Origin: a virus
Taxonomy: Duplodnaviria; Caudoviricetes
Virus record (IMG/VR): IMGVR_UViG_3300049789_000029
Coordinates: 1 to 55,910 of that record
Length of the DNA stretch: 55,910 nt
Direction: 5' to 3' (one strand)
Part shown: positions 1-55,910 of the stretch, piece by piece
Numbering within the stretch: position 1 is the stretch's first letter
Layout of the letters: every line of letters begins with the position of its first letter
Program-made: the position numbers and the translations under genes
The notes under the pieces: model-generated
Database searches by the model: none
What the model saw: the letters and a program-made list of their open reading frames with translations, nothing else
What the model was told of the DNA's origin: nothing

Positions 1-127
1 CGTCACCGTTGGCACCGGCCAGAACCCACTGGAAGGTGAACACGCCAGTCGTTCCCTGCACACCGAAGTTTCGGTTGGCAACGTTCTTCTGTTTTGACCA
101 GAGGAGCGTGCGCTTGCGCAAGAAGTT
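1..127. repeat. Terminal direct repeat (copy 1), identical to 55784-55910; circular assembly overlap
   Basis: Exact 127-nt identity between the two ends; it falls inside a coding gene, and 127 is a typical assembler k-mer length. Confidence 0.97.
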
Positions 128-568
128 ACTGGAGATGGCGGAGGTTGCCGGACGCAGAATCTCATTGATGACCTGATCAATGTGCTGTTCGGCGTGGGTG
201 ATGTGCATGTCTTGGTCGTAACAGATGAGGGGAGTTCCCCACGTCTGTTGTTCGGCGTAGTAGGTGAGACGATCCGCACCCCAGCCGATTTGATTCTCGG
301 TAGGATCACACGGATTGCCAGTACAGCCGGGACCGTTGGCCGTGACGCGATTCCACGTCTTGGTGGTGTTGGGCCACACAGAGCGGAAACGGTCTTGGGT
401 GATTTCAACGGGAGTCCCCATCGGAGTTGTTCCGGTGGAAACGTTGCCAAGCCATCCATCGGTGGGACGGATGTCTTCCATGATCAGTTCGTCAAACTTG
501 GGCGTCTGATCAACGAAGAATTGTCCAAAATCGCAAGAGCGGACGATTTGTCCTGTGGGACATGACAT
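128..568 (-). CDS. Major capsid protein, N-terminal 147 aa (continues across the join into 55910..54876)
   Basis: ATG at 568 reads MSCPTGQIVRSCDFGQFFVDQTPKFDELIMEDIRP..., open and in frame with the 54876..55904 ORF; lies directly downstream of the scaffold gene. Confidence 0.75.
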
Positions 569-787
569 AAATTCTAAAACGTAAACGGTTAAGTTTTTCG
601 AAACGCTTTTGTGAAACCGCCAATGCGGAACACACGTTTCGTTTGGGACGTTTTAGAAGCTACGTCTCGGAAGCGGGCGTGAGATTAAAGCTCTCAGTCG
701 GCTTTCGGTTGCTGCCACACACCAACCTACCGCAATGACAGTGATCGGCTTTTACTCCTTCGGACAGAAATCTGTCAACGAAGAAAT
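569..787 (-). promoter_or_regulatory. Structured 5' leader of the capsid gene with a possible TTGACA -35 element (773-778)
   Basis: 11-bp inverted repeat 572-582/648-658 enclosing 599-605/635-641 and 617-620/625-628; the -10 element is poor. Confidence 0.5.
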
Positions 788-2104
788 TTATTGAGGCACG
801 GCTCGCTTGCGCAATTCTTGGTGCATCCGGTCCCGGGCAGATGACGGAACTGATGGGTTTTCCGGAGGCTTGCCGCCGCCGTCTGTAGTCGGAGAACTCG
901 ATTTGATTTCGGAAAGTTCCTTCTCCAGTTCAGCGATTCGATTATCGCGCTCCTCGATCCAACTCACGAGCCTTCCGTATGCCGCTGCCCGGTTACGGAC
1001 TGCTGCTTGGCGCTTGATAATCGTCGCTCTCTGTTCCGGTGACAGATTCGGGTCTTTCGGGTTTTCTCGAAACGCCTTGTCAACCATCTCAAACCCGTTT
1101 GTAAGGCGTTGATTGCCGTCCTCGTCTCCTTCGACTTTGGAAAAATACTTGCCGTGCTTCTCATGCTTGAGCGCTTCGTCGTTGGCTGCCTGCCAAGTCG
1201 TGTTCATCTGCTCCTGAATCTCTCCAAGCTTTTTCTGGGTCATCTCGTTGTGTTGCCGTTCACGCTCCGCTCCGTTCTTTTCGGCATCCTCCAACGCTTG
1301 GGCTTGAGCTTCCCAGAGTTGCTTCAGAGTCTTGCGATGAGCCATCACGTCATTTGCAAACGGACCGAAGAATTGTTCGGCTTGTTCGCGTGCGGCTCCC
1401 AGCGGCATGTTGACCAGCGCCAGCAAATCGTCCGTGGTTGCCGGACGAGTCTGACCCTCTCCGATGATCACGGGAATTTCCTTCAACTCCGACATCGCGG
1501 CCTTCCACGCCTTCTCGTACGGCTGCTGATATTTCGTCACGAACTCCGATGACTTGGAGTAGTTGACGAATCGGATGTGGTCTTCCAGTTCCTTCGCTCT
1601 GGCTTCAGCTTTTTCGATTCGGTCAAGGAACCCCTTCTTCTCCTGTTCGGGTAGCTTCGAACTCTCCAGAAGTTTCGATTCCAGTTCAACGATCTTGGCT
1701 TTGTGCTGGTCAAGAAGCTTCCACGGACTGGCTTTCTTGTCGCCTTTGCCCGGTTCCCCGGCGGGGACAGAGCCGGGTTCTGCCGGAGGTTTCGGTTCTC
1801 CCGGCTCTGTGGAGGCATCGGGTTTCTCTGGAGTCTGGAGAGATTTGCCCGCTGAAGGTTTGTCTGATGGCTTGTCTCCGGGATTGGGTGCAGCCGGTGC
1901 TTCCGGCTCTTCTGTGATGCCGACTTTCTTGCGCAACTCCTGCCGCATCCGGTCCCGGGCCGAACCGGGCTTTGGTGGTGCCATCGGCTCAACAGCCGGT
2001 GGAATGGCGTGAATCGTCTGTTTGGATTCTGGATTTGTGGGAGCGGGTGGCTGTACTGGCGCTGATGGAGCGGGTGCAGCCGGTGCTTCAGGAGCGGCTG
2101 GCAT
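788..2104 (-). CDS. Putative capsid scaffolding protein
   Basis: Pro/Ala/Glu-rich disordered N-terminus, long coiled coils, immediately upstream of the capsid gene. Confidence 0.7.
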   Translation of the reverse strand: MPAAPEAPAAPAPSAPVQPPAPTNPESKQTIHAIPPAVEPMAPPKPGSARDRMRQELRKKVGITEEPEAPAAPNPGDKPSDKPSAGKSLQTPEKPDASTEPGEPKPPAEPGSVPAGEPGKGDKKASPWKLLDQHKAKIVELESKLLESSKLPEQEKKGFLDRIEKAEARAKELEDHIRFVNYSKSSEFVTKYQQPYEKAWKAAMSELKEIPVIIGEGQTRPATTDDLLALVNMPLGAAREQAEQFFGPFANDVMAHRKTLKQLWEAQAQALEDAEKNGAERERQHNEMTQKKLGEIQEQMNTTWQAANDEALKHEKHGKYFSKVEGDEDGNQRLTNGFEMVDKAFRENPKDPNLSPEQRATIIKRQAAVRNRAAAYGRLVSWIEERDNRIAELEKELSEIKSSSPTTDGGGKPPENPSVPSSARDRMHQELRKRAVPQ

Positions 2105-2109
2105 AAAAA

Positions 2110-2442
2110 TTAAACTCTGTGGTTGAGATTATCGGGAGTTGATCCTTCGGCCTTCACCGGCACTGGCGTGAATTCAGCAAGCTTCCTCATGCAACCGAGA
2201 AACTCATACGCTCCCTGAATCCGGTAGAATGACGCGAGCGCAATTTGAGGATTGGACGTGTCCATCTCGCAGTTCGCACGAACGTATTCCAAGAGCGCGT
2301 GATCCGTGCTCACTTGGAACTGTGGACTTGAAACCATGTCCCGATGACCGCCAATGACGCTTCCGGGCTGTGCCATGAAGCGAGTCTTGGGAGTTGGATT
2401 TACGATGATCGGTTTGAGCGGAGGAGGTGTGGTGGTTTCCAT
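2110..2442 (-). CDS. Hypothetical protein (head module)
   Basis: 110-aa ORF ending 5 nt upstream of the scaffold gene. Confidence 0.75.
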   Translation of the reverse strand: METTTPPPLKPIIVNPTPKTRFMAQPGSVIGGHRDMVSSPQFQVSTDHALLEYVRANCEMDTSNPQIALASFYRIQGAYEFLGCMRKLAEFTPVPVKAEGSTPDNLNHRV

Positions 2443-2483
2443 AATCTTTTTCGGGTTATACGAGCGTTGTCACAATCGTGCAA

Positions 2484-2897
2484 TCACAAAAGAATCTTTT
2501 TGTCACGGAGCGAGAAGATCAGTTGATCACGTTCCTCCTTCGTTGGGAGCTTGTTGATCTGCTGACACAACTCGTAACCGTTGGGTTCTGATCCAAGTGG
2601 ATTGGCCATCCACACATAGTAGTTTGTCCACTGACCTTGGTTGTGAAAGTGATCCGGTGCGCCTTCAGACGGCCCAAGAATCCGAACGGACGGTGAGCAA
2701 TGAAGGAACGGACTATCCTCCACGAAATCCCACACGGGTCCGAAGTGGCTTTCAGGTTGTGGAGTTCCCGCTCGCTTCATTGGAATGTGGGAGTGACCAA
2801 TCATCCCATCGTGCCGGGTGTACTGGAACCACATGTTGAAGATTCCCGGCTCAAGAGATTCTTGTAATACAAGAACCCCGGTGATCATGTCGCTCAT
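2484..2897 (-). CDS. Hypothetical protein
   Basis: 137-aa ORF; ATGA overlap with the upstream ORF. Confidence 0.65.
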   Translation of the reverse strand: MSDMITGVLVLQESLEPGIFNMWFQYTRHDGMIGHSHIPMKRAGTPQPESHFGPVWDFVEDSPFLHCSPSVRILGPSEGAPDHFHNQGQWTNYYVWMANPLGSEPNGYELCQQINKLPTKEERDQLIFSLRDKKILL

Positions 2898-3049
2898 AGG
2901 AACTTTGCCTTCTTCCGTTTGTCCGGCCTGATGATGCCGGATTTGCTCAATACCTGATTCTCACGGCGCTTCTTCTTCCGGACGGCGTTGTCGTAGACCG
3001 GAGTCTGATTCACCATGGCCTGAGCGAACTGGCAACCTGATCCGTTCAT
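2894..3049 (-). CDS. Small basic hypothetical protein (51 aa, not in the ORF track)
   Basis: MNGSGCQFAQAMVNQTPVYDNAVRKKKRR...; fills the gap and is coupled at both ends. Confidence 0.55.
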   Translation of the reverse strand: MNGSGCQFAQAMVNQTPVYDNAVRKKKRRENQVLSKSGIIRPDKRKKAKFL

Positions 3050-3050
3050 G

Positions 3051-3251
3051 TCAGTAGAACTTCACCTTGTTGTGTTTTATGGCCACGTTCTGATTCGCAC
3101 TCAAGCCTTTTCCTCTTGAGCGATTGGGAGCCTTTCCCTTGAACATTCTTCCAATCAACTTCTGCAACGGCTTGGCTTGGTCCCGTGTCGCATGAAATGG
3201 AGCGGTTGGCGCGGATGGAAACTGCGGAGCGGGATACTGTTCGTTGTTCAT
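3051..3251 (-). CDS. Small basic hypothetical protein
   Basis: 66 aa; ATGA overlap with the ATP-grasp stop codon. Confidence 0.6.
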   Translation of the reverse strand: MNNEQYPAPQFPSAPTAPFHATRDQAKPLQKLIGRMFKGKAPNRSRGKGLSANQNVAIKHNKVKFY

Positions 3252-4534
3252 TGTACGACGATTTCAGGTTGTGGAATGGTGTCAGCAAACTCAATCCCTT
3301 CGGCTTCTCCTACGTTAATCTCTTTGATCAGTTCGGAGAGCAGAAGCGTGTTTGCGCTCACTCCATCTGGAAGCTTACCAGCCTTGTCCAGTATGTCGTC
3401 AACGCACTCCTTCAAAGTGTTTCCAATCGACACAATCCATCCCAATCGATCTTCACGGAATTCAATCGGAGGGAAGGAGACAACGCCATCGATCTTTCCA
3501 CAGTTGGAGAGCTTGAGCCACTCCTTCATGTCGTCCGGCACGGTGATGTTTAACCAATCCTTTTTGTCGCCCTTCATCTTCACGCACACTTCCGCGCTGA
3601 ACCGTTTCTTGGGTTGGAGAGGGACGACGATTCCATTTGCCGATGACCAGATGAACTCTGGCAGATTCGACAAAAGCGCCAGCTTGGAACTTGTGCCCGG
3701 TTGAGGGAACCGGCAGCACGGGTCAATGAAGTAAGCTTTGTCCTTCGCAACGCGGAACTCTGCGGACAGGGAGTTGCAGTAGCCGGATTCTGTAAGCCGT
3801 GGAGTCAGAGCTTCCATCGCCTCTTCAATGAACGGAGGGAGTTGCTTCTTGTTCTGAACGGCGGACACGTATGCTTCGTCTTTCTTCTCGTAACCGATTT
3901 GCGTCACGTCCGGCCACTGACCGTCAACGAAGAAGGTGTCCAGTCCGACTTCAATTTCCGTTTCGATGTTGTCAAACACGAGGAACGGAATCTTCTCGCG
4001 CCACGGTCCGAACTGATGTGCTACCCCGTCAATCATTCCCTCATCCAGCTTCCAGTTGCGGAAGCATCCCGTTTCCCAGTCTCCACGGAACTTGGAGATT
4101 TTGATGTAAACGTCCTCTTTGTCTTTGAGGTAATCCCGAAGTTCGGTGACTCCGTAACGGACTTTGTGAGGAGGGACATGCAATCCGGACTCGTCCAAAA
4201 AGTTCAGAAACTTGCGCCGGTTGATTTCCAGCTTGTCGGCCGTACCGGAACCCCAGACCGGCTTTCCAATCGATTTCAGGTAACTCTGCAATCCTCCGTG
4301 TTGAATGTCCGGGAACACGAATAGATCAATCTCATCGATCAGCGGCCAGAAATCTTCACACCGCTCTACTCCACTCACGTCGGAACCGATGACGCACTTG
4401 GAGATTTGCGGGAACGACTCTTCCCAAGGCGTGTGATACAGGACGCGCTTGAACTTTCCCGCCAATGTCTGGGCCACGGGAAGGAATAGTCCGTGATCAA
4501 ATACGAGAGCGGTGATGTCGCTGGCCTCTTTCAT
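3248..4534 (-). CDS. ATP-grasp ligase, distantly PurD (GAR synthetase)-like
   Basis: GKPVWGSG..ADKLEINRRKF, VYIKISKFRG, EIEVGLD and YFIDPCCRF motifs fit the ATP-grasp layout. Confidence 0.7.
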   Translation of the reverse strand: MKEASDITALVFDHGLFLPVAQTLAGKFKRVLYHTPWEESFPQISKCVIGSDVSGVERCEDFWPLIDEIDLFVFPDIQHGGLQSYLKSIGKPVWGSGTADKLEINRRKFLNFLDESGLHVPPHKVRYGVTELRDYLKDKEDVYIKISKFRGDWETGCFRNWKLDEGMIDGVAHQFGPWREKIPFLVFDNIETEIEVGLDTFFVDGQWPDVTQIGYEKKDEAYVSAVQNKKQLPPFIEEAMEALTPRLTESGYCNSLSAEFRVAKDKAYFIDPCCRFPQPGTSSKLALLSNLPEFIWSSANGIVVPLQPKKRFSAEVCVKMKGDKKDWLNITVPDDMKEWLKLSNCGKIDGVVSFPPIEFREDRLGWIVSIGNTLKECVDDILDKAGKLPDGVSANTLLLSELIKEINVGEAEGIEFADTIPQPEIVVQ

Positions 4535-4701
4535 TGTGTCACCGGTTTGGTGTGTGTCATGCGTGATCGTTTGAGCGATTCTCTCACCGCTCGTGAGTCG
4601 AAGACCAGCATCCCGAAAACTTCAGTCTTCGTCTTCGGAATCGTCTTCTTGGTCTTCTGGGAGTCCGTCACCTTCATCGTAATCAACCCAGCCTTCAGGC
4701 A

Positions 4702-7020
4702 TCACTCCTCCATGTTGGATGCGGATGCGGATGCCCGGGCTTTGGCGATGTCAATTCCAGCTAGAGCGGTTTCGGTTGCCACCTGCAAGCGTGAACGTTC
4801 GGCCTCTTGTTGCTGTTGTTGCTCGAACTGCACCTTCCGCTGGGCAGTCTTGGCCGCGTGGCTCTTGTTGCTCTGATCGATCTTTTGCTGGCCTCTCATC
4901 TTCTCCAGTTCCAGCTTGGCCATGTCTTCAGGTTTGATGCCGTTTCCGTTCTGTTGCTGCTGTGCCTTCATCGCTTCGGCCAGCCGTTGAGTAAACGCCT
5001 TGATGAAATTGTTGAGCTTGCCGAGTTGGTCTCCCAGTTGACGCACGAGTTGTTTCTGACTCTGGTCCGGTTCCATCGCGGTCAACACCTGTTGGACATG
5101 CTGGCCCATCATGTTCAAGCCTTTCAGTTTCTCCGGTGAAACCATGCCGCCGTTCTTCTGGGCTTCTCCGATGACCATGGCCATGTCTGCCAGCAGCGCT
5201 TGAGCGTATTCTCCAAGGTTGATTCCGTCCTTCATCGCGACGGGCAATCCTTGCATCAGTGAACCCGCTGCAAGCTGTGCATCGTGGATGGAGTTGGACA
5301 CCTGTGGTTGCTCCGGCACCAGTGCTTCGGCCTTTGCCGGATCGTCTGTGATGGCTGTGGTGACATCGCGAAGGATCATTCTCTGTGCAGATGGATCGTA
5401 GAGCGGGCGGAAGTTCATCAACTGCTCTGCGACGGCCATTTCCAGAGTCTTGTTGCCAGCGCCCATGACGCGCTCCGGATGGACTTCCCATGCTTCGGGA
5501 ACGAGCAGTTTTGCTGAGACTCCCTTCTTCATGCACGCGGCTCGGAACTCGCGCACGTCCGGGTCTTTGGAGTTGGGGCGCATGAATCGCCGTTTGATTT
5601 CGGCATACTCGAAATACTGATACTGAGTCGCCTGCATGACGGCGGCAGAGAGGAGCGCCGTGCTCGCGTTGACTTCCGCCATCACTTGAAAGCGAGTCTT
5701 CTCAACGCGGTCCCGGGAGAAGTTGGCGTTCTGCGTACTGGAAGAAGCGTTCTCTGTGATCAAATTCTTGTTTTCACCAAGACCCAGTTCCACCAACTGA
5801 GAGTTCAGTTGAAACCGTTCGGCAGCCGGGACGATGGTGACTCCTTCTTCAATGAAGCCTTTGTTCGCCAGTTCCACCTTCAGAGCGTGCTGAACATCGT
5901 CGGCGCTCTTCACCCGGAAATACATCATCATCTGCTCGAACACGGCTTCGTTGAATTTACAACGAAGCCGGTTCTGGAGGTGGCAGACGGCGTACTGCAA
6001 AAAGCCAAGTGACCTGACGGAGTGGTAACGGAAAGGAGCCACGGCGGACAAATCCGCAAACTGGAACGAGAAGATATTTTGCAGACTATCCGCAAACCGA
6101 TGGTTGCCGGACGTATAGAGAAAATCGGCTTTCTTGATCTTGTCCAAGTCGCCACGGTCTGAACGGCGGGGCATGGAATATCCGTTGGCTTGAACGCCCG
6201 CGTTACCCCATGCGTCAAGGATGATTCTTCGAATCCATTTGCTCTCCTTGCCGCTGTCGTCATAGGCGTAGATGTCGAAGCAATCGATTGTCGGAAGTTG
6301 ATCACTGGCGTAGAACCCTCCATCGCTCTTCACTCGTTCCGCCGTCTTTTCCGGAGACCACACTTCCGGCCAGTTCGTCCCCATCAGTTGAGTCCCCTGC
6401 TTGTCAATGTAATCGATAACACTGTTTACGAGCTTCATGTTCCAGCCCGGGTCACGGTTCCTTGCATCGGTAAGCTTTCGAAGTTCGTATGCCGTGAACG
6501 AACGATAAGCAACGATGAACGGAAGATTGTCGAATCCAAGCAGTGTGTTTGCCGGAACCAGAGCGTCTTCAACGCCGATGCACTTGGGACACCATCTCTC
6601 CTGATCCTGCCACACTGCCGGGGAGATGCCGTGGAGAACCAGCAGGCCGAACTTTGAACGCATCGTTTCAAAGTAGTTCAGCGAGCGCTTCATGATCCTG
6701 TTCATCTCCGTGGTCACAATCGTGTTGAAAGCGTCCCGTTTATGAACTGGAGCGGCATCTGAAGTGAGAGTGAAATACTTCCCGGGCTTGAGAAAGTTTT
6801 GAGCAAACTGAGCGCGTGCATCGTGGAGGAGCCGTGTCCCCTCAAGGAAGTTCACGTTCACGTCAATCGCGTTGGTCTTTACCTCGTCCTCTGTGTAAGG
6901 TGGAAGTCCGTTGTAAAGATCGTTGAGGAGAGAGCGATTCAAGCCACGCGGGTAATCCGCCAGCTTCAGGTCATAGCAAATCGAATCGCACAACCGTGCA
7001 TCGTTCCAGTCGTAACTCAT
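4702..7020 (-). CDS. Portal protein (772 aa; likely start MSYDWNDARL at 7020, not 7638)
   Basis: Size, helical Gln-rich C-terminal barrel, position; ATG overlaps the TGA of the upstream gene (ATGA). Confidence 0.75.
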   Translation of the reverse strand: MSYDWNDARLCDSICYDLKLADYPRGLNRSLLNDLYNGLPPYTEDEVKTNAIDVNVNFLEGTRLLHDARAQFAQNFLKPGKYFTLTSDAAPVHKRDAFNTIVTTEMNRIMKRSLNYFETMRSKFGLLVLHGISPAVWQDQERWCPKCIGVEDALVPANTLLGFDNLPFIVAYRSFTAYELRKLTDARNRDPGWNMKLVNSVIDYIDKQGTQLMGTNWPEVWSPEKTAERVKSDGGFYASDQLPTIDCFDIYAYDDSGKESKWIRRIILDAWGNAGVQANGYSMPRRSDRGDLDKIKKADFLYTSGNHRFADSLQNIFSFQFADLSAVAPFRYHSVRSLGFLQYAVCHLQNRLRCKFNEAVFEQMMMYFRVKSADDVQHALKVELANKGFIEEGVTIVPAAERFQLNSQLVELGLGENKNLITENASSSTQNANFSRDRVEKTRFQVMAEVNASTALLSAAVMQATQYQYFEYAEIKRRFMRPNSKDPDVREFRAACMKKGVSAKLLVPEAWEVHPERVMGAGNKTLEMAVAEQLMNFRPLYDPSAQRMILRDVTTAITDDPAKAEALVPEQPQVSNSIHDAQLAAGSLMQGLPVAMKDGINLGEYAQALLADMAMVIGEAQKNGGMVSPEKLKGLNMMGQHVQQVLTAMEPDQSQKQLVRQLGDQLGKLNNFIKAFTQRLAEAMKAQQQQNGNGIKPEDMAKLELEKMRGQQKIDQSNKSHAAKTAQRKVQFEQQQQQEAERSRLQVATETALAGIDIAKARASASASNMEE

Positions 7021-8228
7021 ATCACTTCCAGTTTGGGAACGAAGAAAATGAACTTCCCTCCACGCTTCCGATATTCCTCCTGAGACTTGAGAACCGATTC
7101 TCGAAAGTTCCAGCAAAAGCACACAGCGTAATCCGGCTGCTGGATGAGCAACTCGTCCTCCGACACTACTGGGATGTCTGTGCCCGGACAAAGCCTGCCT
7201 TGCTTCAACTCCGTCGTGTCCGTGACGAATCGAAGTTCCTTCCGGGTGAAGACACAGGCATTGATGGCGACTGTGCTCTTGGCCGATGCGCCAAATCCCA
7301 CCACGGTCTTTCCCTCTTGGATCAACTTCTCCACGTACTGCCGAAGCTGTAAAATCTGAAACTCCGATTCGGCAGCGAACAGCTTCCACTCCTGTTGGTT
7401 CACGGTCTCCGTCTGAAGAAGCTCGTCCACGCTGATGTCCCGGATGCTGCTGTGATCGTTTCTTCGGAGCATCAACATCACTGACCCTCCGTGAATCGGA
7501 TACTTGATCACTCGATGAAGGTGGAATGCGGTGTCTGACAACATCGTGTTCATTGCCTTGACCGTCATGTAAGACAGGTGCTCGTGGTAGATCGTATCCC
7601 ACTCGTGCTTTTCCAGCATGTCCGGACAGTAGGGACACTCAATGCACACTAGAGTGTTCTGGTGAGCGATGGAATCAATCAGGGCGATGAATGAATGCCA
7701 GTTGTCAATGTGAGCAAAGACGTGGCGAGCGATTACCGTGTCAACGTGCCCAAGCAATTCCTTCGCGGAGCGTGCCGAATCGGAATCGAAAAGACTCGTG
7801 ATCGTCCGAACTGAACGCTTAGACGCCGCCGTCGCGAGGTTCTCAGCCGGGTCAATCCCGATGCACTTGTTGAACCCGTTTGTGTAGAGGAATTCCAGAA
7901 GTGAACCGTCGTTGCTGCCGATTTCAAGGACGTTTCCATGCCTGTTTTCTTCAACGATGTCTTTCGTGATTGCTGCAAAATGTCTGCGCATCGTCTCCGT
8001 TGGCGATGTCACGTAGCTGTAGTAATCGTAGAGAATGGATGGATTGACGACAACGGAAAGCTGGGCCAGCGAACAGTCTTTGCACAGGAGAACTTTCAGT
8101 GGAGCGTAACCGGAACGCTCTTCCGCTGGCTTGCGGAAGTCGTTTGCCAGTGGTTGCACTCCAAGGTCAAAGACAGGAGTGAGATTCGCGCTCCGACAGG
8201 CACGGCATTTAGAGTGGTCCGTGAACAT
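7017..8228 (-). CDS. NDP-hexose C-methyltransferase (TylCIII/EryBIII/TcaB9-type)
   Basis: Zn motif CRAC...CKDCSLAQL, DLGVQPLAN, SAM motif LEIGSNDG, DTIYHEH, IHGGS, GFGASAKS, KQGRLCPGTDIPV. Confidence 0.92.
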   Translation of the reverse strand: MFTDHSKCRACRSANLTPVFDLGVQPLANDFRKPAEERSGYAPLKVLLCKDCSLAQLSVVVNPSILYDYYSYVTSPTETMRRHFAAITKDIVEENRHGNVLEIGSNDGSLLEFLYTNGFNKCIGIDPAENLATAASKRSVRTITSLFDSDSARSAKELLGHVDTVIARHVFAHIDNWHSFIALIDSIAHQNTLVCIECPYCPDMLEKHEWDTIYHEHLSYMTVKAMNTMLSDTAFHLHRVIKYPIHGGSVMLMLRRNDHSSIRDISVDELLQTETVNQQEWKLFAAESEFQILQLRQYVEKLIQEGKTVVGFGASAKSTVAINACVFTRKELRFVTDTTELKQGRLCPGTDIPVVSEDELLIQQPDYAVCFCWNFRESVLKSQEEYRKRGGKFIFFVPKLEVI

Positions 8229-8260
8229 CTACCGGCTTTTACGCCGGGAGTTACGGTGCG

Positions 8261-9130
8261 TCAATGCTTTTCCGGAACCCAGTGCTTGAGCGATTCGAAA
8301 ATTGCGTCCTCAACTGGAGGCATGTTGAACCCGGTTGCGAGTAATTTCTCGACGCTCAACTTGCAATTACTCTTCGGAGTGCGGGCGACTGTGTTTTGAA
8401 ATTCTTCGTCGTTCCAGAACTGGAATTCCTTTCCCGGTTTCAGGACATGAGTGATCAGTTCGCACACACGACGAGAAGAAATCTGATCCTTGTTGGTGGC
8501 ATTGTAGATGCCGAACGGCGCTCTCACTCTCCAAAGGTGAAGGCACGCCTTCACGAAGTCCGAACGTCGGCTGAGTGAGTTGGTTGCCCGGACAACTTTC
8601 TCGTAGCGCATGAGCTTGGAAATGTAATTCCGGTGACAATCGAACTCATCGAACGGGAGACGAATCCGACAGATGTAGCTCATCGGATTCTTAGAGACGA
8701 TTTGCTCTGCCAGTTCTTTGCTGCCGACATACACCCCGCAATGGGTGTTGAACGAAAGCTGTGGAGTATCCTTCTCAGTCCACCCTTTTCCGCCGTTGTC
8801 TCCGAAATAAAGGCACCCCGTTGAGACGTGGAGTAGCTTGGTTCCTGTCTCCTCGCAAGCGTTGGACAGCACCGAAGGGAACACCAAATTGGTGCGTAGC
8901 GTGTCAGACTTCCTGTCCTCGCACGCATCAGCAAGACCTTTGTGGATGAACGCTGCGCAGTTGATCACCAACTCCGGTTTTAACGAACTCAGAATCCAGA
9001 AGAGATTCTTGAATTGGGTGTAATCAACGATGTCGCGAGATAGCTCCATCACTCCCAACCCTTGAGCTTTGAGTTCGCGGGAGAACGCTTGTGCGATGTA
9101 GCCCTTGGCTCCGAGTAAGATCATTCTCAT
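8261..9130 (-). CDS. NDP-4-keto-sugar reductase/epimerase (RmlD or NRS/ER-like extended SDR)
   Basis: GAKGYIA Rossmann motif, INCAA, HVSTGCLY, catalytic YVGSK, CRIRLPF. Confidence 0.85.
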   Translation of the reverse strand: MRMILLGAKGYIAQAFSRELKAQGLGVMELSRDIVDYTQFKNLFWILSSLKPELVINCAAFIHKGLADACEDRKSDTLRTNLVFPSVLSNACEETGTKLLHVSTGCLYFGDNGGKGWTEKDTPQLSFNTHCGVYVGSKELAEQIVSKNPMSYICRIRLPFDEFDCHRNYISKLMRYEKVVRATNSLSRRSDFVKACLHLWRVRAPFGIYNATNKDQISSRRVCELITHVLKPGKEFQFWNDEEFQNTVARTPKSNCKLSVEKLLATGFNMPPVEDAIFESLKHWVPEKH

Positions 9131-9132
9131 GT

Positions 9133-9861
9133 TTATCCTCCGTCTGAGAGCTTTGACAGTCTCTCTCGTTCTTCATCGCTGGCGTGTTTGAAAATTTCAG
9201 TGTGCCGGTCAAGGACAAGGATGTTGCTCTGATCACCACGGCGGAAGATGTTGTCCGGCTTGCGCCAGTCCGGGAACGAATACTCTCCATCCCAAGTCAC
9301 GAGCATGGACGGCTTGCCTTCGTTCACATACTGTCGGGAGATGTTCCATTCCCGTGATTCGAACGTCCATGTCCCGCCTCTGTCCCGCACTTGCTGTGGA
9401 AAGTCACGGAGCACTTTCGGATCAATGCCGTAGAAGTTCGTCCGGAGATGCGGCATTCCCTCATTCGAACTCATAGTTGCGTACATCCCATCTCCGTGTT
9501 TCTCCCGCACTTCAACCAACCGCTTGAGCCAGCCTTCTTTCCAGAAGAATGAACGCGCTGAACTGAAGAGTGCAAAATCAGAATCCAGAAATTGTGCCGC
9601 CCATTGATGGACTCCGGTGCACCATCGGTCTCCTTTGTAAAACAGGAACGTGCAATCCAGTCCTTCGTAAAGCTTTGGTGTTGGCGGCAATCCATTTGTG
9701 AACACGATGACGAGTTCATGTTCCGCTCCTGCCGGGAACTTCTTGTAGGTTTCGATGAACCTCCAAGCGTTGTCCTCGTATGTGCCGGACTGAAGGTCTA
9801 AGGCCGTATCATATCCCTCGTTCGGAGTGACGACGTGAAGGTAAACAACGGAAGTTTTCAT
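9133..9861 (-). CDS. Putative glycosyltransferase-like protein
   Basis: RFIETYKKFPAGAEHELVIV and PHLRTNF resemble proteins of polysaccharide loci; neighbouring genes support this. Confidence 0.45.
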   Translation of the reverse strand: MKTSVVYLHVVTPNEGYDTALDLQSGTYEDNAWRFIETYKKFPAGAEHELVIVFTNGLPPTPKLYEGLDCTFLFYKGDRWCTGVHQWAAQFLDSDFALFSSARSFFWKEGWLKRLVEVREKHGDGMYATMSSNEGMPHLRTNFYGIDPKVLRDFPQQVRDRGGTWTFESREWNISRQYVNEGKPSMLVTWDGEYSFPDWRKPDNIFRRGDQSNILVLDRHTEIFKHASDEERERLSKLSDGG

Positions 9862-10055
9862 CGGGGTTTGAATCGGCCCTGAATGACGAGCGCTTTTGCG
9901 AACACACCCCCACGTTTAATCACAACCAAGAAGTGTGTCCCGGCAAGCACTTTGGCCAGCGCTTCGACTGTTGATTGATCAGTGACATCAACGCCAAGCT
10001 TGCACGCTCGCTTGGTTAGCTTTGTTGCCACTGCGAGGCTGGGTTGCTTAATCAA
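9858..10055 (-). CDS. Small hypothetical protein
   Basis: TTG start overlapping the upstream stop; ATGA-coupled downstream. Confidence 0.4.
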   Translation of the reverse strand: MIKQPSLAVATKLTKRACKLGVDVTDQSTVEALAKVLAGTHFLVVIKRGGVFAKALVIQGRFKPR

Positions 10056-10410
10056 AGCGCACCTCCACGACACGACAGTCCCAGAGTTTGCGTTTGCCGC
10101 GCTCTCCGCGTTTGGCCCATCCGTGCACGACAATCCGATTTCCGGACGCGAGCCAGATTCCAGCTTCAGCGATTCCTTTGATTTTCGTGATGTGGTCTGC
10201 GACGTGTGCCCCGCTAGTTGTCTGGACGAGCGTGGCTCCGATTTGTCCAACCTTGGTTGCAAGGATGTCTCCGAACCCCCACACATCGCACCGGATGATC
10301 TTGCCCTTGTAACCAAGTGGCGTGGTGGGAATCCATTTTTCAACAATGTGAACAGTGAATCCCTGATCACGAAGAAACTTCAGACTTCTCTGAGTGGGAG
10401 TGATTGGCAT
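10048..10410 (-). CDS. PD-(D/E)xK nuclease, probable Holliday junction resolvase
   Basis: TPTQRSLKFLRDQGFTV..VE, DVWGFGDILA, LVQTTS pattern. Confidence 0.7.
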   Translation of the reverse strand: MPITPTQRSLKFLRDQGFTVHIVEKWIPTTPLGYKGKIIRCDVWGFGDILATKVGQIGATLVQTTSGAHVADHITKIKGIAEAGIWLASGNRIVVHGWAKRGERGKRKLWDCRVVEVRFD

Positions 10411-10419
10411 TGTGGTGGT

Positions 10420-10968
10420 TCATGGTTTTACGTAGCTCCAAAGGCGCGGTACGGGAATGTCGAATCGCGGCAGACTCGCAATCACGCCAAGCGCTACATC
10501 GTTGTGAGGGACATCGAAATCGTGTCCGAAGATGACACCTCCGGAACACAGCAACGGGAGAAAGCACCGAATGTCACGCTTTACGTCTTCTGTCGCGTGC
10601 CCGTCATCAACCCATACCCGTTGAATCCTTCCGCGCATGTGCTGAAGCATGTCAGCAGCCCGGGCTGAATCGCCTTTGATGAGTTCGCACCTTCCCTGTG
10701 CGATTTCTTTTCCGAGGTATCCTCGTGCGGTGTGTTCAATGCCCGGGACATCAAACGTATCAACACACCACAGGTGCAACGCGGGATTGGCGTCCAGCAT
10801 CACCTTGGCGCTTCGGCCAAGATAAGTTCCCAACTCAACGGCAACGGTGCACTGCGATGCCATCTCTGCGCAATACGCAAGACAGTGATCTTCTGTCCAC
10901 GTCCAGATGTGATCGGACTGCCGGATGACAGTCCGCCATTTTTCGGTGAGTTGTTCTGCGAGATACAT
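10420..10968 (-). CDS. Class I SAM methyltransferase (Methyltransf_24-like)
   Basis: VELGTYLGRS, CVDTF, IKGDS, VDDGH, GGVIFGHD. Confidence 0.88.
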   Translation of the reverse strand: MYLAEQLTEKWRTVIRQSDHIWTWTEDHCLAYCAEMASQCTVAVELGTYLGRSAKVMLDANPALHLWCVDTFDVPGIEHTARGYLGKEIAQGRCELIKGDSARAADMLQHMRGRIQRVWVDDGHATEDVKRDIRCFLPLLCSGGVIFGHDFDVPHNDVALGVIASLPRFDIPVPRLWSYVKP

Positions 10969-10971
10969 GCT

Positions 10972-11439
10972 TCAATCCAGTTGTTGAATTCGGAAGAAGT
11001 GATGGTCCGGAGACGGAATGCCGTTCGTTCGAAACGCGAAGTTCGTTGTCGCCAGAAATGTGTTGAGCGGAATCCACTCTCCGGAGTTCAGGTCGTTCGC
11101 ACGCTCCCACCTGTAGTGATGTCCATTCGTGAGATTGTTCGCCTTCGTCACGATGTAGAACGGCACTACGAAGTTCGTGTCCGGAGCGAGCAAGTTGTAT
11201 TGCTCCACGTTCAGCCAAATCTGGTTTGTGTCCAAAGGAGGAATGGTGTTCGTCATGCAGTTGGTGCACGGCGGACATGGGTCCGGATCACACGGAGTAG
11301 GCGGGCCTTCGGACTTCCGAATCGCTTGAAATACCGGAGCCGGTTTCTTCGTCACGCATCCCGCCACCAGAACGGCGATGATGGCCACGAATGCCATAAT
11401 CGAAATGATGATGACCCATGTTTGTGTTTTTGTTTTCAT
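10972..11439 (-). CDS. Lipoprotein with Pro/Cys linker and Verrucomicrobia-type C-terminal domain
   Basis: Signal peptide with lipobox VAGC; PCPPCTNC; YRWERANDLNSGEW...FFRI. Confidence 0.7.
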   Translation of the reverse strand: MKTKTQTWVIIISIMAFVAIIAVLVAGCVTKKPAPVFQAIRKSEGPPTPCDPDPCPPCTNCMTNTIPPLDTNQIWLNVEQYNLLAPDTNFVVPFYIVTKANNLTNGHHYRWERANDLNSGEWIPLNTFLATTNFAFRTNGIPSPDHHFFRIQQLD

Positions 11440-12197
11440 ACGCTATAACCTCTCTCTCTGAGCCAATCGTGAATGATCGTCGGATGTGTTCCGTTGTATT
11501 CCAACAGCCGGTCTTGCCAGTCGTTCAGGCCCGGGCTTTCCATCCAGTTGCCTTGAAAGTTCTCAGCGTCCACGAGCCGTTGATCGTAAGAGTTGACCCA
11601 AATCTTGTGAACCACTCTGGCCTTTTTGAAATACGCATCGCGCTTTCGAAGGCACCCGTAGTGCATGATCTTCACTCCGCTGTTCTCTGCGATGCGTTCG
11701 ATAGGCCCGGAGTTCGGGTCCGGATAATCGCTGGGCATCCACATGTTTGCCGCGCCAACCCGTATCACGCGATGGCCAAGGCACTCACCGTGAGGAACGA
11801 GGTGTCTGGAATCCTTGAAAAAGTTGTAGCGCTCACACATGAGCGTTCGATGTTCACGAGCCGCCCGTAGAACTTCCTCGTAAGAATCCTCGTGAAGGAT
11901 TTCGTCGGCATCCAACTGAACGTGCCACTCCGTCTTCAGATGTTGGCGAGCGTAATTCAGATACTCCGGCCACCAGAGATTGGTGTGCACCGGATCAGTC
12001 CACGGAAAGTTGAGAGTGTTGATCTTCGGCTCTCGTGCGGCCCATTCGTCAATAGCGGCTCGTGTTCCATCGTCGGAGTCGCAATCGCAGATGACAACTT
12101 CGTCGCAGATGGGAAGCAGACTCTTCACCGCTTCAATCCAACAATAATCGAGTCTAAATCCGTTTCGAACACAGACGTTGCCGCCAAGTGTGCTCAT
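11436..12197 (-). CDS. Glycosyltransferase family 2
   Basis: CDEVVICDCDSDDGT, QLDADE, IMHYG; start MSTLGG is ATGA-coupled to the HNH gene. Confidence 0.85.
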   Translation of the reverse strand: MSTLGGNVCVRNGFRLDYCWIEAVKSLLPICDEVVICDCDSDDGTRAAIDEWAAREPKINTLNFPWTDPVHTNLWWPEYLNYARQHLKTEWHVQLDADEILHEDSYEEVLRAAREHRTLMCERYNFFKDSRHLVPHGECLGHRVIRVGAANMWMPSDYPDPNSGPIERIAENSGVKIMHYGCLRKRDAYFKKARVVHKIWVNSYDQRLVDAENFQGNWMESPGLNDWQDRLLEYNGTHPTIIHDWLRERGYSV

Positions 12198-12637
12198 AGG
12201 AACGTTGTGAGTGCTCTTTTCACTGGCCATCCATATAGACCCAGACGATTCACAAGGGTAGTCTTTTTAATTCCCGTTCTGTCGGCCCATTGAGAGATCG
12301 TCAATGTGATGCCCTTAAACGTAATTCTGACATTATCTCTTCTGTTGTTTTCCTGTTCTTTCCATGTCGCCCATTTGCAGTTCGCAGGACAATATCCCCT
12401 CTCGTTGTTTACCCGCTCTATCGTCAATCCCTTTCTCCACGACGGAAACATATCCGTGGCAAAGTTCTTGAACTCTTGCCATCGCTTGCAAAGCCTTATT
12501 CCCCGGCCTCCATAATTTTTGAACATTGGATGTCGCTGGTTTGAACACCGCTTTCTGATACTCCTCCAGCAGTCGTATATCGGGTGTGATTTACCGTTTC
12601 TGCAAAACCCGTGCTTTGTGTTCTTGTGCGGTTTCAT
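12194..12637 (-). CDS. HNH-type homing endonuclease
   Basis: RC..N..YGGRGI..C.RW..F.NF..DM, TIERVNNERGY.PANCKWAT..EQ.NNRR. Confidence 0.85.
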   Translation of the reverse strand: MKPHKNTKHGFCRNGKSHPIYDCWRSIRKRCSNQRHPMFKNYGGRGIRLCKRWQEFKNFATDMFPSWRKGLTIERVNNERGYCPANCKWATWKEQENNRRDNVRITFKGITLTISQWADRTGIKKTTLVNRLGLYGWPVKRALTTFL

Positions 12638-14316
12638 TCGTAGTCAAATGACCCCGGGATTCTGTGCAGGTTATGGTCAAGATATTTGCCCCAAATAGCA
12701 TTGAATGTTGCGTTGGCCTGCCCCACCAACTCTTGAATGTTGCCTAGCTTTGCGGTGCTTTGATGTTCAAGATGGACTCCGGTAGCATGTGGAGTATATC
12801 GTATCCGCCATCCCGCTCTTCGCATCGCGAGACAGAACGCATCATCTTCCGCATAAATTTTAAAGCGCTCGTCAAAGCCATCTATTCCGTAAAATGCTTC
12901 TCTGCGAACAAGGACACTAGCGCCGTTGATATTTTCCATGTCCACGGCCTGTTTGATAGTCGGATCACGGTGCCGGTAATCGATGTGACCCCAGCCTCTT
13001 GCTCCCGGCTCTCTCATTTTTCCTGCATGGTAGATAGTCCCATCCGGATACCGAAGTAGATGTCCCACCATTCCGACTTCCGAATCCATTTCGAACTTCA
13101 TCCGTGACACGGCTTCCGGGTCCAAGAACACGTCATCGTTCAACAGCAGCAGAAACTTCCCGTTGGAGTGGCGAGCGCCGAAGTTCACGTTTCGACCGTA
13201 ACCGATTTGATTCACGAACTTCTGCACGTATTTGATCTTGGGATGTTGCAGCGCTCCCGGTGGAATGCGTGAGTAACCTTCCCCGGTGACAATCACTTCC
13301 TGCACTTGGGGGAGCACGCACTCCAAAGTCCGGTTGAGCGTGTTCACGTCCGGCTGATATATCGGAATGATGGCCGACACGTCGTCACCGAACCGATACC
13401 GCAACCGTGCGTTGGCCCAATTCGCTACAAGCTCCGGGTCAATCTGCTGGCAAGGCGGCATGTGCTCCGACTTGGGGCAGAGGTTCTGCTGGCAGTTCAA
13501 GCAGTCCAGCTTCGGGGCTACTGAAATGAAATCGTTCTGATCATTCAGGTGAAGGTCCGGGCTGGAGGACTGGGAGATTGTCACCATCGGAATTCCCAAG
13601 GCAGCAGCGACGTGCATCGGACCTGTGTCCACGCTGATCATCAAATCCGCCACGGAGATGTATTCGATCACGTTGTCAAAGTGGCGGCAGTTTAGATCAA
13701 CGAAGTTCTTGGGAGCGGGATGACGTCCAACCCAAAACTTTGTTCCCTTCGTTTTCTCTGCAACGATTTCCCAAATCCAATCCGGAACATTGCGCACGTT
13801 GTAAGAGTCGGAGCGCGGGCACACGAATACCCACGGCCTCTCATACTGTGAAAGCTTTTGGCGGACGGCGTGCTTCACATTCTGGTTCACCCGAATCTTG
13901 GGTTTGCAGTTGAGTGCATCACCGATGAGGATTCCACGAGCACGCAACTGGAGTTGGGCCTTCTCAAAGAACATCGTGTGAAAATGTTTCTGCGTTCTCT
14001 GAGGATCGTTCTCGTAAGCACCGTCAAGATCGATGTGGCAGAACCCACCCGGCTCCGTGACATCGAACAGGTTGGGATGCCGTTTCAACAGGCAATGACA
14101 ATGCGGGTGAGATTGCATCGTCACTTCGAAGTTCATTTGAATCAGCCTGTCCGCAACAACCGTGGCGCACAAAGCATCTCCAAGAGCAGCAGTGCGACGA
14201 AGGATGATCGGTGTGGCGTTGGCTCGCTCTTGGTCTCGCTTGGCGAGAAAGGCGGCGTTACCTCCGCCGCCCGGGTCTGGTTTCAGCATAAAGCAGGAAT
14301 CCTTGCTCACTTCCAC
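12634..14316 (-). CDS. Two-domain glycosyltransferase: GT9 (heptosyltransferase-like) + GT2
   Basis: RTAALGDAL and ISVDTGPMHVAAALGIP (GT9); AIIPIY, LLLNDD, GASVLVRRE...GFDERF..YAED (GT2). Confidence 0.9.
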   Translation of the reverse strand: MEVSKDSCFMLKPDPGGGGNAAFLAKRDQERANATPIILRRTAALGDALCATVVADRLIQMNFEVTMQSHPHCHCLLKRHPNLFDVTEPGGFCHIDLDGAYENDPQRTQKHFHTMFFEKAQLQLRARGILIGDALNCKPKIRVNQNVKHAVRQKLSQYERPWVFVCPRSDSYNVRNVPDWIWEIVAEKTKGTKFWVGRHPAPKNFVDLNCRHFDNVIEYISVADLMISVDTGPMHVAAALGIPMVTISQSSSPDLHLNDQNDFISVAPKLDCLNCQQNLCPKSEHMPPCQQIDPELVANWANARLRYRFGDDVSAIIPIYQPDVNTLNRTLECVLPQVQEVIVTGEGYSRIPPGALQHPKIKYVQKFVNQIGYGRNVNFGARHSNGKFLLLLNDDVFLDPEAVSRMKFEMDSEVGMVGHLLRYPDGTIYHAGKMREPGARGWGHIDYRHRDPTIKQAVDMENINGASVLVRREAFYGIDGFDERFKIYAEDDAFCLAMRRAGWRIRYTPHATGVHLEHQSTAKLGNIQELVGQANATFNAIWGKYLDHNLHRIPGSFDYE

Positions 14317-14984
14317 TCCTTCACTAACCAGCAGTAATCGGGAAGAGTAGCCCTGATTTCATCAGTTACTTTGGGCTGAATTTTCTCCATCGGCAAATGC
14401 ACCTTCAATCGTAATGGACACGAACAGAGTTCGCACACTCCAAGCTTTGCATCATGCGAAGTCTCAAGCTTCATGTCGTTCTTCAACTGAATCGTTTTCC
14501 GAATCGCTTCGCTGGCTTGCCGCGTGAAGAAAGACGACAGGTCTCCCTCCATGTTGAACCGACAGCCAGCGCAAACTCCAGCGCGTGCGTTGCTCTGTTC
14601 CGGGGGCACTGCCTCCGCACCGCTTGCAATCCATTCCACGAGGGTTTCACCGCCCGCCACAACACGTTGACTTTTTTGGAGCAACGTCTGTTGCGGGCGG
14701 ATTGAAAGTGGGGGGCTTGGGTCTCCTGATCCTGTGATGTATTTCGTCCACCCCATTTGCTCGCAAATCTTGGCGTTGTAGGCGTCCAACTCTTCGCGCA
14801 CGTTGTCAACGTCTGTCGGCCAGCCGTGCTTCTCTTTCAAAAACGGATTGGCATTGCGATGAGAGATAATCGCCTGCACTATCGATTCGAAGCTGCTATA
14901 TCTTGGTGGTCGCCACCCTGTCTCGGGTTGATAATACGAGAGGCCATTTGGTATTTGCCGATTTCTGTCAATGAGTCGTGCCAT
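14307..14984 (-). CDS. Cys-rich hypothetical protein
   Basis: CAGC...CELCSC.L.LKVH...LPDYCW. Confidence 0.75.
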   Translation of the reverse strand: MARLIDRNRQIPNGLSYYQPETGWRPPRYSSFESIVQAIISHRNANPFLKEKHGWPTDVDNVREELDAYNAKICEQMGWTKYITGSGDPSPPLSIRPQQTLLQKSQRVVAGGETLVEWIASGAEAVPPEQSNARAGVCAGCRFNMEGDLSSFFTRQASEAIRKTIQLKNDMKLETSHDAKLGVCELCSCPLRLKVHLPMEKIQPKVTDEIRATLPDYCWLVKEWK

Positions 14985-15468
14985 AAGCTGGAGTGTTGCA
15001 TCTTTCCCCCCTTCTCACCATGCATACGTAAGATACTGAGAGGCCAAACCGTCTTGCCAGTTCTGTTGCTGACAGTGGGGAGTGCTTAATCATTTTGATT
15101 TTGTTTCGGTTGAGAATCTTGGATGTTCTGGTACGCCCTTTTTGTGATGCATCTCGCATATTGTCCTTCTGCGTCCCCAGAAAAAGGTGAGCAGGATTCA
15201 CGCATTTAGGATTATCACATGTGTGGCAGAGAAATTCTTTGTTTGTGATCTTTCTTCCACATAGTTTCCAACAGAGGCGAGATACCTGAATGCATTTCCT
15301 CTTATTGGTAATCGCTGCATATCCATTTCTCAATGCTGCCATCCAGTTCCAGCAGCCCGTTTGCGAGTCTTTCTGAACTCGTCTAATAATCTCCTTCAAA
15401 GTCCACCGCTTCGGAAGGATTCTTCCACTCGCGTCCCTTTGTACTTCCCACCATTTAGAGCGGCCCAT
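14968..15468 (-). CDS. HNH endonuclease with C-terminal HTH
   Basis: GCWNW, CHTCDNPKCVNPAHLFLGTQKDNMRD; AT-richer than its flanks. Confidence 0.88.
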   Translation of the reverse strand: MGRSKWWEVQRDASGRILPKRWTLKEIIRRVQKDSQTGCWNWMAALRNGYAAITNKRKCIQVSRLCWKLCGRKITNKEFLCHTCDNPKCVNPAHLFLGTQKDNMRDASQKGRTRTSKILNRNKIKMIKHSPLSATELARRFGLSVSYVCMVRRGERCNTPAYGTTH

Positions 15469-15553
15469 ATTGATGCGGGTTATAAACTCATGTCTCTGTG
15501 GAGTCAAACAAAATAGTTGACAGATGTTAGCTGGTTATGCGAATTGTCTGAAC

Positions 15554-15781
15554 ATGCCTGCTACTGACAAATGTCCAAAGTGCAAAGGAACCGGGCGAGT
15601 CCCCAATCAAAAAAGTGTGGGTGAGGAAATGCGCCAGCTTCGCGAGAAGCACGGCAAGTCACTGCGACAAATCGCCAAGATTCTTGGATTTTCCGCGCCT
15701 TACATTTCTGATTTAGAACACGGAAGGCGGGACTGGAATCCGGCAACAATGCTCAACTACACCAACGCCTGTAAACAATGA
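15554..15781 (+). CDS. XRE-family HTH regulator with N-terminal CxxCxGxG
   Basis: CPKCKGTG; LREKHGKSLRQIAKILGFSAPYISDLEHGRR. Confidence 0.85.
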   Translation: MPATDKCPKCKGTGRVPNQKSVGEEMRQLREKHGKSLRQIAKILGFSAPYISDLEHGRRDWNPATMLNYTNACKQ

Positions 15782-16062
15782 AACTCCTCTCTGATCGAAT
15801 GCTCGTTGAAATGATGGAACGTCCCAAGATGTCCGGCATGATCCATTTGCCAGACCAACACCACGACTTTGCGGACGGCAACTTCTGCCGAGTGCTGAAC
15901 GTTGGTCCGGAGTGCAAGGAGGTGAAGAAGGACGATCTGGTTTTCTTCCACTCCTACCACGAAGGCGGAGTCGCTCTGCCGGATGGCACGAAGATCATCC
16001 GCGAGAAAAACGTTTTGCTCGTCATCCCACAACAACCACCGAATCAAAATAAACAACTATGA
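15778..16062 (+). CDS. GroES/Cpn10-like co-chaperonin
   Basis: LSDRMLV, SGMIHLPD, VLNVGP..EVKKDDLVFF, IIREKNVL. Confidence 0.8.
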   Translation: MKLLSDRMLVEMMERPKMSGMIHLPDQHHDFADGNFCRVLNVGPECKEVKKDDLVFFHSYHEGGVALPDGTKIIREKNVLLVIPQQPPNQNKQL

Positions 16063-16358
16063 AAGTTCCAAAACTTCATTGGACCCTGTGGGCGTGGTTC
16101 GTCTTCTCACTGGGATTCGGAATCACAATCAAACTCGCCGCCGACGTGGACAAGAACACCGGATGGCGAATGTTCATCTGGGCTGTTGTCATCTCGTGCA
16201 CATTCGCGCTGGCTGCCTTTTTCCTATCCCTCCGCAACTACCTCAAACTCAAATCCTATGAAAACCAAATGGATCATCACACTGGTTATCGTTTCGGCAC
16301 TGGTAGGAGTGTCGCAAGTCAAACCCAGCAGCGCACAACCCGCAAGCCAAGACCCTAA
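16059..16358 (+). CDS. Two-TM membrane protein
   Basis: Two hydrophobic helices; coupled start. Confidence 0.6.
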   Translation: MKVPKLHWTLWAWFVFSLGFGITIKLAADVDKNTGWRMFIWAVVISCTFALAAFFLSLRNYLKLKSYENQMDHHTGYRFGTGRSVASQTQQRTTRKPRP

Positions 16359-16923
16359 TCGTCCGAAGCTTGTTGACTGCACGGCTGAGTTCATTATCGG
16401 CGGACTCGTCCTTGTGGTTGGAGTCGTCATCTACGTTGGCCTCAAAAAGTTTTGTGAAAAACATCTGCCGCCTGATCAACCACCCGCTCCGCCTCCGCCA
16501 CCGTGCACAAACTGCAACCCGGCTCATCCATCGTGGCCGTGCACCAACTGTCCTCCACCCGCTAAGTCACTCGTAAAAAGCTTCGCTCCTTTTCCGCTTC
16601 TCCAGTTGGATTCCGGCAGCGCCGTGGATTACTCCGACATCACCAGCTACGGCTGGTTCGATGCGTTCTCCAATCGCTTCCAGATTTACTTCACGACGAA
16701 GATTGAGGAGAGCACAAATCTGATCGACTGGACTTCACGCTTCTCTCTGGAAGGTTACGTGAGCTTCGGTGATCTGGCTCTGAGATGGCCTTCCAACGCT
16801 GTGACCGTAGTTCGCTCGAACGGCGTGGCTGTCGGCACGAACTGGTCTTGGCTTCAGACAGAGCCGGTGTCCATCGACTCGCAACCGGCAGCAAGGAAGT
16901 TCTATCGGCTGGCACATGAGTAA
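16258..16923 (+). CDS. Exported/membrane protein with PCTNC repeats and Verrucomicrobia-type C-terminal domain
   Basis: Signal peptide, TM helix, two PCTNC, IEESTNLIDW...RKFYRL. Confidence 0.7.
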   Translation: MKTKWIITLVIVSALVGVSQVKPSSAQPASQDPNRPKLVDCTAEFIIGGLVLVVGVVIYVGLKKFCEKHLPPDQPPAPPPPPCTNCNPAHPSWPCTNCPPPAKSLVKSFAPFPLLQLDSGSAVDYSDITSYGWFDAFSNRFQIYFTTKIEESTNLIDWTSRFSLEGYVSFGDLALRWPSNAVTVVRSNGVAVGTNWSWLQTEPVSIDSQPAARKFYRLAHE

Positions 16924-17167
16924 GAGGAGCGAAGACCCACAGATAGAATTCACACTTCCCGATGAACCCCGATTCTTCCTCAACTACGGGCTGTTGTGTC
17001 CGAACTGCAACCTCACGGTCAAGGTGCTCAAGCAGACGCACCGAGAGACGAAGAAGCAATACTGGACACTCGGATGTCCGTATTGTCGGTTACAAACTGA
17101 GCCGTGCGAATCTCTTGAGATAGCACGGCGCACATTCAAACTCCTCAAGAAGATCATCGCATCATGA
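16916..17167 (+). CDS. Zinc-ribbon protein
   Basis: CPNC...CPYC. Confidence 0.65.
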   Translation: MSKRSEDPQIEFTLPDEPRFFLNYGLLCPNCNLTVKVLKQTHRETKKQYWTLGCPYCRLQTEPCESLEIARRTFKLLKKIIAS

Positions 17168-17418
17168 CGTTCAAAGAAGCTCTCTCTGAAGCCAGCCGTC
17201 GCATGGGGTGGACTGAAGAACAAATCGCCAAGGCGATGCAACAAGCCAGCCTTGTTGTGCCAATGCCAAAGGAAATGTTGTATCACGAAATTCCTCCGGA
17301 CAAAGCGGAGGAGTTGGTTCAACGCTTGGTGTCAGTTCTTAAGAAGGTGGACGCCCATTTTGATCATGCGGAGAAGATGCTGAACCAGAGACTTCGAAAT
17401 CTTTCATCGAACAATTAG
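17164..17418 (+). CDS. Hypothetical protein
   Basis: ATGA-coupled ORF. Confidence 0.65.
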   Translation: MTFKEALSEASRRMGWTEEQIAKAMQQASLVVPMPKEMLYHEIPPDKAEELVQRLVSVLKKVDAHFDHAEKMLNQRLRNLSSNN

Positions 17419-17446
17419 TAAACCCACAACAGAAAGAACAACCAAC

Positions 17447-17722
17447 ATGACAAGACCGAAAACAGAAGCGCTGCCCGGAATGGAGCGCAAGGGAATCAAG
17501 GAAATCGAAACGCTGGCTGATGATTACGTCTCTCACCGTGACAAGCGGATGGCCGCGCTCAAGAAAGAGCTTGAGGCAAAGACGAAACTCATTGACGCCA
17601 TGAAGAAGCACGGGCAAAAGACTTACGAGTTCGAAGAGGACGGCCTGACCGTGACGGTGGAGTTGCAGATCGGAGACGAGAGCGTCAAGGTCAAGAAGGC
17701 CGAACTCGGAGAAGGCGATTGA
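17447..17722 (+). CDS. Hypothetical coiled-coil protein
   Basis: 91 aa with purine-rich leader. Confidence 0.75.
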   Translation: MTRPKTEALPGMERKGIKEIETLADDYVSHRDKRMAALKKELEAKTKLIDAMKKHGQKTYEFEEDGLTVTVELQIGDESVKVKKAELGEGD

Positions 17723-17809
17723 TCGGAATTCTTCCAAACCAAAGAAAAAGTACACAGCAGCAACCTGATGCTAAGTTCAGATTCAAACCTGAGCGGAATC
17801 AAAGAGAAC

Positions 17810-17965
17810 AGTGCTGGCTGTCCGACCCGGCAGATGGTAGTTCGCGAACAGAGTATGCAGCGGGAAGGCAGAAAGGAAAAGCATCCGGATTGATGTCCGG
17901 CTAACGTGACGGGGATAAACTTAAGGAATCTCACCGTCACGGGACTCAGCAAAAACTCTGCGATA
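17810..17965 (+). ncRNA. Candidate structured ncRNA
   Basis: Stems 17849-54/17955-60, 17885-89/17896-900, 17905-12/17934-41, 17812-17/17827-32. Confidence 0.4.
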
Positions 17966-17984
17966 TGGCCAAGTGTGTGTGTGC

Positions 17985-18018
17985 ACCCCGGGAGCCTGCA
18001 ACTCCCGGGGTAATTTTT
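17985..18018 (+). terminator. Intrinsic terminator
   Basis: 10-bp stem accccgggag/ctcccggggt followed by aattttt. Confidence 0.7.
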
Positions 18019-18033
18019 CTCCCCTTGAAAATT

Positions 18034-18216
18034 ATGACGATGAACAAGTATCAGGGAACTTCCGGCAAAGGCACGAAGTACACCCGCACTCGCTATCAAT
18101 ACAAAACCGAAGAGACTAGCATGGCAAAGAAGCACTGGTCTGCTGATCACAAACCTATCTGTGGCGGATCACTGGCCGTGCTGGATGAGATGCTGAAGAA
18201 GGCTGGCTCAAAGTAG
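18034..18216 (+). CDS. Small basic hypothetical protein
   Basis: 60-aa ORF after the terminator. Confidence 0.45.
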   Translation: MTMNKYQGTSGKGTKYTRTRYQYKTEETSMAKKHWSADHKPICGGSLAVLDEMLKKAGSK

Positions 18217-18408
18217 GTTTGCCTGTTTCACCACCGGAGAGTTCCTGTGCCAGTGAAGAATCCACAGGGACTTTCCGGGTTTTCCTCTTTCGATCATCGT
18301 CACGATCTTGCCCGCCTGCTGTAGCCTGAGTAACTCGCCGTTGAATTCGTCTGATGATCGGACTTCGACTTTGCCCGTGCGCGGCGCTTCCGTCGCTGCA
18401 TCACTCAC
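18208..18408 (-). CDS. Hypothetical protein
   Basis: GTGA-coupled to 18405..18605. Confidence 0.5.
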   Translation of the reverse strand: MSDAATEAPRTGKVEVRSSDEFNGELLRLQQAGKIVTMIERGKPGKSLWILHWHRNSPVVKQANLL

Positions 18409-18605
18409 GAGATGACTCCCTTCTCTTTCAACAATTCGTGAACTCTCTTGTGTGCGTCCTGTTTGTGTCGCGCACATTCCGAGAGCGCGTGCTCCATCGC
18501 CGCCTGCGCTTCCTCTCTCGTTGGAAATCCTTCCGGAGGCTGATTGCGTTCGTTCTCCAGTGCGGTTTCCATGCGGCGCAAATCTTTGACAACAGAAGCG
18601 GACAT
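18405..18605 (-). CDS. Hypothetical protein
   Basis: 66-aa helical ORF divergent from the primase gene. Confidence 0.55.
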   Translation of the reverse strand: MSASVVKDLRRMETALENERNQPPEGFPTREEAQAAMEHALSECARHKQDAHKRVHELLKEKGVIS

Positions 18606-18610
18606 GCTGC

Positions 18611-18668
18611 TGTGAATAAACCCGTGGAAAACTTTTTACAACTCTGACTTGTTGGAAAGTTATCAACA
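18611..18668. promoter_or_regulatory. Cluster of DnaA-box-like sequences
   Basis: TGTGAATAA (18611-19, matches TTWTNCACA), CGTGGAAAA (18623-31) and TTATCAACA (18660-68), the last two with one mismatch each. Confidence 0.45.
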
Positions 18669-18708
18669 GGCGTAGAGTCGAAATCGTTTTCGTAAAACGG
18701 ACAGTTCT

Positions 18709-20715
18709 ATGACCACTCATGTTGAGGATTTTCGTGCGGCCATGTCTAAAGCGGGGCTTGTGTACGGCGGGTTAATTTTCGGTGACGGGAAAGTGCACCG
18801 CTTCAAATCCGAAGGCGATTCAGATGCGGCAAGCTGGTACGTTCTTTACGGCAATGACCCTGATTTTGCAGCCGGTGCGTTCGGTTGCTGGAGAAGGCAA
18901 TTCAAGGAAAACTGGCACTCCACAAACGGGCACGAGATGTCCAACGAAGAGCGCCAGCGAATCGCAAACATGCTTCGCGACTCTGAGAACGCTCGCAAGA
19001 CCGAAGAAGAAAAGCGTCACTCCGAAGCCAAGAGTAAAGCCTCTCAACTTCTCTCCGCCGCGTCCCCAGCAACTCCTGATCATCCGTATTTGACCCGCAA
19101 GAAAGTCGGCGTGCACGGGCGCATCCGCATTGATGCGGACGGCTGTCTTGTTCTGCCGGTGGACGACGTGGACGGTCATTTGCAATCGCTCCAACTCATC
19201 GCTCCGGACAAACGCTTCGGCATCGGTGAGAATAAACGGGACAGGGACTTTCTTGTTGGCGGCAAGATGCAGGGTTCTTTTTACACGATTGCTAACACCT
19301 CGTCCGGTCCCTTGATCATTTGTGAAGGTTACTCCACTGGAGCCTCGATCTTCGAAGCAACCGGATGGTCAACCGTGTGCGCCATGTTCTGCGGCAACCT
19401 CCTGTCCGTGGCGACGGCACTACGCAAAAAGTATCCGCATCGGAACATCATCATCGCAGCCGACAACGACAGGTTCAATTCCAAGCAAGGCCAGCCTCAC
19501 AACCCGGGAGTTCTCAAAGCCGAAGAAGCAGCCAAGGCCATCCGCGCTTTCGTCGCTGTGCCGGAATTTGCCGATGAAGATTTGCGCTCATCCGATTTCA
19601 ATGACCTTGCTGCTGTCTCAGGTCCGTCCGCCGTACGTGCCACCCTCATGAAGTGCCTGCCGATAATCGCAGTGCCTATCGGAGACCTGAGAGCCGCCCG
19701 CGTGGATGACCCCACCGAACTCCTGAAGAATAGATTCCTTTGCCAGAAGATGGCCGTCATGCTCGCGGGCGCAACCGGGAAGGGAAAATCTTCGCTCGCT
19801 CTCCAAGCCTTCGCGCTTTGGGCCAATAACCGTGAGTGCTTCGACATCGTCCCGGCACGTCCGCTCCGCACGATCTACGTTCAGGCTGAGAATGACGACG
19901 GAGACATCGCCGCAATTCGCGACGGCATTTGCAAGGGGCTTGAGTTCACCGAAAACGAACGGCGCATCTTCTGTGAGAGTGTCCTCGTCTTCACCGAAAC
20001 CGCTTTGTCCGGAAAACGTTTCTGTCAGGAGGTGCTCCGCAAGCTTTTGGATTTTCATGAAGGCACGGACATACTGGCGATTGACCCAGCGCTCTCCTAC
20101 CTCGGAGGTGATGTGCGTGATCAGAAGGACGTAGGATCATTCCTTCGCAATCATCTGTCTCCCATCCTGCACGATTACAACTGTGGAGGTTTCATCCTGC
20201 ATCACGCCAGCAAGCCCCCACCGATGATGAACAAACGTTCGTTCGGTTCCTATCAGGACTTTGCCTACTACGGCACGGGGTCCATTGAATGGGCAAACTG
20301 GGCACGCGGCGTTCTGGCTTTGGAATCCACTCCGGTAAAAGGCATCTTCAAACTCCACGCGGGCAAGCGCGGCCAGAAACTCGGATGGAAGGACGCGGAC
20401 GGCAAACCGATTTACTCCAAGGCCGTCGCTCACAGCAAAGACCCGCACGTCATCTTCTGGCGTGAACCTTCCCCGGACGAACTGCCACAGGGCCGTGACG
20501 CCAACTACGATCCGGAAGCTGTGGCCGAACTTTTGGAAGAGAAATCGCTCTCCACTTCCGAGTGGCAGAAGGAAGCCAATGACGAACTGGGTCTGTCCCG
20601 CGCCACGTTCTTTCGCGCAAAGAAGGAACTGGAAGGCTCAGAGCGCGTGATCAAATCCAAGATCAACAAAAAGTGGCAACTCGTCACCGAACAACAAGGA
20701 AAGCTGGACACATGA
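18709..20715 (+). CDS. Primase-helicase (Toprim + RepA/AAA_25-type ATPase + C-terminal HTH)
   Basis: HPYLTRK, ICEGYSTG, IAADND, SDFND; Walker A GATGKGKS, YVQAEN, LAIDP, ILHH. Confidence 0.9.
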   Translation: MTTHVEDFRAAMSKAGLVYGGLIFGDGKVHRFKSEGDSDAASWYVLYGNDPDFAAGAFGCWRRQFKENWHSTNGHEMSNEERQRIANMLRDSENARKTEEEKRHSEAKSKASQLLSAASPATPDHPYLTRKKVGVHGRIRIDADGCLVLPVDDVDGHLQSLQLIAPDKRFGIGENKRDRDFLVGGKMQGSFYTIANTSSGPLIICEGYSTGASIFEATGWSTVCAMFCGNLLSVATALRKKYPHRNIIIAADNDRFNSKQGQPHNPGVLKAEEAAKAIRAFVAVPEFADEDLRSSDFNDLAAVSGPSAVRATLMKCLPIIAVPIGDLRAARVDDPTELLKNRFLCQKMAVMLAGATGKGKSSLALQAFALWANNRECFDIVPARPLRTIYVQAENDDGDIAAIRDGICKGLEFTENERRIFCESVLVFTETALSGKRFCQEVLRKLLDFHEGTDILAIDPALSYLGGDVRDQKDVGSFLRNHLSPILHDYNCGGFILHHASKPPPMMNKRSFGSYQDFAYYGTGSIEWANWARGVLALESTPVKGIFKLHAGKRGQKLGWKDADGKPIYSKAVAHSKDPHVIFWREPSPDELPQGRDANYDPEAVAELLEEKSLSTSEWQKEANDELGLSRATFFRAKKELEGSERVIKSKINKKWQLVTEQQGKLDT

Positions 20716-20716
20716 T

Positions 20717-21628
20717 ATGAGAACTCTGACCGACAACGATAGACATTGGGGTCCGTTCACCTTCGGGAAATGGACCGGAACGTTTTCACTCACACTGAGC
20801 AGCGCTGGTGATGACGAGGATCATCCGGAAGAGAAATACAACACACTCCGATTGATTGCCTTTGGGTGGGTTCTCCGCATCCGAATCCCTCAACTCCTCC
20901 AGCCCTTCCGAATCAAACACCTCGCTGACTCGTGGGACGAAGCTACCATCAAGAGACTTGGCCGGAACTGGTATTACGAAGTCCACGAAAAAACGTTTGG
21001 CATTTCCCTGAGCGACATGGGAAACGGATACGACTTCCTTCAACTCTACTTCGGGCCACAGACACACGATAGCAGAACAACGAAGTCATGGTGCAAGCAC
21101 CTTCCGTGGAAACAGTGGAGGCATGTTCGGTTCAGCCTGTATCTTCCAACAGGAGGCCATTACTTCACTCACATCGAAAGCAACAGGCGTGACAGACTGG
21201 ATTCATTTGTTGCGCACATGGCTATTGAGGAGTCGTGCCCAAAAGTGCATTTCGGTTTCGAGGATTACGACGGGGAATTGATCATCGCTACTTGCAACGT
21301 AGAAGAGCGAGAGTGGCTCTTTGGCACCGGCTGGTTCAAGTGGTTAAGCCTCTTTCGCGCTCCTAAAATACGACGCTCGTTGAATCTCCAATTCAGCGCC
21401 GAAGTCGGCCCGCAAAAAAAATCATGGAAAGGCGGAACAGTCGGACACGGCATTGACATGCGCGAAGGCGAGACGCCTGAACAGGCTTTCCGCCGCTACT
21501 GCGAAATGGATCACGAGCGTAAAGGCAAACACTTCAAGCTTCGCTTCATTGGGCCATGCGATGCTCCTGCGAAAAAGGTGCCACAGATGAGTCATGAGGC
21601 TTCACCAGATCAATCCAAAGACTTATGA
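20717..21628 (+). CDS. Hypothetical protein (Trp-rich)
   Basis: 303-aa ORF tightly packed after the primase gene. Confidence 0.8.
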   Translation: MRTLTDNDRHWGPFTFGKWTGTFSLTLSSAGDDEDHPEEKYNTLRLIAFGWVLRIRIPQLLQPFRIKHLADSWDEATIKRLGRNWYYEVHEKTFGISLSDMGNGYDFLQLYFGPQTHDSRTTKSWCKHLPWKQWRHVRFSLYLPTGGHYFTHIESNRRDRLDSFVAHMAIEESCPKVHFGFEDYDGELIIATCNVEEREWLFGTGWFKWLSLFRAPKIRRSLNLQFSAEVGPQKKSWKGGTVGHGIDMREGETPEQAFRRYCEMDHERKGKHFKLRFIGPCDAPAKKVPQMSHEASPDQSKDL

Positions 21629-21903
21629 AAGGCACCTACCTCGAAATCCCTTACGACGCCAAGACCGGCAGAACCCGCAAGCTGGAGGATCACGAAAAGG
21701 CCGCGATGATGCTGCCGCTCCTCTGGGGAACCATCCCGGGCAACGATCTTGGAGCCGCCATGGTCATGATTGCCGCGCTCTGTTTCGATGGCGATGCCAA
21801 CAGAGCCAAGGACGCCATTGACCGCGCCGAATACCTGAACATGATCAGTGTCGAAAACAATCCCTTCACGGATGATGGCACACCTCCGCCCGGGAAAGTG
21901 TGA
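21625..21903 (+). CDS. Hypothetical protein
   Basis: ATGA-coupled. Confidence 0.7.
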   Translation: MKGTYLEIPYDAKTGRTRKLEDHEKAAMMLPLLWGTIPGNDLGAAMVMIAALCFDGDANRAKDAIDRAEYLNMISVENNPFTDDGTPPPGKV

Positions 21904-22022
21904 CAGCTTTTGTCCGGTCCGTCCCACAGTACCTCAACCCCTCTGCAACTGTAGCCTCCGAACAAAGTCAACTGGAGAAAAGTGCGGTAACTTTTCCGCC
22001 GCTCCCACAACACCAGCACCTT

Positions 22023-22412
22023 ATGAACAACCAACAACCCGCAAACCCCTCACCCATCACCCAACTGCCGGACGGCTCCGGCTGTTTCACCGCCACAATC
22101 ATGTCCCGGGAGGAAGCGATGAAGCTCCCGCTCAAGGACCGCCCACTCTGCTACCGCATCTCCTCCGACATGTATCGCGCCGTCTTCGAAGCTATCGGAG
22201 CCGCGTCCATGTGCTGGCAACCACGCCCGGGCACGGAAGTCTTCAAAGCTGAAGAAGCCTCCAACATCGCCGTCGCACTCTGCTTCCAAATCGCAGGCGA
22301 AATCGAAGGAGCCGTGGAAGCCCGCCTCGCCATCATTCAGTTGAAAGCTGATCAGTTGGAAACCCGACTCAATGAAATCATCAACCACCCGCCACAAACT
22401 CCCCCGGCGTGA
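22023..22412 (+). CDS. Hypothetical protein (start may be 21900)
   Basis: LPDGSGCF, EAIGAASMCW. Confidence 0.65.
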   Translation: MNNQQPANPSPITQLPDGSGCFTATIMSREEAMKLPLKDRPLCYRISSDMYRAVFEAIGAASMCWQPRPGTEVFKAEEASNIAVALCFQIAGEIEGAVEARLAIIQLKADQLETRLNEIINHPPQTPPA

Positions 22413-22590
22413 CCGCATCCACCTCTTGGCCGTCCGCGCTCACCACCTGACCGACAACCAGTCCGCCAACGCTTGGACCACTCTCATAGATCAACTGGAT
22501 GAACTCTCCACCAGAGATGTCCCCAAGTTCGATGACCTGTTCCGCGCCGTACGCCTCGCCACCATCCGGGGCCGTCAGTCCTCTCCCTGA
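22372..22590 (+). CDS. Hypothetical protein
   Basis: 72-aa ORF closing the operon. Confidence 0.45.
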   Translation: MKSSTTRHKLPRRDRIHLLAVRAHHLTDNQSANAWTTLIDQLDELSTRDVPKFDDLFRAVRLATIRGRQSSP

Positions 22591-22635
22591 CTGTCCCATT
22601 TACAGACAACCGTAAATGCCGCCCTTTAATGGATT

Positions 22636-22835
22636 CTGGTCTCCCAAACTGAGGTGCTCTCTCATGCCAATTTCTCGTGAGACTTTCTCCACCCCTGAGA
22701 GCCTCAAAAACTGTCTCCTGCTGCATGTTAGTCTCAAGTCTCAAATAGTCCCTATAAGGACTATTCTATTTGAGACACTTGATACTAAATGCAGCCGAAG
22801 TCTCATGAGACTCTCGTGAGATGTATTTGAGACTG
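22636..22835. repeat. GAGAC/GTCTC iteron and palindrome array; candidate replication origin
   Basis: Nine GAGAC/GTCTC copies in ~200 bp, 14-bp palindrome AGTCTCATGAGACT (22799-22812), inverted repeat 22738-48/22766-76, AT-rich. Confidence 0.65.
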
Positions 22836-22890
22836 ATACCTTTCTGTAATAGTCTTGCAGTAATTAGAGGCACCACGTATAACCCAAATA

Positions 22891-23085
22891 ATGAACAATA
22901 AAAAGTGTCTCGTTCCCGATTGTCACAGACATCCAACCGCCAGAGGTCTGTGCCATATCTGCTACAACATCGCTCTCAAAATGGTCAAACGAGGTGAAAC
23001 AACTTGGGAGCAACTTGCTGCTTCCGGAAAAGCCCTCCAATGGCGCGGCAAAGCCAAAACACTTCAGTGGTTCAGACAAAAATAA
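22891..23085 (+). CDS. Small zinc-finger protein
   Basis: CLVPDC...ARGLCHICY. Confidence 0.65.
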   Translation: MNNKKCLVPDCHRHPTARGLCHICYNIALKMVKRGETTWEQLAASGKALQWRGKAKTLQWFRQK

Positions 23086-23107
23086 AATGTCTTACGTATG
23101 TGGGCTA

Positions 23108-23512
23108 TTAACTCTCAATCCGCCTCGCTTTTGGCCCCGGTCCGGGTGGGGGGTGTGGGGACGGGTCGGCCTGCGAAAGAGATTCCTTCGAAAGATTCTC
23201 CGTGGCCTGTGGGGGAGAAGTCGGCGGCGCGGCGTCCGGCTCTTCGAAGTCTCCGGGAGCGGACGGCTCACGAGTGGGCTTGGGGTTGGGAGCAACAGCA
23301 GCACGAGACCGCTTTCCGTTCCTCATCTTCAACTTGGTTTGCTCAAGCTCGTCCCAAGCGCGGACAAGAGTGATGCGTGTCTTCGGGTTCTTGCATTCGC
23401 GGATGTCCTTTGCGAGGAGCGCTTGAAATTCAACGGCTTGAAGGAATGCCAGTGATTGGTGCGGTCGGGTCTTGGTACTGAACGGTTTGCCGGGTGGTTG
23501 GGGAGCAAACAT
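23108..23512 (-). CDS. Hypothetical protein, possible terminase small subunit
   Basis: Helical core with Pro-rich tail; no other TerS candidate seen; function is speculative. Confidence 0.4.
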   Translation of the reverse strand: MFAPQPPGKPFSTKTRPHQSLAFLQAVEFQALLAKDIRECKNPKTRITLVRAWDELEQTKLKMRNGKRSRAAVAPNPKPTREPSAPGDFEEPDAAPPTSPPQATENLSKESLSQADPSPHPPPGPGPKARRIES

Positions 23513-23516
23513 TGGA

Positions 23517-23531
23517 GCATCATGGAACACC
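23517..23531 (+). promoter_or_regulatory. Early-region motif copy 1, GCATCATGGAACACC
   Basis: Other copies at 24403, 25841, 29000 and 31037. Confidence 0.6.
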
Positions 23532-23597
23532 GTATGTGAAGACCAGTCAACAACTGATTGGTGACAACAAACAACAGAACAGAAAAAAGGACAGACA

Positions 23598-24146
23598 ATG
23601 AAACAGATACAGTTATTCAACGGCGTAGTGATTGGTGAGACCAGTGACGTGCTGAAGGCGTGCGCGGTGAAGCATGTGACGAACCCGGGGGAGAAGAAAG
23701 TCAATGCGAAGGGTAAGGAGCGGATTGTGGGAGTGAAGGACGTGACGCAAGTGCAGTTGTTTCCGAGAACGGCGGGAGATGGCAAGCAAAGTTTGGCGAA
23801 ACTCTTTCCGGACCAGAAGGGTCAAGGGTTGATGGCGTTCGAGGTGAAGATGCGCAGTGAGATTGCCGAAGCGGTTCTGAAGGACTTGTCGGGCAAGATC
23901 ATGTCAGGTGAGTACGTGTTCGGTGCGGCCAAGCTGAACAATCGGAACGGCAATTACGATTTGAAGTTCAAGCGGGCGGCTGTCCGGATTGTGCGGGATG
24001 AAGTGACGGAGGAGGCGGCGTGCAAAGCGCTGGGGATTACGGCGGAGCAACTGGCGGCGATAAAGGCGGCGGGATTGCCGGTGCCAGCGGGCAAGGCCAA
24101 GGGTAACAAAACCACGGTGGAAACGCTGACACTGAAGGCGGCTTAA
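23598..24146 (+). CDS. Hypothetical protein (first gene of the rightward early-type block)
   Basis: AAAGGACAG leader, 182 aa. Confidence 0.8.
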   Translation: MKQIQLFNGVVIGETSDVLKACAVKHVTNPGEKKVNAKGKERIVGVKDVTQVQLFPRTAGDGKQSLAKLFPDQKGQGLMAFEVKMRSEIAEAVLKDLSGKIMSGEYVFGAAKLNNRNGNYDLKFKRAAVRIVRDEVTEEAACKALGITAEQLAAIKAAGLPVPAGKAKGNKTTVETLTLKAA

Positions 24147-24230
24147 TCCAACAGAGACCAAGCGAACAATCAACAGAGCGACAGACCAGCGAAGCGGAGC
24201 GCTGGCTGTTGCCGTTGGGAAAGGAACACA

Positions 24231-24401
24231 GTGAAGCGATTGATTGAACTCTTGTTTGTGATCGAATGCCACGAGTCGGACATGATCTGGCACTTGCAAC
24301 ACGGGACAGTTGCGGAGTTTGAAGAGAGCAAAAGGCTTCGGGCTAAAAGTCTGCGTATGCTGGCCAAAGTCGTCCGCTTCGCTGTGCCAACATTCGACTG
24401 A
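24231..24401 (+). CDS. Small hypothetical protein (56 aa)
   Basis: GAAAGGAACA leader then GTG; MKRLIELLFVIECHESD... Confidence 0.5.
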   Translation: MKRLIELLFVIECHESDMIWHLQHGTVAEFEESKRLRAKSLRMLAKVVRFAVPTFD

Positions 24402-24402
24402 A

Positions 24403-24417
24403 GCATCATAGGACACC
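24403..24417 (+). promoter_or_regulatory. Early-region motif copy 2, GCATCATAGGACACC
   Basis: Identical to 25841-25855. Confidence 0.6.
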
Positions 24418-24442
24418 ATTAGTGAAGAAAGGACAGACATCT

Positions 24443-24670
24443 ATGCCGAAACATCTCCGAAAGAACAAAGCGCCCGTGTGTCTGCACATACTGGGCCAGC
24501 CACTCGTCAATCAGGTATGGGAAGAAGGTCACGAGCTACACAAGGCCGTGGTAGACCTTCTCGCGCATCACCGGATCAAAGCGCTGGATGGAGTCAGCGA
24601 CACGTTGCAGCCCCGGCTGGACAGGCTGCGCGAACTGACGCGGGATGAACCCAAGATCGATAGCATCTGA
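24443..24670 (+). CDS. Hypothetical protein
   Basis: AAAGGACAG leader. Confidence 0.65.
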   Translation: MPKHLRKNKAPVCLHILGQPLVNQVWEEGHELHKAVVDLLAHHRIKALDGVSDTLQPRLDRLRELTRDEPKIDSI

Positions 24671-24738
24671 TTGCGGTCTGTCTCGTGACAGGGGACAGAG
24701 CGCAGTTAAATCGACTGCACAACGAAGAAAGGACAGTT

Positions 24739-24963
24739 ATGAGCAAAGCAACAGAGACCAGTTACAAAGGACATCCCACCATCTCACTTGGGACTGACAC
24801 GCGGTTCCCGTTCAACTTCGGTTTGGAGAAGGCCAAGCTGGTTGTTGAGCACATAGACGCCATTCGTGCGTTCGTGGCCAAGCATGACAAGGCTGCGCGT
24901 CATCAGCCCGACCAGTTTGACATGCAGGTGGAAGACAACATGCGGGATGCTTGTGGCCTGTGA
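24739..24963 (+). CDS. Hypothetical protein
   Basis: AAAGGACAG leader; YKGHPTISL..FPFNFGLEKAKLVVEH. Confidence 0.75.
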   Translation: MSKATETSYKGHPTISLGTDTRFPFNFGLEKAKLVVEHIDAIRAFVAKHDKAARHQPDQFDMQVEDNMRDACGL

Positions 24964-25165
24964 AACAGCGCTTCCATTTCTCCAAGCAGCAAACGCAAAC
25001 GGGGAGCACCGCATTTGGTGCGCCCCGGGAGCGCCAGTTCTTGCGCTTGCGAGTTCGATACTGGCCCATGTGGAGACATCTCTCCCCATGGGATATTCGA
25101 GTGATCAAACAGAACCGAACGCTCCAAGTCTGGGCGCTGGAGTTCACAGTCACACGGAGGATGCA

Positions 25166-25387
25166 ATGAACGAATTCGAAAAGCTGATTGCGGCGATTGT
25201 TGCGGACTACAAGGCAGGCACAAAGCCAGCGGTGCTTGCGCTCCGGATCATCGCCATCAAGCCGCACCCTATTCAGATGGCATTCATCGCGTTGGAGGTG
25301 GCTTCGTACATGACGGATCATGACGAATGCGAGTTCCGCTCACAGTTCCTTTGGACATGCACGGAGGTGATGAATGCGCGTGGTTAA
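25166..25387 (+). CDS. Hypothetical protein
   Basis: GGAGG SD before MNEFEKLIAA. Confidence 0.6.
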   Translation: MNEFEKLIAAIVADYKAGTKPAVLALRIIAIKPHPIQMAFIALEVASYMTDHDECEFRSQFLWTCTEVMNARG

Positions 25388-25808
25388 GGTTCCGTGGAAG
25401 CTGGATGCCAAGTGGCTCACTCGCTTCAACAGGCGTTTCAACGTGGACAAGGGCACCTATGATGGCCGCTTCACCTCACGTCTGGGCCGTGGCTATTGCA
25501 CAGGCAATCCGTGGCAGAAGATGGAATACACGTTCACAGAGCAACCGGCCAAAAGAAAGGGGCCGAACAGGAAGACAATGATAACGCAATACGTGATCGA
25601 AGCACGAACTGAGGAAGGGACATTGAAGTTCGATTGTCCCCAGCCTGAAGAGTTCTTCGGCCAAGAGGCCATCACCGGCATCACAACGAACCAGATGGCA
25701 CAGGCCATCTACCGCGCCAAGCCAGACGCGGTGCTAACCGGAGACACAGTTGCCATCTGGCCGCGACTGATCAACGAGCATTGGACAGCACGTCCGATGA
25801 CGTGGTGA
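25374..25808 (+). CDS. Hypothetical protein
   Basis: 144-aa ORF with GGAGGTG upstream. Confidence 0.55.
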   Translation: MRVVKVPWKLDAKWLTRFNRRFNVDKGTYDGRFTSRLGRGYCTGNPWQKMEYTFTEQPAKRKGPNRKTMITQYVIEARTEEGTLKFDCPQPEEFFGQEAITGITTNQMAQAIYRAKPDAVLTGDTVAIWPRLINEHWTARPMTW

Positions 25809-25819
25809 AAAAGACTTGA

Positions 25820-25875
25820 GTTCAGCGCAACATCTACCAAGCATCATAGGACACCTTGGTAGATGGACGCTGGGC
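25820..25875 (+). promoter_or_regulatory. Long hairpin displaying early-region motif copy 3 in its loop
   Basis: catctaccaag-[catcataggacac]-cttggtagatg, extended by gttcagcg/cgctgggc. Confidence 0.65.
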
Positions 25876-25921
25876 GCAACGTTCAGCACAAAACATCAAC
25901 CAACAGAAAGGACAGTTAAGT

Positions 25922-26968
25922 ATGAGAATAAGTGAGTACGGAGACCTTATGGAGAAGGCGCTCCCCAAAGGACGGAAAGTCTTGTCAGTCGGCCCGCCCG
26001 GAGTCGGCAAGACAGAACAGGCTGGCACATCCGCACGGCGTTGCGGGATGGAATTCATCGGCCTGTGTTCAGCGTTGGAAGACCCAAGCTCCATTCGGGG
26101 CTATCCGTCACGAGGAGCCAACGGGGAAGCAACGCATTGCCTGTTCGATGGCATTGCCAAGGCGTTCAAAGCGGAGAAGCCCACGCTTCTCTTTTTCGAT
26201 GACTTGGGCATGGCCAGTGAGAGCACGATGCGAGCGATTGTTCGGCTCGTGCAGTTCGGTGAGATTGATAACCGCAAGCTCCCGGATCATGTGGTGATCG
26301 GTGCGGCGACGAATGACGTAGGGCACGGCGCTGGCGTCTACGGGATGATTGAACCGCTGAAGAGCCGGTTTCATTCCATCGTCAACGTGGAGACGAGTCT
26401 GGAGGACGTGATTGCCTACGGTCTTGCCCATGGCTGGCCAACGGATATGTGCGCCTATCTGCGCAATGCGCCAGATGCATTGCATGATTGGAAGCCTACA
26501 AAGGACATGAAGATCGGTGGCGCGTGTCCGCGTGGCTGGGCATATGCGGCGGACTGGGTGAACGATGGCGTTCTTGACCCGGAGGTGTTGGCTGGCTGTA
26601 TCGGCAAAGGCAGAGCCACGGCTTACATCGCGTTTCGCCAGTTGATCAACGAACTGCCGGACGTGCATCAGGTGTTGATGAATCCGGATTCGGCTCCGGT
26701 GCCTGAGAATCCGTCTGCGCGGTTTTTGGTGTCCATGGCCTTAGCAGGTCACATGGATGGCGGCAACTTCGGCAACGCGATGAAATACCTTGGTCGCTTG
26801 CCCGGGATGTTCCGTGGGTTCGCAATCCGCGACTCCATCAGAGCGGAGAACGAGAAGCGCAAGAATGATACGCTCAAGCCCGGGTATCGGCAGATTAGCG
26901 CCAGTCGTGACTTCACGGCATGGGCCTGTTCTGAGGACGGCAAAGCCATCATGTCGGCGGCATCGTGA
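25922..26968 (+). CDS. MoxR/dynein-related AAA+ ATPase
   Basis: GPPGVGKT, LLFFDDL, GAATN, PLKSRF, CPRGW. Confidence 0.88.
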   Translation: MRISEYGDLMEKALPKGRKVLSVGPPGVGKTEQAGTSARRCGMEFIGLCSALEDPSSIRGYPSRGANGEATHCLFDGIAKAFKAEKPTLLFFDDLGMASESTMRAIVRLVQFGEIDNRKLPDHVVIGAATNDVGHGAGVYGMIEPLKSRFHSIVNVETSLEDVIAYGLAHGWPTDMCAYLRNAPDALHDWKPTKDMKIGGACPRGWAYAADWVNDGVLDPEVLAGCIGKGRATAYIAFRQLINELPDVHQVLMNPDSAPVPENPSARFLVSMALAGHMDGGNFGNAMKYLGRLPGMFRGFAIRDSIRAENEKRKNDTLKPGYRQISASRDFTAWACSEDGKAIMSAAS

Positions 26969-27156
26969 AAAGGTTCAAGGTTCCCAAAGGAGCCGCCATC
27001 ACTGAGCACCTGTCTCCCCAACAGATTGAAGCGGCTGGCCGCTATCACTACTACGTGGAGAGAAAGCGCACAGCGAGCAAGAGTATGCGCAAGCGTCTGC
27101 TGGAACTACAACGACAGGCGCTTGCCGACTACATGACGGCAACTTTGATCAAGTGA
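26965..27156 (+). CDS. Hypothetical protein
   Basis: GTGA-coupled. Confidence 0.55.
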   Translation: MKRFKVPKGAAITEHLSPQQIEAAGRYHYYVERKRTASKSMRKRLLELQRQALADYMTATLIK

Positions 27157-27168
27157 AAGGACAGAAAA

Positions 27169-28434
27169 GTGAGTAAAGAAACGATGCGAAACAAACGTGT
27201 CGAGAAGGCGCAACTGCGCGTTCTCTTCAACGTGCCGTTCTTCGCACCCGGAGTGGCGCAACTCCAGCAAGTGATCTGGGATGCGACGATTCCAACGGCG
27301 TGCACGGACGGAAAGGTCATCCGGTGGAATCCGGATTGGTTCGATCAACTGGAAGATGAGGTGATCGTCACGGTATTGTGTCACGAAGTCGCACACGCAC
27401 TTCTTGGCCATCTGTGGCGGATTCCCCCGGGAGGTGATCCCAAGGTCTGGAATCAAGCCTGTGATCATGCGGTCAACCTGATGCTGAAGGAGTTCGGCAA
27501 GACGGTGACAAACCGGAACATGGCTGATCCATTTCCGTTCCCGAAGCCGGAAAGTGCGTATTGCATGGACCCGCGTTTCTCCGGGATGTCGGAGGAAGCC
27601 ATCTACCAACAACTGGCACAGAACTCCGGTGGAGGTGGTGGGGGAGGCCAAGGACAGGCCGTGGCGGGTTCGGGGGGTAGTTCCGGCCAGCCAAGCGGGA
27701 GAAAAGGGCAGAGCGGGCAGGGAGCAAGCGGCAATACCCCTCAGAATGGTTCTCCTCCTCCGTTCGGAGAGTTCACTCCCCAGCCAGCGACAGACCAGCA
27801 AGCCAAGCAGGACAAGACCCAATGGGAGAACACCCTATTGCAGAGCATTGCGGCCAGCAAAGGCCGTGGTGATGTCCCCGGGATGCTGGACAGGTTTGTT
27901 GAGGAGTTGATGAACCCCAAAGTTCCTTGGACAGAGCTGGTCAAGAACTGGCTTCGCGAGAAGGCAGAGGATGACTGGGACTGGACCAAGCCGAATCCTT
28001 ACTTCGATGACGGGGACTTCATCCTCCCCAGTCTGCACAGCGAGCGGATGGGAACGGCAGTGTTCGCGACGGATACGTCCGGCAGTATCGATCAAACGGT
28101 GCTGGCCAAGTTCCAAGCGGAGAAGCAAGGATTCTTGGACGAGATGAAGCCGACGAAGCTCGTGGACATCTGCTGTGACACCCGGATCACTCAGGAGAAG
28201 GAATACAGGGTGGGTGATCAGATTGACACCAACTGCCCGGGTGGAGGCGGGACACGGTTTGAGCCGGTGTTCGAACATATTGAAGGGTTCACGGACAAGC
28301 CCAAGTTCGCGGTCTACCTGACAGACTTGGACGGAAGCTTCCCGGCACAGGAACCGGATTATCCGGTGCTCTGGGTGGTCTACGGATGCGGGGATAAGAA
28401 GGCACCGTTTGGAGACACCATTCAAGCGGAGTAA
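27169..28434 (+). CDS. HExxH metallopeptidase + VWA-like protein (DUF2201 type)
   Basis: TACTDG, CHEVAH, WNQACDHAVN; MIDAS DTSGS, GGGTRF, YLTD. Confidence 0.9.
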   Translation: MSKETMRNKRVEKAQLRVLFNVPFFAPGVAQLQQVIWDATIPTACTDGKVIRWNPDWFDQLEDEVIVTVLCHEVAHALLGHLWRIPPGGDPKVWNQACDHAVNLMLKEFGKTVTNRNMADPFPFPKPESAYCMDPRFSGMSEEAIYQQLAQNSGGGGGGGQGQAVAGSGGSSGQPSGRKGQSGQGASGNTPQNGSPPPFGEFTPQPATDQQAKQDKTQWENTLLQSIAASKGRGDVPGMLDRFVEELMNPKVPWTELVKNWLREKAEDDWDWTKPNPYFDDGDFILPSLHSERMGTAVFATDTSGSIDQTVLAKFQAEKQGFLDEMKPTKLVDICCDTRITQEKEYRVGDQIDTNCPGGGGTRFEPVFEHIEGFTDKPKFAVYLTDLDGSFPAQEPDYPVLWVVYGCGDKKAPFGDTIQAE

Positions 28435-28438
28435 TCAA

Positions 28439-28720
28439 ATGCCAAATCCGGAGAACTTGCCCGGTGGTTCGCTGACTCATGACTTCCTGACTGTGGAAGC
28501 GTGGAAGCCAAAAGGCGAGAAAAGCGAATTGCCGTTCAAGTTCCCGGACTGGCTCTACAACGATGACGGCAGAGAGGACGTGGAATCTATTCGTGCCTTC
28601 TGCCTTCATCACATTGAGAATTATGACCAGCAATACAAGTTCTGGCACACGGAACGATGGCGGACTTTTATTCAGCAGAGGCAAGCGGCCTGTTGCGCGT
28701 GGCTCCTCGCTCACTCATGA
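28439..28720 (+). CDS. Hypothetical protein
   Basis: Packed ORF. Confidence 0.6.
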   Translation: MPNPENLPGGSLTHDFLTVEAWKPKGEKSELPFKFPDWLYNDDGREDVESIRAFCLHHIENYDQQYKFWHTERWRTFIQQRQAACCAWLLAHS

Positions 28721-29022
28721 ATAATCTTCCTCCAATCAACCTGAATCAGGACGGCTGGAAGTGGGAAGCCTTTGTTGTGGATTCCATGCCCGTTCAATCG
28801 GCAAAGGAAGCCGTAGCTGCTGGACAGTGCGACAATTACCACGCTTGCCTTGTGAACATGATCTTGTGCGGCATCACCGAACAGAAAGGAACCGCCCGGA
28901 CTTGGTTCATGTATGGCAACAAGCGAGTCTTTATTCGGTTCACTCGTTTGAGCGACGGAGTTCGAATGACGGAGTGGGGCAATACGGACGACAACCGAAG
29001 CATCATGGAACGCCTTAGATGA
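28717..29022 (+). CDS. Hypothetical protein
   Basis: ATGA-coupled. Confidence 0.6.
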   Translation: MNNLPPINLNQDGWKWEAFVVDSMPVQSAKEAVAAGQCDNYHACLVNMILCGITEQKGTARTWFMYGNKRVFIRFTRLSDGVRMTEWGNTDDNRSIMERLR

Positions 29023-29213
29023 AGACGTGGATAGATGACATCCGGAACAAGCTTATGACTCCGGAAGAGAAGGCCATCTTTGAAGAGCGCAAGATTATCG
29101 CTCGGATGGAAGACTTTCTGAGCCGTGCGACATCGCCAAAGAAGATTGTGCGGTACACGCATCGAATGAACCGAGCACGAACAAGGCTCACGGTGTTGTT
29201 GCTGATCAAATGA
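29019..29213 (+). CDS. Hypothetical protein
   Basis: ATGA-coupled. Confidence 0.6.
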   Translation: MKTWIDDIRNKLMTPEEKAIFEERKIIARMEDFLSRATSPKKIVRYTHRMNRARTRLTVLLLIK

Positions 29214-29219
29214 ATTTCT

Positions 29220-29337
29220 GCACTGAGATTGGTCTGTGGTGTGATTCCACGCGGAACGCGCAGGATAGTTCCCGGGTGGCCAACGGTGGTGACGCCTGCG
29301 TCAGTAGAAACTGGGTTCGATTCCCGGCAGTGCGCCA
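29220..29337 (+). ncRNA. tRNA-like RNA with canonical T-arm and CCA end but a non-canonical, enlarged body
   Basis: GCACTG/CAGTGC-G-CCA acceptor-like stem; CTGGG-TTCGATT-CCCGG T-arm; no assignable anticodon. Confidence 0.55.
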
Positions 29338-29390
29338 GATTTCCCGGTTAAAGTGATCGGGGATAACCAAGAAGAAAGGACAGTTAAAAA

Positions 29391-30287
29391 ATGAGCACAC
29401 AGTTAGCAAAGCGAGCCGTTCTTATGCGGCTCACCATGGGATTGCCGGGTGAATTCCGGCAGGATGACAGCCTGACACAGGACGTGAAGAAGGAACACAA
29501 CTTGGGTCAACAGGCTGGCAAGTGGGTCAAGGCGTTGTATCCGCCCGAAGCGCTGGCCGACATCAAGAAGCTGGACAACGAAGCCAGAACGTATCATGAC
29601 GCCATCACGCTCCCGTTCGATAAGGGCATCGGTATTCTCCCGGCTGCACTGATCATGGAACACGCTGAGAGAATGCGGACGTTCATGGGACGACGGGAAG
29701 CGCTGGTCAACGCTCGCTTCATGGCTGATCCCCAGAAGTGGATTGACTGGGCGCATACCAATCACAACGGGACGTTTGACCCTAGCCTGTATCCGGGTTG
29801 CTACAAGGACGAAGCTACCGGGACGTGGATGGTGGACGCGGACAAGTTCCGTAAGGAGATGAAGGCCAAGTTCTACTTCCGCACGGAACCGTTGCCGGTG
29901 CCGGACTCGAAACACTTTGAGACCAGCGTCAAGGACTTGCTGGGACTGGACTCGGAGTCGGTGAATATCCGGATTGAAGATGCCGCAAAGGAAGCGCAAC
30001 AGGAGTTGCTCCGAAGAATGCTCAAGCCAGTGGCACACATGGCGGCAACTCTGAAGAAGGAAGACCCGCGCATCTTTGATTCGCTGATCGGGAACGTGAA
30101 GGAGATTGCGGACATCGCTCCGAAGCAGAATCTCACGGATGATCCGGTGATCAACGAACTGGCAAAGGAGATGGCTGGCCTTGTTCAGTACACTCCGGAC
30201 AACTTGCGCAAGTCAGCTGGGACGAGAGAGGCAGCGGCGATGAAGGCACAAGCGCTGATGGACCGGCTCAGTGGTTACAAGCTGTGA
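29391..30287 (+). CDS. DUF3150-like protein
   Basis: Helical 298 aa, TLPFDKGIGILP, YP motif; typical neighbour of AAA/VWA pairs. Confidence 0.6.
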   Translation: MSTQLAKRAVLMRLTMGLPGEFRQDDSLTQDVKKEHNLGQQAGKWVKALYPPEALADIKKLDNEARTYHDAITLPFDKGIGILPAALIMEHAERMRTFMGRREALVNARFMADPQKWIDWAHTNHNGTFDPSLYPGCYKDEATGTWMVDADKFRKEMKAKFYFRTEPLPVPDSKHFETSVKDLLGLDSESVNIRIEDAAKEAQQELLRRMLKPVAHMAATLKKEDPRIFDSLIGNVKEIADIAPKQNLTDDPVINELAKEMAGLVQYTPDNLRKSAGTREAAAMKAQALMDRLSGYKL

Positions 30288-30502
30288 AGTTCAGCGGCTA
30301 TCCATCGGACGACGTTGTGACAATGCAACAATTCAAGAAGCACTTGGATTCCATTGACGAACGACGGATTGAACGGCAAATCGCGGCCCTGAGACACAAA
30401 CTCGGGGCTGCGAGGAGCCTTCGAAAACGAGAGCGTTACGCCAAACGGATTCAATCCAAGAAAGCTCAGTTGTTGGTGGCTGTCATCTGTAGAGAACGAT
30501 GA
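30284..30502 (+). CDS. Hypothetical protein
   Basis: Coupled ORF. Confidence 0.55.
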   Translation: MKFSGYPSDDVVTMQQFKKHLDSIDERRIERQIAALRHKLGAARSLRKRERYAKRIQSKKAQLLVAVICRER

Positions 30503-30708
30503 TGCCAGAAACCTACATGCTGATTCGGAGTGAGTTGCCGCATCTGAAGCTGCCTCACTGGATAGACCTATTACCAACAAGCCGAAGGAAAGCGAAGCGC
30601 CTGAACAGGGAACAACTGATAGCCAAGCGCACATATGTGTTGATGGCTTCTGAGTTTCCAAAGGAACAGATTCAGAGTGAAAACCTTTGGCCCCGGAAGC
30701 TCAAATGA
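30499..30708 (+). CDS. Hypothetical protein
   Basis: Coupled ORF. Confidence 0.55.
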   Translation: MMPETYMLIRSELPHLKLPHWIDLLPTSRRKAKRLNREQLIAKRTYVLMASEFPKEQIQSENLWPRKLK

Positions 30709-31055
30709 ACAAGCCGAAATACATCATCGGTGAAGCGGTCTACGTGGACTTTAGTGGAGTCGTTGAAGGTGTGCCGGTGAAGGTGCGCAAACATCTCTGG
30801 GTGTTTGGTGTCCAGATTGGAGTAGATGCTTACCCGAAGTTCGCTCCAGTGTTCGTGTACAAGTTGAGCGAAAATCCTCCGATTGTCGGAGAGCGGCCCG
30901 GGAAATTTTACGAGAAACAGGAATCTGAAATCATTGGCCCGGTGGAACCTGTGGTTGCGGAGGTGACGAAGGCTCAAGCGGAAGAGAAAGCACAACAGCA
31001 ACAGAACGCGCAGAAGATCATCGATGTGATGACCAAGCATCATGAGACACCATAA
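30705..31055 (+). CDS. Hypothetical protein
   Basis: Coupled ORF. Confidence 0.65.
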   Translation: MNKPKYIIGEAVYVDFSGVVEGVPVKVRKHLWVFGVQIGVDAYPKFAPVFVYKLSENPPIVGERPGKFYEKQESEIIGPVEPVVAEVTKAQAEEKAQQQQNAQKIIDVMTKHHETP

Positions 31056-31101
31056 GAGAGTGATTGGGGCCAGAGTGCCGAAGCAGTTCAAGGAATCAGG
31101 G

Positions 31102-31365
31102 ATGGAGTCATTTCCAGCACTTCACAAACCGTTAGTGATTTCTGAACTGAGTCGGCAAGAGCGGTTGTTGCTGGGATATGCTGGAGCGATGGGAATGCGG
31201 GAGTTCGCGTGGAGTCGGTTTCATCCAAGCGCCATCATCGGCAAACTGCCGGACTCGGATGTCTATTATCGGCTGACACTGGTGATAGAGGGTAAGATCG
31301 AAAAGAATCCCGATGCGGAACTGGTGGCAATGATCTACCTAGCCAGCATCGGAGAGCAACTGTAA
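31102..31365 (+). CDS. Hypothetical protein
   Basis: ORF, start uncertain. Confidence 0.55.
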   Translation: MESFPALHKPLVISELSRQERLLLGYAGAMGMREFAWSRFHPSAIIGKLPDSDVYYRLTLVIEGKIEKNPDAELVAMIYLASIGEQL

Positions 31366-31386
31366 CAAACAAAAGGACAGAACAGT

Positions 31387-31671
31387 ATGAGTGAAGAGAC
31401 AGAGAATCAAAGCGAGCCAAGCCAGAGCACAGCCAATGCGATGCTCCGTGTCTTGAACGGCAAGCGGTTGAAGTGGACCGTCGTGATTCACCTGCCAGAC
31501 GGGAAAAAGCTGGAGTGGCAAGCCGTGGCCAAACCGCATGTGAAGTGGAACGATGAAGACCGATGCCTCTGGCTGATGGATAGCTCAGGCTACAGCAACA
31601 GTCCCGTCATGAAGTGGCCAGAAGGAGCCGTCATCCTCTGTGAGGACAATGAACCCGACAAGAAGCCATGA
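31387..31671 (+). CDS. Hypothetical protein
   Basis: AAAGGACAG leader. Confidence 0.7.
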   Translation: MSEETENQSEPSQSTANAMLRVLNGKRLKWTVVIHLPDGKKLEWQAVAKPHVKWNDEDRCLWLMDSSGYSNSPVMKWPEGAVILCEDNEPDKKP

Positions 31672-31778
31672 ACTTTGATCGATTCAAACCCATTTGGAGA
31701 GAGCGCCGTCCGGTGGACGAACGGAACCCGGACGATGGCATCACAGGGGATGTAAACCACAACGAAGAAAGGACAGTT

Positions 31779-31994
31779 ATGGTAAGAGACAAACGCATCT
31801 CGTTCGTCAATGAACGAGCCACAGACAGCAACGGGCTGGTGATCGTTTTCACCGGCAAATACGAACCCGATAAGAAACGACTCAAGGTATATCGAATCGA
31901 AGGAAACATCACGGACATGGAGGCTGTTGCCGAAGTGATCCGGGAGCGAGTGCAATCCATGGGACATCCAGTGGACAAGGTGTTGGTCCTCTGA
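31779..31994 (+). CDS. Hypothetical protein (could start at 31668)
   Basis: AAAGGACAG leader directly before ATG 31779. Confidence 0.6.
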   Translation: MVRDKRISFVNERATDSNGLVIVFTGKYEPDKKRLKVYRIEGNITDMEAVAEVIRERVQSMGHPVDKVLVL

Positions 31995-32003
31995 CAACCA
32001 ACT

Positions 32004-32246
32004 ATGGCAATCAGACCAAGATCGGAGATGAAAGATCGGAAACCGGAAATCGATCTGAGCGGCCCGGACGGTAACGCTTACGCACTCATGGGCCACGCGA
32101 GAAACTTCGCGAAGCAACTGAACATTGATCCGGAGCCAATCATCACAGACATGATGTCCAGTAATTACGAGCATCTGCTGGAGGTGTTTGAGAAACACTT
32201 CGGAGAATACGTCACGCTCTACAGGGACACCGGGGACGACGAATGA
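32004..32246 (+). CDS. Conserved-looking small phage protein
   Basis: IDLSGPDGNAYALMG...MMSSNYEHLL..F. Confidence 0.75.
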   Translation: MAIRPRSEMKDRKPEIDLSGPDGNAYALMGHARNFAKQLNIDPEPIITDMMSSNYEHLLEVFEKHFGEYVTLYRDTGDDE

Positions 32247-32428
32247 AACCGCCCGAAGGCTACCGGCTCCTCCGACGTGGAGAACTGACAGAGCCGGGAG
32301 ACCTTGGGTGCATCGATGTCAAACGTGGCTGGACGGAACTCCGGGCTGGCCACGTCATTTACCAGAGAGTGTCAGTATCCGGGCGTGTTGCTCGGAAGAT
32401 AGAAAACAAAACGAAGAAAGGACAGTAA
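32243..32428 (+). CDS. Hypothetical protein
   Basis: PPEGYRLL..GE....GD. Confidence 0.55.
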   Translation: MKPPEGYRLLRRGELTEPGDLGCIDVKRGWTELRAGHVIYQRVSVSGRVARKIENKTKKGQ

Positions 32429-32429
32429 C

Positions 32430-32666
32430 ATGAACGCAGAAACACAAACACCGAAGCCGAAGGCCGGACGCACCAAAACGGACCCGGCAATCGTGGCAGT
32501 CAAGAAAGCGTATCGTTCCACACCGTTGTTCGAAGTGGACGAACTGATGAAGCAGCAATCCCGGTGGATGCGAAAGCGCACCATTGCGGAGAACAAGCTG
32601 GCCGACGTGCGCAAGCGCATGGACGAACTGTTGAAGGAACTGGCTACACCCAAGATGTCGTCATGA
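32430..32666 (+). CDS. Hypothetical protein
   Basis: AAAGGACAG leader. Confidence 0.7.
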   Translation: MNAETQTPKPKAGRTKTDPAIVAVKKAYRSTPLFEVDELMKQQSRWMRKRTIAENKLADVRKRMDELLKELATPKMSS

Positions 32667-32908
32667 TCAACGTGTGCTCAGAGAACCACGACGAAGTGGC
32701 CTACATTGACCGCGAGTGTCCGATGTGCGTCCTGATCGGACAGCACAAAGAGGCACTCTCGGACGAGAGGGATAAGGTCAAGGTGTTGGAAAGCGAATTA
32801 TCCGACGCTCTTGCCGAAATCCAACTCCTTCGCGAGCCGGTCATCTGTGCCGTGAAGGTGATCAGAGAGGAGATGCTCAATGAGTCACCCCTTGCGCAAT
32901 CACCGTAG
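32663..32908 (+). CDS. Small Zn-binding/coiled-coil protein
   Basis: CSENH...CPMC. Confidence 0.6.
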   Translation: MINVCSENHDEVAYIDRECPMCVLIGQHKEALSDERDKVKVLESELSDALAEIQLLREPVICAVKVIREEMLNESPLAQSP

Positions 32909-32971
32909 CTCGTGATATGGAACAGCAGCAGAAAACAGGACAGACAGGACAGTAACCAACAAAACCAATTC

Positions 32972-33036
32972 GGAGTGCGGGCCTGCGAGTAGCTCACTTC
33001 TCGCCGTCAACTGTCCGACGCTTCGGCCCGCACTCC
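32972..33036 (+). ncRNA. Candidate multi-branch cis-regulatory RNA
   Basis: Perfect 12-bp stem ggagtgcgggcc/ggcccgcactcc enclosing two hairpins (gcgag/ctcgc, cgtc/gacg). Confidence 0.5.
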
Positions 33037-33062
33037 ACCCCTTAAACAGAAAGACAGAAACC

Positions 33063-34124
33063 ATGACTGATAATAAAAACCAACCCGTGGAAGAACTGGA
33101 AGTGCTTGCGCCATCGGCTGTGATGTCCCTTGAACGGGCATCCATCGATTGCCAAGTCGCCACGGCACACCAATACCCTCGCAGCTTGGAACTGTTCAAG
33201 AAGCGTGCGCTCTCCATGGCCACGCTGGACTTGCCGACAGCGGAAAGCTGTATCTACTCCCGGCCTGTCGGAGACGGCAAGGTTGCGGAAGGTGCCAGCA
33301 TTCGTCTGGCAGAAATCGTAGCAGCCAGCTACGGCAATCTTCGTGTTGCTTCGCGCATCGTGGAACAGACTGAACGCTACGTGAAGTGCGAAGGAGTTGC
33401 TCACGATCTTGAATCCAATTACGCGGGCAAGTCCGAGTGCATTGAGCCAACCGTCACGAAGATGGGAAAGCCCTACTCCGAAGGGCAACGCGCAGTTGTG
33501 GCCAAGGCGTGTCTGGCCAAGGCTTACCGGGATGCCGTGTTCAAGGTTGTCCCCAAGGCGTTGTGCAAAGCGGTGATCGATGCCGCCATCGGTGTCATCA
33601 ACAAGGATGTGGTCTCTCTGGAAGACCGTCGCAAACGAGTGCGTGACTGGCTGAAGGCAATCAAGGTGGATGACCGCCGCGTGTTCACCGTCCTGAAAGT
33701 AAAGGGCTGGAGTGAAGTGTCGGACGATCACTTGATTGTTCTCACTGGACTCAAGACCGCCATCAACGACGGAGACACAACGGTTGAGGAAGCGTTCCCG
33801 AACATTCCCAGCAAGCCGTTGTTCAACGAGCCAACTCCTCCGGCAGGAGCGCCACAGGAAGCGAACCCGGCAGGAGCAACTCCGCCAACGCCGCCCGCAC
33901 CTCAACAGAAGCAGCAGACTCCGGTGGAGAAGGTTCGTTCCTTCTCCAAGATTGCCGGAGTAAAAGAGGAAACGGTGATCTATTTCCTGACAGAAGTAGG
34001 CATTGCTGAACAGGGCACTCAGACGTTCGAACAGTTGAACGAGAGCGCTCTTGAGACGCTGCTCAACCAGTGGGAAGACATTGTTAAGCGCGTGAAGGAG
34101 ATGGCGACAGCGGCGAATATGTAA
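33063..34124 (+). CDS. Putative single-strand annealing/recombination protein
   Basis: IDCQVATAHQYPR..., EGASIRLAE, AYRDAVFKVVP; close to the exonuclease gene. Confidence 0.5.
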   Translation: MTDNKNQPVEELEVLAPSAVMSLERASIDCQVATAHQYPRSLELFKKRALSMATLDLPTAESCIYSRPVGDGKVAEGASIRLAEIVAASYGNLRVASRIVEQTERYVKCEGVAHDLESNYAGKSECIEPTVTKMGKPYSEGQRAVVAKACLAKAYRDAVFKVVPKALCKAVIDAAIGVINKDVVSLEDRRKRVRDWLKAIKVDDRRVFTVLKVKGWSEVSDDHLIVLTGLKTAINDGDTTVEEAFPNIPSKPLFNEPTPPAGAPQEANPAGATPPTPPAPQQKQQTPVEKVRSFSKIAGVKEETVIYFLTEVGIAEQGTQTFEQLNESALETLLNQWEDIVKRVKEMATAANM

Positions 34125-34131
34125 CCAATTT

Positions 34132-34333
34132 AACAACGCGACCGGAGCAACGTGGCTGGCATGATGGTCTTTTGGTAACTGTCCCCGTCATGTATCAGTC
34201 TGGAAATTGCCTGGGCAGAAAAAGGACTGGCTCTCTCGTGAAATGAGGATACGGGTCACAGCTTCCTCTATAAGCGGAGAGTTGGTTCATGCACCCCACT
34301 TGCAGGGTGCATCCTCTGTACGGGCGCGTTGTT
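34132..34333 (+). ncRNA. Candidate ~200-nt structured ncRNA
   Basis: Closing stem aacaacgcg/cgcgttgtt with at least five internal stems. Confidence 0.6.
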
Positions 34334-34345
34334 TGTTACGAAATT

Positions 34346-34657
34346 ATGAGCCGACAACTTCTTTGCCGGAAGTGCGGTGATCCGTACGATCTTCACGCAT
34401 TGGACAAGCAGCATGGATTCTTCATGCGCAAAACCTTCGTGGCGCTGGGAGCAAATGCTCACGGTGTCACGGTGAACGGAGAGTTTACTCCAATGAACAA
34501 CTACCATTGTGACAAGTGTGATGAATTGATCGACAACACTGTTGTCGTCGCGGCGAGCATCTTCACACTGGAGAAACCGCTGGGAAACTGGGAAGAAGAC
34601 TTCGGAGAAGTCATGCCGATAGAAGCAGTTCAAGCCTTAGACAAATTATTAAAATGA
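34346..34657 (+). CDS. Zn-finger hypothetical protein
   Basis: CRKC...CDKC. Confidence 0.65.
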   Translation: MSRQLLCRKCGDPYDLHALDKQHGFFMRKTFVALGANAHGVTVNGEFTPMNNYHCDKCDELIDNTVVVAASIFTLEKPLGNWEEDFGEVMPIEAVQALDKLLK

Positions 34658-35778
34658 CAACACAACCTGACATCATAGACGAAAGGGGTGGATTCACCTC
34701 TGCATCCAACGCTGAGTACGATCTTCTCTGCCAAGGCCGTCACCTTGCGCAGAAAGGAAAGACGGCTGGCCCTGAGAGCGCCGACGCTTCGCATGGACGA
34801 TTGATCCATGACGCACTCAGAACTGGCGACACATCCAAGCTATCCATCGAACAGCATGACATCTATGAGTCGTGCGTGACGATTGAGAACAAGTTGTTGA
34901 TGGAACTCTTTCCTGAAATGGCACACAGCAAGGAACAAATCAAAGCGTGGCGAGAGGAAAGACTCTGGGTGACTATCACCGCCACTGGACACAAGCACAG
35001 TGCCAAGCCTGATGTTGTCTACCGCTTTGGCCAGCGAGCGCTGATCATCGAATACAAGACTCTGGCGGGTGAAATCCCTGAGTCTCCGAAGAATCAACAA
35101 CTCCGTGATCAAGCCGTGTTGGTAAGCGGAAACAAAATTGTTTCCGACATTGCTGTTGCCGTAATCCAACCGCTGGTCACTCACAGTCCGGAAGTTTGCT
35201 ACTACGCACGGGAAGATTTGAAGCGAGCCGAAACGGAAATGTTCGCACGAGTCAACGCCAGCCATGATCCGACAGCCAAGCGCACGGCGGGTGAAGCTCA
35301 GTGCAAATTCTGTTTGGCTCGCAACGAGTGTGCCGACTACCAGAAATTCGCTGGCTCCATGGTTCCTCACATGCTCTCTCTGCTGGATGTCCCGGTTGTT
35401 GCGTGGAGTCCTGACCAGCGAGCGATGTTCTTGGACAAGGCTAAGGTTGCGCAGAAGTGGCTGGATGAAACTCAGTCGGAGATGAAGAGGCTGATGGCCG
35501 AAGACCCACACGCGGTCACTGGTTACATCCTCAAACCCGGAGTGATCCGGGAGAGCGTCACCAACGCGCAAGGCGTTTACGAACGGTTCTCCGAACTTGG
35601 CGGCACAGCCGAACAGTTTCTTCAGACAGTCACGGTGAAGAAGGGAGAACTGAAGGAGCAACTGTCTGCCGTCACCAAGAAGAAAGGCAAGGAACTCAAC
35701 TCAATGATGTCCACCCTCCTTGAAGGAATGGTGGAAGCAAAACAAACCGCACCCACAATAGAGAAGGTGATCAAGTGA
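34654..35778 (+). CDS. Cas4-like PD-(D/E)xK exonuclease (DUF2800-like)
   Basis: SAS, LCQG, HG.LIH, EERL, KPDVV, IEYKT, QL..Q, QCKFC...C. Confidence 0.8.
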   Translation: MTTQPDIIDERGGFTSASNAEYDLLCQGRHLAQKGKTAGPESADASHGRLIHDALRTGDTSKLSIEQHDIYESCVTIENKLLMELFPEMAHSKEQIKAWREERLWVTITATGHKHSAKPDVVYRFGQRALIIEYKTLAGEIPESPKNQQLRDQAVLVSGNKIVSDIAVAVIQPLVTHSPEVCYYAREDLKRAETEMFARVNASHDPTAKRTAGEAQCKFCLARNECADYQKFAGSMVPHMLSLLDVPVVAWSPDQRAMFLDKAKVAQKWLDETQSEMKRLMAEDPHAVTGYILKPGVIRESVTNAQGVYERFSELGGTAEQFLQTVTVKKGELKEQLSAVTKKKGKELNSMMSTLLEGMVEAKQTAPTIEKVIK

Positions 35779-36041
35779 CGAACACAGACATTGCTCGTGA
35801 TGCCATTCTTGAGGACTTGCGAATAAGGTTTCAGGCAAACGACAAGACGGTTAAACCACTTGACCCCAAAACAGCGCATCACTGGTGGAATGTTGGCCTT
35901 CAAAAGAATTGCTACAGCGGAAGCGGGATAATGCAATGTCCCATTTGCAAAGTGGGAAAGCTGCGATACTCGCGCAATTCGTATAACGGTCACGTCCATG
36001 CAGCATGTTCCACAAAAGAGTGCGTTAGATGGATGGAATGA
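35775..36041 (+). CDS. Zn-ribbon protein
   Basis: CPICKVGKL.Y...YNGHVHAAC.T.ECV.WME. Confidence 0.7.
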   Translation: MTNTDIARDAILEDLRIRFQANDKTVKPLDPKTAHHWWNVGLQKNCYSGSGIMQCPICKVGKLRYSRNSYNGHVHAACSTKECVRWME

Positions 36042-36045
36042 AATT

Positions 36046-36228
36046 ATGAACGACACAAAGAAACACATCATCTGGGCAACGGCTTTCACGGCCATTGCAT
36101 ACATCGTCTGCCTGATGGTTGTCGGAAGCGTCAAGTCCTGCAACCAGTTGGAAGGCGAATACATCAAAGCCGGATTCGTCTACGTTCCGGCAAATTCTCA
36201 AGGGCATTGGGAGAAGGTCCGGGAATGA
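36046..36228 (+). CDS. Small membrane protein
   Basis: One TM helix. Confidence 0.55.
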   Translation: MNDTKKHIIWATAFTAIAYIVCLMVVGSVKSCNQLEGEYIKAGFVYVPANSQGHWEKVRE

Positions 36229-36364
36229 AAGCCTTCTACTTCTGGATTGGAACAAGCTCTCTGCTTTTGCTGGGAGCTTTGTTCTTTAAAAACCTACCCG
36301 TCCTCCAAGGCTGGATGCTGACTCTGTTCCTTCTGGCCTTGGTTGTCGGATTCATGATCAAACT

Positions 36365-36841
36365 ATGCCGTGGACAGTAAAACGCAAAACGATTCCGGCA
36401 TTTGACAGGTTCATTCGAAAACTACGACGATGTGATAACGGATGCTGGAAGTGGTGCGGACACGTCAACAAGCAACTGGGTTATGGCTTCTTCATGGTGA
36501 AGAGGCCCGCTCCAGTATTGGCGCATCGGTTTTCCTTTGAAGCGTTTCGCTATCCCATTCCCACAGGAATGACTATCGATCATCTCTGTCGCAACCGATG
36601 GTGTGTAAATCCATTTCATCTGCAAGTGGTGACGATCAGAGAAAACATTCTGAGGGGTACAGGTCAAAGCGCACGCAATGCAGTCAAGACACATTGTAAA
36701 TTCGGTCACGAATTCACCAAGCAGAACACATATCTTACAGGAACAGGCGGCAGGCAGTGCCGAATTTGCAGGAGGCTTCGATTTATTCTGTGGTCATGTA
36801 AAACGAAAGGAAATCATTCCAAAGCTTCTGCCGCTGGGTGA
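36365..36841 (+). CDS. HNH endonuclease
   Basis: GCWKW, AHRFSF, IDHLCRNRWCVNPFHL, KTHCKFGH, RQCRIC. Confidence 0.9.
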   Translation: MPWTVKRKTIPAFDRFIRKLRRCDNGCWKWCGHVNKQLGYGFFMVKRPAPVLAHRFSFEAFRYPIPTGMTIDHLCRNRWCVNPFHLQVVTIRENILRGTGQSARNAVKTHCKFGHEFTKQNTYLTGTGGRQCRICRRLRFILWSCKTKGNHSKASAAG

Positions 36842-39800
36842 CTGACTTGGAGTAGAGCGCGAACGTCTTCGGGTCCATATCCTGCAACCACTGCATCTCA
36901 TTCTTCCAGCTTCCAGTGAGCGGACGCTTCGCCCATAACCGCATGGCCTTCAAAATCTGGGCATCGTTGCGCCCTTTCTTCAGAGCTTCGAAGTTCGCCC
37001 GCGCTGCTTTGATGTCACCACTACGCAGTGCGCTTCTCAGCTTCGCATAACTGGGTTCATCAGTCGGAACCTGCATGAACCCGGTGTCCTTCTTCAATCC
37101 GTGCTTCTCAACAAACTCCTCCGCCAGATGTTGCGCCTGAACCAAGGCTGATTCCCCGGGCTGAACTTTGAGTCCACCTGCACCCAGCAAGCGCTGTTGA
37201 ATCGCTCCGGGCGGAGGAGGTGACACCATGGACGGCGCAATCTTGCTGGCGATGTATCGGGCGGGTGTCCCCAGTGAAATCGGTGCGGGTGCCAGTTGGC
37301 TCCCCATCTCCTTCGCAAATCCCCAACTGCTGGTGAGCCGCTGACCTTGCGCATTCTCCCGCGTGCCAAGAACCCACAGGAGCCGCCCCAGCGGTCCAAG
37401 TTTGTTGGCTCCCACCTGCCGGAATCCTTCCACAACCGTTGGCTTGCTGCTGGAGAGCCGCTGGATGTCGTGCGTCACTTCCGCAAAGACAGACATCGGA
37501 GACACCCAGAAGCCTGAGTCTTCCCCTGTCGGAATCCATGCGTCCAGCTTGTGACCCTCTTCCTCGTTCTGGAACGTGAGCTTGCGCCTCGTCATCAGGT
37601 TCAGCAGTTGGGTGAGCACCAGGTAACTGACAAATCCCTTGGCCATGCCTGAACCCAGAGCGCCCATGACCGGCTGGCCCTTGTAAATCGAGTAAGGGGC
37701 TTTCGCAATCCGTCCGTAGGTTCGCAGTTCCTTCTGAACCAATCCTTCCACCCACTGCGGAGCCAAGAACACAATCTGCGAGAGTTCGCGCAACGTGGGG
37801 TTCCTGATCCACCCCTGTCGTCCCAGTGATCCGTAATAGATGTTCACATCCTTGACGACATCGCGCATCAGCTTCCCGGCATCCATGTTCGGATACTTCT
37901 TGTTGAGCTTCTCAAACGAACGCACAGCCGATTCAGCCATGAGTCCACGAGTGAGCTTATCGAATGTGAACTTGTTCAGCGTGCCGATGATCGGCCAGCT
38001 TCGAACAAGGTCGGAGTAAATCGCATCCTGAATCCGTCCAACGTTCAAGCCCTGCTTCTGCATCGCGTTCAGGATTTCACGGCGAGTGTATCTCAGCGTT
38101 CGTCCTGCGATGTTCACATTGACCGGCGCGTCCGCCCATGCCGCTTGCTTGGGAGTGACGTAGCCTTGTCTGATTGCGTTGGGAAGATCGGCGGCTCTGT
38201 ATTCCAGTGCTGACCATCCTCCACGGAAACCGGCTTCCTTCGGACCCATCATGGAGAGAGCATACTGGCCAAGGCGTCCCGGGTGGAACGTGTCCAAGAT
38301 CAGGATGACTCCGTGCTTCAGTAGTCCGCTGAAGGCCAATGCCACACGTCCGCCCGCTGACTTCGAAATCTTTCCGGGCTGTGTCATCGCGTCCAGAACG
38401 TCCGTGTATCCCTTGCGCACAGCGAACGGTTCTTGTCCGTGAGCCAGCGCATAGAGTTCGTAATTGTTGTTCGGCGGCTGGGGCTTCCCGTTCTTCTTCA
38501 CCGGCTGTGCGATGACAGCTTCACCTGACACTGGGTCTGTGACACCGTAGAGGGATTTCATCCACAGGTCACGGTTGACGAACTGCCGTCCGGCTCGGAC
38601 TCGGTGTTCAACCAAGTTGGAAATGTCGTAGTCCTTCGGGATGTAAGGTCCGGCCTGAATCGCAGAGTAGTAGTTGTCGAAGAGTCGTGGCTTGCGGAAG
38701 TTTCTTCCAAGCACCTGTTCTCCAAACATGACGTTCTTGTCGTTGAAGAATTCCGCATCGTATCTGCCGGGGACATAATCACGAACGGGTTCAATCTTCA
38801 CACCGTTCAGCAATTCGAAATTCATTTGCGAGTCCAACTCTTCCCGCGCCACTCGCGCCACTTCACGAAGGTCGGTGTCGTTCCAATGGGCCTTCGCATA
38901 CTCAACTTCCGCCTTCAACTTGTCGGCTGCTTCAATCCATCGCTTGGCGATGATGGCATCCTCTGGAGCAACACCGGCAATCATCCGTCCACGGTTCAAC
39001 AGGAGTTCAGCTTTTGCGCGTCCACGAGCGATGGAAGCCAAGAACGTGTCCAGTCGCGCTCTGTCTCCGCCAGCCGATAGCATTGCCTTGGCCGCTGCTC
39101 TGACCATCGGGTCTTTCGATTGAACACGAACGGCGTTGCCGACTTGTCGCGCATCGTTGTTGGCCAGCGTCTCAGCGCCGTCTCTCCACCGAACGATGTC
39201 AGCGGTTGTCTGGCGACGTTTGTTCCATGCGTAGAGACCGCCAACGATTTTCAGGAACTCGTCTTCAGCGTACTGCTTGCTCTTGCGCAGAGCTTTCGGA
39301 GCGGACTCTTCACGAGGGTATGGCCAGTTCTCCTCCGGTGTTTCCACCTTCGGAGCGTGAGCCATCTTGTTGACGAAATTCCGTTGACGCTTGGTGAGCA
39401 TCTCCGGAGGAGTAGGAGGAGGAAGCGTGGGTTCCGGACCCGTACCCTTGGGGAGCGTGAGGTTTGGATCAACTGTCGGCGGGATTCTCTCCCGCATCGT
39501 TAGCTCGCGGCCTGTTTGGGTTGCTGCGCCCGCTTGCGATTCGCTTGGAAAAGTTCTTCCAGTTTCCGGTGCGTATCTTTGGATGGCTTGCGCAACGAAG
39601 TCGCCTGAGCTTTCGGATTTTTTGGCAAGGTCATAGAGTTCGTCAAAGGCTTGATCCTTCGCTTGATCTGGCGGGAGATTCCATCGCTCTTGAAGAGCGT
39701 CAGTGACTTTCTGTAACGTCGTGATCGTCTGCCAGTCCCGGCCAGTGAGAGTGCCCGATTCGAACTTCGCGTGGAGCGCGTCAACCAAGAGGCGCACGTC

Positions 39801-42800
39801 GTCCGGTGATTCGATCTTCGAGACTTCATCGTAAAGGTTATCGAGGAATGATTGCGCTTCAGCATCGGTCAACTTGCCTCCAGTTTCAAGTACGCTGGGC
39901 ACAGAAGTTTCAACGTTCCCTTCCAACTTCCCAGCGTCTTCTGATAGAGAAGCCTCAGCCGTCGCGTTCTCCGCTTGCCGGTTACGAGCTTCTGTCAGGA
40001 ACTCCTGTCCGAATTCCTCGCGGTTTTTGTATGACTTGCGAAAGTTCTGTACCGGCTCATCGAGGAGAAAGGAATAGATCGGCTTGTAACGCCTGAGCAT
40101 GGACGGCAACGGGCTGTGCGTCTGTCCCGGCGATGCCGGGTCAAGAAGCACGGCTCCCCGTCGTGGATCACGGAACGTAGAGACGAGTTCGATCTTGCCA
40201 GTCTTCGGGTCAAGAAGTGCAGTCAGCCGTTTCGTGACGGAAACTGGAGGAGCCTTCTGTTGATAGGTCCGTCCGCCACGGGTGATCTTCGTGCTGGCTT
40301 CGGAGCGTGCATCAGATGTCAGCTTTCTGCCAAGGACTTGAACGTTGCTCAATTCATCCGGAGCAATGGCGGACATGGCTGGCTCTTCGCTCTGTCTCCA
40401 AAAACCGATTTCATCCGCGCCAACATCCTTACGGTTCCAAGCTTTCTTACCCTCTTCGGCTGAACGGATCAGCTTCTCACCCAGAAGTGAGATGACGGCA
40501 TTGCGGTACTTCTGTGCCGGAGTCTTGGCCTGAGCTTCGATGGCACGAACACCTTTTGGTCTTCGGCCCAAAGGTTCGAACGACAGACGTGGCTTAACTG
40601 CTGGCAGTTCGGGAAGTGGATCAGCGATGGCCTGTGTGTGACCGACTTCTTTTCCAATTCCGAACGCGGAGCGGAGCCGTGATAATTCTGTGCCCGGAGC
40701 CTTCATCAGGTAATCCCACACGCCAGAGACCCAAGCGTCACGCAACTGTCCGGGCTGCACGTCACCGTATTTGGCCTTGACCTGATTGGAGAAGCTTTCG
40801 AAGTCCGGGCGCTGCACGCTGGCAACAAAGTTCTTTGCCTCCTGTGTGGCTGAACCTCCTTTGAACGTCATCGGATGAAGACTCCCGCCGCCAAGCTCTG
40901 CTTGGATTTCTCCAGTCACAGCTTTCGGTGTGATCGGCGCGTGAGTCTCGCGGGACTCGCCTGCACCCATCGGCGGCAGGAAAAATTCAGGATGTTCCTT
41001 CGGAGCCTTCCCCTTGCGCATGGCTGCTGGCTCAGTCTGTAGTCGCTCCACTTCAGCCAGAGGTGTTCCGCTCTGGTAATCCAATGGCGTGACGCCTTCA
41101 ACTTCCGGTTCCGCCTTGGCTCTGTCACGCTCGACAGCATCCATCAATCCCTTCCCTTCTTCCCGCGCTCCAACTCCATGCTTAATGGCAATCTCTCCGA
41201 ACTCCTTCAGTGTCTTCGCTCCCGTTTCCTTGGCTTCGTCAATCGCTCTCCGCCATTTGATAGCTTCGCGAGCAAACTGGTTCTTCATCCCGGCCTTCAT
41301 GCCGTTCTGCATCACCTCTGTTGCAGCGCGATTGTACTCTTCAGGATCATCGATCTGCCGCCTCAAGTCTTCCAACTTGCCGTGGATGTTCTTCTGTTCG
41401 GCCATGGCGTCCTTGCCAGCCTGTTCCAAGGTCGGGATGTCTTCAGCCGTGATTCGCTCGCCAATCAGGTAAGCGTCTTCAGTGCTCTTGGCCTGATCGA
41501 TTTCATTTCGTGCCTGATCCTTGCGCAGTGCTGCCGGAGTTGATCCACCAGCAATAGCCTTGGCCACATCCAGATTGCTCTGCATTCGGTCAATGATAGC
41601 TTTGCCCGTACCAGCGGCCTTGGTGCCGAAAGCTTCACGGGTTCCACGGATGGCCGACTCCACGGCGGTCAATCCTTTGAGCGTCCACTTCTCGCGGAAC
41701 GCCGCTTCAGCAATCTCTCGTGGTTCCATGCGGGCAAGCTGTTGCATCCGGAACCGAATCGCTTCATGTCCAAGATCAGTGGCGGACAGTGCGCTTGGCT
41801 CACTCGGAACTCCCCAGCGTCCGCTGTACCGACGCATGACGATGGCCTTTTCCGGGCCAGTGAGTGTCCCCCAATAGGACTTGGCTGAAGTGTCGTCAAC
41901 AGACAGATGGATGCGCTCTTCCCAGAGCAACGAACGAACAGCTTTACTTCGTGCTCGCTCCGGGACGCTCTTGAGCCAGGCGGAGAACTCCGCTGAGTTG
42001 ATGACAATGGAACCATTCTTTCGGTTGATCGTGGCAATCTCTCCAGCGAACGGTTGACCCGGTTCTGTGGCCGACACGAATTCAATCGGAGAATCAATCC
42101 CTTGACGTTCAGCCTCAAGATACTTGGCGTCCTCTTCGTTCAGTGGAACTTGTGTTTCTTTGGCCACTCCTTTTTTACTCCCTCGTGTGCCAGCTTTTTT
42201 GCCACTTGGCGTGACGGGCACTTGCCCCGGGCTTTCTCCGGGTTGTGTTGGCACATTCGGAAGAATCGGTTCTGCTTCGGGGTGTAAGGCATAGGTTACG
42301 TCCTCAAGTTGCTGCCGGAGTGAACGCGGCATTTGTGGATTGTTGACTGACTCCCACAGGTTGCGGTAAGCGATTCTCTGGACATCTCCCTGTGTTAGAG
42401 GCACTCGTTCTCCAACGGTGCGTCCAAGGTTCTTGGCTTCGGGAAGTCCAACCAGTCCACCCATTCCCACCTCTCCGGTTCCCTCAATGTATTTCTGAAC
42501 GTCTCCTTCAGCGTATGCCTCTCCAAGTTTTTCGGCTCCGCTCTTGACCATGCCGGGAGCGAACGCCAGTCCAAGCAGTCGTTGAATGAACGGGCCAGCG
42601 CCAGCGGTGTAGAGACCCAGAGGCGAGTTGAGAAATCGTCCCGGGCTTGTCAGCAGGTTGAACGTGCCAGCGGCCACTCGTGCTCCGGTCTTGTTGGGAA
42701 TGATGCCCTGCCACTCTTCAGCAGACAAAGGTTCAGGCATCGGAATCAGCGGCTCCTGAGCGGCCTCCATCAATTCGTGTCCGGCAGAACCACTTGGAGC

Positions 42801-43016
42801 AAGCGGCATCCCATACTCCTTAGCCATGTACAATCCAAGATCGGCACCAGCTTCCGGCATCATTGGAGGGACGACGGCTGGCTGGAGCATCCGCTCCATC
42901 ACCTGCTTGTCTTGTTCCGTGGGTTTGGACTGTGGGGCGAAATCCTCTTCGCTGAACGTTAAGCTCTTTGAAGAAGGTTCGGTTCCGAAATCATTCTCTG
43001 TGAAAGAGAGCGGCAT
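36783..43016 (-). CDS. Giant internal virion / DNA ejection protein (2077 aa)
   Basis: Size, helical composition, last gene of a podovirus-type tail block. Confidence 0.65.
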   Translation of the reverse strand: MPLSFTENDFGTEPSSKSLTFSEEDFAPQSKPTEQDKQVMERMLQPAVVPPMMPEAGADLGLYMAKEYGMPLAPSGSAGHELMEAAQEPLIPMPEPLSAEEWQGIIPNKTGARVAAGTFNLLTSPGRFLNSPLGLYTAGAGPFIQRLLGLAFAPGMVKSGAEKLGEAYAEGDVQKYIEGTGEVGMGGLVGLPEAKNLGRTVGERVPLTQGDVQRIAYRNLWESVNNPQMPRSLRQQLEDVTYALHPEAEPILPNVPTQPGESPGQVPVTPSGKKAGTRGSKKGVAKETQVPLNEEDAKYLEAERQGIDSPIEFVSATEPGQPFAGEIATINRKNGSIVINSAEFSAWLKSVPERARSKAVRSLLWEERIHLSVDDTSAKSYWGTLTGPEKAIVMRRYSGRWGVPSEPSALSATDLGHEAIRFRMQQLARMEPREIAEAAFREKWTLKGLTAVESAIRGTREAFGTKAAGTGKAIIDRMQSNLDVAKAIAGGSTPAALRKDQARNEIDQAKSTEDAYLIGERITAEDIPTLEQAGKDAMAEQKNIHGKLEDLRRQIDDPEEYNRAATEVMQNGMKAGMKNQFAREAIKWRRAIDEAKETGAKTLKEFGEIAIKHGVGAREEGKGLMDAVERDRAKAEPEVEGVTPLDYQSGTPLAEVERLQTEPAAMRKGKAPKEHPEFFLPPMGAGESRETHAPITPKAVTGEIQAELGGGSLHPMTFKGGSATQEAKNFVASVQRPDFESFSNQVKAKYGDVQPGQLRDAWVSGVWDYLMKAPGTELSRLRSAFGIGKEVGHTQAIADPLPELPAVKPRLSFEPLGRRPKGVRAIEAQAKTPAQKYRNAVISLLGEKLIRSAEEGKKAWNRKDVGADEIGFWRQSEEPAMSAIAPDELSNVQVLGRKLTSDARSEASTKITRGGRTYQQKAPPVSVTKRLTALLDPKTGKIELVSTFRDPRRGAVLLDPASPGQTHSPLPSMLRRYKPIYSFLLDEPVQNFRKSYKNREEFGQEFLTEARNRQAENATAEASLSEDAGKLEGNVETSVPSVLETGGKLTDAEAQSFLDNLYDEVSKIESPDDVRLLVDALHAKFESGTLTGRDWQTITTLQKVTDALQERWNLPPDQAKDQAFDELYDLAKKSESSGDFVAQAIQRYAPETGRTFPSESQAGAATQTGRELTMRERIPPTVDPNLTLPKGTGPEPTLPPPTPPEMLTKRQRNFVNKMAHAPKVETPEENWPYPREESAPKALRKSKQYAEDEFLKIVGGLYAWNKRRQTTADIVRWRDGAETLANNDARQVGNAVRVQSKDPMVRAAAKAMLSAGGDRARLDTFLASIARGRAKAELLLNRGRMIAGVAPEDAIIAKRWIEAADKLKAEVEYAKAHWNDTDLREVARVAREELDSQMNFELLNGVKIEPVRDYVPGRYDAEFFNDKNVMFGEQVLGRNFRKPRLFDNYYSAIQAGPYIPKDYDISNLVEHRVRAGRQFVNRDLWMKSLYGVTDPVSGEAVIAQPVKKNGKPQPPNNNYELYALAHGQEPFAVRKGYTDVLDAMTQPGKISKSAGGRVALAFSGLLKHGVILILDTFHPGRLGQYALSMMGPKEAGFRGGWSALEYRAADLPNAIRQGYVTPKQAAWADAPVNVNIAGRTLRYTRREILNAMQKQGLNVGRIQDAIYSDLVRSWPIIGTLNKFTFDKLTRGLMAESAVRSFEKLNKKYPNMDAGKLMRDVVKDVNIYYGSLGRQGWIRNPTLRELSQIVFLAPQWVEGLVQKELRTYGRIAKAPYSIYKGQPVMGALGSGMAKGFVSYLVLTQLLNLMTRRKLTFQNEEEGHKLDAWIPTGEDSGFWVSPMSVFAEVTHDIQRLSSSKPTVVEGFRQVGANKLGPLGRLLWVLGTRENAQGQRLTSSWGFAKEMGSQLAPAPISLGTPARYIASKIAPSMVSPPPPGAIQQRLLGAGGLKVQPGESALVQAQHLAEEFVEKHGLKKDTGFMQVPTDEPSYAKLRSALRSGDIKAARANFEALKKGRNDAQILKAMRLWAKRPLTGSWKNEMQWLQDMDPKTFALYSKSVTQRQKLWNDFLSFYMTTE

Positions 43017-43019
43017 CTC

Positions 43020-43883
43020 TTACTGTTGGAACTCTTCATTAACTGCGTCAATGATTTCTTCTCGCGTCCAATCCGGGTTCTCATTGGCAAGTTCGTTGGC
43101 GCGTTGAGCTTTTTGAGCGGAGAGCGACGGACCGGCAGGAGCGGCTGCTGCTGTCGGAAGCGCGGATTCGGAACCCGCTTTACCTGCCTTGAGCTTGATC
43201 ATTTCCATCGCGGCTTCAGCATCACTCATCGTGGGGATGTTGTGGATGCGAGGGATACCGTTTGGTCCGGGAGTTCCAAACACACCACGGATAGGTTGTC
43301 CATCGGCACCCAAGATCGGAAGGCTCCGGATGGATGTTGGAACCTTTGCTTGCTTGGGCATGATACGGAATTGATTCGGACCCGTTTGAATCGCGTCAAG
43401 GTCCGTCCTACCCGGCACCGGCTGTGCTCCGGTGAAACGGAACGGTTGCTTGAGCACGTTGGCGAGACCGGCTCCCGTAAGACCCAGTTGCGGTCCAAGT
43501 TCTGACCACACTTTTGTGGGGTCTTCTCCGGCTGAAATTCTCCGTGCTGCTTGCTGTTGAGCGGCTGACTTCATCGCCGCCATGGATACTTCGTGTTCGA
43601 ACGCCTGTTGCTCCTGATCCAACGAGCGAGCACGCAAACCAATTTGAGCCTGTTCGTACTGGTGCGAGACTTCAGCCTCATGTTGCTTGCGAAGACTCTC
43701 CTCTTCCTGAGCTTTGGCTTCTTGAGCCATCTGTTGAGAGGTGAGCATGGCCCGCACTCTGGCCGCTCGTGATTCCTCTGCCAGTTGTGCTCTTCCAAGA
43801 TCGATGCGTGCTCCCGTTCCCGCTGCTTCACCAAACTGAGCGGGAGTCACACTGAGCCAAGGAGGAATCGGATACGCTGGCAT
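43020..43883 (-). CDS. Putative internal virion (ejection) protein
   Basis: Start MPAYPIPPW (TAATG overlap); Ala/Gln-rich coiled coil. Confidence 0.55.
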   Translation of the reverse strand: MPAYPIPPWLSVTPAQFGEAAGTGARIDLGRAQLAEESRAARVRAMLTSQQMAQEAKAQEEESLRKQHEAEVSHQYEQAQIGLRARSLDQEQQAFEHEVSMAAMKSAAQQQAARRISAGEDPTKVWSELGPQLGLTGAGLANVLKQPFRFTGAQPVPGRTDLDAIQTGPNQFRIMPKQAKVPTSIRSLPILGADGQPIRGVFGTPGPNGIPRIHNIPTMSDAEAAMEMIKLKAGKAGSESALPTAAAAPAGPSLSAQKAQRANELANENPDWTREEIIDAVNEEFQQ

Positions 43884-44602
43884 TAGAACACTCCTCCTCC
43901 AACCGATGGCATCCACTGTCCCATCGGACTGTAGTGAGCACCGCCCGGACTCGACAGTGCAGCGCGTTCTCCAGCGCTCACGTACCACGGCAACTCTTCA
44001 GCGCCAGCGCCACCGCGAGCCAGCGCTTCCATGTGTTGTCCAGCAGCAGCCGGGTCGGGAGCGGAAGCATAAACGTTCGCCATAGTCTGTGCTTCCTGCA
44101 CCTGCTCCGGAGTGATGAACAAACTGGAGATGTCGAAAGGCTTGGCGATTGGACTGCGAGCGACGGCTCCGCTCAAGTTCTGTTCTCCAAGTCCAGTCAT
44201 GTTCAATGAGGTGAGACCTAGCGAGCGGAGCAATGCGGCTTCGGCATTTCCTGAACCGGAAGTCCCGGTGATGATCCCGCGCTCCGCCGCGTTCTGAGTG
44301 ATCTGGTTGATGACATCTTGCGGAAGTTCTCCACGAAGTTCGGAGCCGATGTTCTGGGAAGACTGTGCGGCCAAACCTGAGTAATCGGGAATCGCGACGT
44401 TGTAGTTATTGACCAGTTGGTCTTCCAGATAATTCGATACACCAGTGCCAAGGGTCTTGAGACCGGGGAGCGCGGCTGTGTCACCAGCTACGGCGCTCCC
44501 CATCGTAGCGACGGGAGACGGAACCTTGGGTTTCCCTCCGTAGGTAGGACTGTAATTGGTTCGTTGGCCCGGGAGAGTGGCCGGTCCGGACATTGTGATC
44601 AT
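43883..44602 (-). CDS. Putative DNA pilot/ejection protein
   Basis: Gly/Ala/Ser-rich; first of three genes after the adaptor. Confidence 0.55.
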   Translation of the reverse strand: MITMSGPATLPGQRTNYSPTYGGKPKVPSPVATMGSAVAGDTAALPGLKTLGTGVSNYLEDQLVNNYNVAIPDYSGLAAQSSQNIGSELRGELPQDVINQITQNAAERGIITGTSGSGNAEAALLRSLGLTSLNMTGLGEQNLSGAVARSPIAKPFDISSLFITPEQVQEAQTMANVYASAPDPAAAGQHMEALARGGAGAEELPWYVSAGERAALSSPGGAHYSPMGQWMPSVGGGVF

Positions 44603-45642
44603 ATCAGTGTTCCGATGCTTTTCTTTTCCAGCCGCGCACTGCCAAAAGGAGCAACTGAAATCGCTGGCTTCGTGACGCCAACGTAGTGCTTGAGTTCACC
44701 GTTCAACATGGCGATAGCGGCTTTGTGCCGGTCCATGGCCATCTGTTTTGCAACAGCCTTATCCACCTCCGAAAGACGAAGTGATTGGCACTCTTCGATC
44801 AGTGCCTCAAGGTTTTGGATGAGACAGTAATCGGTGTCGAAAGCGACAGGGATGAATTCCAGCTTGGCAATCGCTGTGACCTGAACCGTTGTTCCGGAGC
44901 CGGTGCCTTGGCAGCAGTTTAGCGGAACTGGATTCAAAAAGTAGCGCCTATACCAGCCAGTGGTTTCTCCCGGTTCCATCGTGAGCAAGAGAATCTCTTC
45001 ACCTGTGTCCGGATGCACCTGAAAGAACTGAACGTTGCCGTAGGTTTGATCCTTCTGAATGCCAGTGATCGTGTTGAGCATAGTGGGACACGACACAAAC
45101 GGAGCATCCAGCGGGACGTAAACTCCAATCAGTTTGTTTGTTCCGTCCTGTGTGTAAATCGTGTTGCTGTTGGAATCGAAGCCTTGGATCAACACGCGCT
45201 TGCCGATGTCACGGGAGTCCGTGAGCACGAGCTTCAGGATTTGCGGAGGATTCGAAAGATCACGGAATGTGGCAGCGTTGTTCCGGGAGTAGAACTGAAT
45301 CAATCCCGGGCAGTTCGTGAATCTCTTGGGCATCCTTCCGTTACCGAACTCCAGATATTCGAAGAACTGGTTGTTGACGGCAACGGGATGGTTGCACACG
45401 TTCACCGCTTCCAGCCGTGCGATGTCTCGCGGCAACGTAATGACCGGCTGAGTCCTGTCCACATTGAAGGCAATCTCCGCCCAAGTTCCCCACCATCCCT
45501 CATCACCTGCTTCCTTGGCGTAAAGTAATCGGCGTTGGGCGGAGTTCACAGCGTTGGCCACTCCGTTAATGTCGGACTGGCAGAGCCTCATCACGGTTGG
45601 AAGGCGGCTCATCCGGCAATCGTAAAGTCGCAATCGCTGCAT
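44599..45642 (-). CDS. Putative head-tail adaptor (tail tubular A-like)
   Basis: VNSAQRRLL, ITLPRD..LE, helical C-terminus; position. Confidence 0.5.
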   Translation of the reverse strand: MQRLRLYDCRMSRLPTVMRLCQSDINGVANAVNSAQRRLLYAKEAGDEGWWGTWAEIAFNVDRTQPVITLPRDIARLEAVNVCNHPVAVNNQFFEYLEFGNGRMPKRFTNCPGLIQFYSRNNAATFRDLSNPPQILKLVLTDSRDIGKRVLIQGFDSNSNTIYTQDGTNKLIGVYVPLDAPFVSCPTMLNTITGIQKDQTYGNVQFFQVHPDTGEEILLLTMEPGETTGWYRRYFLNPVPLNCCQGTGSGTTVQVTAIAKLEFIPVAFDTDYCLIQNLEALIEECQSLRLSEVDKAVAKQMAMDRHKAAIAMLNGELKHYVGVTKPAISVAPFGSARLEKKSIGTLI

Positions 45643-45684
45643 ACTCGTTCCTGCTGCTTTACTCCTCCCGTTCTGTTTTGGCAA

Positions 45685-47445
45685 TCACAGACATGGAGTC
45701 GCGTTCTTGTAAGGATGGTTTGCTGGAAGGTTTGCCTGCAATCCCCACTTCAAGGCGAGGTATCCGAAATACTTGTCAATCTGGTCTTGGGTCAACAAGT
45801 TCGCATCAAGAATCAGTTCACCCCAGTCCCTTTGTTCACCAGCCGTGGATTGCGGAAGGCTCGTCTGTGAGTTCTGTGCAGAGGCTCCCGTCGTGCTACA
45901 TCCAGAACCGTTGTAATAGGTTGTTCCATCAACATCGATGCGGGCTGTTCCGGCAGCGAAGTTGATGTGCCACATGATCATGTTCCACTGTCCAACTGTG
46001 GTGATGAAGGTGGAGTCCATGTGAGCCTGAGCTTCTCCAGCCCGGGAGTAGATCATTCCCACCGATTGATTGACGTTGGAACTGCGCACGTAGAAAACAC
46101 CTCCACCTGCCCCAATGAAATTGGCTTCCAAAACACCGTGTTGAGCGCCTGCACTGGTGTTGGCCCCAGCCCAAAACACATACAGTTGGTTCAGTCCGTT
46201 CAACACAAAGTTGTAGTTTCCGATTCCGATGGCCTTTTGAATCTGGCCAGCGTTGGAGTTGTCCGCTGGGGCAGTCTGCCACCTGAGAATGTTCCGTCCG
46301 TTTCGTGCAGCCACTTTCAGAATCGGAGGCAGATGGATGCCGCCTTGGACAAGCCAATCGTTGTGGTTAGACGTGCTGTCCTTGAAGCTGCTCACCTGAT
46401 CACCGTCTGACCCCGCAAGCTGGCTTGCATCGTACCAATGGAAGGCCGTGCTCGGATAGAACGCGATGCACGGAACCACTGTCAGAACAAAGGAGCGGCG
46501 GCACTGCACAATGCCATCGGTGATCTGGAGAGTGAAGTTGAACGTCCCGCCTTCTGTTGGTGTTCCTGAAAGAGTTTGGTTTGCCGGGTTGAACGACAAT
46601 CCAGCCGGTAGCGAGCCTGACACCAGAGACCACACCATTGTTCCGAAGCTCAACGTGGACCCGACGAACGTAACAGAATAAGGAATGAGCGCCTGAGAGG
46701 ATGGAATGGAAGACGTGATGATTCCAGCCGTGATCATCTGAAACGCCTTCTGCATGTAATCCCCGTTTGCATCTGTCGCTCTCAGCGCGAACTGAAACTG
46801 TCCAACGGCTGTGGGAGTGCCGGAGATGAGTCCCGTGGTTGGGTTCAACTGGCTAATCCTCAATCCTGTTGGAAGAGCGCCAGAGAACACGGAGAAATTC
46901 GCGGGCTTGGTAGAGGTGATCGTCGTGGAGAACGGCTGATTGAGGCAGCACTCCGGAGGACTGATGGAACCTACGCACAACCTTGCGGCAACAACATTGG
47001 TGCACGCAAACGAATGAGCCATCTGATCGGCTTCGATCTGGCTGAATGCGGTGAACCGTCCAGCCGGAACGATGAACGTGAAAGGCAACCCGTCCGGGCA
47101 CAGAGCCGTGCACAACTGATCAGCGTTCTGGAACACATTCGGATCACGATTCTCCGGAGGAGTTCCGGGAGGGTCCGGGAGAATCTGTGTCGGAGGAGTC
47201 ACTCCATGAGAGGCGATGCAGTCCACCACGGATGACAGTGCATTTCCTTGCGCCTCTTCCAACGTCTCTCCCTGTTCAATCGCATAACAATTACTTGTCA
47301 CGAAGTTTGAACCAAGCGGTGGAGGCATGAAGTTCTGTGTCTGTGTGGCAAACACAATCTCTTTGTCCGGGGCTTCACTGCTGTAGTCTGTCAGCGGGTC
47401 CGAGTCCTCCGGGCAGTTACGCTTTGAATTGCACTCTCTGTTCAT
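45685..47445 (-). CDS. Tail fibre/spike with two putative Ig (He_PIG) repeats and a lectin/LamG-like C-terminus
   Basis: SGALPTGL..ISGTPT and SGSLPAGL..LSGTPT; WYDAS...GYLALKWGL..LP.NHPYK. Confidence 0.7.
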   Translation of the reverse strand: MNRECNSKRNCPEDSDPLTDYSSEAPDKEIVFATQTQNFMPPPLGSNFVTSNCYAIEQGETLEEAQGNALSSVVDCIASHGVTPPTQILPDPPGTPPENRDPNVFQNADQLCTALCPDGLPFTFIVPAGRFTAFSQIEADQMAHSFACTNVVAARLCVGSISPPECCLNQPFSTTITSTKPANFSVFSGALPTGLRISQLNPTTGLISGTPTAVGQFQFALRATDANGDYMQKAFQMITAGIITSSIPSSQALIPYSVTFVGSTLSFGTMVWSLVSGSLPAGLSFNPANQTLSGTPTEGGTFNFTLQITDGIVQCRRSFVLTVVPCIAFYPSTAFHWYDASQLAGSDGDQVSSFKDSTSNHNDWLVQGGIHLPPILKVAARNGRNILRWQTAPADNSNAGQIQKAIGIGNYNFVLNGLNQLYVFWAGANTSAGAQHGVLEANFIGAGGGVFYVRSSNVNQSVGMIYSRAGEAQAHMDSTFITTVGQWNMIMWHINFAAGTARIDVDGTTYYNGSGCSTTGASAQNSQTSLPQSTAGEQRDWGELILDANLLTQDQIDKYFGYLALKWGLQANLPANHPYKNATPCL

Positions 47446-49835
47446 GGCGGATTCTGAGTGTTACAGGTCATCACAGGGAAGTCCGTCTTCTCAACCGGAT
47501 TGGCGTGCAATAGGAATCCGCGCACGCGGCAGAAGCCGACAATGGTAAGACGCACTTGAAACTGATAACCCACGTAAGCCGGTCTTCCAGTCAGAGCTTC
47601 GCATCCTGCCACCGGAGGTTTCGGAGTGATCATCGTGGCGCGGAACGTTTCCTGAAAGGGTTGGATGGGATAACAAATGGGATTGAACACGTCCTCGCAG
47701 GTGTTGCGAGCGCTGCACTGTTTCCATTTGTGCCACGGATACCAGCACGGATCAGAGTCCGGACGGTAATCCAGATAGAAGGCGACTTCACCGGCCATCC
47801 TGTCCACCCACAGTTCGAACGCGATTAGCTCTTTGAGTTCGAACTCTTCTCCCCAGTTGAGAGCCGGGAACTCCATTGACCATTTGACTCGTGTGTCGTC
47901 CGCTTCGAACCGTTCGGACTTGGTGAGTTCCCACAGCATGAACGAGGAGTCCGTATCCGAGAGAGCAATCGCGAAGGCTCGCTCGACATTGTTGATCGTT
48001 CCAACAAGCAACTGCAACACGCTCAAGCCTTGCTGGATTCCCTCCCACGTTGGCGGGTGAGTTTCTCCAAAGGTGCTGATGGGCATGAAGTCCAACGGAA
48101 TCACGGCTGAGTGAATCACGCCTTGAGCCACTTGCCGGGGAAGAGTGGACTGCAACATCCGATTGTTGAAGTTGATTCCCGTGGCGAATCTCAACAGGTC
48201 TGTCTGAGCCAGAGCCAGCACACGGTTTTCGTTCGCACTGAACTGGATGTTTCCCCACTGGCCGAAGTATCGGATGGAAGTCATCGCCGAACGGATTGCC
48301 GGTTCCAGAGATTGGAAGAACAAGTCTCCGTTCACCGGGACAACGGACCTGTCATTGACACTCCCGTTTGCAATCTGCACGACTGATTGAAGCGGCTGAT
48401 TCGCGCTGGTTGAAGCAATCCAATCCGTGCGCGTCACCGGCACAACGAGGTTGTAGACGGTCTTCAGCGTGAAGATGAACAGCCGTCCCTGTCCAAGCGC
48501 TGCATCCAAGTTCGCATTGTGAGAGAGCGCGGTGATGTTTCCAGAACTGTCCGGAACACGGAATCCATCTCCTCCAATCGCCAGCGGATTCTCTGTCACG
48601 TTCAACACCGAATCCCGAAAGTTGTAGGTGCCTGTTCCAGACGGTCCCCCAACGATGTCACCGGCTGAGTATGATCTTCCCTGAGCGTACCACACCCGGC
48701 CCATGTAATAGTCCATCGGTCCAGCGGCAGGAATCTCGTTCTGCCCGTTGATCTGGGAAGCCAGAGCCGTATTTGTGATCCCTCGTGATCGTCTCAGAGT
48801 GGTTCCGTCCCAGAAGAGAGGCAGCGTCTTGTAATCGCCAGCTTGGATAATGAGGAACTCTTCGGCCTGACAAAAATAAAAGTAATCCAAAAATGCGGGC
48901 ATCCCTCCGACGTTGGTTTCATCCGGAGGGAATGACGAGTTGACCAGAAGGAGGTTAATCTGATCGAACAGAATAGATGTGATCTGAGAAGTGAAGGCAG
49001 TGTTACTGAAGGCTCCTGCTGTAGAGCGCACAGCGCAACTCACGCTCACCGTAACAGTCCCTCCTAAAGCGGGTGTCACGAAAGACGGCACTGTAAATAG
49101 GACCGGGGGTCCGACATACGGAGCCAATGGTTGCACGTTCAATCCGCCGTTGGGTTGCACTCCAACGATAACACCGGGCGGCATGTTCTCATTCCTGATC
49201 GTCAAATCCGCAGTCCAATATCCAAGCGAGTTGGCTGGAGGATTGGTGATGTGCAGTGTCGTGTTGGCGGCAGAGATTAAAGTGAAACGATTCGTGATCG
49301 GAACCGTGATGTTGACTGCACCTCGGTACGCTGTGGCCAGAGCAGCGAACACGGTTCCGTTCACAGCCGGTGCGGTGTAGTTCCCCAGCAATCCAATGGA
49401 AGTGTTGGCTTGGGTTCCGGCTTCAACTGTGATGATTGAACCGGGAGGAGCGTTGAGATTCTTCAAATACACTCCAACAGGAAATGGAGTCAGGTTAAAC
49501 GCAGTATCCGAAAGATTGATGGCAACGCCTGTCTCCGGATCAATCTTGTAGATTTTTCCACCCTTAGCCACGATGGGATATGTCGTGCCGTCCGGCGCGT
49601 CATACATGAAGGCACCCTGAAAGATTCCGTCCCCCGCGAACATTCTGCCCTTGAGCTTGTAAGCTGCACGTTGGGTGATGCCTCCGTCTCTGACTGTCGC
49701 GTTGTTCAGCCACGCGAGTTCATTTCGGGAAAGACCGTTCGGGTTGCGCGGGCCTTGGACAGTTGTAACCTTGATGGAGTTGACTCCACCGGAGAAGTCA
49801 ACGCTGCCGTCTGGTTTGCTAACATCGCTTCCCAT
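47442..49835 (-). CDS. Putative tail nozzle / DNA stabilisation protein (tail tubular B-like)
   Basis: DFSGG N-terminus, beta-propeller-like body, terminal QFQVRL..G..RV strand; 797 aa. Confidence 0.6.
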   Translation of the reverse strand: MGSDVSKPDGSVDFSGGVNSIKVTTVQGPRNPNGLSRNELAWLNNATVRDGGITQRAAYKLKGRMFAGDGIFQGAFMYDAPDGTTYPIVAKGGKIYKIDPETGVAINLSDTAFNLTPFPVGVYLKNLNAPPGSIITVEAGTQANTSIGLLGNYTAPAVNGTVFAALATAYRGAVNITVPITNRFTLISAANTTLHITNPPANSLGYWTADLTIRNENMPPGVIVGVQPNGGLNVQPLAPYVGPPVLFTVPSFVTPALGGTVTVSVSCAVRSTAGAFSNTAFTSQITSILFDQINLLLVNSSFPPDETNVGGMPAFLDYFYFCQAEEFLIIQAGDYKTLPLFWDGTTLRRSRGITNTALASQINGQNEIPAAGPMDYYMGRVWYAQGRSYSAGDIVGGPSGTGTYNFRDSVLNVTENPLAIGGDGFRVPDSSGNITALSHNANLDAALGQGRLFIFTLKTVYNLVVPVTRTDWIASTSANQPLQSVVQIANGSVNDRSVVPVNGDLFFQSLEPAIRSAMTSIRYFGQWGNIQFSANENRVLALAQTDLLRFATGINFNNRMLQSTLPRQVAQGVIHSAVIPLDFMPISTFGETHPPTWEGIQQGLSVLQLLVGTINNVERAFAIALSDTDSSFMLWELTKSERFEADDTRVKWSMEFPALNWGEEFELKELIAFELWVDRMAGEVAFYLDYRPDSDPCWYPWHKWKQCSARNTCEDVFNPICYPIQPFQETFRATMITPKPPVAGCEALTGRPAYVGYQFQVRLTIVGFCRVRGFLLHANPVEKTDFPVMTCNTQNPP

Positions 49836-49890
49836 AACTTGATTCTGATTGGCACGCTACTACCGCACCTGTTAAAGACAAGAACATTGT

Positions 49891-51729
49891 ATGGGACGCA
49901 TTGCCAAGTATGGCGGCTTCTGGCGGGACACGATGCACCCGCTCCAAATCGAATTCGATTGCATTCGGCGCGGAGGAAAATGGTTATCGAAGAACGGACA
50001 GACAACTTACGGTAACGGACTTTTCTTCCACTACAAAGCAGCCATCTCAATCCTGTGGCCAGAAATCGTCTGGCACAAATGGAATGAACTCTTCCTCCAA
50101 GAATACATCACGCACCGAACCATCGGCATCATCGGACCGGCATCTTCCGGCAAGACCAACTCTGCCGCACTGGTGGCTCTCATTGACTACTACCCGTATC
50201 CTGATCAGACAACCATCATCTGCTGTTCCACAACGAAGGAGCGGTTGGAAGATCGTATCTGGGGAGAAATCAAATCTCTGCACCGCCGTGCCAAGGAGCG
50301 CATCTCGTGGCTCCCCGGAAACCTGATTGAAGGAAGGCTCCGCATCATCACTGATCAACGCTCCGCTGTGTTCGAAGGCCGTGACTTCCGCAACGGTCTC
50401 GTTGGCGTGCCGTGCAAGAAGGGAGAGAGCTACATCGGTCTCGGTGATTTTGCCGGTCTCAAGAACAAGCGCGTGCGCCTCTTCGGTGATGAGTTGAGTC
50501 TTCTTCCCCGTGTGTTCGTGGATGCCATTTCCAACTTGGACAAGAACCCGGACTTCAAGGCCGTTGGCATGGGCAATCCGAAGGAGACAACCGACGCGCT
50601 GGGTGTGTTCTGCGAACCGGCTGCGCATCTTGGAGGATGGGACGGCGGAATCGATCAGCTTGCGGAAACCAAGACGTGGGAGACACGTCGTCCAAACGGC
50701 ATCTGTGTTCAACTGGTAGGAACGGATTCTCCGAATTTGGATGGCAAGCTGGGTATTCCGTTGATCACTCAGGAACAGATTGACCGTGACGTTGCCTTCT
50801 ACGGGCTGGAGTCCCAGTGGTTCACGATGATGAATCAGGGCATGATGCCAAAGGGTCAAGGCTCCCGCCGTGTCATCACTCGTCAAATGTGTCTCAAGTT
50901 CGGTGCGATGGAGGAGCCACTGTGGTTGAACCAGCAGCGGACGCGCATCGGCTCTCTGGACGCAGCCTTCCGTGGGACAGGCGGGGACCGCTGTGTCTTC
51001 TGTGAAATCCAATTCGGGCCTGAAGCACTTCCGATGGACGACGGCGCTCTCATCACTTCTATCGTGAATCAGCGTCGCGATGCACCACGGCGAAAGAACA
51101 TTCTCGCTCTGATTGACATGCTCATCGTGCCGGTCAATCCAATCGATTCGGAAATCCCGGAGGATCAGATTGCCAACTTTGTCCGCGCTCAGTGCATGTC
51201 CCGTGGAATTCCGCCTGAGAACTTCTTCTTCGATGCCGGTATGCGCAGTTCGCTGGTCAGTTCGTTCGCTCGACTCTGGTCTCCGAACGTTGTCCCGATT
51301 GATTGCGGTGGGAAGCCTTCAGACCGTCCTGTCTCTTCGCAGATTACGATGCTCTGCAAGGACTACTACTCCAAGTTCGTCACGGAGTTGTGGTACTCCG
51401 TCCGCTACGTCGTGGAAGCCGGACAGTTCCGGGGCATGACAGAGGACGTGATGCTGGAAGGATGCGCTCGCGAATGGACTCGTGTCGGTGCCAACAAGAT
51501 CGAAGTCGAAACCAAGGAGAAGATGAAACAGAAGACGGGACGAAGCCCGGACCTGTTTGACTGTCTTGCCGTGGGAATCGAAGGAGCCAGACGAAGAGGT
51601 TTCGTGATCACCGAAATGGTAAACAAACGCGCCAACAGGCCCAATCCATTTGCTCGCGACTGGAGAGACGAGCTAAAAGAAAAAGCTCTTGGACTGTCAA
51701 AATCCAAGAGCCTCAACTACAAGGCGTGA
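49891..51729 (+). CDS. terL: Terminase large subunit
   Basis: Walker A GPASSGKT, Walker B LFGDE, GMGNP, RNase H-like LDAAF..GGD, RSPDLFD. Confidence 0.88.
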   Translation: MGRIAKYGGFWRDTMHPLQIEFDCIRRGGKWLSKNGQTTYGNGLFFHYKAAISILWPEIVWHKWNELFLQEYITHRTIGIIGPASSGKTNSAALVALIDYYPYPDQTTIICCSTTKERLEDRIWGEIKSLHRRAKERISWLPGNLIEGRLRIITDQRSAVFEGRDFRNGLVGVPCKKGESYIGLGDFAGLKNKRVRLFGDELSLLPRVFVDAISNLDKNPDFKAVGMGNPKETTDALGVFCEPAAHLGGWDGGIDQLAETKTWETRRPNGICVQLVGTDSPNLDGKLGIPLITQEQIDRDVAFYGLESQWFTMMNQGMMPKGQGSRRVITRQMCLKFGAMEEPLWLNQQRTRIGSLDAAFRGTGGDRCVFCEIQFGPEALPMDDGALITSIVNQRRDAPRRKNILALIDMLIVPVNPIDSEIPEDQIANFVRAQCMSRGIPPENFFFDAGMRSSLVSSFARLWSPNVVPIDCGGKPSDRPVSSQITMLCKDYYSKFVTELWYSVRYVVEAGQFRGMTEDVMLEGCAREWTRVGANKIEVETKEKMKQKTGRSPDLFDCLAVGIEGARRRGFVITEMVNKRANRPNPFARDWRDELKEKALGLSKSKSLNYKA

Positions 51730-51733
51730 GCGC

Positions 51734-52159
51734 CTATTGCACTGGGGAACCCCGGGCTAAAGCAATTCCCTCCGCGATAGCTCTGGAAATCAACTGAACG
51801 TCCTTCACACGGTCAGCCGGTATCGGAGGTAGATCAACTCCCATGAGCAACAGTGTCGTGGACTGCACGATGATTGTTGCCGTGTCACTTTGAAACTGTT
51901 TGACGGGAAACCGCTGGAGAATCTGCACCACTTCGATGATGTCCAGATTGGTCCGGGTGGACGTGGCAATCTCCATCAAATCGTCGTGCGCCTTGTCGAA
52001 ACCCGGAGCGAGTTGAGGATGATCTTTCAGGGCTGCTTTGGTTCCCCCGTAAGCAGCGGAACGGGCTACGGCTGCCACTCGCTGGGGAGTGATTGTTTTA
52101 CAGCCGGTGAGGGTGAGGATACACGCGCAAGCACTGAGAGCGGCAATGAAGCGTTTCAT
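51734..52159 (-). CDS. Lipoprotein (possible spanin or exclusion protein)
   Basis: MKRFIAALSACACILTLTGC lipobox. Confidence 0.7.
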   Translation of the reverse strand: MKRFIAALSACACILTLTGCKTITPQRVAAVARSAAYGGTKAALKDHPQLAPGFDKAHDDLMEIATSTRTNLDIIEVVQILQRFPVKQFQSDTATIIVQSTTLLLMGVDLPPIPADRVKDVQLISRAIAEGIALARGSPVQ

Positions 52160-52166
52160 GCGGGCC

Positions 52167-52195
52167 GTATTAGACCCGCTGTGAAATCCTGTCAA
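52167..52195 (-). promoter_or_regulatory. Sigma70-like promoter, probably leaderless
   Basis: TTGACA-17 nt-TAATAC, 7 nt before the ATG at 52159. Confidence 0.45.
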
Positions 52196-52557
52196 CGCTT
52201 CTTTCCGTTCTCCATCGCACGGATGCGGCTCTCGTGATCCTGAAGGATGATGTCCTGTCGCTGGTTGATTTCGTTCTTCACTTCCATCGTAGCTACCAGC
52301 GTCTTCAGTTCAGTGATGGCCGATTGCATCAGCGAGTCAGCAGCCTTTTGATCGGCCTTGTCTTGCTTATACTCGGCATCCCTGTCCTGTTTCTCCTTGT
52401 CATAATTGACCTGTGAGACGAACTGGGTCTTGAGAAAGAGATTGAGTAGGAGCAAGAGAATCGTTCCCACCTTCCACGCAAAATCCAAGCTGGCCTTCTG
52501 GCGTGAACTGATTCTCACTCCTAACGTCGTATCGGTCTTGTCTTCAGGGTGGCTCAT
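52192..52557 (-). CDS. Single-TM coiled-coil protein (holin or i-spanin-like)
   Basis: TM helix then coiled coil ending DHESRIRAME. Confidence 0.55.
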   Translation of the reverse strand: MSHPEDKTDTTLGVRISSRQKASLDFAWKVGTILLLLLNLFLKTQFVSQVNYDKEKQDRDAEYKQDKADQKAADSLMQSAITELKTLVATMEVKNEINQRQDIILQDHESRIRAMENGKKR

Positions 52558-53098
52558 TTAATGGGTTCCACACTTTTATGCGGATAGGTTCAATGTTTGT
52601 GCCGCTGACATTTCGTGACGTGCGGAAGAACTCTCTGTTGAACAACCGATTGAGAGTGACCGTGTTCGTTCCGCCAACCATCGCCGCTACTGACCACTGC
52701 CGTAAATTCGTAGAACTCCACAGCGTTGTAAAGTTCGTCCCGGACCACGTTACCGTGACTCTATCCGGAGGGTAAAGCGGGTATCTTACCTGTCCGGAGA
52801 AATCACTCTCCACATTTGTCCGGGAAAGCGTCACCGCGTAGAAGTGCGTGTCAAATGTTCCAGCCCAATTCGTTCGATCAATGACGTAGTTGGTGGATGA
52901 GCCGATGGCTGTCTTGTTCGTGAACGTCCATGGCTGGTTCCCATCGTAGAGATAAAAGAAATCTCCCGGAAGAAGCGGAGTAGGGTAACTCCACGTCAAC
53001 TCAACGTGATAGTAGATGTTTGTGTCTTCAGCCGGTGGCGGGGGCTGAACGAGTGCAAACAGTAATGGGGTCGTTGCGCATGTAATCAGCCAGTTCAA
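52544..53098 (-). CDS. Exported FN3-like protein with Verrucomicrobia-type C-terminal domain
   Basis: VELTW, FYAVT...ESDFS (FN3-like); LWSSTNLRQW...EFFR. Confidence 0.65.
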   Translation of the reverse strand: MNWLITCATTPLLFALVQPPPPAEDTNIYYHVELTWSYPTPLLPGDFFYLYDGNQPWTFTNKTAIGSSTNYVIDRTNWAGTFDTHFYAVTLSRTNVESDFSGQVRYPLYPPDRVTVTWSGTNFTTLWSSTNLRQWSVAAMVGGTNTVTLNRLFNREFFRTSRNVSGTNIEPIRIKVWNPLNEPP

Positions 53099-53099
53099 A

Positions 53100-53573
53100 T
53101 CATTTGAAAGCGTAAATTTTCAACTTGTAATTGTTCCAAGAAGCGACGTTCGAACCTTCGATGGATACATCTCCCTCAAATCCCACTCTTGCCGCATCGT
53201 TGAAAAAATAAATGTTCGTCGCATCTGCCCACACTGAAAAGTTAGGAAACCCATCAACAGCAGCCCATGCAGATTCCGTTTGAAGTTCCTGACCTGCTAC
53301 CTTGTTGAGTCCAACGTCATTGATTACGCACACCAACACCATCCGAACAATGCGAGGAACAGAACCTAATCCGTGCGCCGATACGGGTTGGGGTAAGGCC
53401 GTTTGCAAATCGTACAAGCCACTCGTATAACCCGCACCAAGACCATCCGGTGGACCGCCTCCGCCAGCCGCGATTCTTGCGAGTAACGCGAGTTCAATCG
53501 CTTCAGCCTGAGAAATCCCAAGGCAAAGGTAACACTGTGATTCTGCAAATAAGGTGTTCGGATCGATGGCCAT
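53100..53573 (-). CDS. CxxC-repeat protein with tail-fibre-like C-terminal domain
   Basis: N-terminal DPNTLFAESQCYLCLGISQAEAIELALLARIA; C-terminal AHGLGSVP...KLKIYA. Confidence 0.8.
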   Translation of the reverse strand: MAIDPNTLFAESQCYLCLGISQAEAIELALLARIAAGGGGPPDGLGAGYTSGLYDLQTALPQPVSAHGLGSVPRIVRMVLVCVINDVGLNKVAGQELQTESAWAAVDGFPNFSVWADATNIYFFNDAARVGFEGDVSIEGSNVASWNNYKLKIYAFK

Positions 53574-53577
53574 AGGG

Positions 53578-54111
53578 TTAGGGGTAGACGCAGATTTCGA
53601 CTGAACTCTTGTTCAGCACTCCATCCACCTCCACGGTAGTAAAGGTTTCAACGGTGATTGTGCTTGGGTCTTCGGGAAAGATTGTTGTTGTCTGGAAACT
53701 CGTTCGCGAAATGTTGGCCCATGTCTTGCCGTCCGGAAATCCGTTCACGAGAATGCCGACATACACCCCAACATCACTTCGATTCCACACGATGTTACCA
53801 AGTGTGTTCTCGTACACCGTGGCGACAGGATTATTGGTTCCGGATTGAGAGAGATTGGCGCGGTATCGCTTTGGCACAGCAATCCACTGCTGCATGGGCA
53901 CGTTCCAGTTATAGTAAAAGCCCGTCGCGGTATTGAGGAACGTGGCTGGAGAGTTTGGGGAACTCGGTGCTGATACCGGAGGCGCGGTGCCTGAAGTGAA
54001 CTGAGAAGTTATCTGAGCCAGCAGCGCAAGCTGGAGCGCTTCAGTCTGTGAAATCCCAAGGCACAGATAACACTTGGCCTGCTCGAACAAAGTTTGCGCG
54101 TCAACAGCCAT
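53578..54111 (-). CDS. CxxC-repeat protein with a different C-terminal domain
   Basis: N-terminal DAQTLFEQAKCYLCLGISQTEALQLALLAQIT; C-terminal YRANLSQSGTNNP...ENTLG...EICVYP. Confidence 0.8.
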   Translation of the reverse strand: MAVDAQTLFEQAKCYLCLGISQTEALQLALLAQITSQFTSGTAPPVSAPSSPNSPATFLNTATGFYYNWNVPMQQWIAVPKRYRANLSQSGTNNPVATVYENTLGNIVWNRSDVGVYVGILVNGFPDGKTWANISRTSFQTTTIFPEDPSTITVETFTTVEVDGVLNKSSVEICVYP

Positions 54112-54112
54112 G

Positions 54113-54454
54113 TCACGTTGCAATCTGAGCCAACAACGACAGTTCCATCATCCTCGCCATGGTCAGTTGTCCGGTGTTGCATACGTAGCACCGGGCCTGA
54201 ACGATCAACGCAGCGGGTGTGACATCGTTGCTTGGATTGTGAGCGATTGAAATTTGTGCCAGTAAGGAGAGCTTCATGATTTCGAAGGCGCTCGCTCCGT
54301 AACAAGCGTAGCACACTCCTTGCGTTAAAAGACTTTGAGCATCTGTTGCCATAGCTATTTGTGCCAGTAGTTCAAGCTCTAGCTGTTCATCCTCCGTCAA
54401 CCCGTAACACCCAAAGCATTTCGCAGCGCTAAGTAACTGGGATGGATCAGCCAC
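54113..54454 (-). CDS. Protein made of three tandem CxxC...LLAQI repeats
   Basis: CFGC, CYAC and CYVC, each followed by LxLLAQI. Confidence 0.8.
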   Translation of the reverse strand: MADPSQLLSAAKCFGCYGLTEDEQLELELLAQIAMATDAQSLLTQGVCYACYGASAFEIMKLSLLAQISIAHNPSNDVTPAALIVQARCYVCNTGQLTMARMMELSLLAQIAT

Positions 54455-54458
54455 AGGA

Positions 54459-54788
54459 TCATTCCATCATCCCGCCCATTTCTGAGTCTGAACCCTCGCT
54501 CGCTTCTCCGTAGGATTTCTGGTCCCCACCGGACTTTTTCTCAGGAGCGTAGGACACTTCCACTTCGTCATCGTGAATCGCATCTATCTTGAGCACGATT
54601 TCATCTCCCGGCTTGAAGTCCTTCCCCGCCAGAATCGATTTTGGAAGGAGACCGCGTGCCGGTTCTGATTCCTCTTCGTGTGGTTCTTCTCCTTCGGGAG
54701 CGGAAGCTTCCGATTCCGGGGACGGGGTTTCAGCCGGTGCCTGTGCGGGCATCGCCGCATCCGAGTAAGGGTCTGTGTCGTTTGGCAT
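54459..54788 (-). CDS. Acidic hypothetical protein downstream of the capsid gene
   Basis: Small beta core DFKPGDEIVLKIDAIHDDEVEVSY with disordered acidic tails. Confidence 0.7.
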   Translation of the reverse strand: MPNDTDPYSDAAMPAQAPAETPSPESEASAPEGEEPHEEESEPARGLLPKSILAGKDFKPGDEIVLKIDAIHDDEVEVSYAPEKKSGGDQKSYGEASEGSDSEMGGMME

Positions 54789-54875
54789 GGTGTGACTTCT
54801 GCGAACGTTTCCGAAAATCCCCCGGCTCCAGCCACCACGAAGGAGCCGGGGGCAACCAACTCAACACCAATCAGG

Positions 54876-55910
54876 TCACAGAATTGGACCGTCTTGGCTG
54901 CCAGTCGGAACACCAGTTCCGTAAACCCCATCAGGTGCCGGACAAGTCGGCAGGCTGGAGCTATAGCTCTGAGGCGGATAGCCCGGATTAACGGAGCAGG
55001 TTCCGATTTCGGGAATACAGAACTGTTCACGTTTGTGGAAGATGGCTTCCAAGAACTCGTAGTGCAGCGGGCGCACGTAGTATTTGAACCACGCGATGAA
55101 CTGACCTTTGTTCTCCCACTTGTTGGAGATGACGTTGCCTTGAGCATCCGCGCCCAAGTCGTGCATCGCGAAGCGCCACTTGCCGCCGAAGTCACGGTGT
55201 CCGAACGGCATTTCGGGACTTAGCGGACGAGCGTCCGGCACCAGCAGTTCAAGACCCTTCTTGTGAGAGATGAAGCTCACAGCGAACTGCGCTTTGTCGA
55301 AGTCCGTGTTTTCGTCCGAACCGATACCGGCAGCGCCTCCGGCACCCGTCGTGGTCGTGTTCACGTACGGCAGGACGATCTGGTAGCGGTAACGGTTGCC
55401 GTTGCCGCCGTGCGCGTTCGCGCCAAGATCGGTGACGTAGTTGAATCGCAATCCCATCTCATCCACGCGGACAAGATAGTTGCCGATTTGACCGGAGAAG
55501 CCGTAGCGCCAATACGCATTGGCCGCGCTCCATTCGGTGAAGCGCCAGTTTCCGGAAACGTCCGGGCCTTCACCGCCGCCCGTTCCGAGTTGGCCACCCA
55601 GCTTGTCCAAGAACCAGCAGGTGTCCATGTCGGTGACGAGTTCGATGTATGGTGCAGTCTCCTTGAAGGGATTCTTGCCGCCATAACCACGGCGCATGAG
55701 CGGGCTGAACCGGCTCTGCAACATCTGGGGGACCAGATGGAAGACGTTCGTCGGAGCGACGGAACAATCAAAATAGATTTCCTCGTCACCGTTGGCACCG
55801 GCCAGAACCCACTGGAAGGTGAACACGCCAGTCGTTCCCTGCACACCGAAGTTTCGGTTGGCAACGTTCTTCTGTTTTGACCAGAGGAGCGTGCGCTTGC
55901 GCAAGAAGTT
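54876..55910 (-). CDS. Major capsid protein, C-terminal 344 aa (491 aa in total)
   Basis: Size, portal-scaffold-capsid gene order and strongly biased codon usage; no motif-level proof of fold. Confidence 0.75.
   Translation of the reverse strand, partial: NFLRKRTLLWSKQKNVANRNFGVQGTTGVFTFQWVLAGANGDEEIYFDCSVAPTNVFHLVPQMLQSRFSPLMRRGYGGKNPFKETAPYIELVTDMDTCWFLDKLGGQLGTGGGEGPDVSGNWRFTEWSAANAYWRYGFSGQIGNYLVRVDEMGLRFNYVTDLGANAHGGNGNRYRYQIVLPYVNTTTTGAGGAAGIGSDENTDFDKAQFAVSFISHKKGLELLVPDARPLSPEMPFGHRDFGGKWRFAMHDLGADAQGNVISNKWENKGQFIAWFKYYVRPLHYEFLEAIFHKREQFCIPEIGTCSVNPGYPPQSYSSSLPTCPAPDGVYGTGVPTGSQDGPIL
55784..55910. repeat. Terminal direct repeat (copy 2)
   Basis: Identical to 1-127. Confidence 0.97.

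Follow-up and report, generated by a model that had tools for sequence, protein, structure and literature searches.

What do the six sugar-pathway enzymes encoded ahead of the portal in an uncultured soil phage build, and onto which acceptor? The window, that is, the whole stretch of 55,910 nucleotides analysed, is a complete phage genome of ~55.8 kb with a 127-bp terminal repeat at the record ends; this repeat is where the sequences of the pieces at 2-568 and 54876-55910 overlap. The phage is lytic and podovirus-like, and a profile search of the complete genome found no tyrosine integrase. All six enzymes that a sequence-only reading had described as co-oriented with the head genes are present within 7017-14316, every one on the minus strand (identified by Pfam or, for the 242-aa protein, by Atlas structure). 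The six enzyme genes are closely packed (overlaps, or gaps of ≤49 nt), far above chance expectation. Three other genes break up the module: one for an HNH endonuclease, one lipoprotein-like ORF and one ORF of 120 aa. The features are as follows.

14968..15507, minus strand: second HNH endonuclease, 179 aa (phrog_1872 9.4e-24; Pfam HNH_3 7.8e-05)
14307..14984, minus strand: Cys-rich gene, 225 aa, bordering the variable slot on its upstream side and outside the sugar module
12634..14316, minus strand: two-domain glycosyltransferase, 560 aa (Pfam Glyco_transf_9 and Glycos_transf_2)
12194..12637, minus strand: HNH homing-type endonuclease, 147 aa (phrog_3377 2.5e-47)
11436..12230, minus strand: GT2 glycosyltransferase, 264 aa (Pfam Glycos_transf_2 1.3e-08, Glyco_tranf_2_4 5.6e-05)
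10972..11439, minus strand: lipoprotein-like ORF, 155 aa (hydrophobic N terminus, lipobox-like motif)
10420..10968, minus strand: class I SAM methyltransferase, 182 aa, Methyltransf_24 (Pfam 1.1e-15)
10048..10410, minus strand: 120-aa ORF, the real gene in this gap (tblastx, GC by codon position)
9133..9861, minus strand: predicted GT-A-fold glycosyltransferase-like protein, 242 aa (Atlas structure search)
8261..9130, minus strand: SDR enzyme, 289 aa, predicted NRS/ER-L780 type (Pfam RmlD_sub_bind 1.2e-24; PDB 4qqr, 7jid)
7017..8228, minus strand: NDP-hexose 3-C-methyltransferase family enzyme, 403 aa (three-domain Pfam architecture, PDB)
4702..7020, minus strand: portal protein as predicted by fold, 772 aa (AlphaFold model, Foldseek)
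54876..55910, minus strand: major capsid protein, C-terminal 344 residues (gene wraps the record ends, start at 568)
2..568, minus strand: major capsid protein, N-terminal 189 residues (same gene as the 54876..55910 piece)

The module runs directly into the head genes. As previously proposed, the C-methyltransferase stop and the portal start share the ATGA at 7017-7020 (portal ATG 7020-7018, C-methyltransferase TGA 7019-7017), a 4-nt overlap that reads ...GTG ATA TGA / ATG AGT TAC... on the minus strand. The 772-aa product has zero Pfam, PHROG or PDB-sequence matches, and among the 120 listed of its 1532 homologues (E ≤ 1e-3) none has an informative name or any Pfam domain. Its AlphaFold model (pLDDT 63.9, pTM 0.34) gave 32 PDB matches at E ≤ 1e-3 in Foldseek; among those listed, all are phage portals or portal-containing neck/tail assemblies, with TM-scores of only 0.2-0.3, and they include SU10 (4.8e-06), N4, T7, GP4, Pan3, Carin1, VP1 and PaP3. 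The predicted fold thus identifies the gene downstream of the module as the portal. The capsid gene comes next after the portal, and both of its pieces match a single 488-aa ORF of the relative L002. Capsid identity by fold rests on the homologue of another relative, L028, the model of which (pLDDT 70.3, pTM 0.67) has an HK97 fold and 142 PDB matches at E ≤ 1e-3, headed by the N4 capsid (9e99, 7.7e-10). The earlier assignment of portal and head-gene neighbours therefore stands. At the other end, the second HNH endonuclease opens the minus-strand block and the 225-aa Cys-rich gene borders the module; the latter has a homologue in 63 of 81 related phage loci, our comparison set, frequently just downstream of the large terminase gene, and shows six invariant cysteines across 29 sequences with no Pfam, Atlas-named or PDB match. 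Promoter-like sites (5 found versus 9.5 expected) and terminator-like sites (24 versus 21) both occur at chance level, so that only spacing suggests co-transcription of the module with the portal.

The 403-aa enzyme matches Methyltransf_13 (4.5e-17), Methyltransf_23 (1.8e-17) and Methyltransf_14 (2.3e-37) in Pfam, and MtmC (4rv9, 1e-73, residues 7-400) and TcaB9 (3ndi, 7.6e-56) in the PDB. These, together with 5t64 and 5t6b ('Sugar 3-C-methyl transferase'), are the nearest antibiotic deoxysugar C-methyltransferases, with which it shares full-length similarity, the three-domain layout, four zinc cysteines and a Y-H-E-H-L-S-Y stretch; unlike them, it sits beside glycosyltransferases rather than polyketide genes. 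C8, C11, C49, C52 and H215-E216-H217-x-x-Y220 are invariant in 7/7 phage homologues, and at least 562 IMG/VR contigs encode a member of the family. The adjacent reductase had been called RmlD-like. It has an RmlD_sub_bind match, but the best solved relatives are Arabidopsis NRS/ER (4qqr, '3,5-epimerase/4-reductase', 4.7e-26) and mimivirus L780 (7jid, 'UDP-L-rhamnose synthase', 2.8e-16), against 4.1e-10 or weaker for RmlD entries. Both have a Cys aligned with C106 and a Lys aligned with K172 of the phage enzyme, whose SDR pair is Y134 and K138, so that the Cys/Lys and Tyr/Lys pairs are common to all three; T-G-C of the phage enzyme is replaced by S-T-D-Y in RmlD 8g22. We therefore dropped a plain RmlD identity. 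By these alignments the enzyme is of the bifunctional NDP-4-keto-6-deoxyhexose 3,5-epimerase/4-reductase type and so probably epimerises besides reducing; unlike NRS/ER and L780, it is paired with a C-methyltransferase. The proposed logic of C-methyltransferase plus ketoreductase is upheld by these enzyme calls.

Neither a 4,6-dehydratase (PF16363) nor a nucleotidyltransferase (PF00483) was found in the complete genome, with 14/14 controls detected for each, so the 4-keto sugar must be supplied by the host. Known 3-C-methyltransferases act mostly on 2,6-dideoxy or 3-amino sugars, and the phage has no 2-deoxygenation enzyme, which counts against the pathway proposed below. Since it also has no 2,3-dehydratase or aminotransferase, the substrate here is probably a 2-hydroxy 4-keto-6-deoxyhexose. 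We infer the step order, nucleotide carrier and sugar made as follows: the 3-C-methyltransferase would take a host-supplied NDP-4-keto-6-deoxyhexose and methylate C-3 with SAM, and the SDR would epimerise C-5 and reduce C-4, giving NDP-3-C-methyl-6-deoxy-L-hexose. Because a methylated C-3 cannot epimerise, only C-5 epimerisation and reduction would be expected on this branch; were the SDR to use the unmethylated intermediate directly, the product would be NDP-L-rhamnose.

The 560-aa glycosyltransferase joins an N-terminal GT-B GT9-like domain (Glyco_transf_9 at residues 213-280, 4.3e-10, 39.8 bits, cut-off 22) through a linker with four Cys to a GT2 domain of GT-A type at the C terminus (Glycos_transf_2 at residues 314-445, 4.9e-11; GT2 region in Pfam 314-521). 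Searched against the PDB with a 7-homologue profile, the GT2 half matches chondroitin synthase (2z87, 9e-13) and the GT9 half matches WaaF (1psw, 2.2e-05), 3tov (0.021) and WaaC (0.11). D230-T231-G232-P233-x-H235, C272/C275/C280/C289, N393-D394-D395 and D491 are kept in 7/7 sequences. The fusion is widespread, with 475 metagenomic homologues at E ≤ 1e-5; both PF00535 and PF01075 are present in 118 of the 120 that were listed. The 264-aa GT2 enzyme has homologues in 3/81 loci. The 242-aa protein has no Pfam match, and no PDB match with a 26-sequence profile; its ESM Atlas model (pTM 0.90) aligns with TM 0.88 and 0.87 to clusters automatically named GT2 and with TM 0.61-0.64 to clusters in which PF00535 or PF13641 is the region aligned, which makes it a predicted GT-A-fold, glycosyltransferase-like protein. 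Homologues occur in 28/81 loci, at up to three copies per locus. The 182-aa Methyltransf_24 protein, with homologues in 4/81 loci, is a putative glycan O-methyltransferase. No glycosyltransferase, methyltransferase, SDR or C-methyltransferase has a hydrophobic stretch reaching KD19 1.6, and none of these enzymes has a membrane helix. The four soluble transferase domains (GT9-like, GT2, GT2 and GT-A) would build a short glycan, which the Methyltransf_24 enzyme would then O-methylate.

The interrupting ORFs are of different kinds. The 147-aa HNH gene is inserted between two glycosyltransferase genes that adjoin without it in the relative L032, and its homologues lie in varied places in 13/81 loci. 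At its N terminus the 155-aa ORF has a hydrophobic segment (KD19 3.07) closed by a lipobox-like L-V-A-G-C. With no Pfam or PHROG match and a homologue in 0/81 relatives, it is probably an unrelated accessory gene. The 120-aa ORF is 63% identical over 98 aa to L028:7297-7590 by tblastx and has GC by codon position like that of real genes. A 170-aa frame at 9858-10370, the other candidate for this gap, was rejected as probably spurious (flat GC, homologues in 0/81).

Comparison of the 81 loci placed the module in context. Just before the portal lies a hypervariable accessory slot, 1310 to 8642 bp long across 61 loci, whose 122 gene clusters are mixed in function. It holds many sugar genes along with anti-defence and DNA genes; among the 122 cluster representatives are Acb3, two C5 DNA methylases, DnaB, SSB and Cpn10. 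Its Pfam-recognisable part is dominated by sugar-pathway and methyltransferase families: Methyltransf_23, Methyltransf_24 (with two further clusters in the relatives), GT2, radical SAM, Epimerase, FkbM, GT9, TylF, GDP_Man_Dehyd and GT_PLOD. In L002, the portal of which is 53% identical, the same enzyme set precedes the portal, and in L028 the reductase, C-methyltransferase and portal genes are adjacent. In L027 the C-methyltransferase lies outside the slot, on the other strand and upstream of the divergent block. Sub-cassettes are reshuffled among relatives, and HNH endonucleases are common. The module is a mosaic, swappable accessory cassette. The description of the module as wired into the virion operon holds for orientation and tight packing but overstates the functional link: because the slot also takes non-sugar genes, the pre-portal position may reflect a permissive insertion site.

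Tentatively, we favour a virion protein, first of all the capsid protein, as the acceptor to which the glycan would be added in the cytoplasm; the module would be transcribed along with the portal and capsid genes. The capsid protein has a C-terminal tail beyond its last conserved Cys (residues 480-505 of the L028 model have pLDDT <50), which by analogy is a candidate acceptor site. In mycobacteriophages (Che8, Rita and others; Freeman et al. 2023), phage glycosyltransferases and methyltransferases are, according to passages of PMC11256854 and PMC12619734, thought or shown to decorate the capsid, with glycans reported at the C termini of capsid and tail-tube subunits (Freeman 2023, via PMC12619734). 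The likeness extends to phage-encoded transferases, a methyltransferase and a capsid ending in a low-confidence C-terminal tail. The comparison is by published description, and sets actinobacterial siphoviruses against a podovirus-like soil phage; the Maravista glycosyltransferase genes lie near the 3' genome end in the passage of PMC11256854, rather than before the portal, and the mycobacteriophage passages of both papers mention no C-methyltransferase or epimerase/reductase, both present here. Giant viruses offer a second parallel, L780 being described in part of a Chemical Reviews article (PMC9614988) as belonging to a self-encoded glycosylation machinery: here too a virus-encoded sugar-nucleotide enzyme works with virus-encoded transferases and a methyltransferase, although the mimivirus R141 dehydratase has no equivalent in the phage genome. 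In raw counts, capsid tails of at least 20 aa occur in 21/22 loci with the GT-A gene versus 12/37 without. A link between the two is not supported once relatedness is controlled (eight independent pairs, of which the tail changes the same way in a mean of 1.9, the opposite way in 0 and stays unchanged in 6.1; median p 0.5), and in L054 and L082, where C-methyltransferase and reductase are present, the capsid tail is a single residue.

The main rival, somewhat unlikely in our estimate, is that, during infection, the cassette alters a glycan of the host envelope (in LPS core or O-antigen, capsule or S-layer glycoprotein), using host acceptors, either lipid-linked or lipid A-core, on the inner side of the membrane; superinfection might be blocked, or progeny kept from sticking to cell debris. 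The sole solved relatives of the GT9-like domain are LPS heptosyltransferases, the GT2 half is nearest a polysaccharide synthase, and a lipoprotein-like ORF, typical of exclusion genes, lies inside the module. Waa-type LPS glycosyltransferases are themselves soluble and need no membrane helix, so the lack of such helices does not exclude a lipid-linked acceptor. An analogous cluster in Synechococcus phage DSL-LC02 (OR032571), annotated with Gmd, a C-methyltransferase homologue (27.7% identical to ours over 100% of the query), GDP-L-fucose synthase, seven glycosyltransferases and FkbM, follows the same logic from 4-keto sugar through C-methylation and epimerase/reductase to many transferases and a methyltransferase. 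Part of its paper (PMC10611076) treats this class of cyanophage sugar genes as host-metabolism genes and mentions dehydratase, fucose synthase and glycosyltransferases, with the C-methyltransferase not named there. DSL-LC02 differs in being a T4-like cyanophage of 168 kb with the cluster away from the portal and its own dehydratase and GDP-type reductase. Gtr-type O-antigen seroconversion modules of temperate phages likewise change surface glycans, but here there is no GtrA (PF04138, 0 matches in the genome; 13/14 controls detected), no membrane-bound GtrB/GtrC-like protein and no tyrosine integrase, hence no lysogen to gain from seroconversion. Against an envelope target also speak the lack of any initiating phosphoglycosyl transferase, flippase or polymerase among the genes found, enzymes that are all free of membrane helices, and a position with portal and capsid genes rather than in the plus-strand replication block.

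It is distinctly unlikely that the glycan goes to a small molecule or to a non-structural protein of the phage or the host, with the pre-portal site a merely tolerated hot spot bearing no link to the virion. The length range and mixed content of the slot, sub-cassette shuffling and frequent HNH endonucleases would fit this; the dominance of sugar-pathway and methyltransferase families does not, and four transferase domains would point away from a metabolite and towards a macromolecule that bears a defined oligosaccharide. Least probable is hypermodification of phage DNA with a glycan to evade restriction, as in 5hmC, 5hmU and 5-hydroxycytosine systems. According to parts of a preprint (Pyle et al., bioRxiv 10.1101/2023.12.21.572611), phage GT-A/GT-B kin of LPS and teichoic-acid enzymes glycosylate DNA, their clusters sometimes lying among structural genes, a likeness in ancestry and position also drawn from part of Lee et al. 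(2026, NAR); RB69 and DLP3 have poly-arabinosylated 5-hydroxycytosine (in a passage of PMC13326640). C5 DNA methylases supply 2/122 slot representatives, and phrog_2675, which bears the name DNA methyltransferase, is a weak match of our Methyltransf_24 protein (1e-09). Yet the known routes, as described in these portions of 10.1101/2023.12.21.572611 and PMC13326640, require a thymidylate-synthase homologue, or a C5 methylase with a 5mYOX/TET enzyme, and such defining precursor enzymes are absent: ThyA (PF00303), Tet_JBP (PF12851) and C5 DNA methylase (PF00145) gave 0 matches each in the complete genome, as the sequence-only reading had stated, which argues against a DNA target. PF00303 is also absent from 45/45 relatives of at least 50 kb (10/14 controls detected); PF12851 likewise matched in 0/45, a weak blank since no control was detected in that search. 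Roughly 65% of glycosyltransferase-containing contigs lack such a partner and are, in the part of Pyle et al. concerned, considered less likely to act on DNA.

In the favoured reading, the phage would make a rare methyl-branched sugar and assemble a short methylated chain, with the virus particle as its likeliest carrier.

The window is a complete virus record, with an exact terminal repeat of 127 bp and a CheckV completeness of 100%. No near relative was found among 50,697 GenBank phage records, searched with a 12-kb region as DNA and with the portal as protein, and no tRNA genes were found in the window. AT skew and ORFs delimit two gene blocks, of which the minus-strand block carries on from 55910 to 36783 because the record is circularly closed. 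The six sugar enzymes proposed in the sequence-only reading are all present on the minus strand, from 14316 down to 7017 (Pfam), and the ATGA overlap between the stop of the 403-aa C-methyltransferase (C-MT) and the start of the next gene is exact. The list of enzymes was right, but three interspersed non-sugar genes had been overlooked. Intergenic spacing within the block ranges from -37 to +49 nt, and the sugar cassette before the portal accounts for about 13% of the genome length. A promoter and terminator scan of the window gave no signal above chance level.

Gene blocks and selected genes of the window (coordinates, strand, description)
About 15.5-36.8 kb, plus: gene block with primase/helicase, AAA ATPase, DUF2201 metallopeptidase/VWA protein and PD-(D/E)XK exonuclease
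15507 to 1, then 55910 to 36783, minus: gene block
49891-51729, plus: large terminase gene (phrog_2, 9.9e-09)
12194-12637, minus: HNH endonuclease gene, inside the module
10972-11439, minus: lipoprotein-like ORF, inside the module
10048-10410, minus: 120-aa ORF, kept in the related locus L028

A 170-aa frame listed over the same gap as the 120-aa ORF looks spurious. The lipoprotein-like ORF has a Pro/Cys-rich 'PPCTNC' motif in common with a 245-aa membrane ORF of the divergent block (16186-16923, plus strand), and the two could be paralogues with a place in the envelope, serving for instance in superinfection exclusion. Upstream of many starts of the plus-strand genes at 15.5-36.8 kb lies an A-rich 'AAAGGACAG'-like stretch in place of a classical Shine-Dalgarno sequence.

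By sequence alone, neither the portal nor the capsid protein has a Pfam, PHROG or PDB-sequence match. A protein search returned 1532 metagenomic homologues of the portal, and the 120 listed are all without a family assignment or meaningful name. The 772-aa protein was therefore examined by fold, using an AlphaFold model built from an alignment with 30 of these homologues. The model is of moderate quality (pLDDT 63.9, pTM 0.34). It has 32 Foldseek matches in the PDB at E<=1e-3, and those listed are all phage portals or portal-bearing necks, with SU10, N4 and T7 at the top and low TM-scores of 0.2-0.3. The record ends cut the major capsid gene into two pieces (2-568 and 54876-55910, minus strand) that overlap in sequence and both match a single 488-aa ORF of the relative L002. 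Because the gene crosses the ends with their 127-bp terminal repeat, gene callers that treat the record as linear will give two capsid fragments. The capsid was folded as the intact homologue from L028 with 38 relatives, the window pieces being left unjoined. This model (pLDDT 70.3, pTM 0.67) has 142 PDB matches at E<=1e-3, those listed being all HK97-fold capsid proteins, with the N4 capsid as the best (7.7e-10). With both proteins identified by fold, the module sits directly upstream of the portal gene, with some 6.5 kb between it and the capsid gene further downstream, all in the same orientation, in agreement with the placement of head genes downstream of the module in the sequence-only reading. 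Further along the minus strand, a 2077-aa ORF (36783-43016) has no Pfam or PDB-sequence relative; given that N4- and SU10-type phages have the nearest folds for portal and capsid, it may be a giant protein packaged in the virion.

The C-MT has three domains, all over cut-off: an N-terminal zinc-binding domain (PF08421, residues 8-67), a class I SAM domain (PF13489, 79-235) and a C-terminal Methyltransf_14 domain (PF08484, 244-398). This is the layout of the NDP-hexose 3-C-methyltransferases TylC3, MtmC and TcaB9. The protein aligns end-to-end with MtmC, the D-mycarose 3-C-methyltransferase (4rv9; 1e-73), and matches TcaB9 at 7.6e-56. Cys8, Cys11, Cys49 and Cys52 align with the zinc cysteines of MtmC, in which the stretch YHEHLSY is identical. 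The zinc cysteines and the Y-H-E-H stretch, which we take to be catalytic residues in TcaB9, are invariant in seven of seven phage homologues. The C-MT is thus predicted to act at C-3 of an NDP-4-keto-6-deoxyhexose, with C-5 methylation as a possible alternative and with more than one nucleotide carrier compatible with the sequence.

The neighbouring 289-aa protein had been described as an RmlD-like reductase. It is a short-chain dehydrogenase/reductase (SDR) but departs from typical RmlD enzymes: among solved structures, Arabidopsis NRS/ER (4qqr, 4.7e-26) and mimivirus L780 (7jid, 2.8e-16) are the nearest, whereas the best RmlD entry (8g22) reaches 4.1e-10 and other RmlD entries are worse. 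Cys106 and Lys172 align on the Cys and Lys of both NRS/ER and L780, the Tyr-x3-Lys pair is present (Tyr134/Lys138), and RmlD has S-T-D-Y where the phage SDR has T-G-C. Both its closeness to these enzymes and its Cys/Lys and Tyr/Lys pairs place the SDR with the NRS/ER-L780 type. In the available text of PMC9614988, L780 is a bifunctional 3,5-epimerase/4-reductase that takes UDP- and dTDP-sugars and in which Cys108 and Lys175 are key, as confirmed by mutagenesis. Together, the C-MT and the epimerase/reductase are predicted from their sequences to form a branched-chain deoxysugar. The complete genome has neither a 4,6-dehydratase (PF16363) nor a sugar-1-phosphate nucleotidyltransferase (PF00483), and the 4-keto intermediate must therefore come from a rhamnose-type or fucose-type pathway of the host. 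Branched-chain deoxysugars are known in antibiotics and in a few bacterial surface glycans.

The 560-aa fusion consists of a GT9-like GT-B half with an invariant D-T-G-P-x-H, a linker with four invariant cysteines, and a GT2 half with an invariant N-D-D and a later Asp. The GT9 profile of Pfam is covered only at positions 174-241 of 247 (39.8 bits), and the domain is therefore labelled GT9-like. A 7-sequence profile searched against the PDB found chondroitin synthase for the GT2 half (9e-13) and, for the GT9-like half, WaaF (2.2e-05 over 45 residues); the solved relatives of the latter half are LPS heptosyltransferases only. No heptose-pathway genes were found in the Pfam scans. A cysteine 'iron finger' is a trait of the TibC family, and the four cysteines of the linker raised the idea of a TibC/AAH-type autotransporter protein heptosyltransferase; this was rejected, as the 7-sequence profile brought up no TibC-type chain in its 20 PDB matches at E<=1. 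The fusion has 475 homologues at E<=1e-5. Both PF00535 and PF01075 are found in 118 of the 120 listed, several of which are on contigs of 54-65 kb. The 242-aa protein previously called GT-like (hereafter GT-A) has no Pfam match, and its family, searched as a 26-sequence profile, has none among PDB sequences. The label is nonetheless probably apt on the evidence of its Atlas model, which gives TM-scores of 0.88 and 0.87 with GT2-type models and 0.61-0.64 with clusters aligned on PF00535 or PF13641. Overall, the predicted enzymology of the module is well supported at the sequence level.

Two scans of IMG/VR with the portal yielded 81 related loci. In many of these, the gene order is terminase, a 225-aa Cys-rich gene, a variable stretch (the slot) and the portal.

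Homologues of window proteins in the 81 related loci (a homologue covers at least half of the query)
Portal: 81/81
225-aa Cys-rich gene: 61/81
Capsid, C-terminal part: 60/81
GT-A, 242 aa: 28/81
C-methyltransferase: 10/81
GT9-GT2 fusion: 7/81
SDR: 5/81
Methyltransf_24: 4/81
264-aa GT2: 3/81

In the 61 loci showing both borders, the slot is 1310-8642 bp long; its ORFs of at least 80 aa number 351 and fall into 122 clusters. Most of the 122 cluster representatives have no Pfam match; those that are recognized belong mostly to sugar-related and methyl-transfer families (GT2 types, two clusters of Methyltransf_24, FkbM, three radical-SAM clusters, DUF5672, TylF, GDP-mannose dehydratase, Epimerase, a cytidylyltransferase-like family and GT_PLOD). 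Other families in the slots of relatives are C5 DNA methylase (two representatives), DnaB, SSB, Acb3, Cpn10 and HNH. The three radical-SAM clusters, one of them with a SPASM domain, are distinct and lie among glycosyltransferase and methyltransferase genes (for example, L058:4817-5587, L011:6913-7998 and L036:7704-8618). Of the 45 relatives that are 50 kb or longer, 11 have a PF00535 match.

Sub-cassettes shuffle between the loci. In L028 the SDR, C-MT and portal genes adjoin as in the window, and L032 has the order fusion, GT2, Methyltransf_24, GT-A, portal, without the branched-sugar pair. A Gmd-like SDR gene adjoins the C-MT within the slot of L054 and L055 and lies upstream of the slot on the opposite strand in L082; L012 has a Gmd homologue (48% identical) directly before the portal, and the C-MT of L027 lies outside the slot on the opposite strand. 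The description of the module as wired into the virion operon thus holds for its co-oriented placement before the portal, but not in the sense of a fixed part of a head operon. The module is one state of a hypervariable accessory island. Different sugar genes occupy the same place in relatives, which points to diversifying selection acting on a glycan. HNH genes occur often, and at varying positions, around the slot (for example, in L013, L017, L021 and L053), with homologues of the genes at 12194-12637 and 14968-15507 in 13 and 15 of the 81 loci, respectively; HNH homing-endonuclease traffic could drive the shuffling of cassettes. The 225-aa border gene (14307-14984, minus strand) belongs to the core of the clade and has six invariant cysteines; it often comes directly after the large terminase gene and has no Pfam, PDB or known-fold relative. 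Among 185,579 species genomes in genome_contigs, there is a single clade member, a 13-kb contig in a Gemmataceae MAG (L083), in which the layout HNH, 225-aa gene, GT-A, portal recurs. This one binned contig points weakly to Planctomycetota as hosts.

The C-MT family is common in viral contigs, with at least 562 relatives in an IMG/VR scan. Of the best 80 of these loci, 6 come from this portal clade; the C-MT has a Gmd-like gene as a neighbour in 16, a fucose-synthase-like gene in 24 and both in 11. GenBank phages yielded matches in 7 records. In one of these, Synechococcus phage DSL-LC02 (OR032571, 92704-102407), the C-MT homologue has Gmd on one side and GDP-L-fucose synthase on the other, and seven transferases and an FkbM methyltransferase come next in the same run, which predicts a GDP-linked branched sugar. 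The available part of the DSL-LC02 genome description (PMC10611076) does not mention the C-MT homologue.

As to the acceptor of the glycan, a virion protein is our tentative choice, held with somewhat less than even confidence. The position and orientation of the module fit this acceptor, and the genome combines phage glycosyltransferases and a methyltransferase without a DNA-modification partner, as virion glycosylation of the mycobacteriophage type would have it. The capsid protein also has a tail past its last conserved Cys, in a region modelled with low confidence; mycobacteriophage glycans lie at the C-termini of capsid and tail-tube proteins, according to the available text of PMC12619734, which cites Freeman 2023. 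In raw counts, the capsid tail reaches at least 20 aa in 21 of the 22 loci that have the GT-A gene, as against 12 of the 37 that lack it, the score 'without GT-A' being missing data for L046, L066, L067 and L074, which lack the DNA upstream of the portal. This association is gone under phylogenetic control: on a tree of the capsid core with only 8 independent pairs, the tail changes with the GT-A gene in about 2 (median p 0.5). The association makes no case for the capsid C-terminal tail as acceptor, and the co-variation test lends the virion reading no support. L054 and L082 carry the branched-sugar pair and have a capsid tail of a single residue. A link between the module and the virion is plausible.

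A glycan of the host envelope is a possible acceptor, on the doubtful side. The solved relatives of the GT9-like domain act on LPS only, and Waa-type enzymes are soluble as well, so the lack of a membrane anchor fits the host envelope too. Gtr-type seroconversion modules, by contrast, combine a GtrA flippase with membrane GtrB/GtrC in a temperate phage, and the window has no GtrA (PF04138, 0 matches), no membrane-anchored transferase (hydrophobic stretches stay below KD19 1.6 in all of the module's enzymes) and no tyrosine integrase (PF00589, 0 matches). Modification of the phage DNA is very improbable. Routes to glycosylated bases, in the available text of Pyle et al. (bioRxiv 10.1101/2023.12.21.572611) and Lee et al. 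(PMC13326640), need a thymidylate-synthase homologue, or a C5 methylase with a TET-like dioxygenase. PF00303, PF12851 and PF00145 each have 0 matches in the complete genome, which bears out the earlier observation that no base-modifying precursor enzyme is present. A ThyA homologue (PF00303) was found in none of 45 large relatives; the TET search (PF12851) also gave 0 of 45, but no control responded in it. That the glycan is put on some molecule other than virion, envelope or DNA is improbable.

Phage glycosylation cassettes are a known kind of system. To our knowledge, experimental cases of phage-encoded virion glycosylation are restricted to a few actinobacteriophages. No description of a phage C-methyltransferase/TylC3 branched-sugar system was found in the literature searched, which leaves out most subscription journals. 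New here is the combination of a branched-sugar pair with an NRS/ER-type enzyme and a GT9-like/GT2 fusion, in a hypervariable slot before the portal gene of phages from a large, uncultured clade of soil. It is conceivable, if on balance unlikely, that this widespread clade of podovirus-like soil phages has an oligosaccharide coat on its capsids, O- and C-methylated and differing between strains, with the slot as the viral counterpart of an O-antigen locus and a 3-C-methyl-6-deoxy-L-hexose in the glycan of this member. If true, this member would give the first demonstration of a branched-chain sugar on a virus particle of any kind. Were the acceptor the virion, the clade would provide a source of enzymes for rare NDP-sugars and a system in which the role of glycan shields could be tested in non-medical settings.

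Follow-up and report, generated by a model that had tools for sequence, protein, structure and literature searches.

The gene module and its repeated word

The window, that is, the whole stretch of DNA analysed, is a complete virus record of 55,910 bp from an uncultured soil phage and represents its whole genome. A block of plus-strand genes begins at 15.5 kb, with an XRE helix-turn-helix gene at its head (15524-15781) that encodes the only recognisable DNA-binding protein. Further into this block lies a module that comprises the AAA ATPase, DUF2201, and DUF3150 genes along with numerous small ones (Table 1). Among cultured phages, DUF2201 homologues (about 30% identity) come mainly from N4-like phages, and the AAA gene likewise has homologues there; the proteins of the phage family mostly match nothing known. 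A conserved gene at the edge of the structural block encodes a giant protein of 2077 aa.

The 15-mer GCATCATRRRACRCC occurs in five exact copies between 23.5 and 31.1 kb of the 55.9 kb, all on the plus strand, starting at 23517, 24403, 25841, 29000, and 31037. All five are preceded by A and lie at gene boundaries, as the first-pass annotation had reported and as exact search and shuffles bear out; no match was found in any of 100 dinucleotide shuffles, and the five-copy repeat is beyond chance. That annotation had seen no copy beyond the block. This holds for the whole genome because the window is the complete virus record, and a search of both strands allowing 2 mismatches adds none. Copy 1 lies within a 142-nt gap ahead of a 182-aa gene, and copy 4 also overlaps the ATG at 29019, the start of a 64-aa ORF. 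The 15-nt extent first assigned describes a real word, but the conserved signal is longer. Numbered from the G of GCATCAT, T at +17, G at +22, and A at +23 are common to all five copies, and a 28-nt repeat family is made up of three copies. The 15-mer is the left part of a one-directional, two-box signal of about 27 nt (M1 in Table 1).

Table 1. Coordinates of the signal copies, ribosome-binding words, hairpin, and genes of the module
Feature	Coordinates	Strand	Remarks
M1 copy 1	23516..23543	+	Box A AGCATCAT, 8-nt spacer, box B; repeat family D7
21-codon ORF	23536..23601	+	Opens at GTG in box B of copy 1; stop overlaps ATG 23598
M2 ribosome-binding word AAGGACAG	23587..23594	+	Before ATG at 23598
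M1 copy 2	24402..24429	+	First A directly 3′ of the TGA stop of the upstream small ORF
M2 word	24429..24436	+	Before ATG at 24443
Hairpin at copy 3	25820..25875	+	Inner 11-bp stem, 25831-25841 with 25855-25865; outer 8-bp stem around it
M1 copy 3	25840..25867	+	Upstream of AAA ATPase gene
18-codon ORF	25863..25919	+	Opens at ATG in box B of copy 3; stop 2 nt before ATG 25922
M2 word	25908..25915	+	Before ATG at 25922 (AAA ATPase)
AAA ATPase gene (phrog_1297)	25922..26968	+	Conserved gene downstream of copy 3
DUF2201 gene	27169..28434	+	Metallopeptidase-like and VWA-like domains
M1 copy 4	28999..29026	+	Overlaps last codons of upstream ORF (stop 29020-29022)
DUF3150-like gene	29391..30287	+	Conserved in relatives; M1 copy ahead in several relatives
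M1 copy 5	31036..31063	+	Overlaps end of upstream ORF (stop 31053-31055)

The module also switches ribosome-binding style in the window. The M2 word has 10 plus-strand copies, all between 23587 and 32425, and a scan for it gave 11 matches against 2.2 expected. An AAGGA-type word stands ahead of 11 starts at 23598-32430 and of 0 starts at 15524-23455.

The two-box signal in related phages

The signal is composed of box A, (A)AGCATCAY, an 8-nt spacer, and a G/T-rich box B of the type WWRGGTGAR, and it recurs across a family of uncultured soil phages of ~45-58 kb. Relatives were found with the DUF2201 gene as a marker, and strand counts were made over 33 loci (260,673 bases). The coding-strand and opposite-strand counts of GCATCAY there are 92 and 42; they fall to 50 and 9 with a preceding A (AGCATCAY) and to 35 and 2 with a preceding AA. 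At the 50 coding-strand AGCATCAY sites, box B stands at a fixed distance from box A, with G at positions 19-21 in 22, 27, and 30 sites, T at position 22 in 33, G at position 23 in 32, and C depleted across positions 19-24. This pattern is absent from the 42 opposite-strand sites. A sequence-only motif model trained on 20 sites recovered another 4 from 426,399 bases and another 9 from 95,844 bases, all 9 of the latter on the coding strand. The two boxes have a weak 4-bp dyad, TCAC/GTGA, in common.

In four complete genomes, the copies that bear a box B are confined to this module, which holds 5, 3, 4, and 3 of them. Their placement is partly syntenic (ahead of the AAA gene, behind DUF2201, and ahead of DUF3150), and there is little conservation among relatives in the genes that separate the copies. 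A motif search across the genome and its relatives, as proposed in the first-pass annotation, finds the signal in the same places of related phages. The signal is real, one-directional, and specific to this phage lineage, and it lies in the non-structural block. In more distant relatives that have these genes, different repeated words occupy comparable positions, which is expected for promoter/reader pairs.

Wherever a box B is present (38 of 38 sites), the end of a long upstream ORF falls within −45 to +29 of box A. In 31 of these, a ribosome-binding site with its start comes next at +22 to +167, and the search rule found none in the remaining 7. Where the signal overlaps coding sequence, it does so in at least three reading frames, the different frames being seen at window copies 4 and 5, in the L115 group, and in L008. 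Because it crosses codons in several frames and precedes a separate start, it is a nucleic-acid signal and not a start-codon signal. The order of signal, leader, GAAAGGAC word, and start recurs in L007, L010, L096, L100, and L105.

Hairpins and candidate readers

At copy 3, box A lies in the 13-nt loop of a hairpin and box B in its 3′ arm. The 11-bp stem described in the first-pass annotation is real by this measure: the fold (−29 kcal/mol, z −7.1) was reached by 0 of 200 shuffles. The weaker complementary flanks that had been noted at copies 1, 2, and 4 are at chance level (z 0.24, −0.28, and −0.29, respectively), and with copy 5 at z 0.91, copy 3 is the only one of the five to fold better than shuffled sequence. 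Across the family, a strong hairpin encloses the site, with box A in its loop, in 7 of 34 cases (about one in five), and the other 27 have no significant structure. Display in hairpin loops, which the first-pass annotation had described for part of the copies, is thus not general. The hairpins of relatives share the design of that at copy 3, with stem sequences that differ between genomes and loops of 8-16 nt. An Rfam search gave no match.

No RNA polymerase or sigma factor is recognisable by Pfam over the ORFs or by PHROGs over 30 ORFs, and the DxDxD motif is absent from every large ORF, in agreement with the initial failure to recognise a polymerase motif. The 2077-aa protein has no sequence match in Pfam, PHROG, or PDB and neither a DxDxD nor a motif-B pattern. 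The AF2 model of its conserved C-terminal 838 residues, as helices, is poor (pLDDT 61), and this low confidence leaves room for a very divergent polymerase. It had been suggested that an injected protein might read the signal; nothing links the signal to one.

In relatives, a small arginine-rich protein of 55-70 aa is encoded right after DUF2201, and its family extends over 9 relatives. The first 20 codons of this small basic gene contain the signal, in two different frames, with clear copies in L012, L101, L107, L111, and L115 and variant words in L008 and L013. The gene product contains an arginine-rich stretch that is conserved, and it is modelled as two helices (mean pLDDT 84); no Pfam or PHROG family and no solved fold matched it. 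In the window, hhalign gives a probability of 0.3% that the 64-aa ORF is its homologue, and the sole profile match to the small protein (E 0.008) lies upstream of that ORF's start. Of the runs on record as RNA that were searched for the phage sequence, none holds it.

Possible functions of the signal

The best reading, which we hold tentatively, is that the signal is a lineage-specific promoter for the middle-gene module. A promoter would fit a sequence that exceeds chance, is conserved, sits at gene boundaries, is specific to one module and one lineage, and acts at the level of nucleic acid. The motif, its extension, strand bias, positions, conservation, and hairpins are observed, and to these we add by inference the action on DNA, the transcription start, and the reader. 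The signal would head the transcription units of the module, and the host RNA polymerase would be recruited to the two boxes by a candidate factor, perhaps an alternative sigma factor of the host or a phage protein outside known families. RNA synthesis would begin a few bases past box B, giving a leader of 20-140 nt that would often begin with its own hairpin and end in the strong ribosome-binding word GAAAGGAC. At about one-fifth of sites, the upstream sequence may have evolved to pair with box B, and RNA reading through from the gene before it would then finish in a hairpin that carries box A in its loop, forming a stop-and-restart cassette. Promoters of the T4 middle and phiEco32 types are used by the host RNA polymerase together with a phage-made sigma factor or activator. 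The signal resembles such phage middle and late promoters in having several copies in one temporal gene block, all oriented with the genes, and in being a two-part site with fixed spacing that is lineage-specific and unlike the host's standard promoter. It differs in that no gene for a sigma factor, activator, or polymerase is recognised in this phage, where initiation is a prediction.

Several observations sit less easily with a promoter. The genome has no recognisable RNA polymerase or sigma factor, and the G-rich box B would not be easily melted. The boxes are unlike sigma-70 hexamers (−35/−10, 16-18 bp apart), and the consensus scan lists no site at any copy (5 sites in 15000-34900 versus 8.2 expected). 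In at least six relatives, the signal falls inside codons ~6-20 of the small conserved gene, and a promoter there cannot serve that gene. The promoter type of SigB, a group 3 sigma factor, given as GTTTAA-N12-14-GGG(A/T)A(A/T) (PMC8346170), is similar in its two boxes, short spacer, and G-rich downstream box, and the Streptomyces −35 boxes GCATAA and GCCATC cited in that source resemble box A, although they may not be those of the host. The distance from GCATCA to the GGGT-type hexamer is 10-11 nt at six sites measured by hand, not 12-14 nt, and the fifth position of the hexamer, A in the SigB −10 box with its three G, is A in 11 of 50 sites and G in 32. PeSL of T4-like phages are described as composite terminator/promoter cassettes with host-type early promoters (PMC4122927). 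Like the signal, they are small repeated regulatory units between genes of a variable region, with a stem-loop joined to a promoter, which is predicted in our case; unlike PeSL as that source presents them, the signal has a stem-loop at only 7 of 34 sites, one that wraps it instead of adjoining it, and no host-type promoter was found at the sites.

The main rival holds that the signal acts in RNA, as a binding or cutting site in the polycistronic transcript, which we regard as possible but on the unlikely side. Its reader could be the arginine-rich two-helix protein encoded after DUF2201 in relatives, and the effect could be lambda N-like antitermination, autoregulation, or processing that leaves a stable 5′ end. 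The position of the signal within the first 20 codons of the small basic gene is suggestive, as regulators often control their own message in this way, and so are the arginine-rich stretch and predicted helices, the family hairpins with box A in the loop and stems varying by genome, and a genome that offers no polymerase or sigma factor to read a promoter. The nut sites of lambda, with the N protein, are the general comparator. A nut site is laid out as a single-stranded box, a spacer, and a second element, and the box, 8-nt spacer, and second element of the signal are similar; it too lies in a transcription-unit leader, and in relatives a gene for a small arginine-rich protein lies at one copy. 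The analogy to nut/boxB drawn in the first-pass annotation fails at the second box, which is not a hairpin at each site but linear and G/T-rich. There are also 3-5 copies per genome here, no homology to N was found, and downstream terminators are not part of the evidence. Further points against action in RNA are the 27 of 34 sites without significant structure, the blank Rfam search, the small protein's lack of a Pfam, PHROG, or solved-fold match and of a demonstrable homologue in the window, and the distance of most sites from the next start (30-140 nt), which is too far for direct translational repression. A bolder form of the idea, which we consider unlikely, makes the signal the target of a new kind of small regulator. 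In it, the 55-70-aa arginine-rich protein would reprogram either the host polymerase or the transcript, acting at 3-5 sites in each genome as an N/nut-like or sigma-appropriation-like switch without sequence or fold relative, in a family that makes no polymerase or sigma factor of its own. Among the functions first offered (promoter, antitermination, or processing), promoter and processing stay the two best readings, and the N4 and nut models break down on their defining features.

It seems to us quite unlikely that a phage regulator, for instance the XRE helix-turn-helix protein, uses the signal as a DNA operator to turn the module off or on. The sites would then resemble the one-directional stoperators of mycobacteriophage L5, which are described as transcription-regulating 13-bp sites (PMC3203893). 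The XRE protein is the one recognisable candidate, and 3 of the 5 related genomes encode a homologue; the sites are asymmetric, occur in several copies, and point along the direction of transcription; and the two boxes share the weak dyad. However, the sites fall within one 7.5-kb module instead of being spread over the genome as for a temperate immunity repressor, Pfam scans show no integrase or other sign of a temperate lifestyle, 2 of the 5 signal-carrying genomes lack the helix-turn-helix gene or have one that escapes detection, and a dimer bound to a dyad would not predict strict orientation. We consider it very unlikely that the signal is a start-associated translation signal, with the purines of the 15-mer as ribosome-binding site and an ATG or GTG start in box B. 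Such a codon does lie 4-8 nt past the 15-mer at every window copy, opening the frame of the next gene at copies 2, 4, and 5 and, at copies 1 and 3, a short ORF that ends at the next start. The signal also shares with the SAS of Cluster K mycobacteriophages, as they are described (PMC3203893), its shortness, asymmetry, and many one-directional copies confined to the non-structural half, its conservation across subgroups ahead of unrelated genes, and extra inverted repeats at a subset; neither has a reader assigned to it. An SAS includes the Shine-Dalgarno core and stands 3-7 bp upstream of its start codon (PMC3203893), whereas here the true start, with its own ribosome-binding word, is 22-167 nt downstream. 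Box B holds ATG or GTG at 32 of 38 sites, but the longest frame from it has 1-22 codons in 24 of the 32, three of which are start-stop pairs. The GTG of the L115 group is in a different frame from the conserved protein, and at 4 of the 5 window copies a better ribosome-binding word and ATG lie downstream.

Most improbable of all is an N4-type hairpin promoter served by an RNA polymerase packaged in the virion, for which the 2077-aa protein would be the candidate. The likenesses are the neighbouring AAA and DUF2201 genes with their N4-like homologues, a conserved giant gene bordering the structural block, an arrangement also found in N4, and one copy in a hairpin. N4 early promoters are described as three sites at the first-injected genome end, each with a GC-rich heptamer between inverted repeats that form a small hairpin (PMC4496689), the loop being three nucleotides (PMC9163698). 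In LUZ7, the stems are at least 4 bp in early and at least 6 bp in middle promoters, the loops are 3-4 nt, and phage polymerases read them (PMC9163698, PMC4496689). In contrast, four of the five window copies have no hairpin, the fifth has a 13-nt loop, and most family sites are hairpin-free. The copies lie in the middle of the record, whose ends may differ from the physical ends, and the giant protein, with a C-terminus that models poorly, lacks any match or motif of a T7-like virion RNA polymerase. The N4 analogy made in the first-pass annotation fails on four counts: the size of the loop, the size of the stem, the position of the copies, and the polymerase.

Overall, the signal defines a regulon in a widespread, never-cultured family of soil phages. 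If it is a promoter, it has no recognisable reader, and identifying one would show a new means by which a phage redirects host transcription. Should it act in RNA, its partner would be a new small arginine-rich protein. Either way, the motif model can mark middle-gene units and family membership in metagenomic contigs, and the conserved hairpin-wrapped copies provide a ready test case for stop-and-restart cassettes.

The two-box signal and its copies

The first-pass annotation had reported five plus-strand copies of a 15-nt motif, each preceded by A, and all five positions were confirmed; none of 100 shuffled sequences contained a match, and a search allowing two mismatches returned no further copy in the window. 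Each copy adjoins a gene boundary, as had also been claimed. The conserved stretch exceeds 15 nt, with further downstream positions common to all five copies, and a repeat search puts three of them in one 28-nt family.

Searching viral contigs with a single protein gave no close relatives, whereas alignment-based searches found them: an alignment of 24 DUF2201 homologues yielded 72 loci among viral contigs and another 24 among metagenome contigs. Homologues of DUF2201 at 50-66% identity number in the hundreds, and contigs of 54-57 kb carry many of them. The motif recurs in relatives in altered form. None carries the exact 15-mer, but a box A, (A)AGCATCAY, followed by 8 nt and a WWRGGTGAR-type box B, is present, and the 15-mer corresponds to the left part of this signal of about 27 nt. 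The statistics come from 33 non-redundant loci with 260,673 bases in total, each oriented by its DUF2201 gene; "coding strand" is approximate here, because some flanks hold genes in the opposite orientation. GCATCAY occurs 92 times on the coding strand and 42 times on the other; the counts become 50 and 9 with A before it, and 35 and 2 with AA. A box-B-like word follows in 44/92 coding-strand and 4/42 other-strand cases. The box-B profile was drawn from all 50 coding-strand AGCATCAY sites, whatever follows: 38 sites carry A or T at positions 17-18, T stands at position 22 in 33 sites and G at position 23 in 32, and C is nearly missing at positions 19-24. No such pattern appears in the 42 opposite-strand sites. 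A sequence-only model of 20 sites recovered 16 of them, and gave four new sites in 426,399 bases and nine in 95,844 bases, the latter all on the coding strand. Copies with box B number 5, 3, 4, and 3 in four complete genomes and lie inside the module only.

At all 38 box-B sites, the end of a long upstream ORF falls at -45 to +29 relative to box A, often with its stop codon abutting the box, and at 31 of them the next ribosome-binding site and start follow at +22 to +167. Synteny is partial: copies recur ahead of the AAA gene, immediately behind DUF2201, and ahead of the DUF3150 gene. Box B contains ATG or GTG in 32 sites, and in 24 of these the longest frame opened is 1-22 codons (three are start-stop pairs); hence the signal does not generally mark a start codon. 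In the window, the ATG or GTG 4-8 nt after the 15-mer is mostly not the best start, and four of the five copies have good starts 25-66 nt past the 15-mer (23598, 24443, 25922, and 31102). The box-B codons of copies 2, 4, and 5 open the frame of the next gene; that of copy 1 opens a 21-codon ORF with an ATGA overlap with the next start, and that of copy 3 an 18-codon ORF whose stop lies 2 nt ahead of the next ATG. Where coding frames run through the signal, they read AGC ATC ATG in copy 4, AAG CAT CAT in copy 5, GCA TCA in the group of related locus L115, and, through a variant word in locus L008, AAC ATC ACC. Crossing coding sequence in different frames, the signal works as nucleic acid and not as peptide.

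A distinct expression module and its genome

A second repeated word, with core AAGGACAG and mostly of the form GAAAGGACAG, occurs on the plus strand in 10 copies ahead of starts, all within 23587-32425 (2.2 matches expected), and starts in 15524-23455 lack AAGGACAG. Given this confinement and the absence before 23455, the five copies of the signal therefore punctuate a distinct expression module. A word of type GAAAGGACAG precedes the good starts after copies 1 to 3, and AAGGAATCAG precedes that after copy 5. The order of signal, leader, GAAAGGAC word, and start is repeated in five related loci (L007, L010, L096, L100, and L105).

The translation-start style switches sharply inside a single strand block of the window: Shine-Dalgarno-like sequence is almost absent from the rightward genes that precede the first motif copy (roughly 18, at 15524-23455) and strong in the genes after it. 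Relatives have their own versions of the ribosome-binding word, TACTGAAAGGAAA and GAAAGGTAAAC.

The record is complete, 55,910 bp long, and carries a terminal repeat of 127 bp. Its genes alternate in direction: leftward from about 15.5 kb, rightward between 15,524 and about 36,840, leftward again as far as 49,835, and rightward for the terminase. Five whole related records were compared with the window; structural genes, AAA, DUF2201, DUF3150, and the nuclease are held in common, but only a few of the small genes are. Most of the large leftward genes are without any match in Pfam and PHROG scans. Among 50,697 deposited phage records, which include no close relative of the window, megablast found no match to 23000-32000, and the motif was not found there. 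The five sequencing runs containing window sequence are all soil metagenome DNA, none being listed as RNA. A search of genome contigs gave one distant match (34% identity), in a gammaproteobacterial MAG, and a host is therefore not inferred.

Coordinates of features in the window and in related loci
Feature	Sequence	Position	Remark
XRE-type helix-turn-helix gene	window	15524	rightward block
Primase-helicase	window	18709	rightward block
Acb3 homologue (CBASS inhibitor)	window	20717-21628	rightward block; Pfam E 6.7e-63
Copies 1-5 of the 15-mer	window	23517, 24403, 25841, 29000, 31037	
AAA ATPase	window	25922	rightward block
DUF2201 protein	window	27169	rightward block
DUF3150-like protein	window	29391	rightward block; function not assignable
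PD-(D/E)XK nuclease	window	34654	rightward block
HNH endonuclease	window	36365	rightward block
Small basic ORF	L115; L107; L111; L013; others	532-702; 3236-3400; 895-1095; 11523-11696	right after DUF2201
CAATTAC-loop hairpin	L007; L103; L105	~2900-2965; ~3110-3160; ~1880-1925	
Two-box word, five copies	L017	7837, 12733, 13048, 14825, 15190	most begin with TGA stop codon
Another word, four copies	L018	7485, 11621, 12407, 14127	
Hairpin-plus-word units, five	L013	1270, 1730, 9706, 11303, 13055	

Several further features of the window deserve mention. The Acb3 homologue is missing in all five related genomes compared, and a sugar-modifying cluster at 8261-14316 on the minus strand (an RmlD-like reductase, glycosyltransferases, and a methyltransferase hit) is common to relatives only in part. 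The best terminator-like site of the plus block, a 10-bp GC-rich stem and then a T run at 17985-18011, follows the first small-gene group, where an early unit may end. A gap of 177 nt precedes the DUF3150-like gene; within it, 24 nt at 29314-29337 resemble a tRNA T-arm and acceptor 3' end terminated by CCA. Neither ARAGORN nor Rfam makes a call there; the stretch may represent a relic or the core of an attachment site, but no integrase was found. ARAGORN detected no tRNA genes in the window, and Rfam no known RNA family over the whole window at gathering thresholds or in 23400-31200 at E up to 1.

Hairpins and candidate readers

Display of the motif in hairpin loops, proposed for several copies, held for copy 3, where an 11-bp inner stem closes a loop of 13 nt (z -7.1, -29 kcal/mol), but not for the other four, which fold no better than shuffles (z -0.29 to +0.91). 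Across 34 folded sites (20 + 14), z is -3 or lower in seven: copy 3, two sites in related genome G002, one in genome G003, two in locus L007, and a variant site in locus L103. Six of these seven strong hairpins place box A in the loop, with box B as the 3' arm paired to sequence preceding box A; at the second site in G002, box A itself pairs with downstream sequence instead. The stems are built from CATCTACCAAG with CTTGGTAGATG in the window, CTATCCGC with GCGGATAG in G002, and TCACCCATGG with CCATGGGTGA in L007; thus, the fold is kept and the sequence is not. RNAalifold gave no consensus structure for six hairpin sites because loop lengths vary, and the hairpin evidence consequently comes from single-sequence z-scores and inspection. 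The hairpin is a recurrent option outside the core signal. Pairing of box A with box B was considered and rejected: by hand tally, an ATG-type box B accompanies 3 of about 22 T-form and 0 of about 18 C-form sites, which is not significant. The leader of the DUF3150-like gene contains a separate hairpin, with a conserved CAATTAC loop and stems differing between genomes, immediately ahead of the ribosome-binding word; this is possibly a regulatory element of the RNA.

The earlier failure to recognize an RNA polymerase was upheld. Pfam over the ORFs revealed no sigma factor or RNA polymerase, PHROGs agree, PDB sequence searches returned neither, and a DxDxD motif is absent from every large ORF. 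The sole nucleic-acid-binding match in the Pfam reader search over ORFs is the XRE helix-turn-helix protein (15524-15781). A 2077-aa protein (36783-43016, minus strand) has conserved counterparts in each of the five related genomes (31-41% identity, best over its last 840 residues) and has no family, motif, or PDB sequence match, alone or as a six-homologue profile. Its conserved C-terminal 838 residues are modeled as helices (AF2 pLDDT 61, a poor model), and hydrophobic helices in this part suggest an ejection or membrane protein. The cultured-phage homologues of DUF2201 belong mainly to N4-like phages at about 30% identity, a distant link that does not bring N4's polymerases along.

In nine relatives, DUF2201 is followed by a small basic ORF of 55-70 aa, whose product has a conserved C-terminal helix and an arginine-rich stretch that is likewise conserved. 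Six loci (L012, L013, L101, L107, L111, and L115) carry the signal or a variant inside about codons 6-20 of this ORF; L008 has its variant word there in another frame, and in L112 the signal comes after the ORF. The protein is modeled as two helices (pLDDT 84) and has no known family and no solved-fold match at E below 2. For the window, no homologue can be demonstrated; even so, in the equivalent region, copy 4 stands where a 64-aa basic ORF (29019-29213) begins. In several genomes, the start codon of the small basic ORF falls within the last DUF2201 codons.

Possible roles: promoter, RNA site, or operator

A promoter best accounts for five features of the signal: its two-box geometry is fixed over about 27 bp, its orientation is strict, it precedes leaders of variable length, it is restricted to one module, and it turns over between lineages. 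Against a promoter, a recognizable reader is missing, sigma-70 hexamers do not fit, and in several relatives the signal lies inside the small arginine-rich gene. The geometry recalls that of SigB-type promoters, for which PMC8346170 quotes a spacer of 12-14 nt; by comparison, the signal has 10-11 nt and a different fifth base in the downstream box, and a SigB-type promoter is not assigned on these two mismatches. Copies inside the small arginine-rich gene and the box-A loop display would be accounted for by a role at the RNA level, perhaps with the small arginine-rich protein, although consistent structure is lacking and the binding is putative. It is also possible that the signal is an operator for the XRE helix-turn-helix protein, but this would leave its orientation unexplained.

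Other candidates were set aside. A SAS-like element, as described in PMC3203893, disagrees with the signal in features that were tested, and so does an N4-type promoter as described in PMC4496689 and PMC9163698. CsrA-type GGA sites were dropped by inspection, no GGA being present in the spacer of relatives; replication iterons, primase sites, and packaging sites were likewise set aside by inspection alone.

The promoter reading draws in part on more distant relatives with AAA and DUF2201 genes. The signal is absent from these relatives, and other repeated, one-directional words stand at the gene boundaries of the corresponding module, as in loci L017, L018, and L013. Such turnover of words between lineages is the pattern that would be expected of signals co-evolving with a lineage-specific reader.
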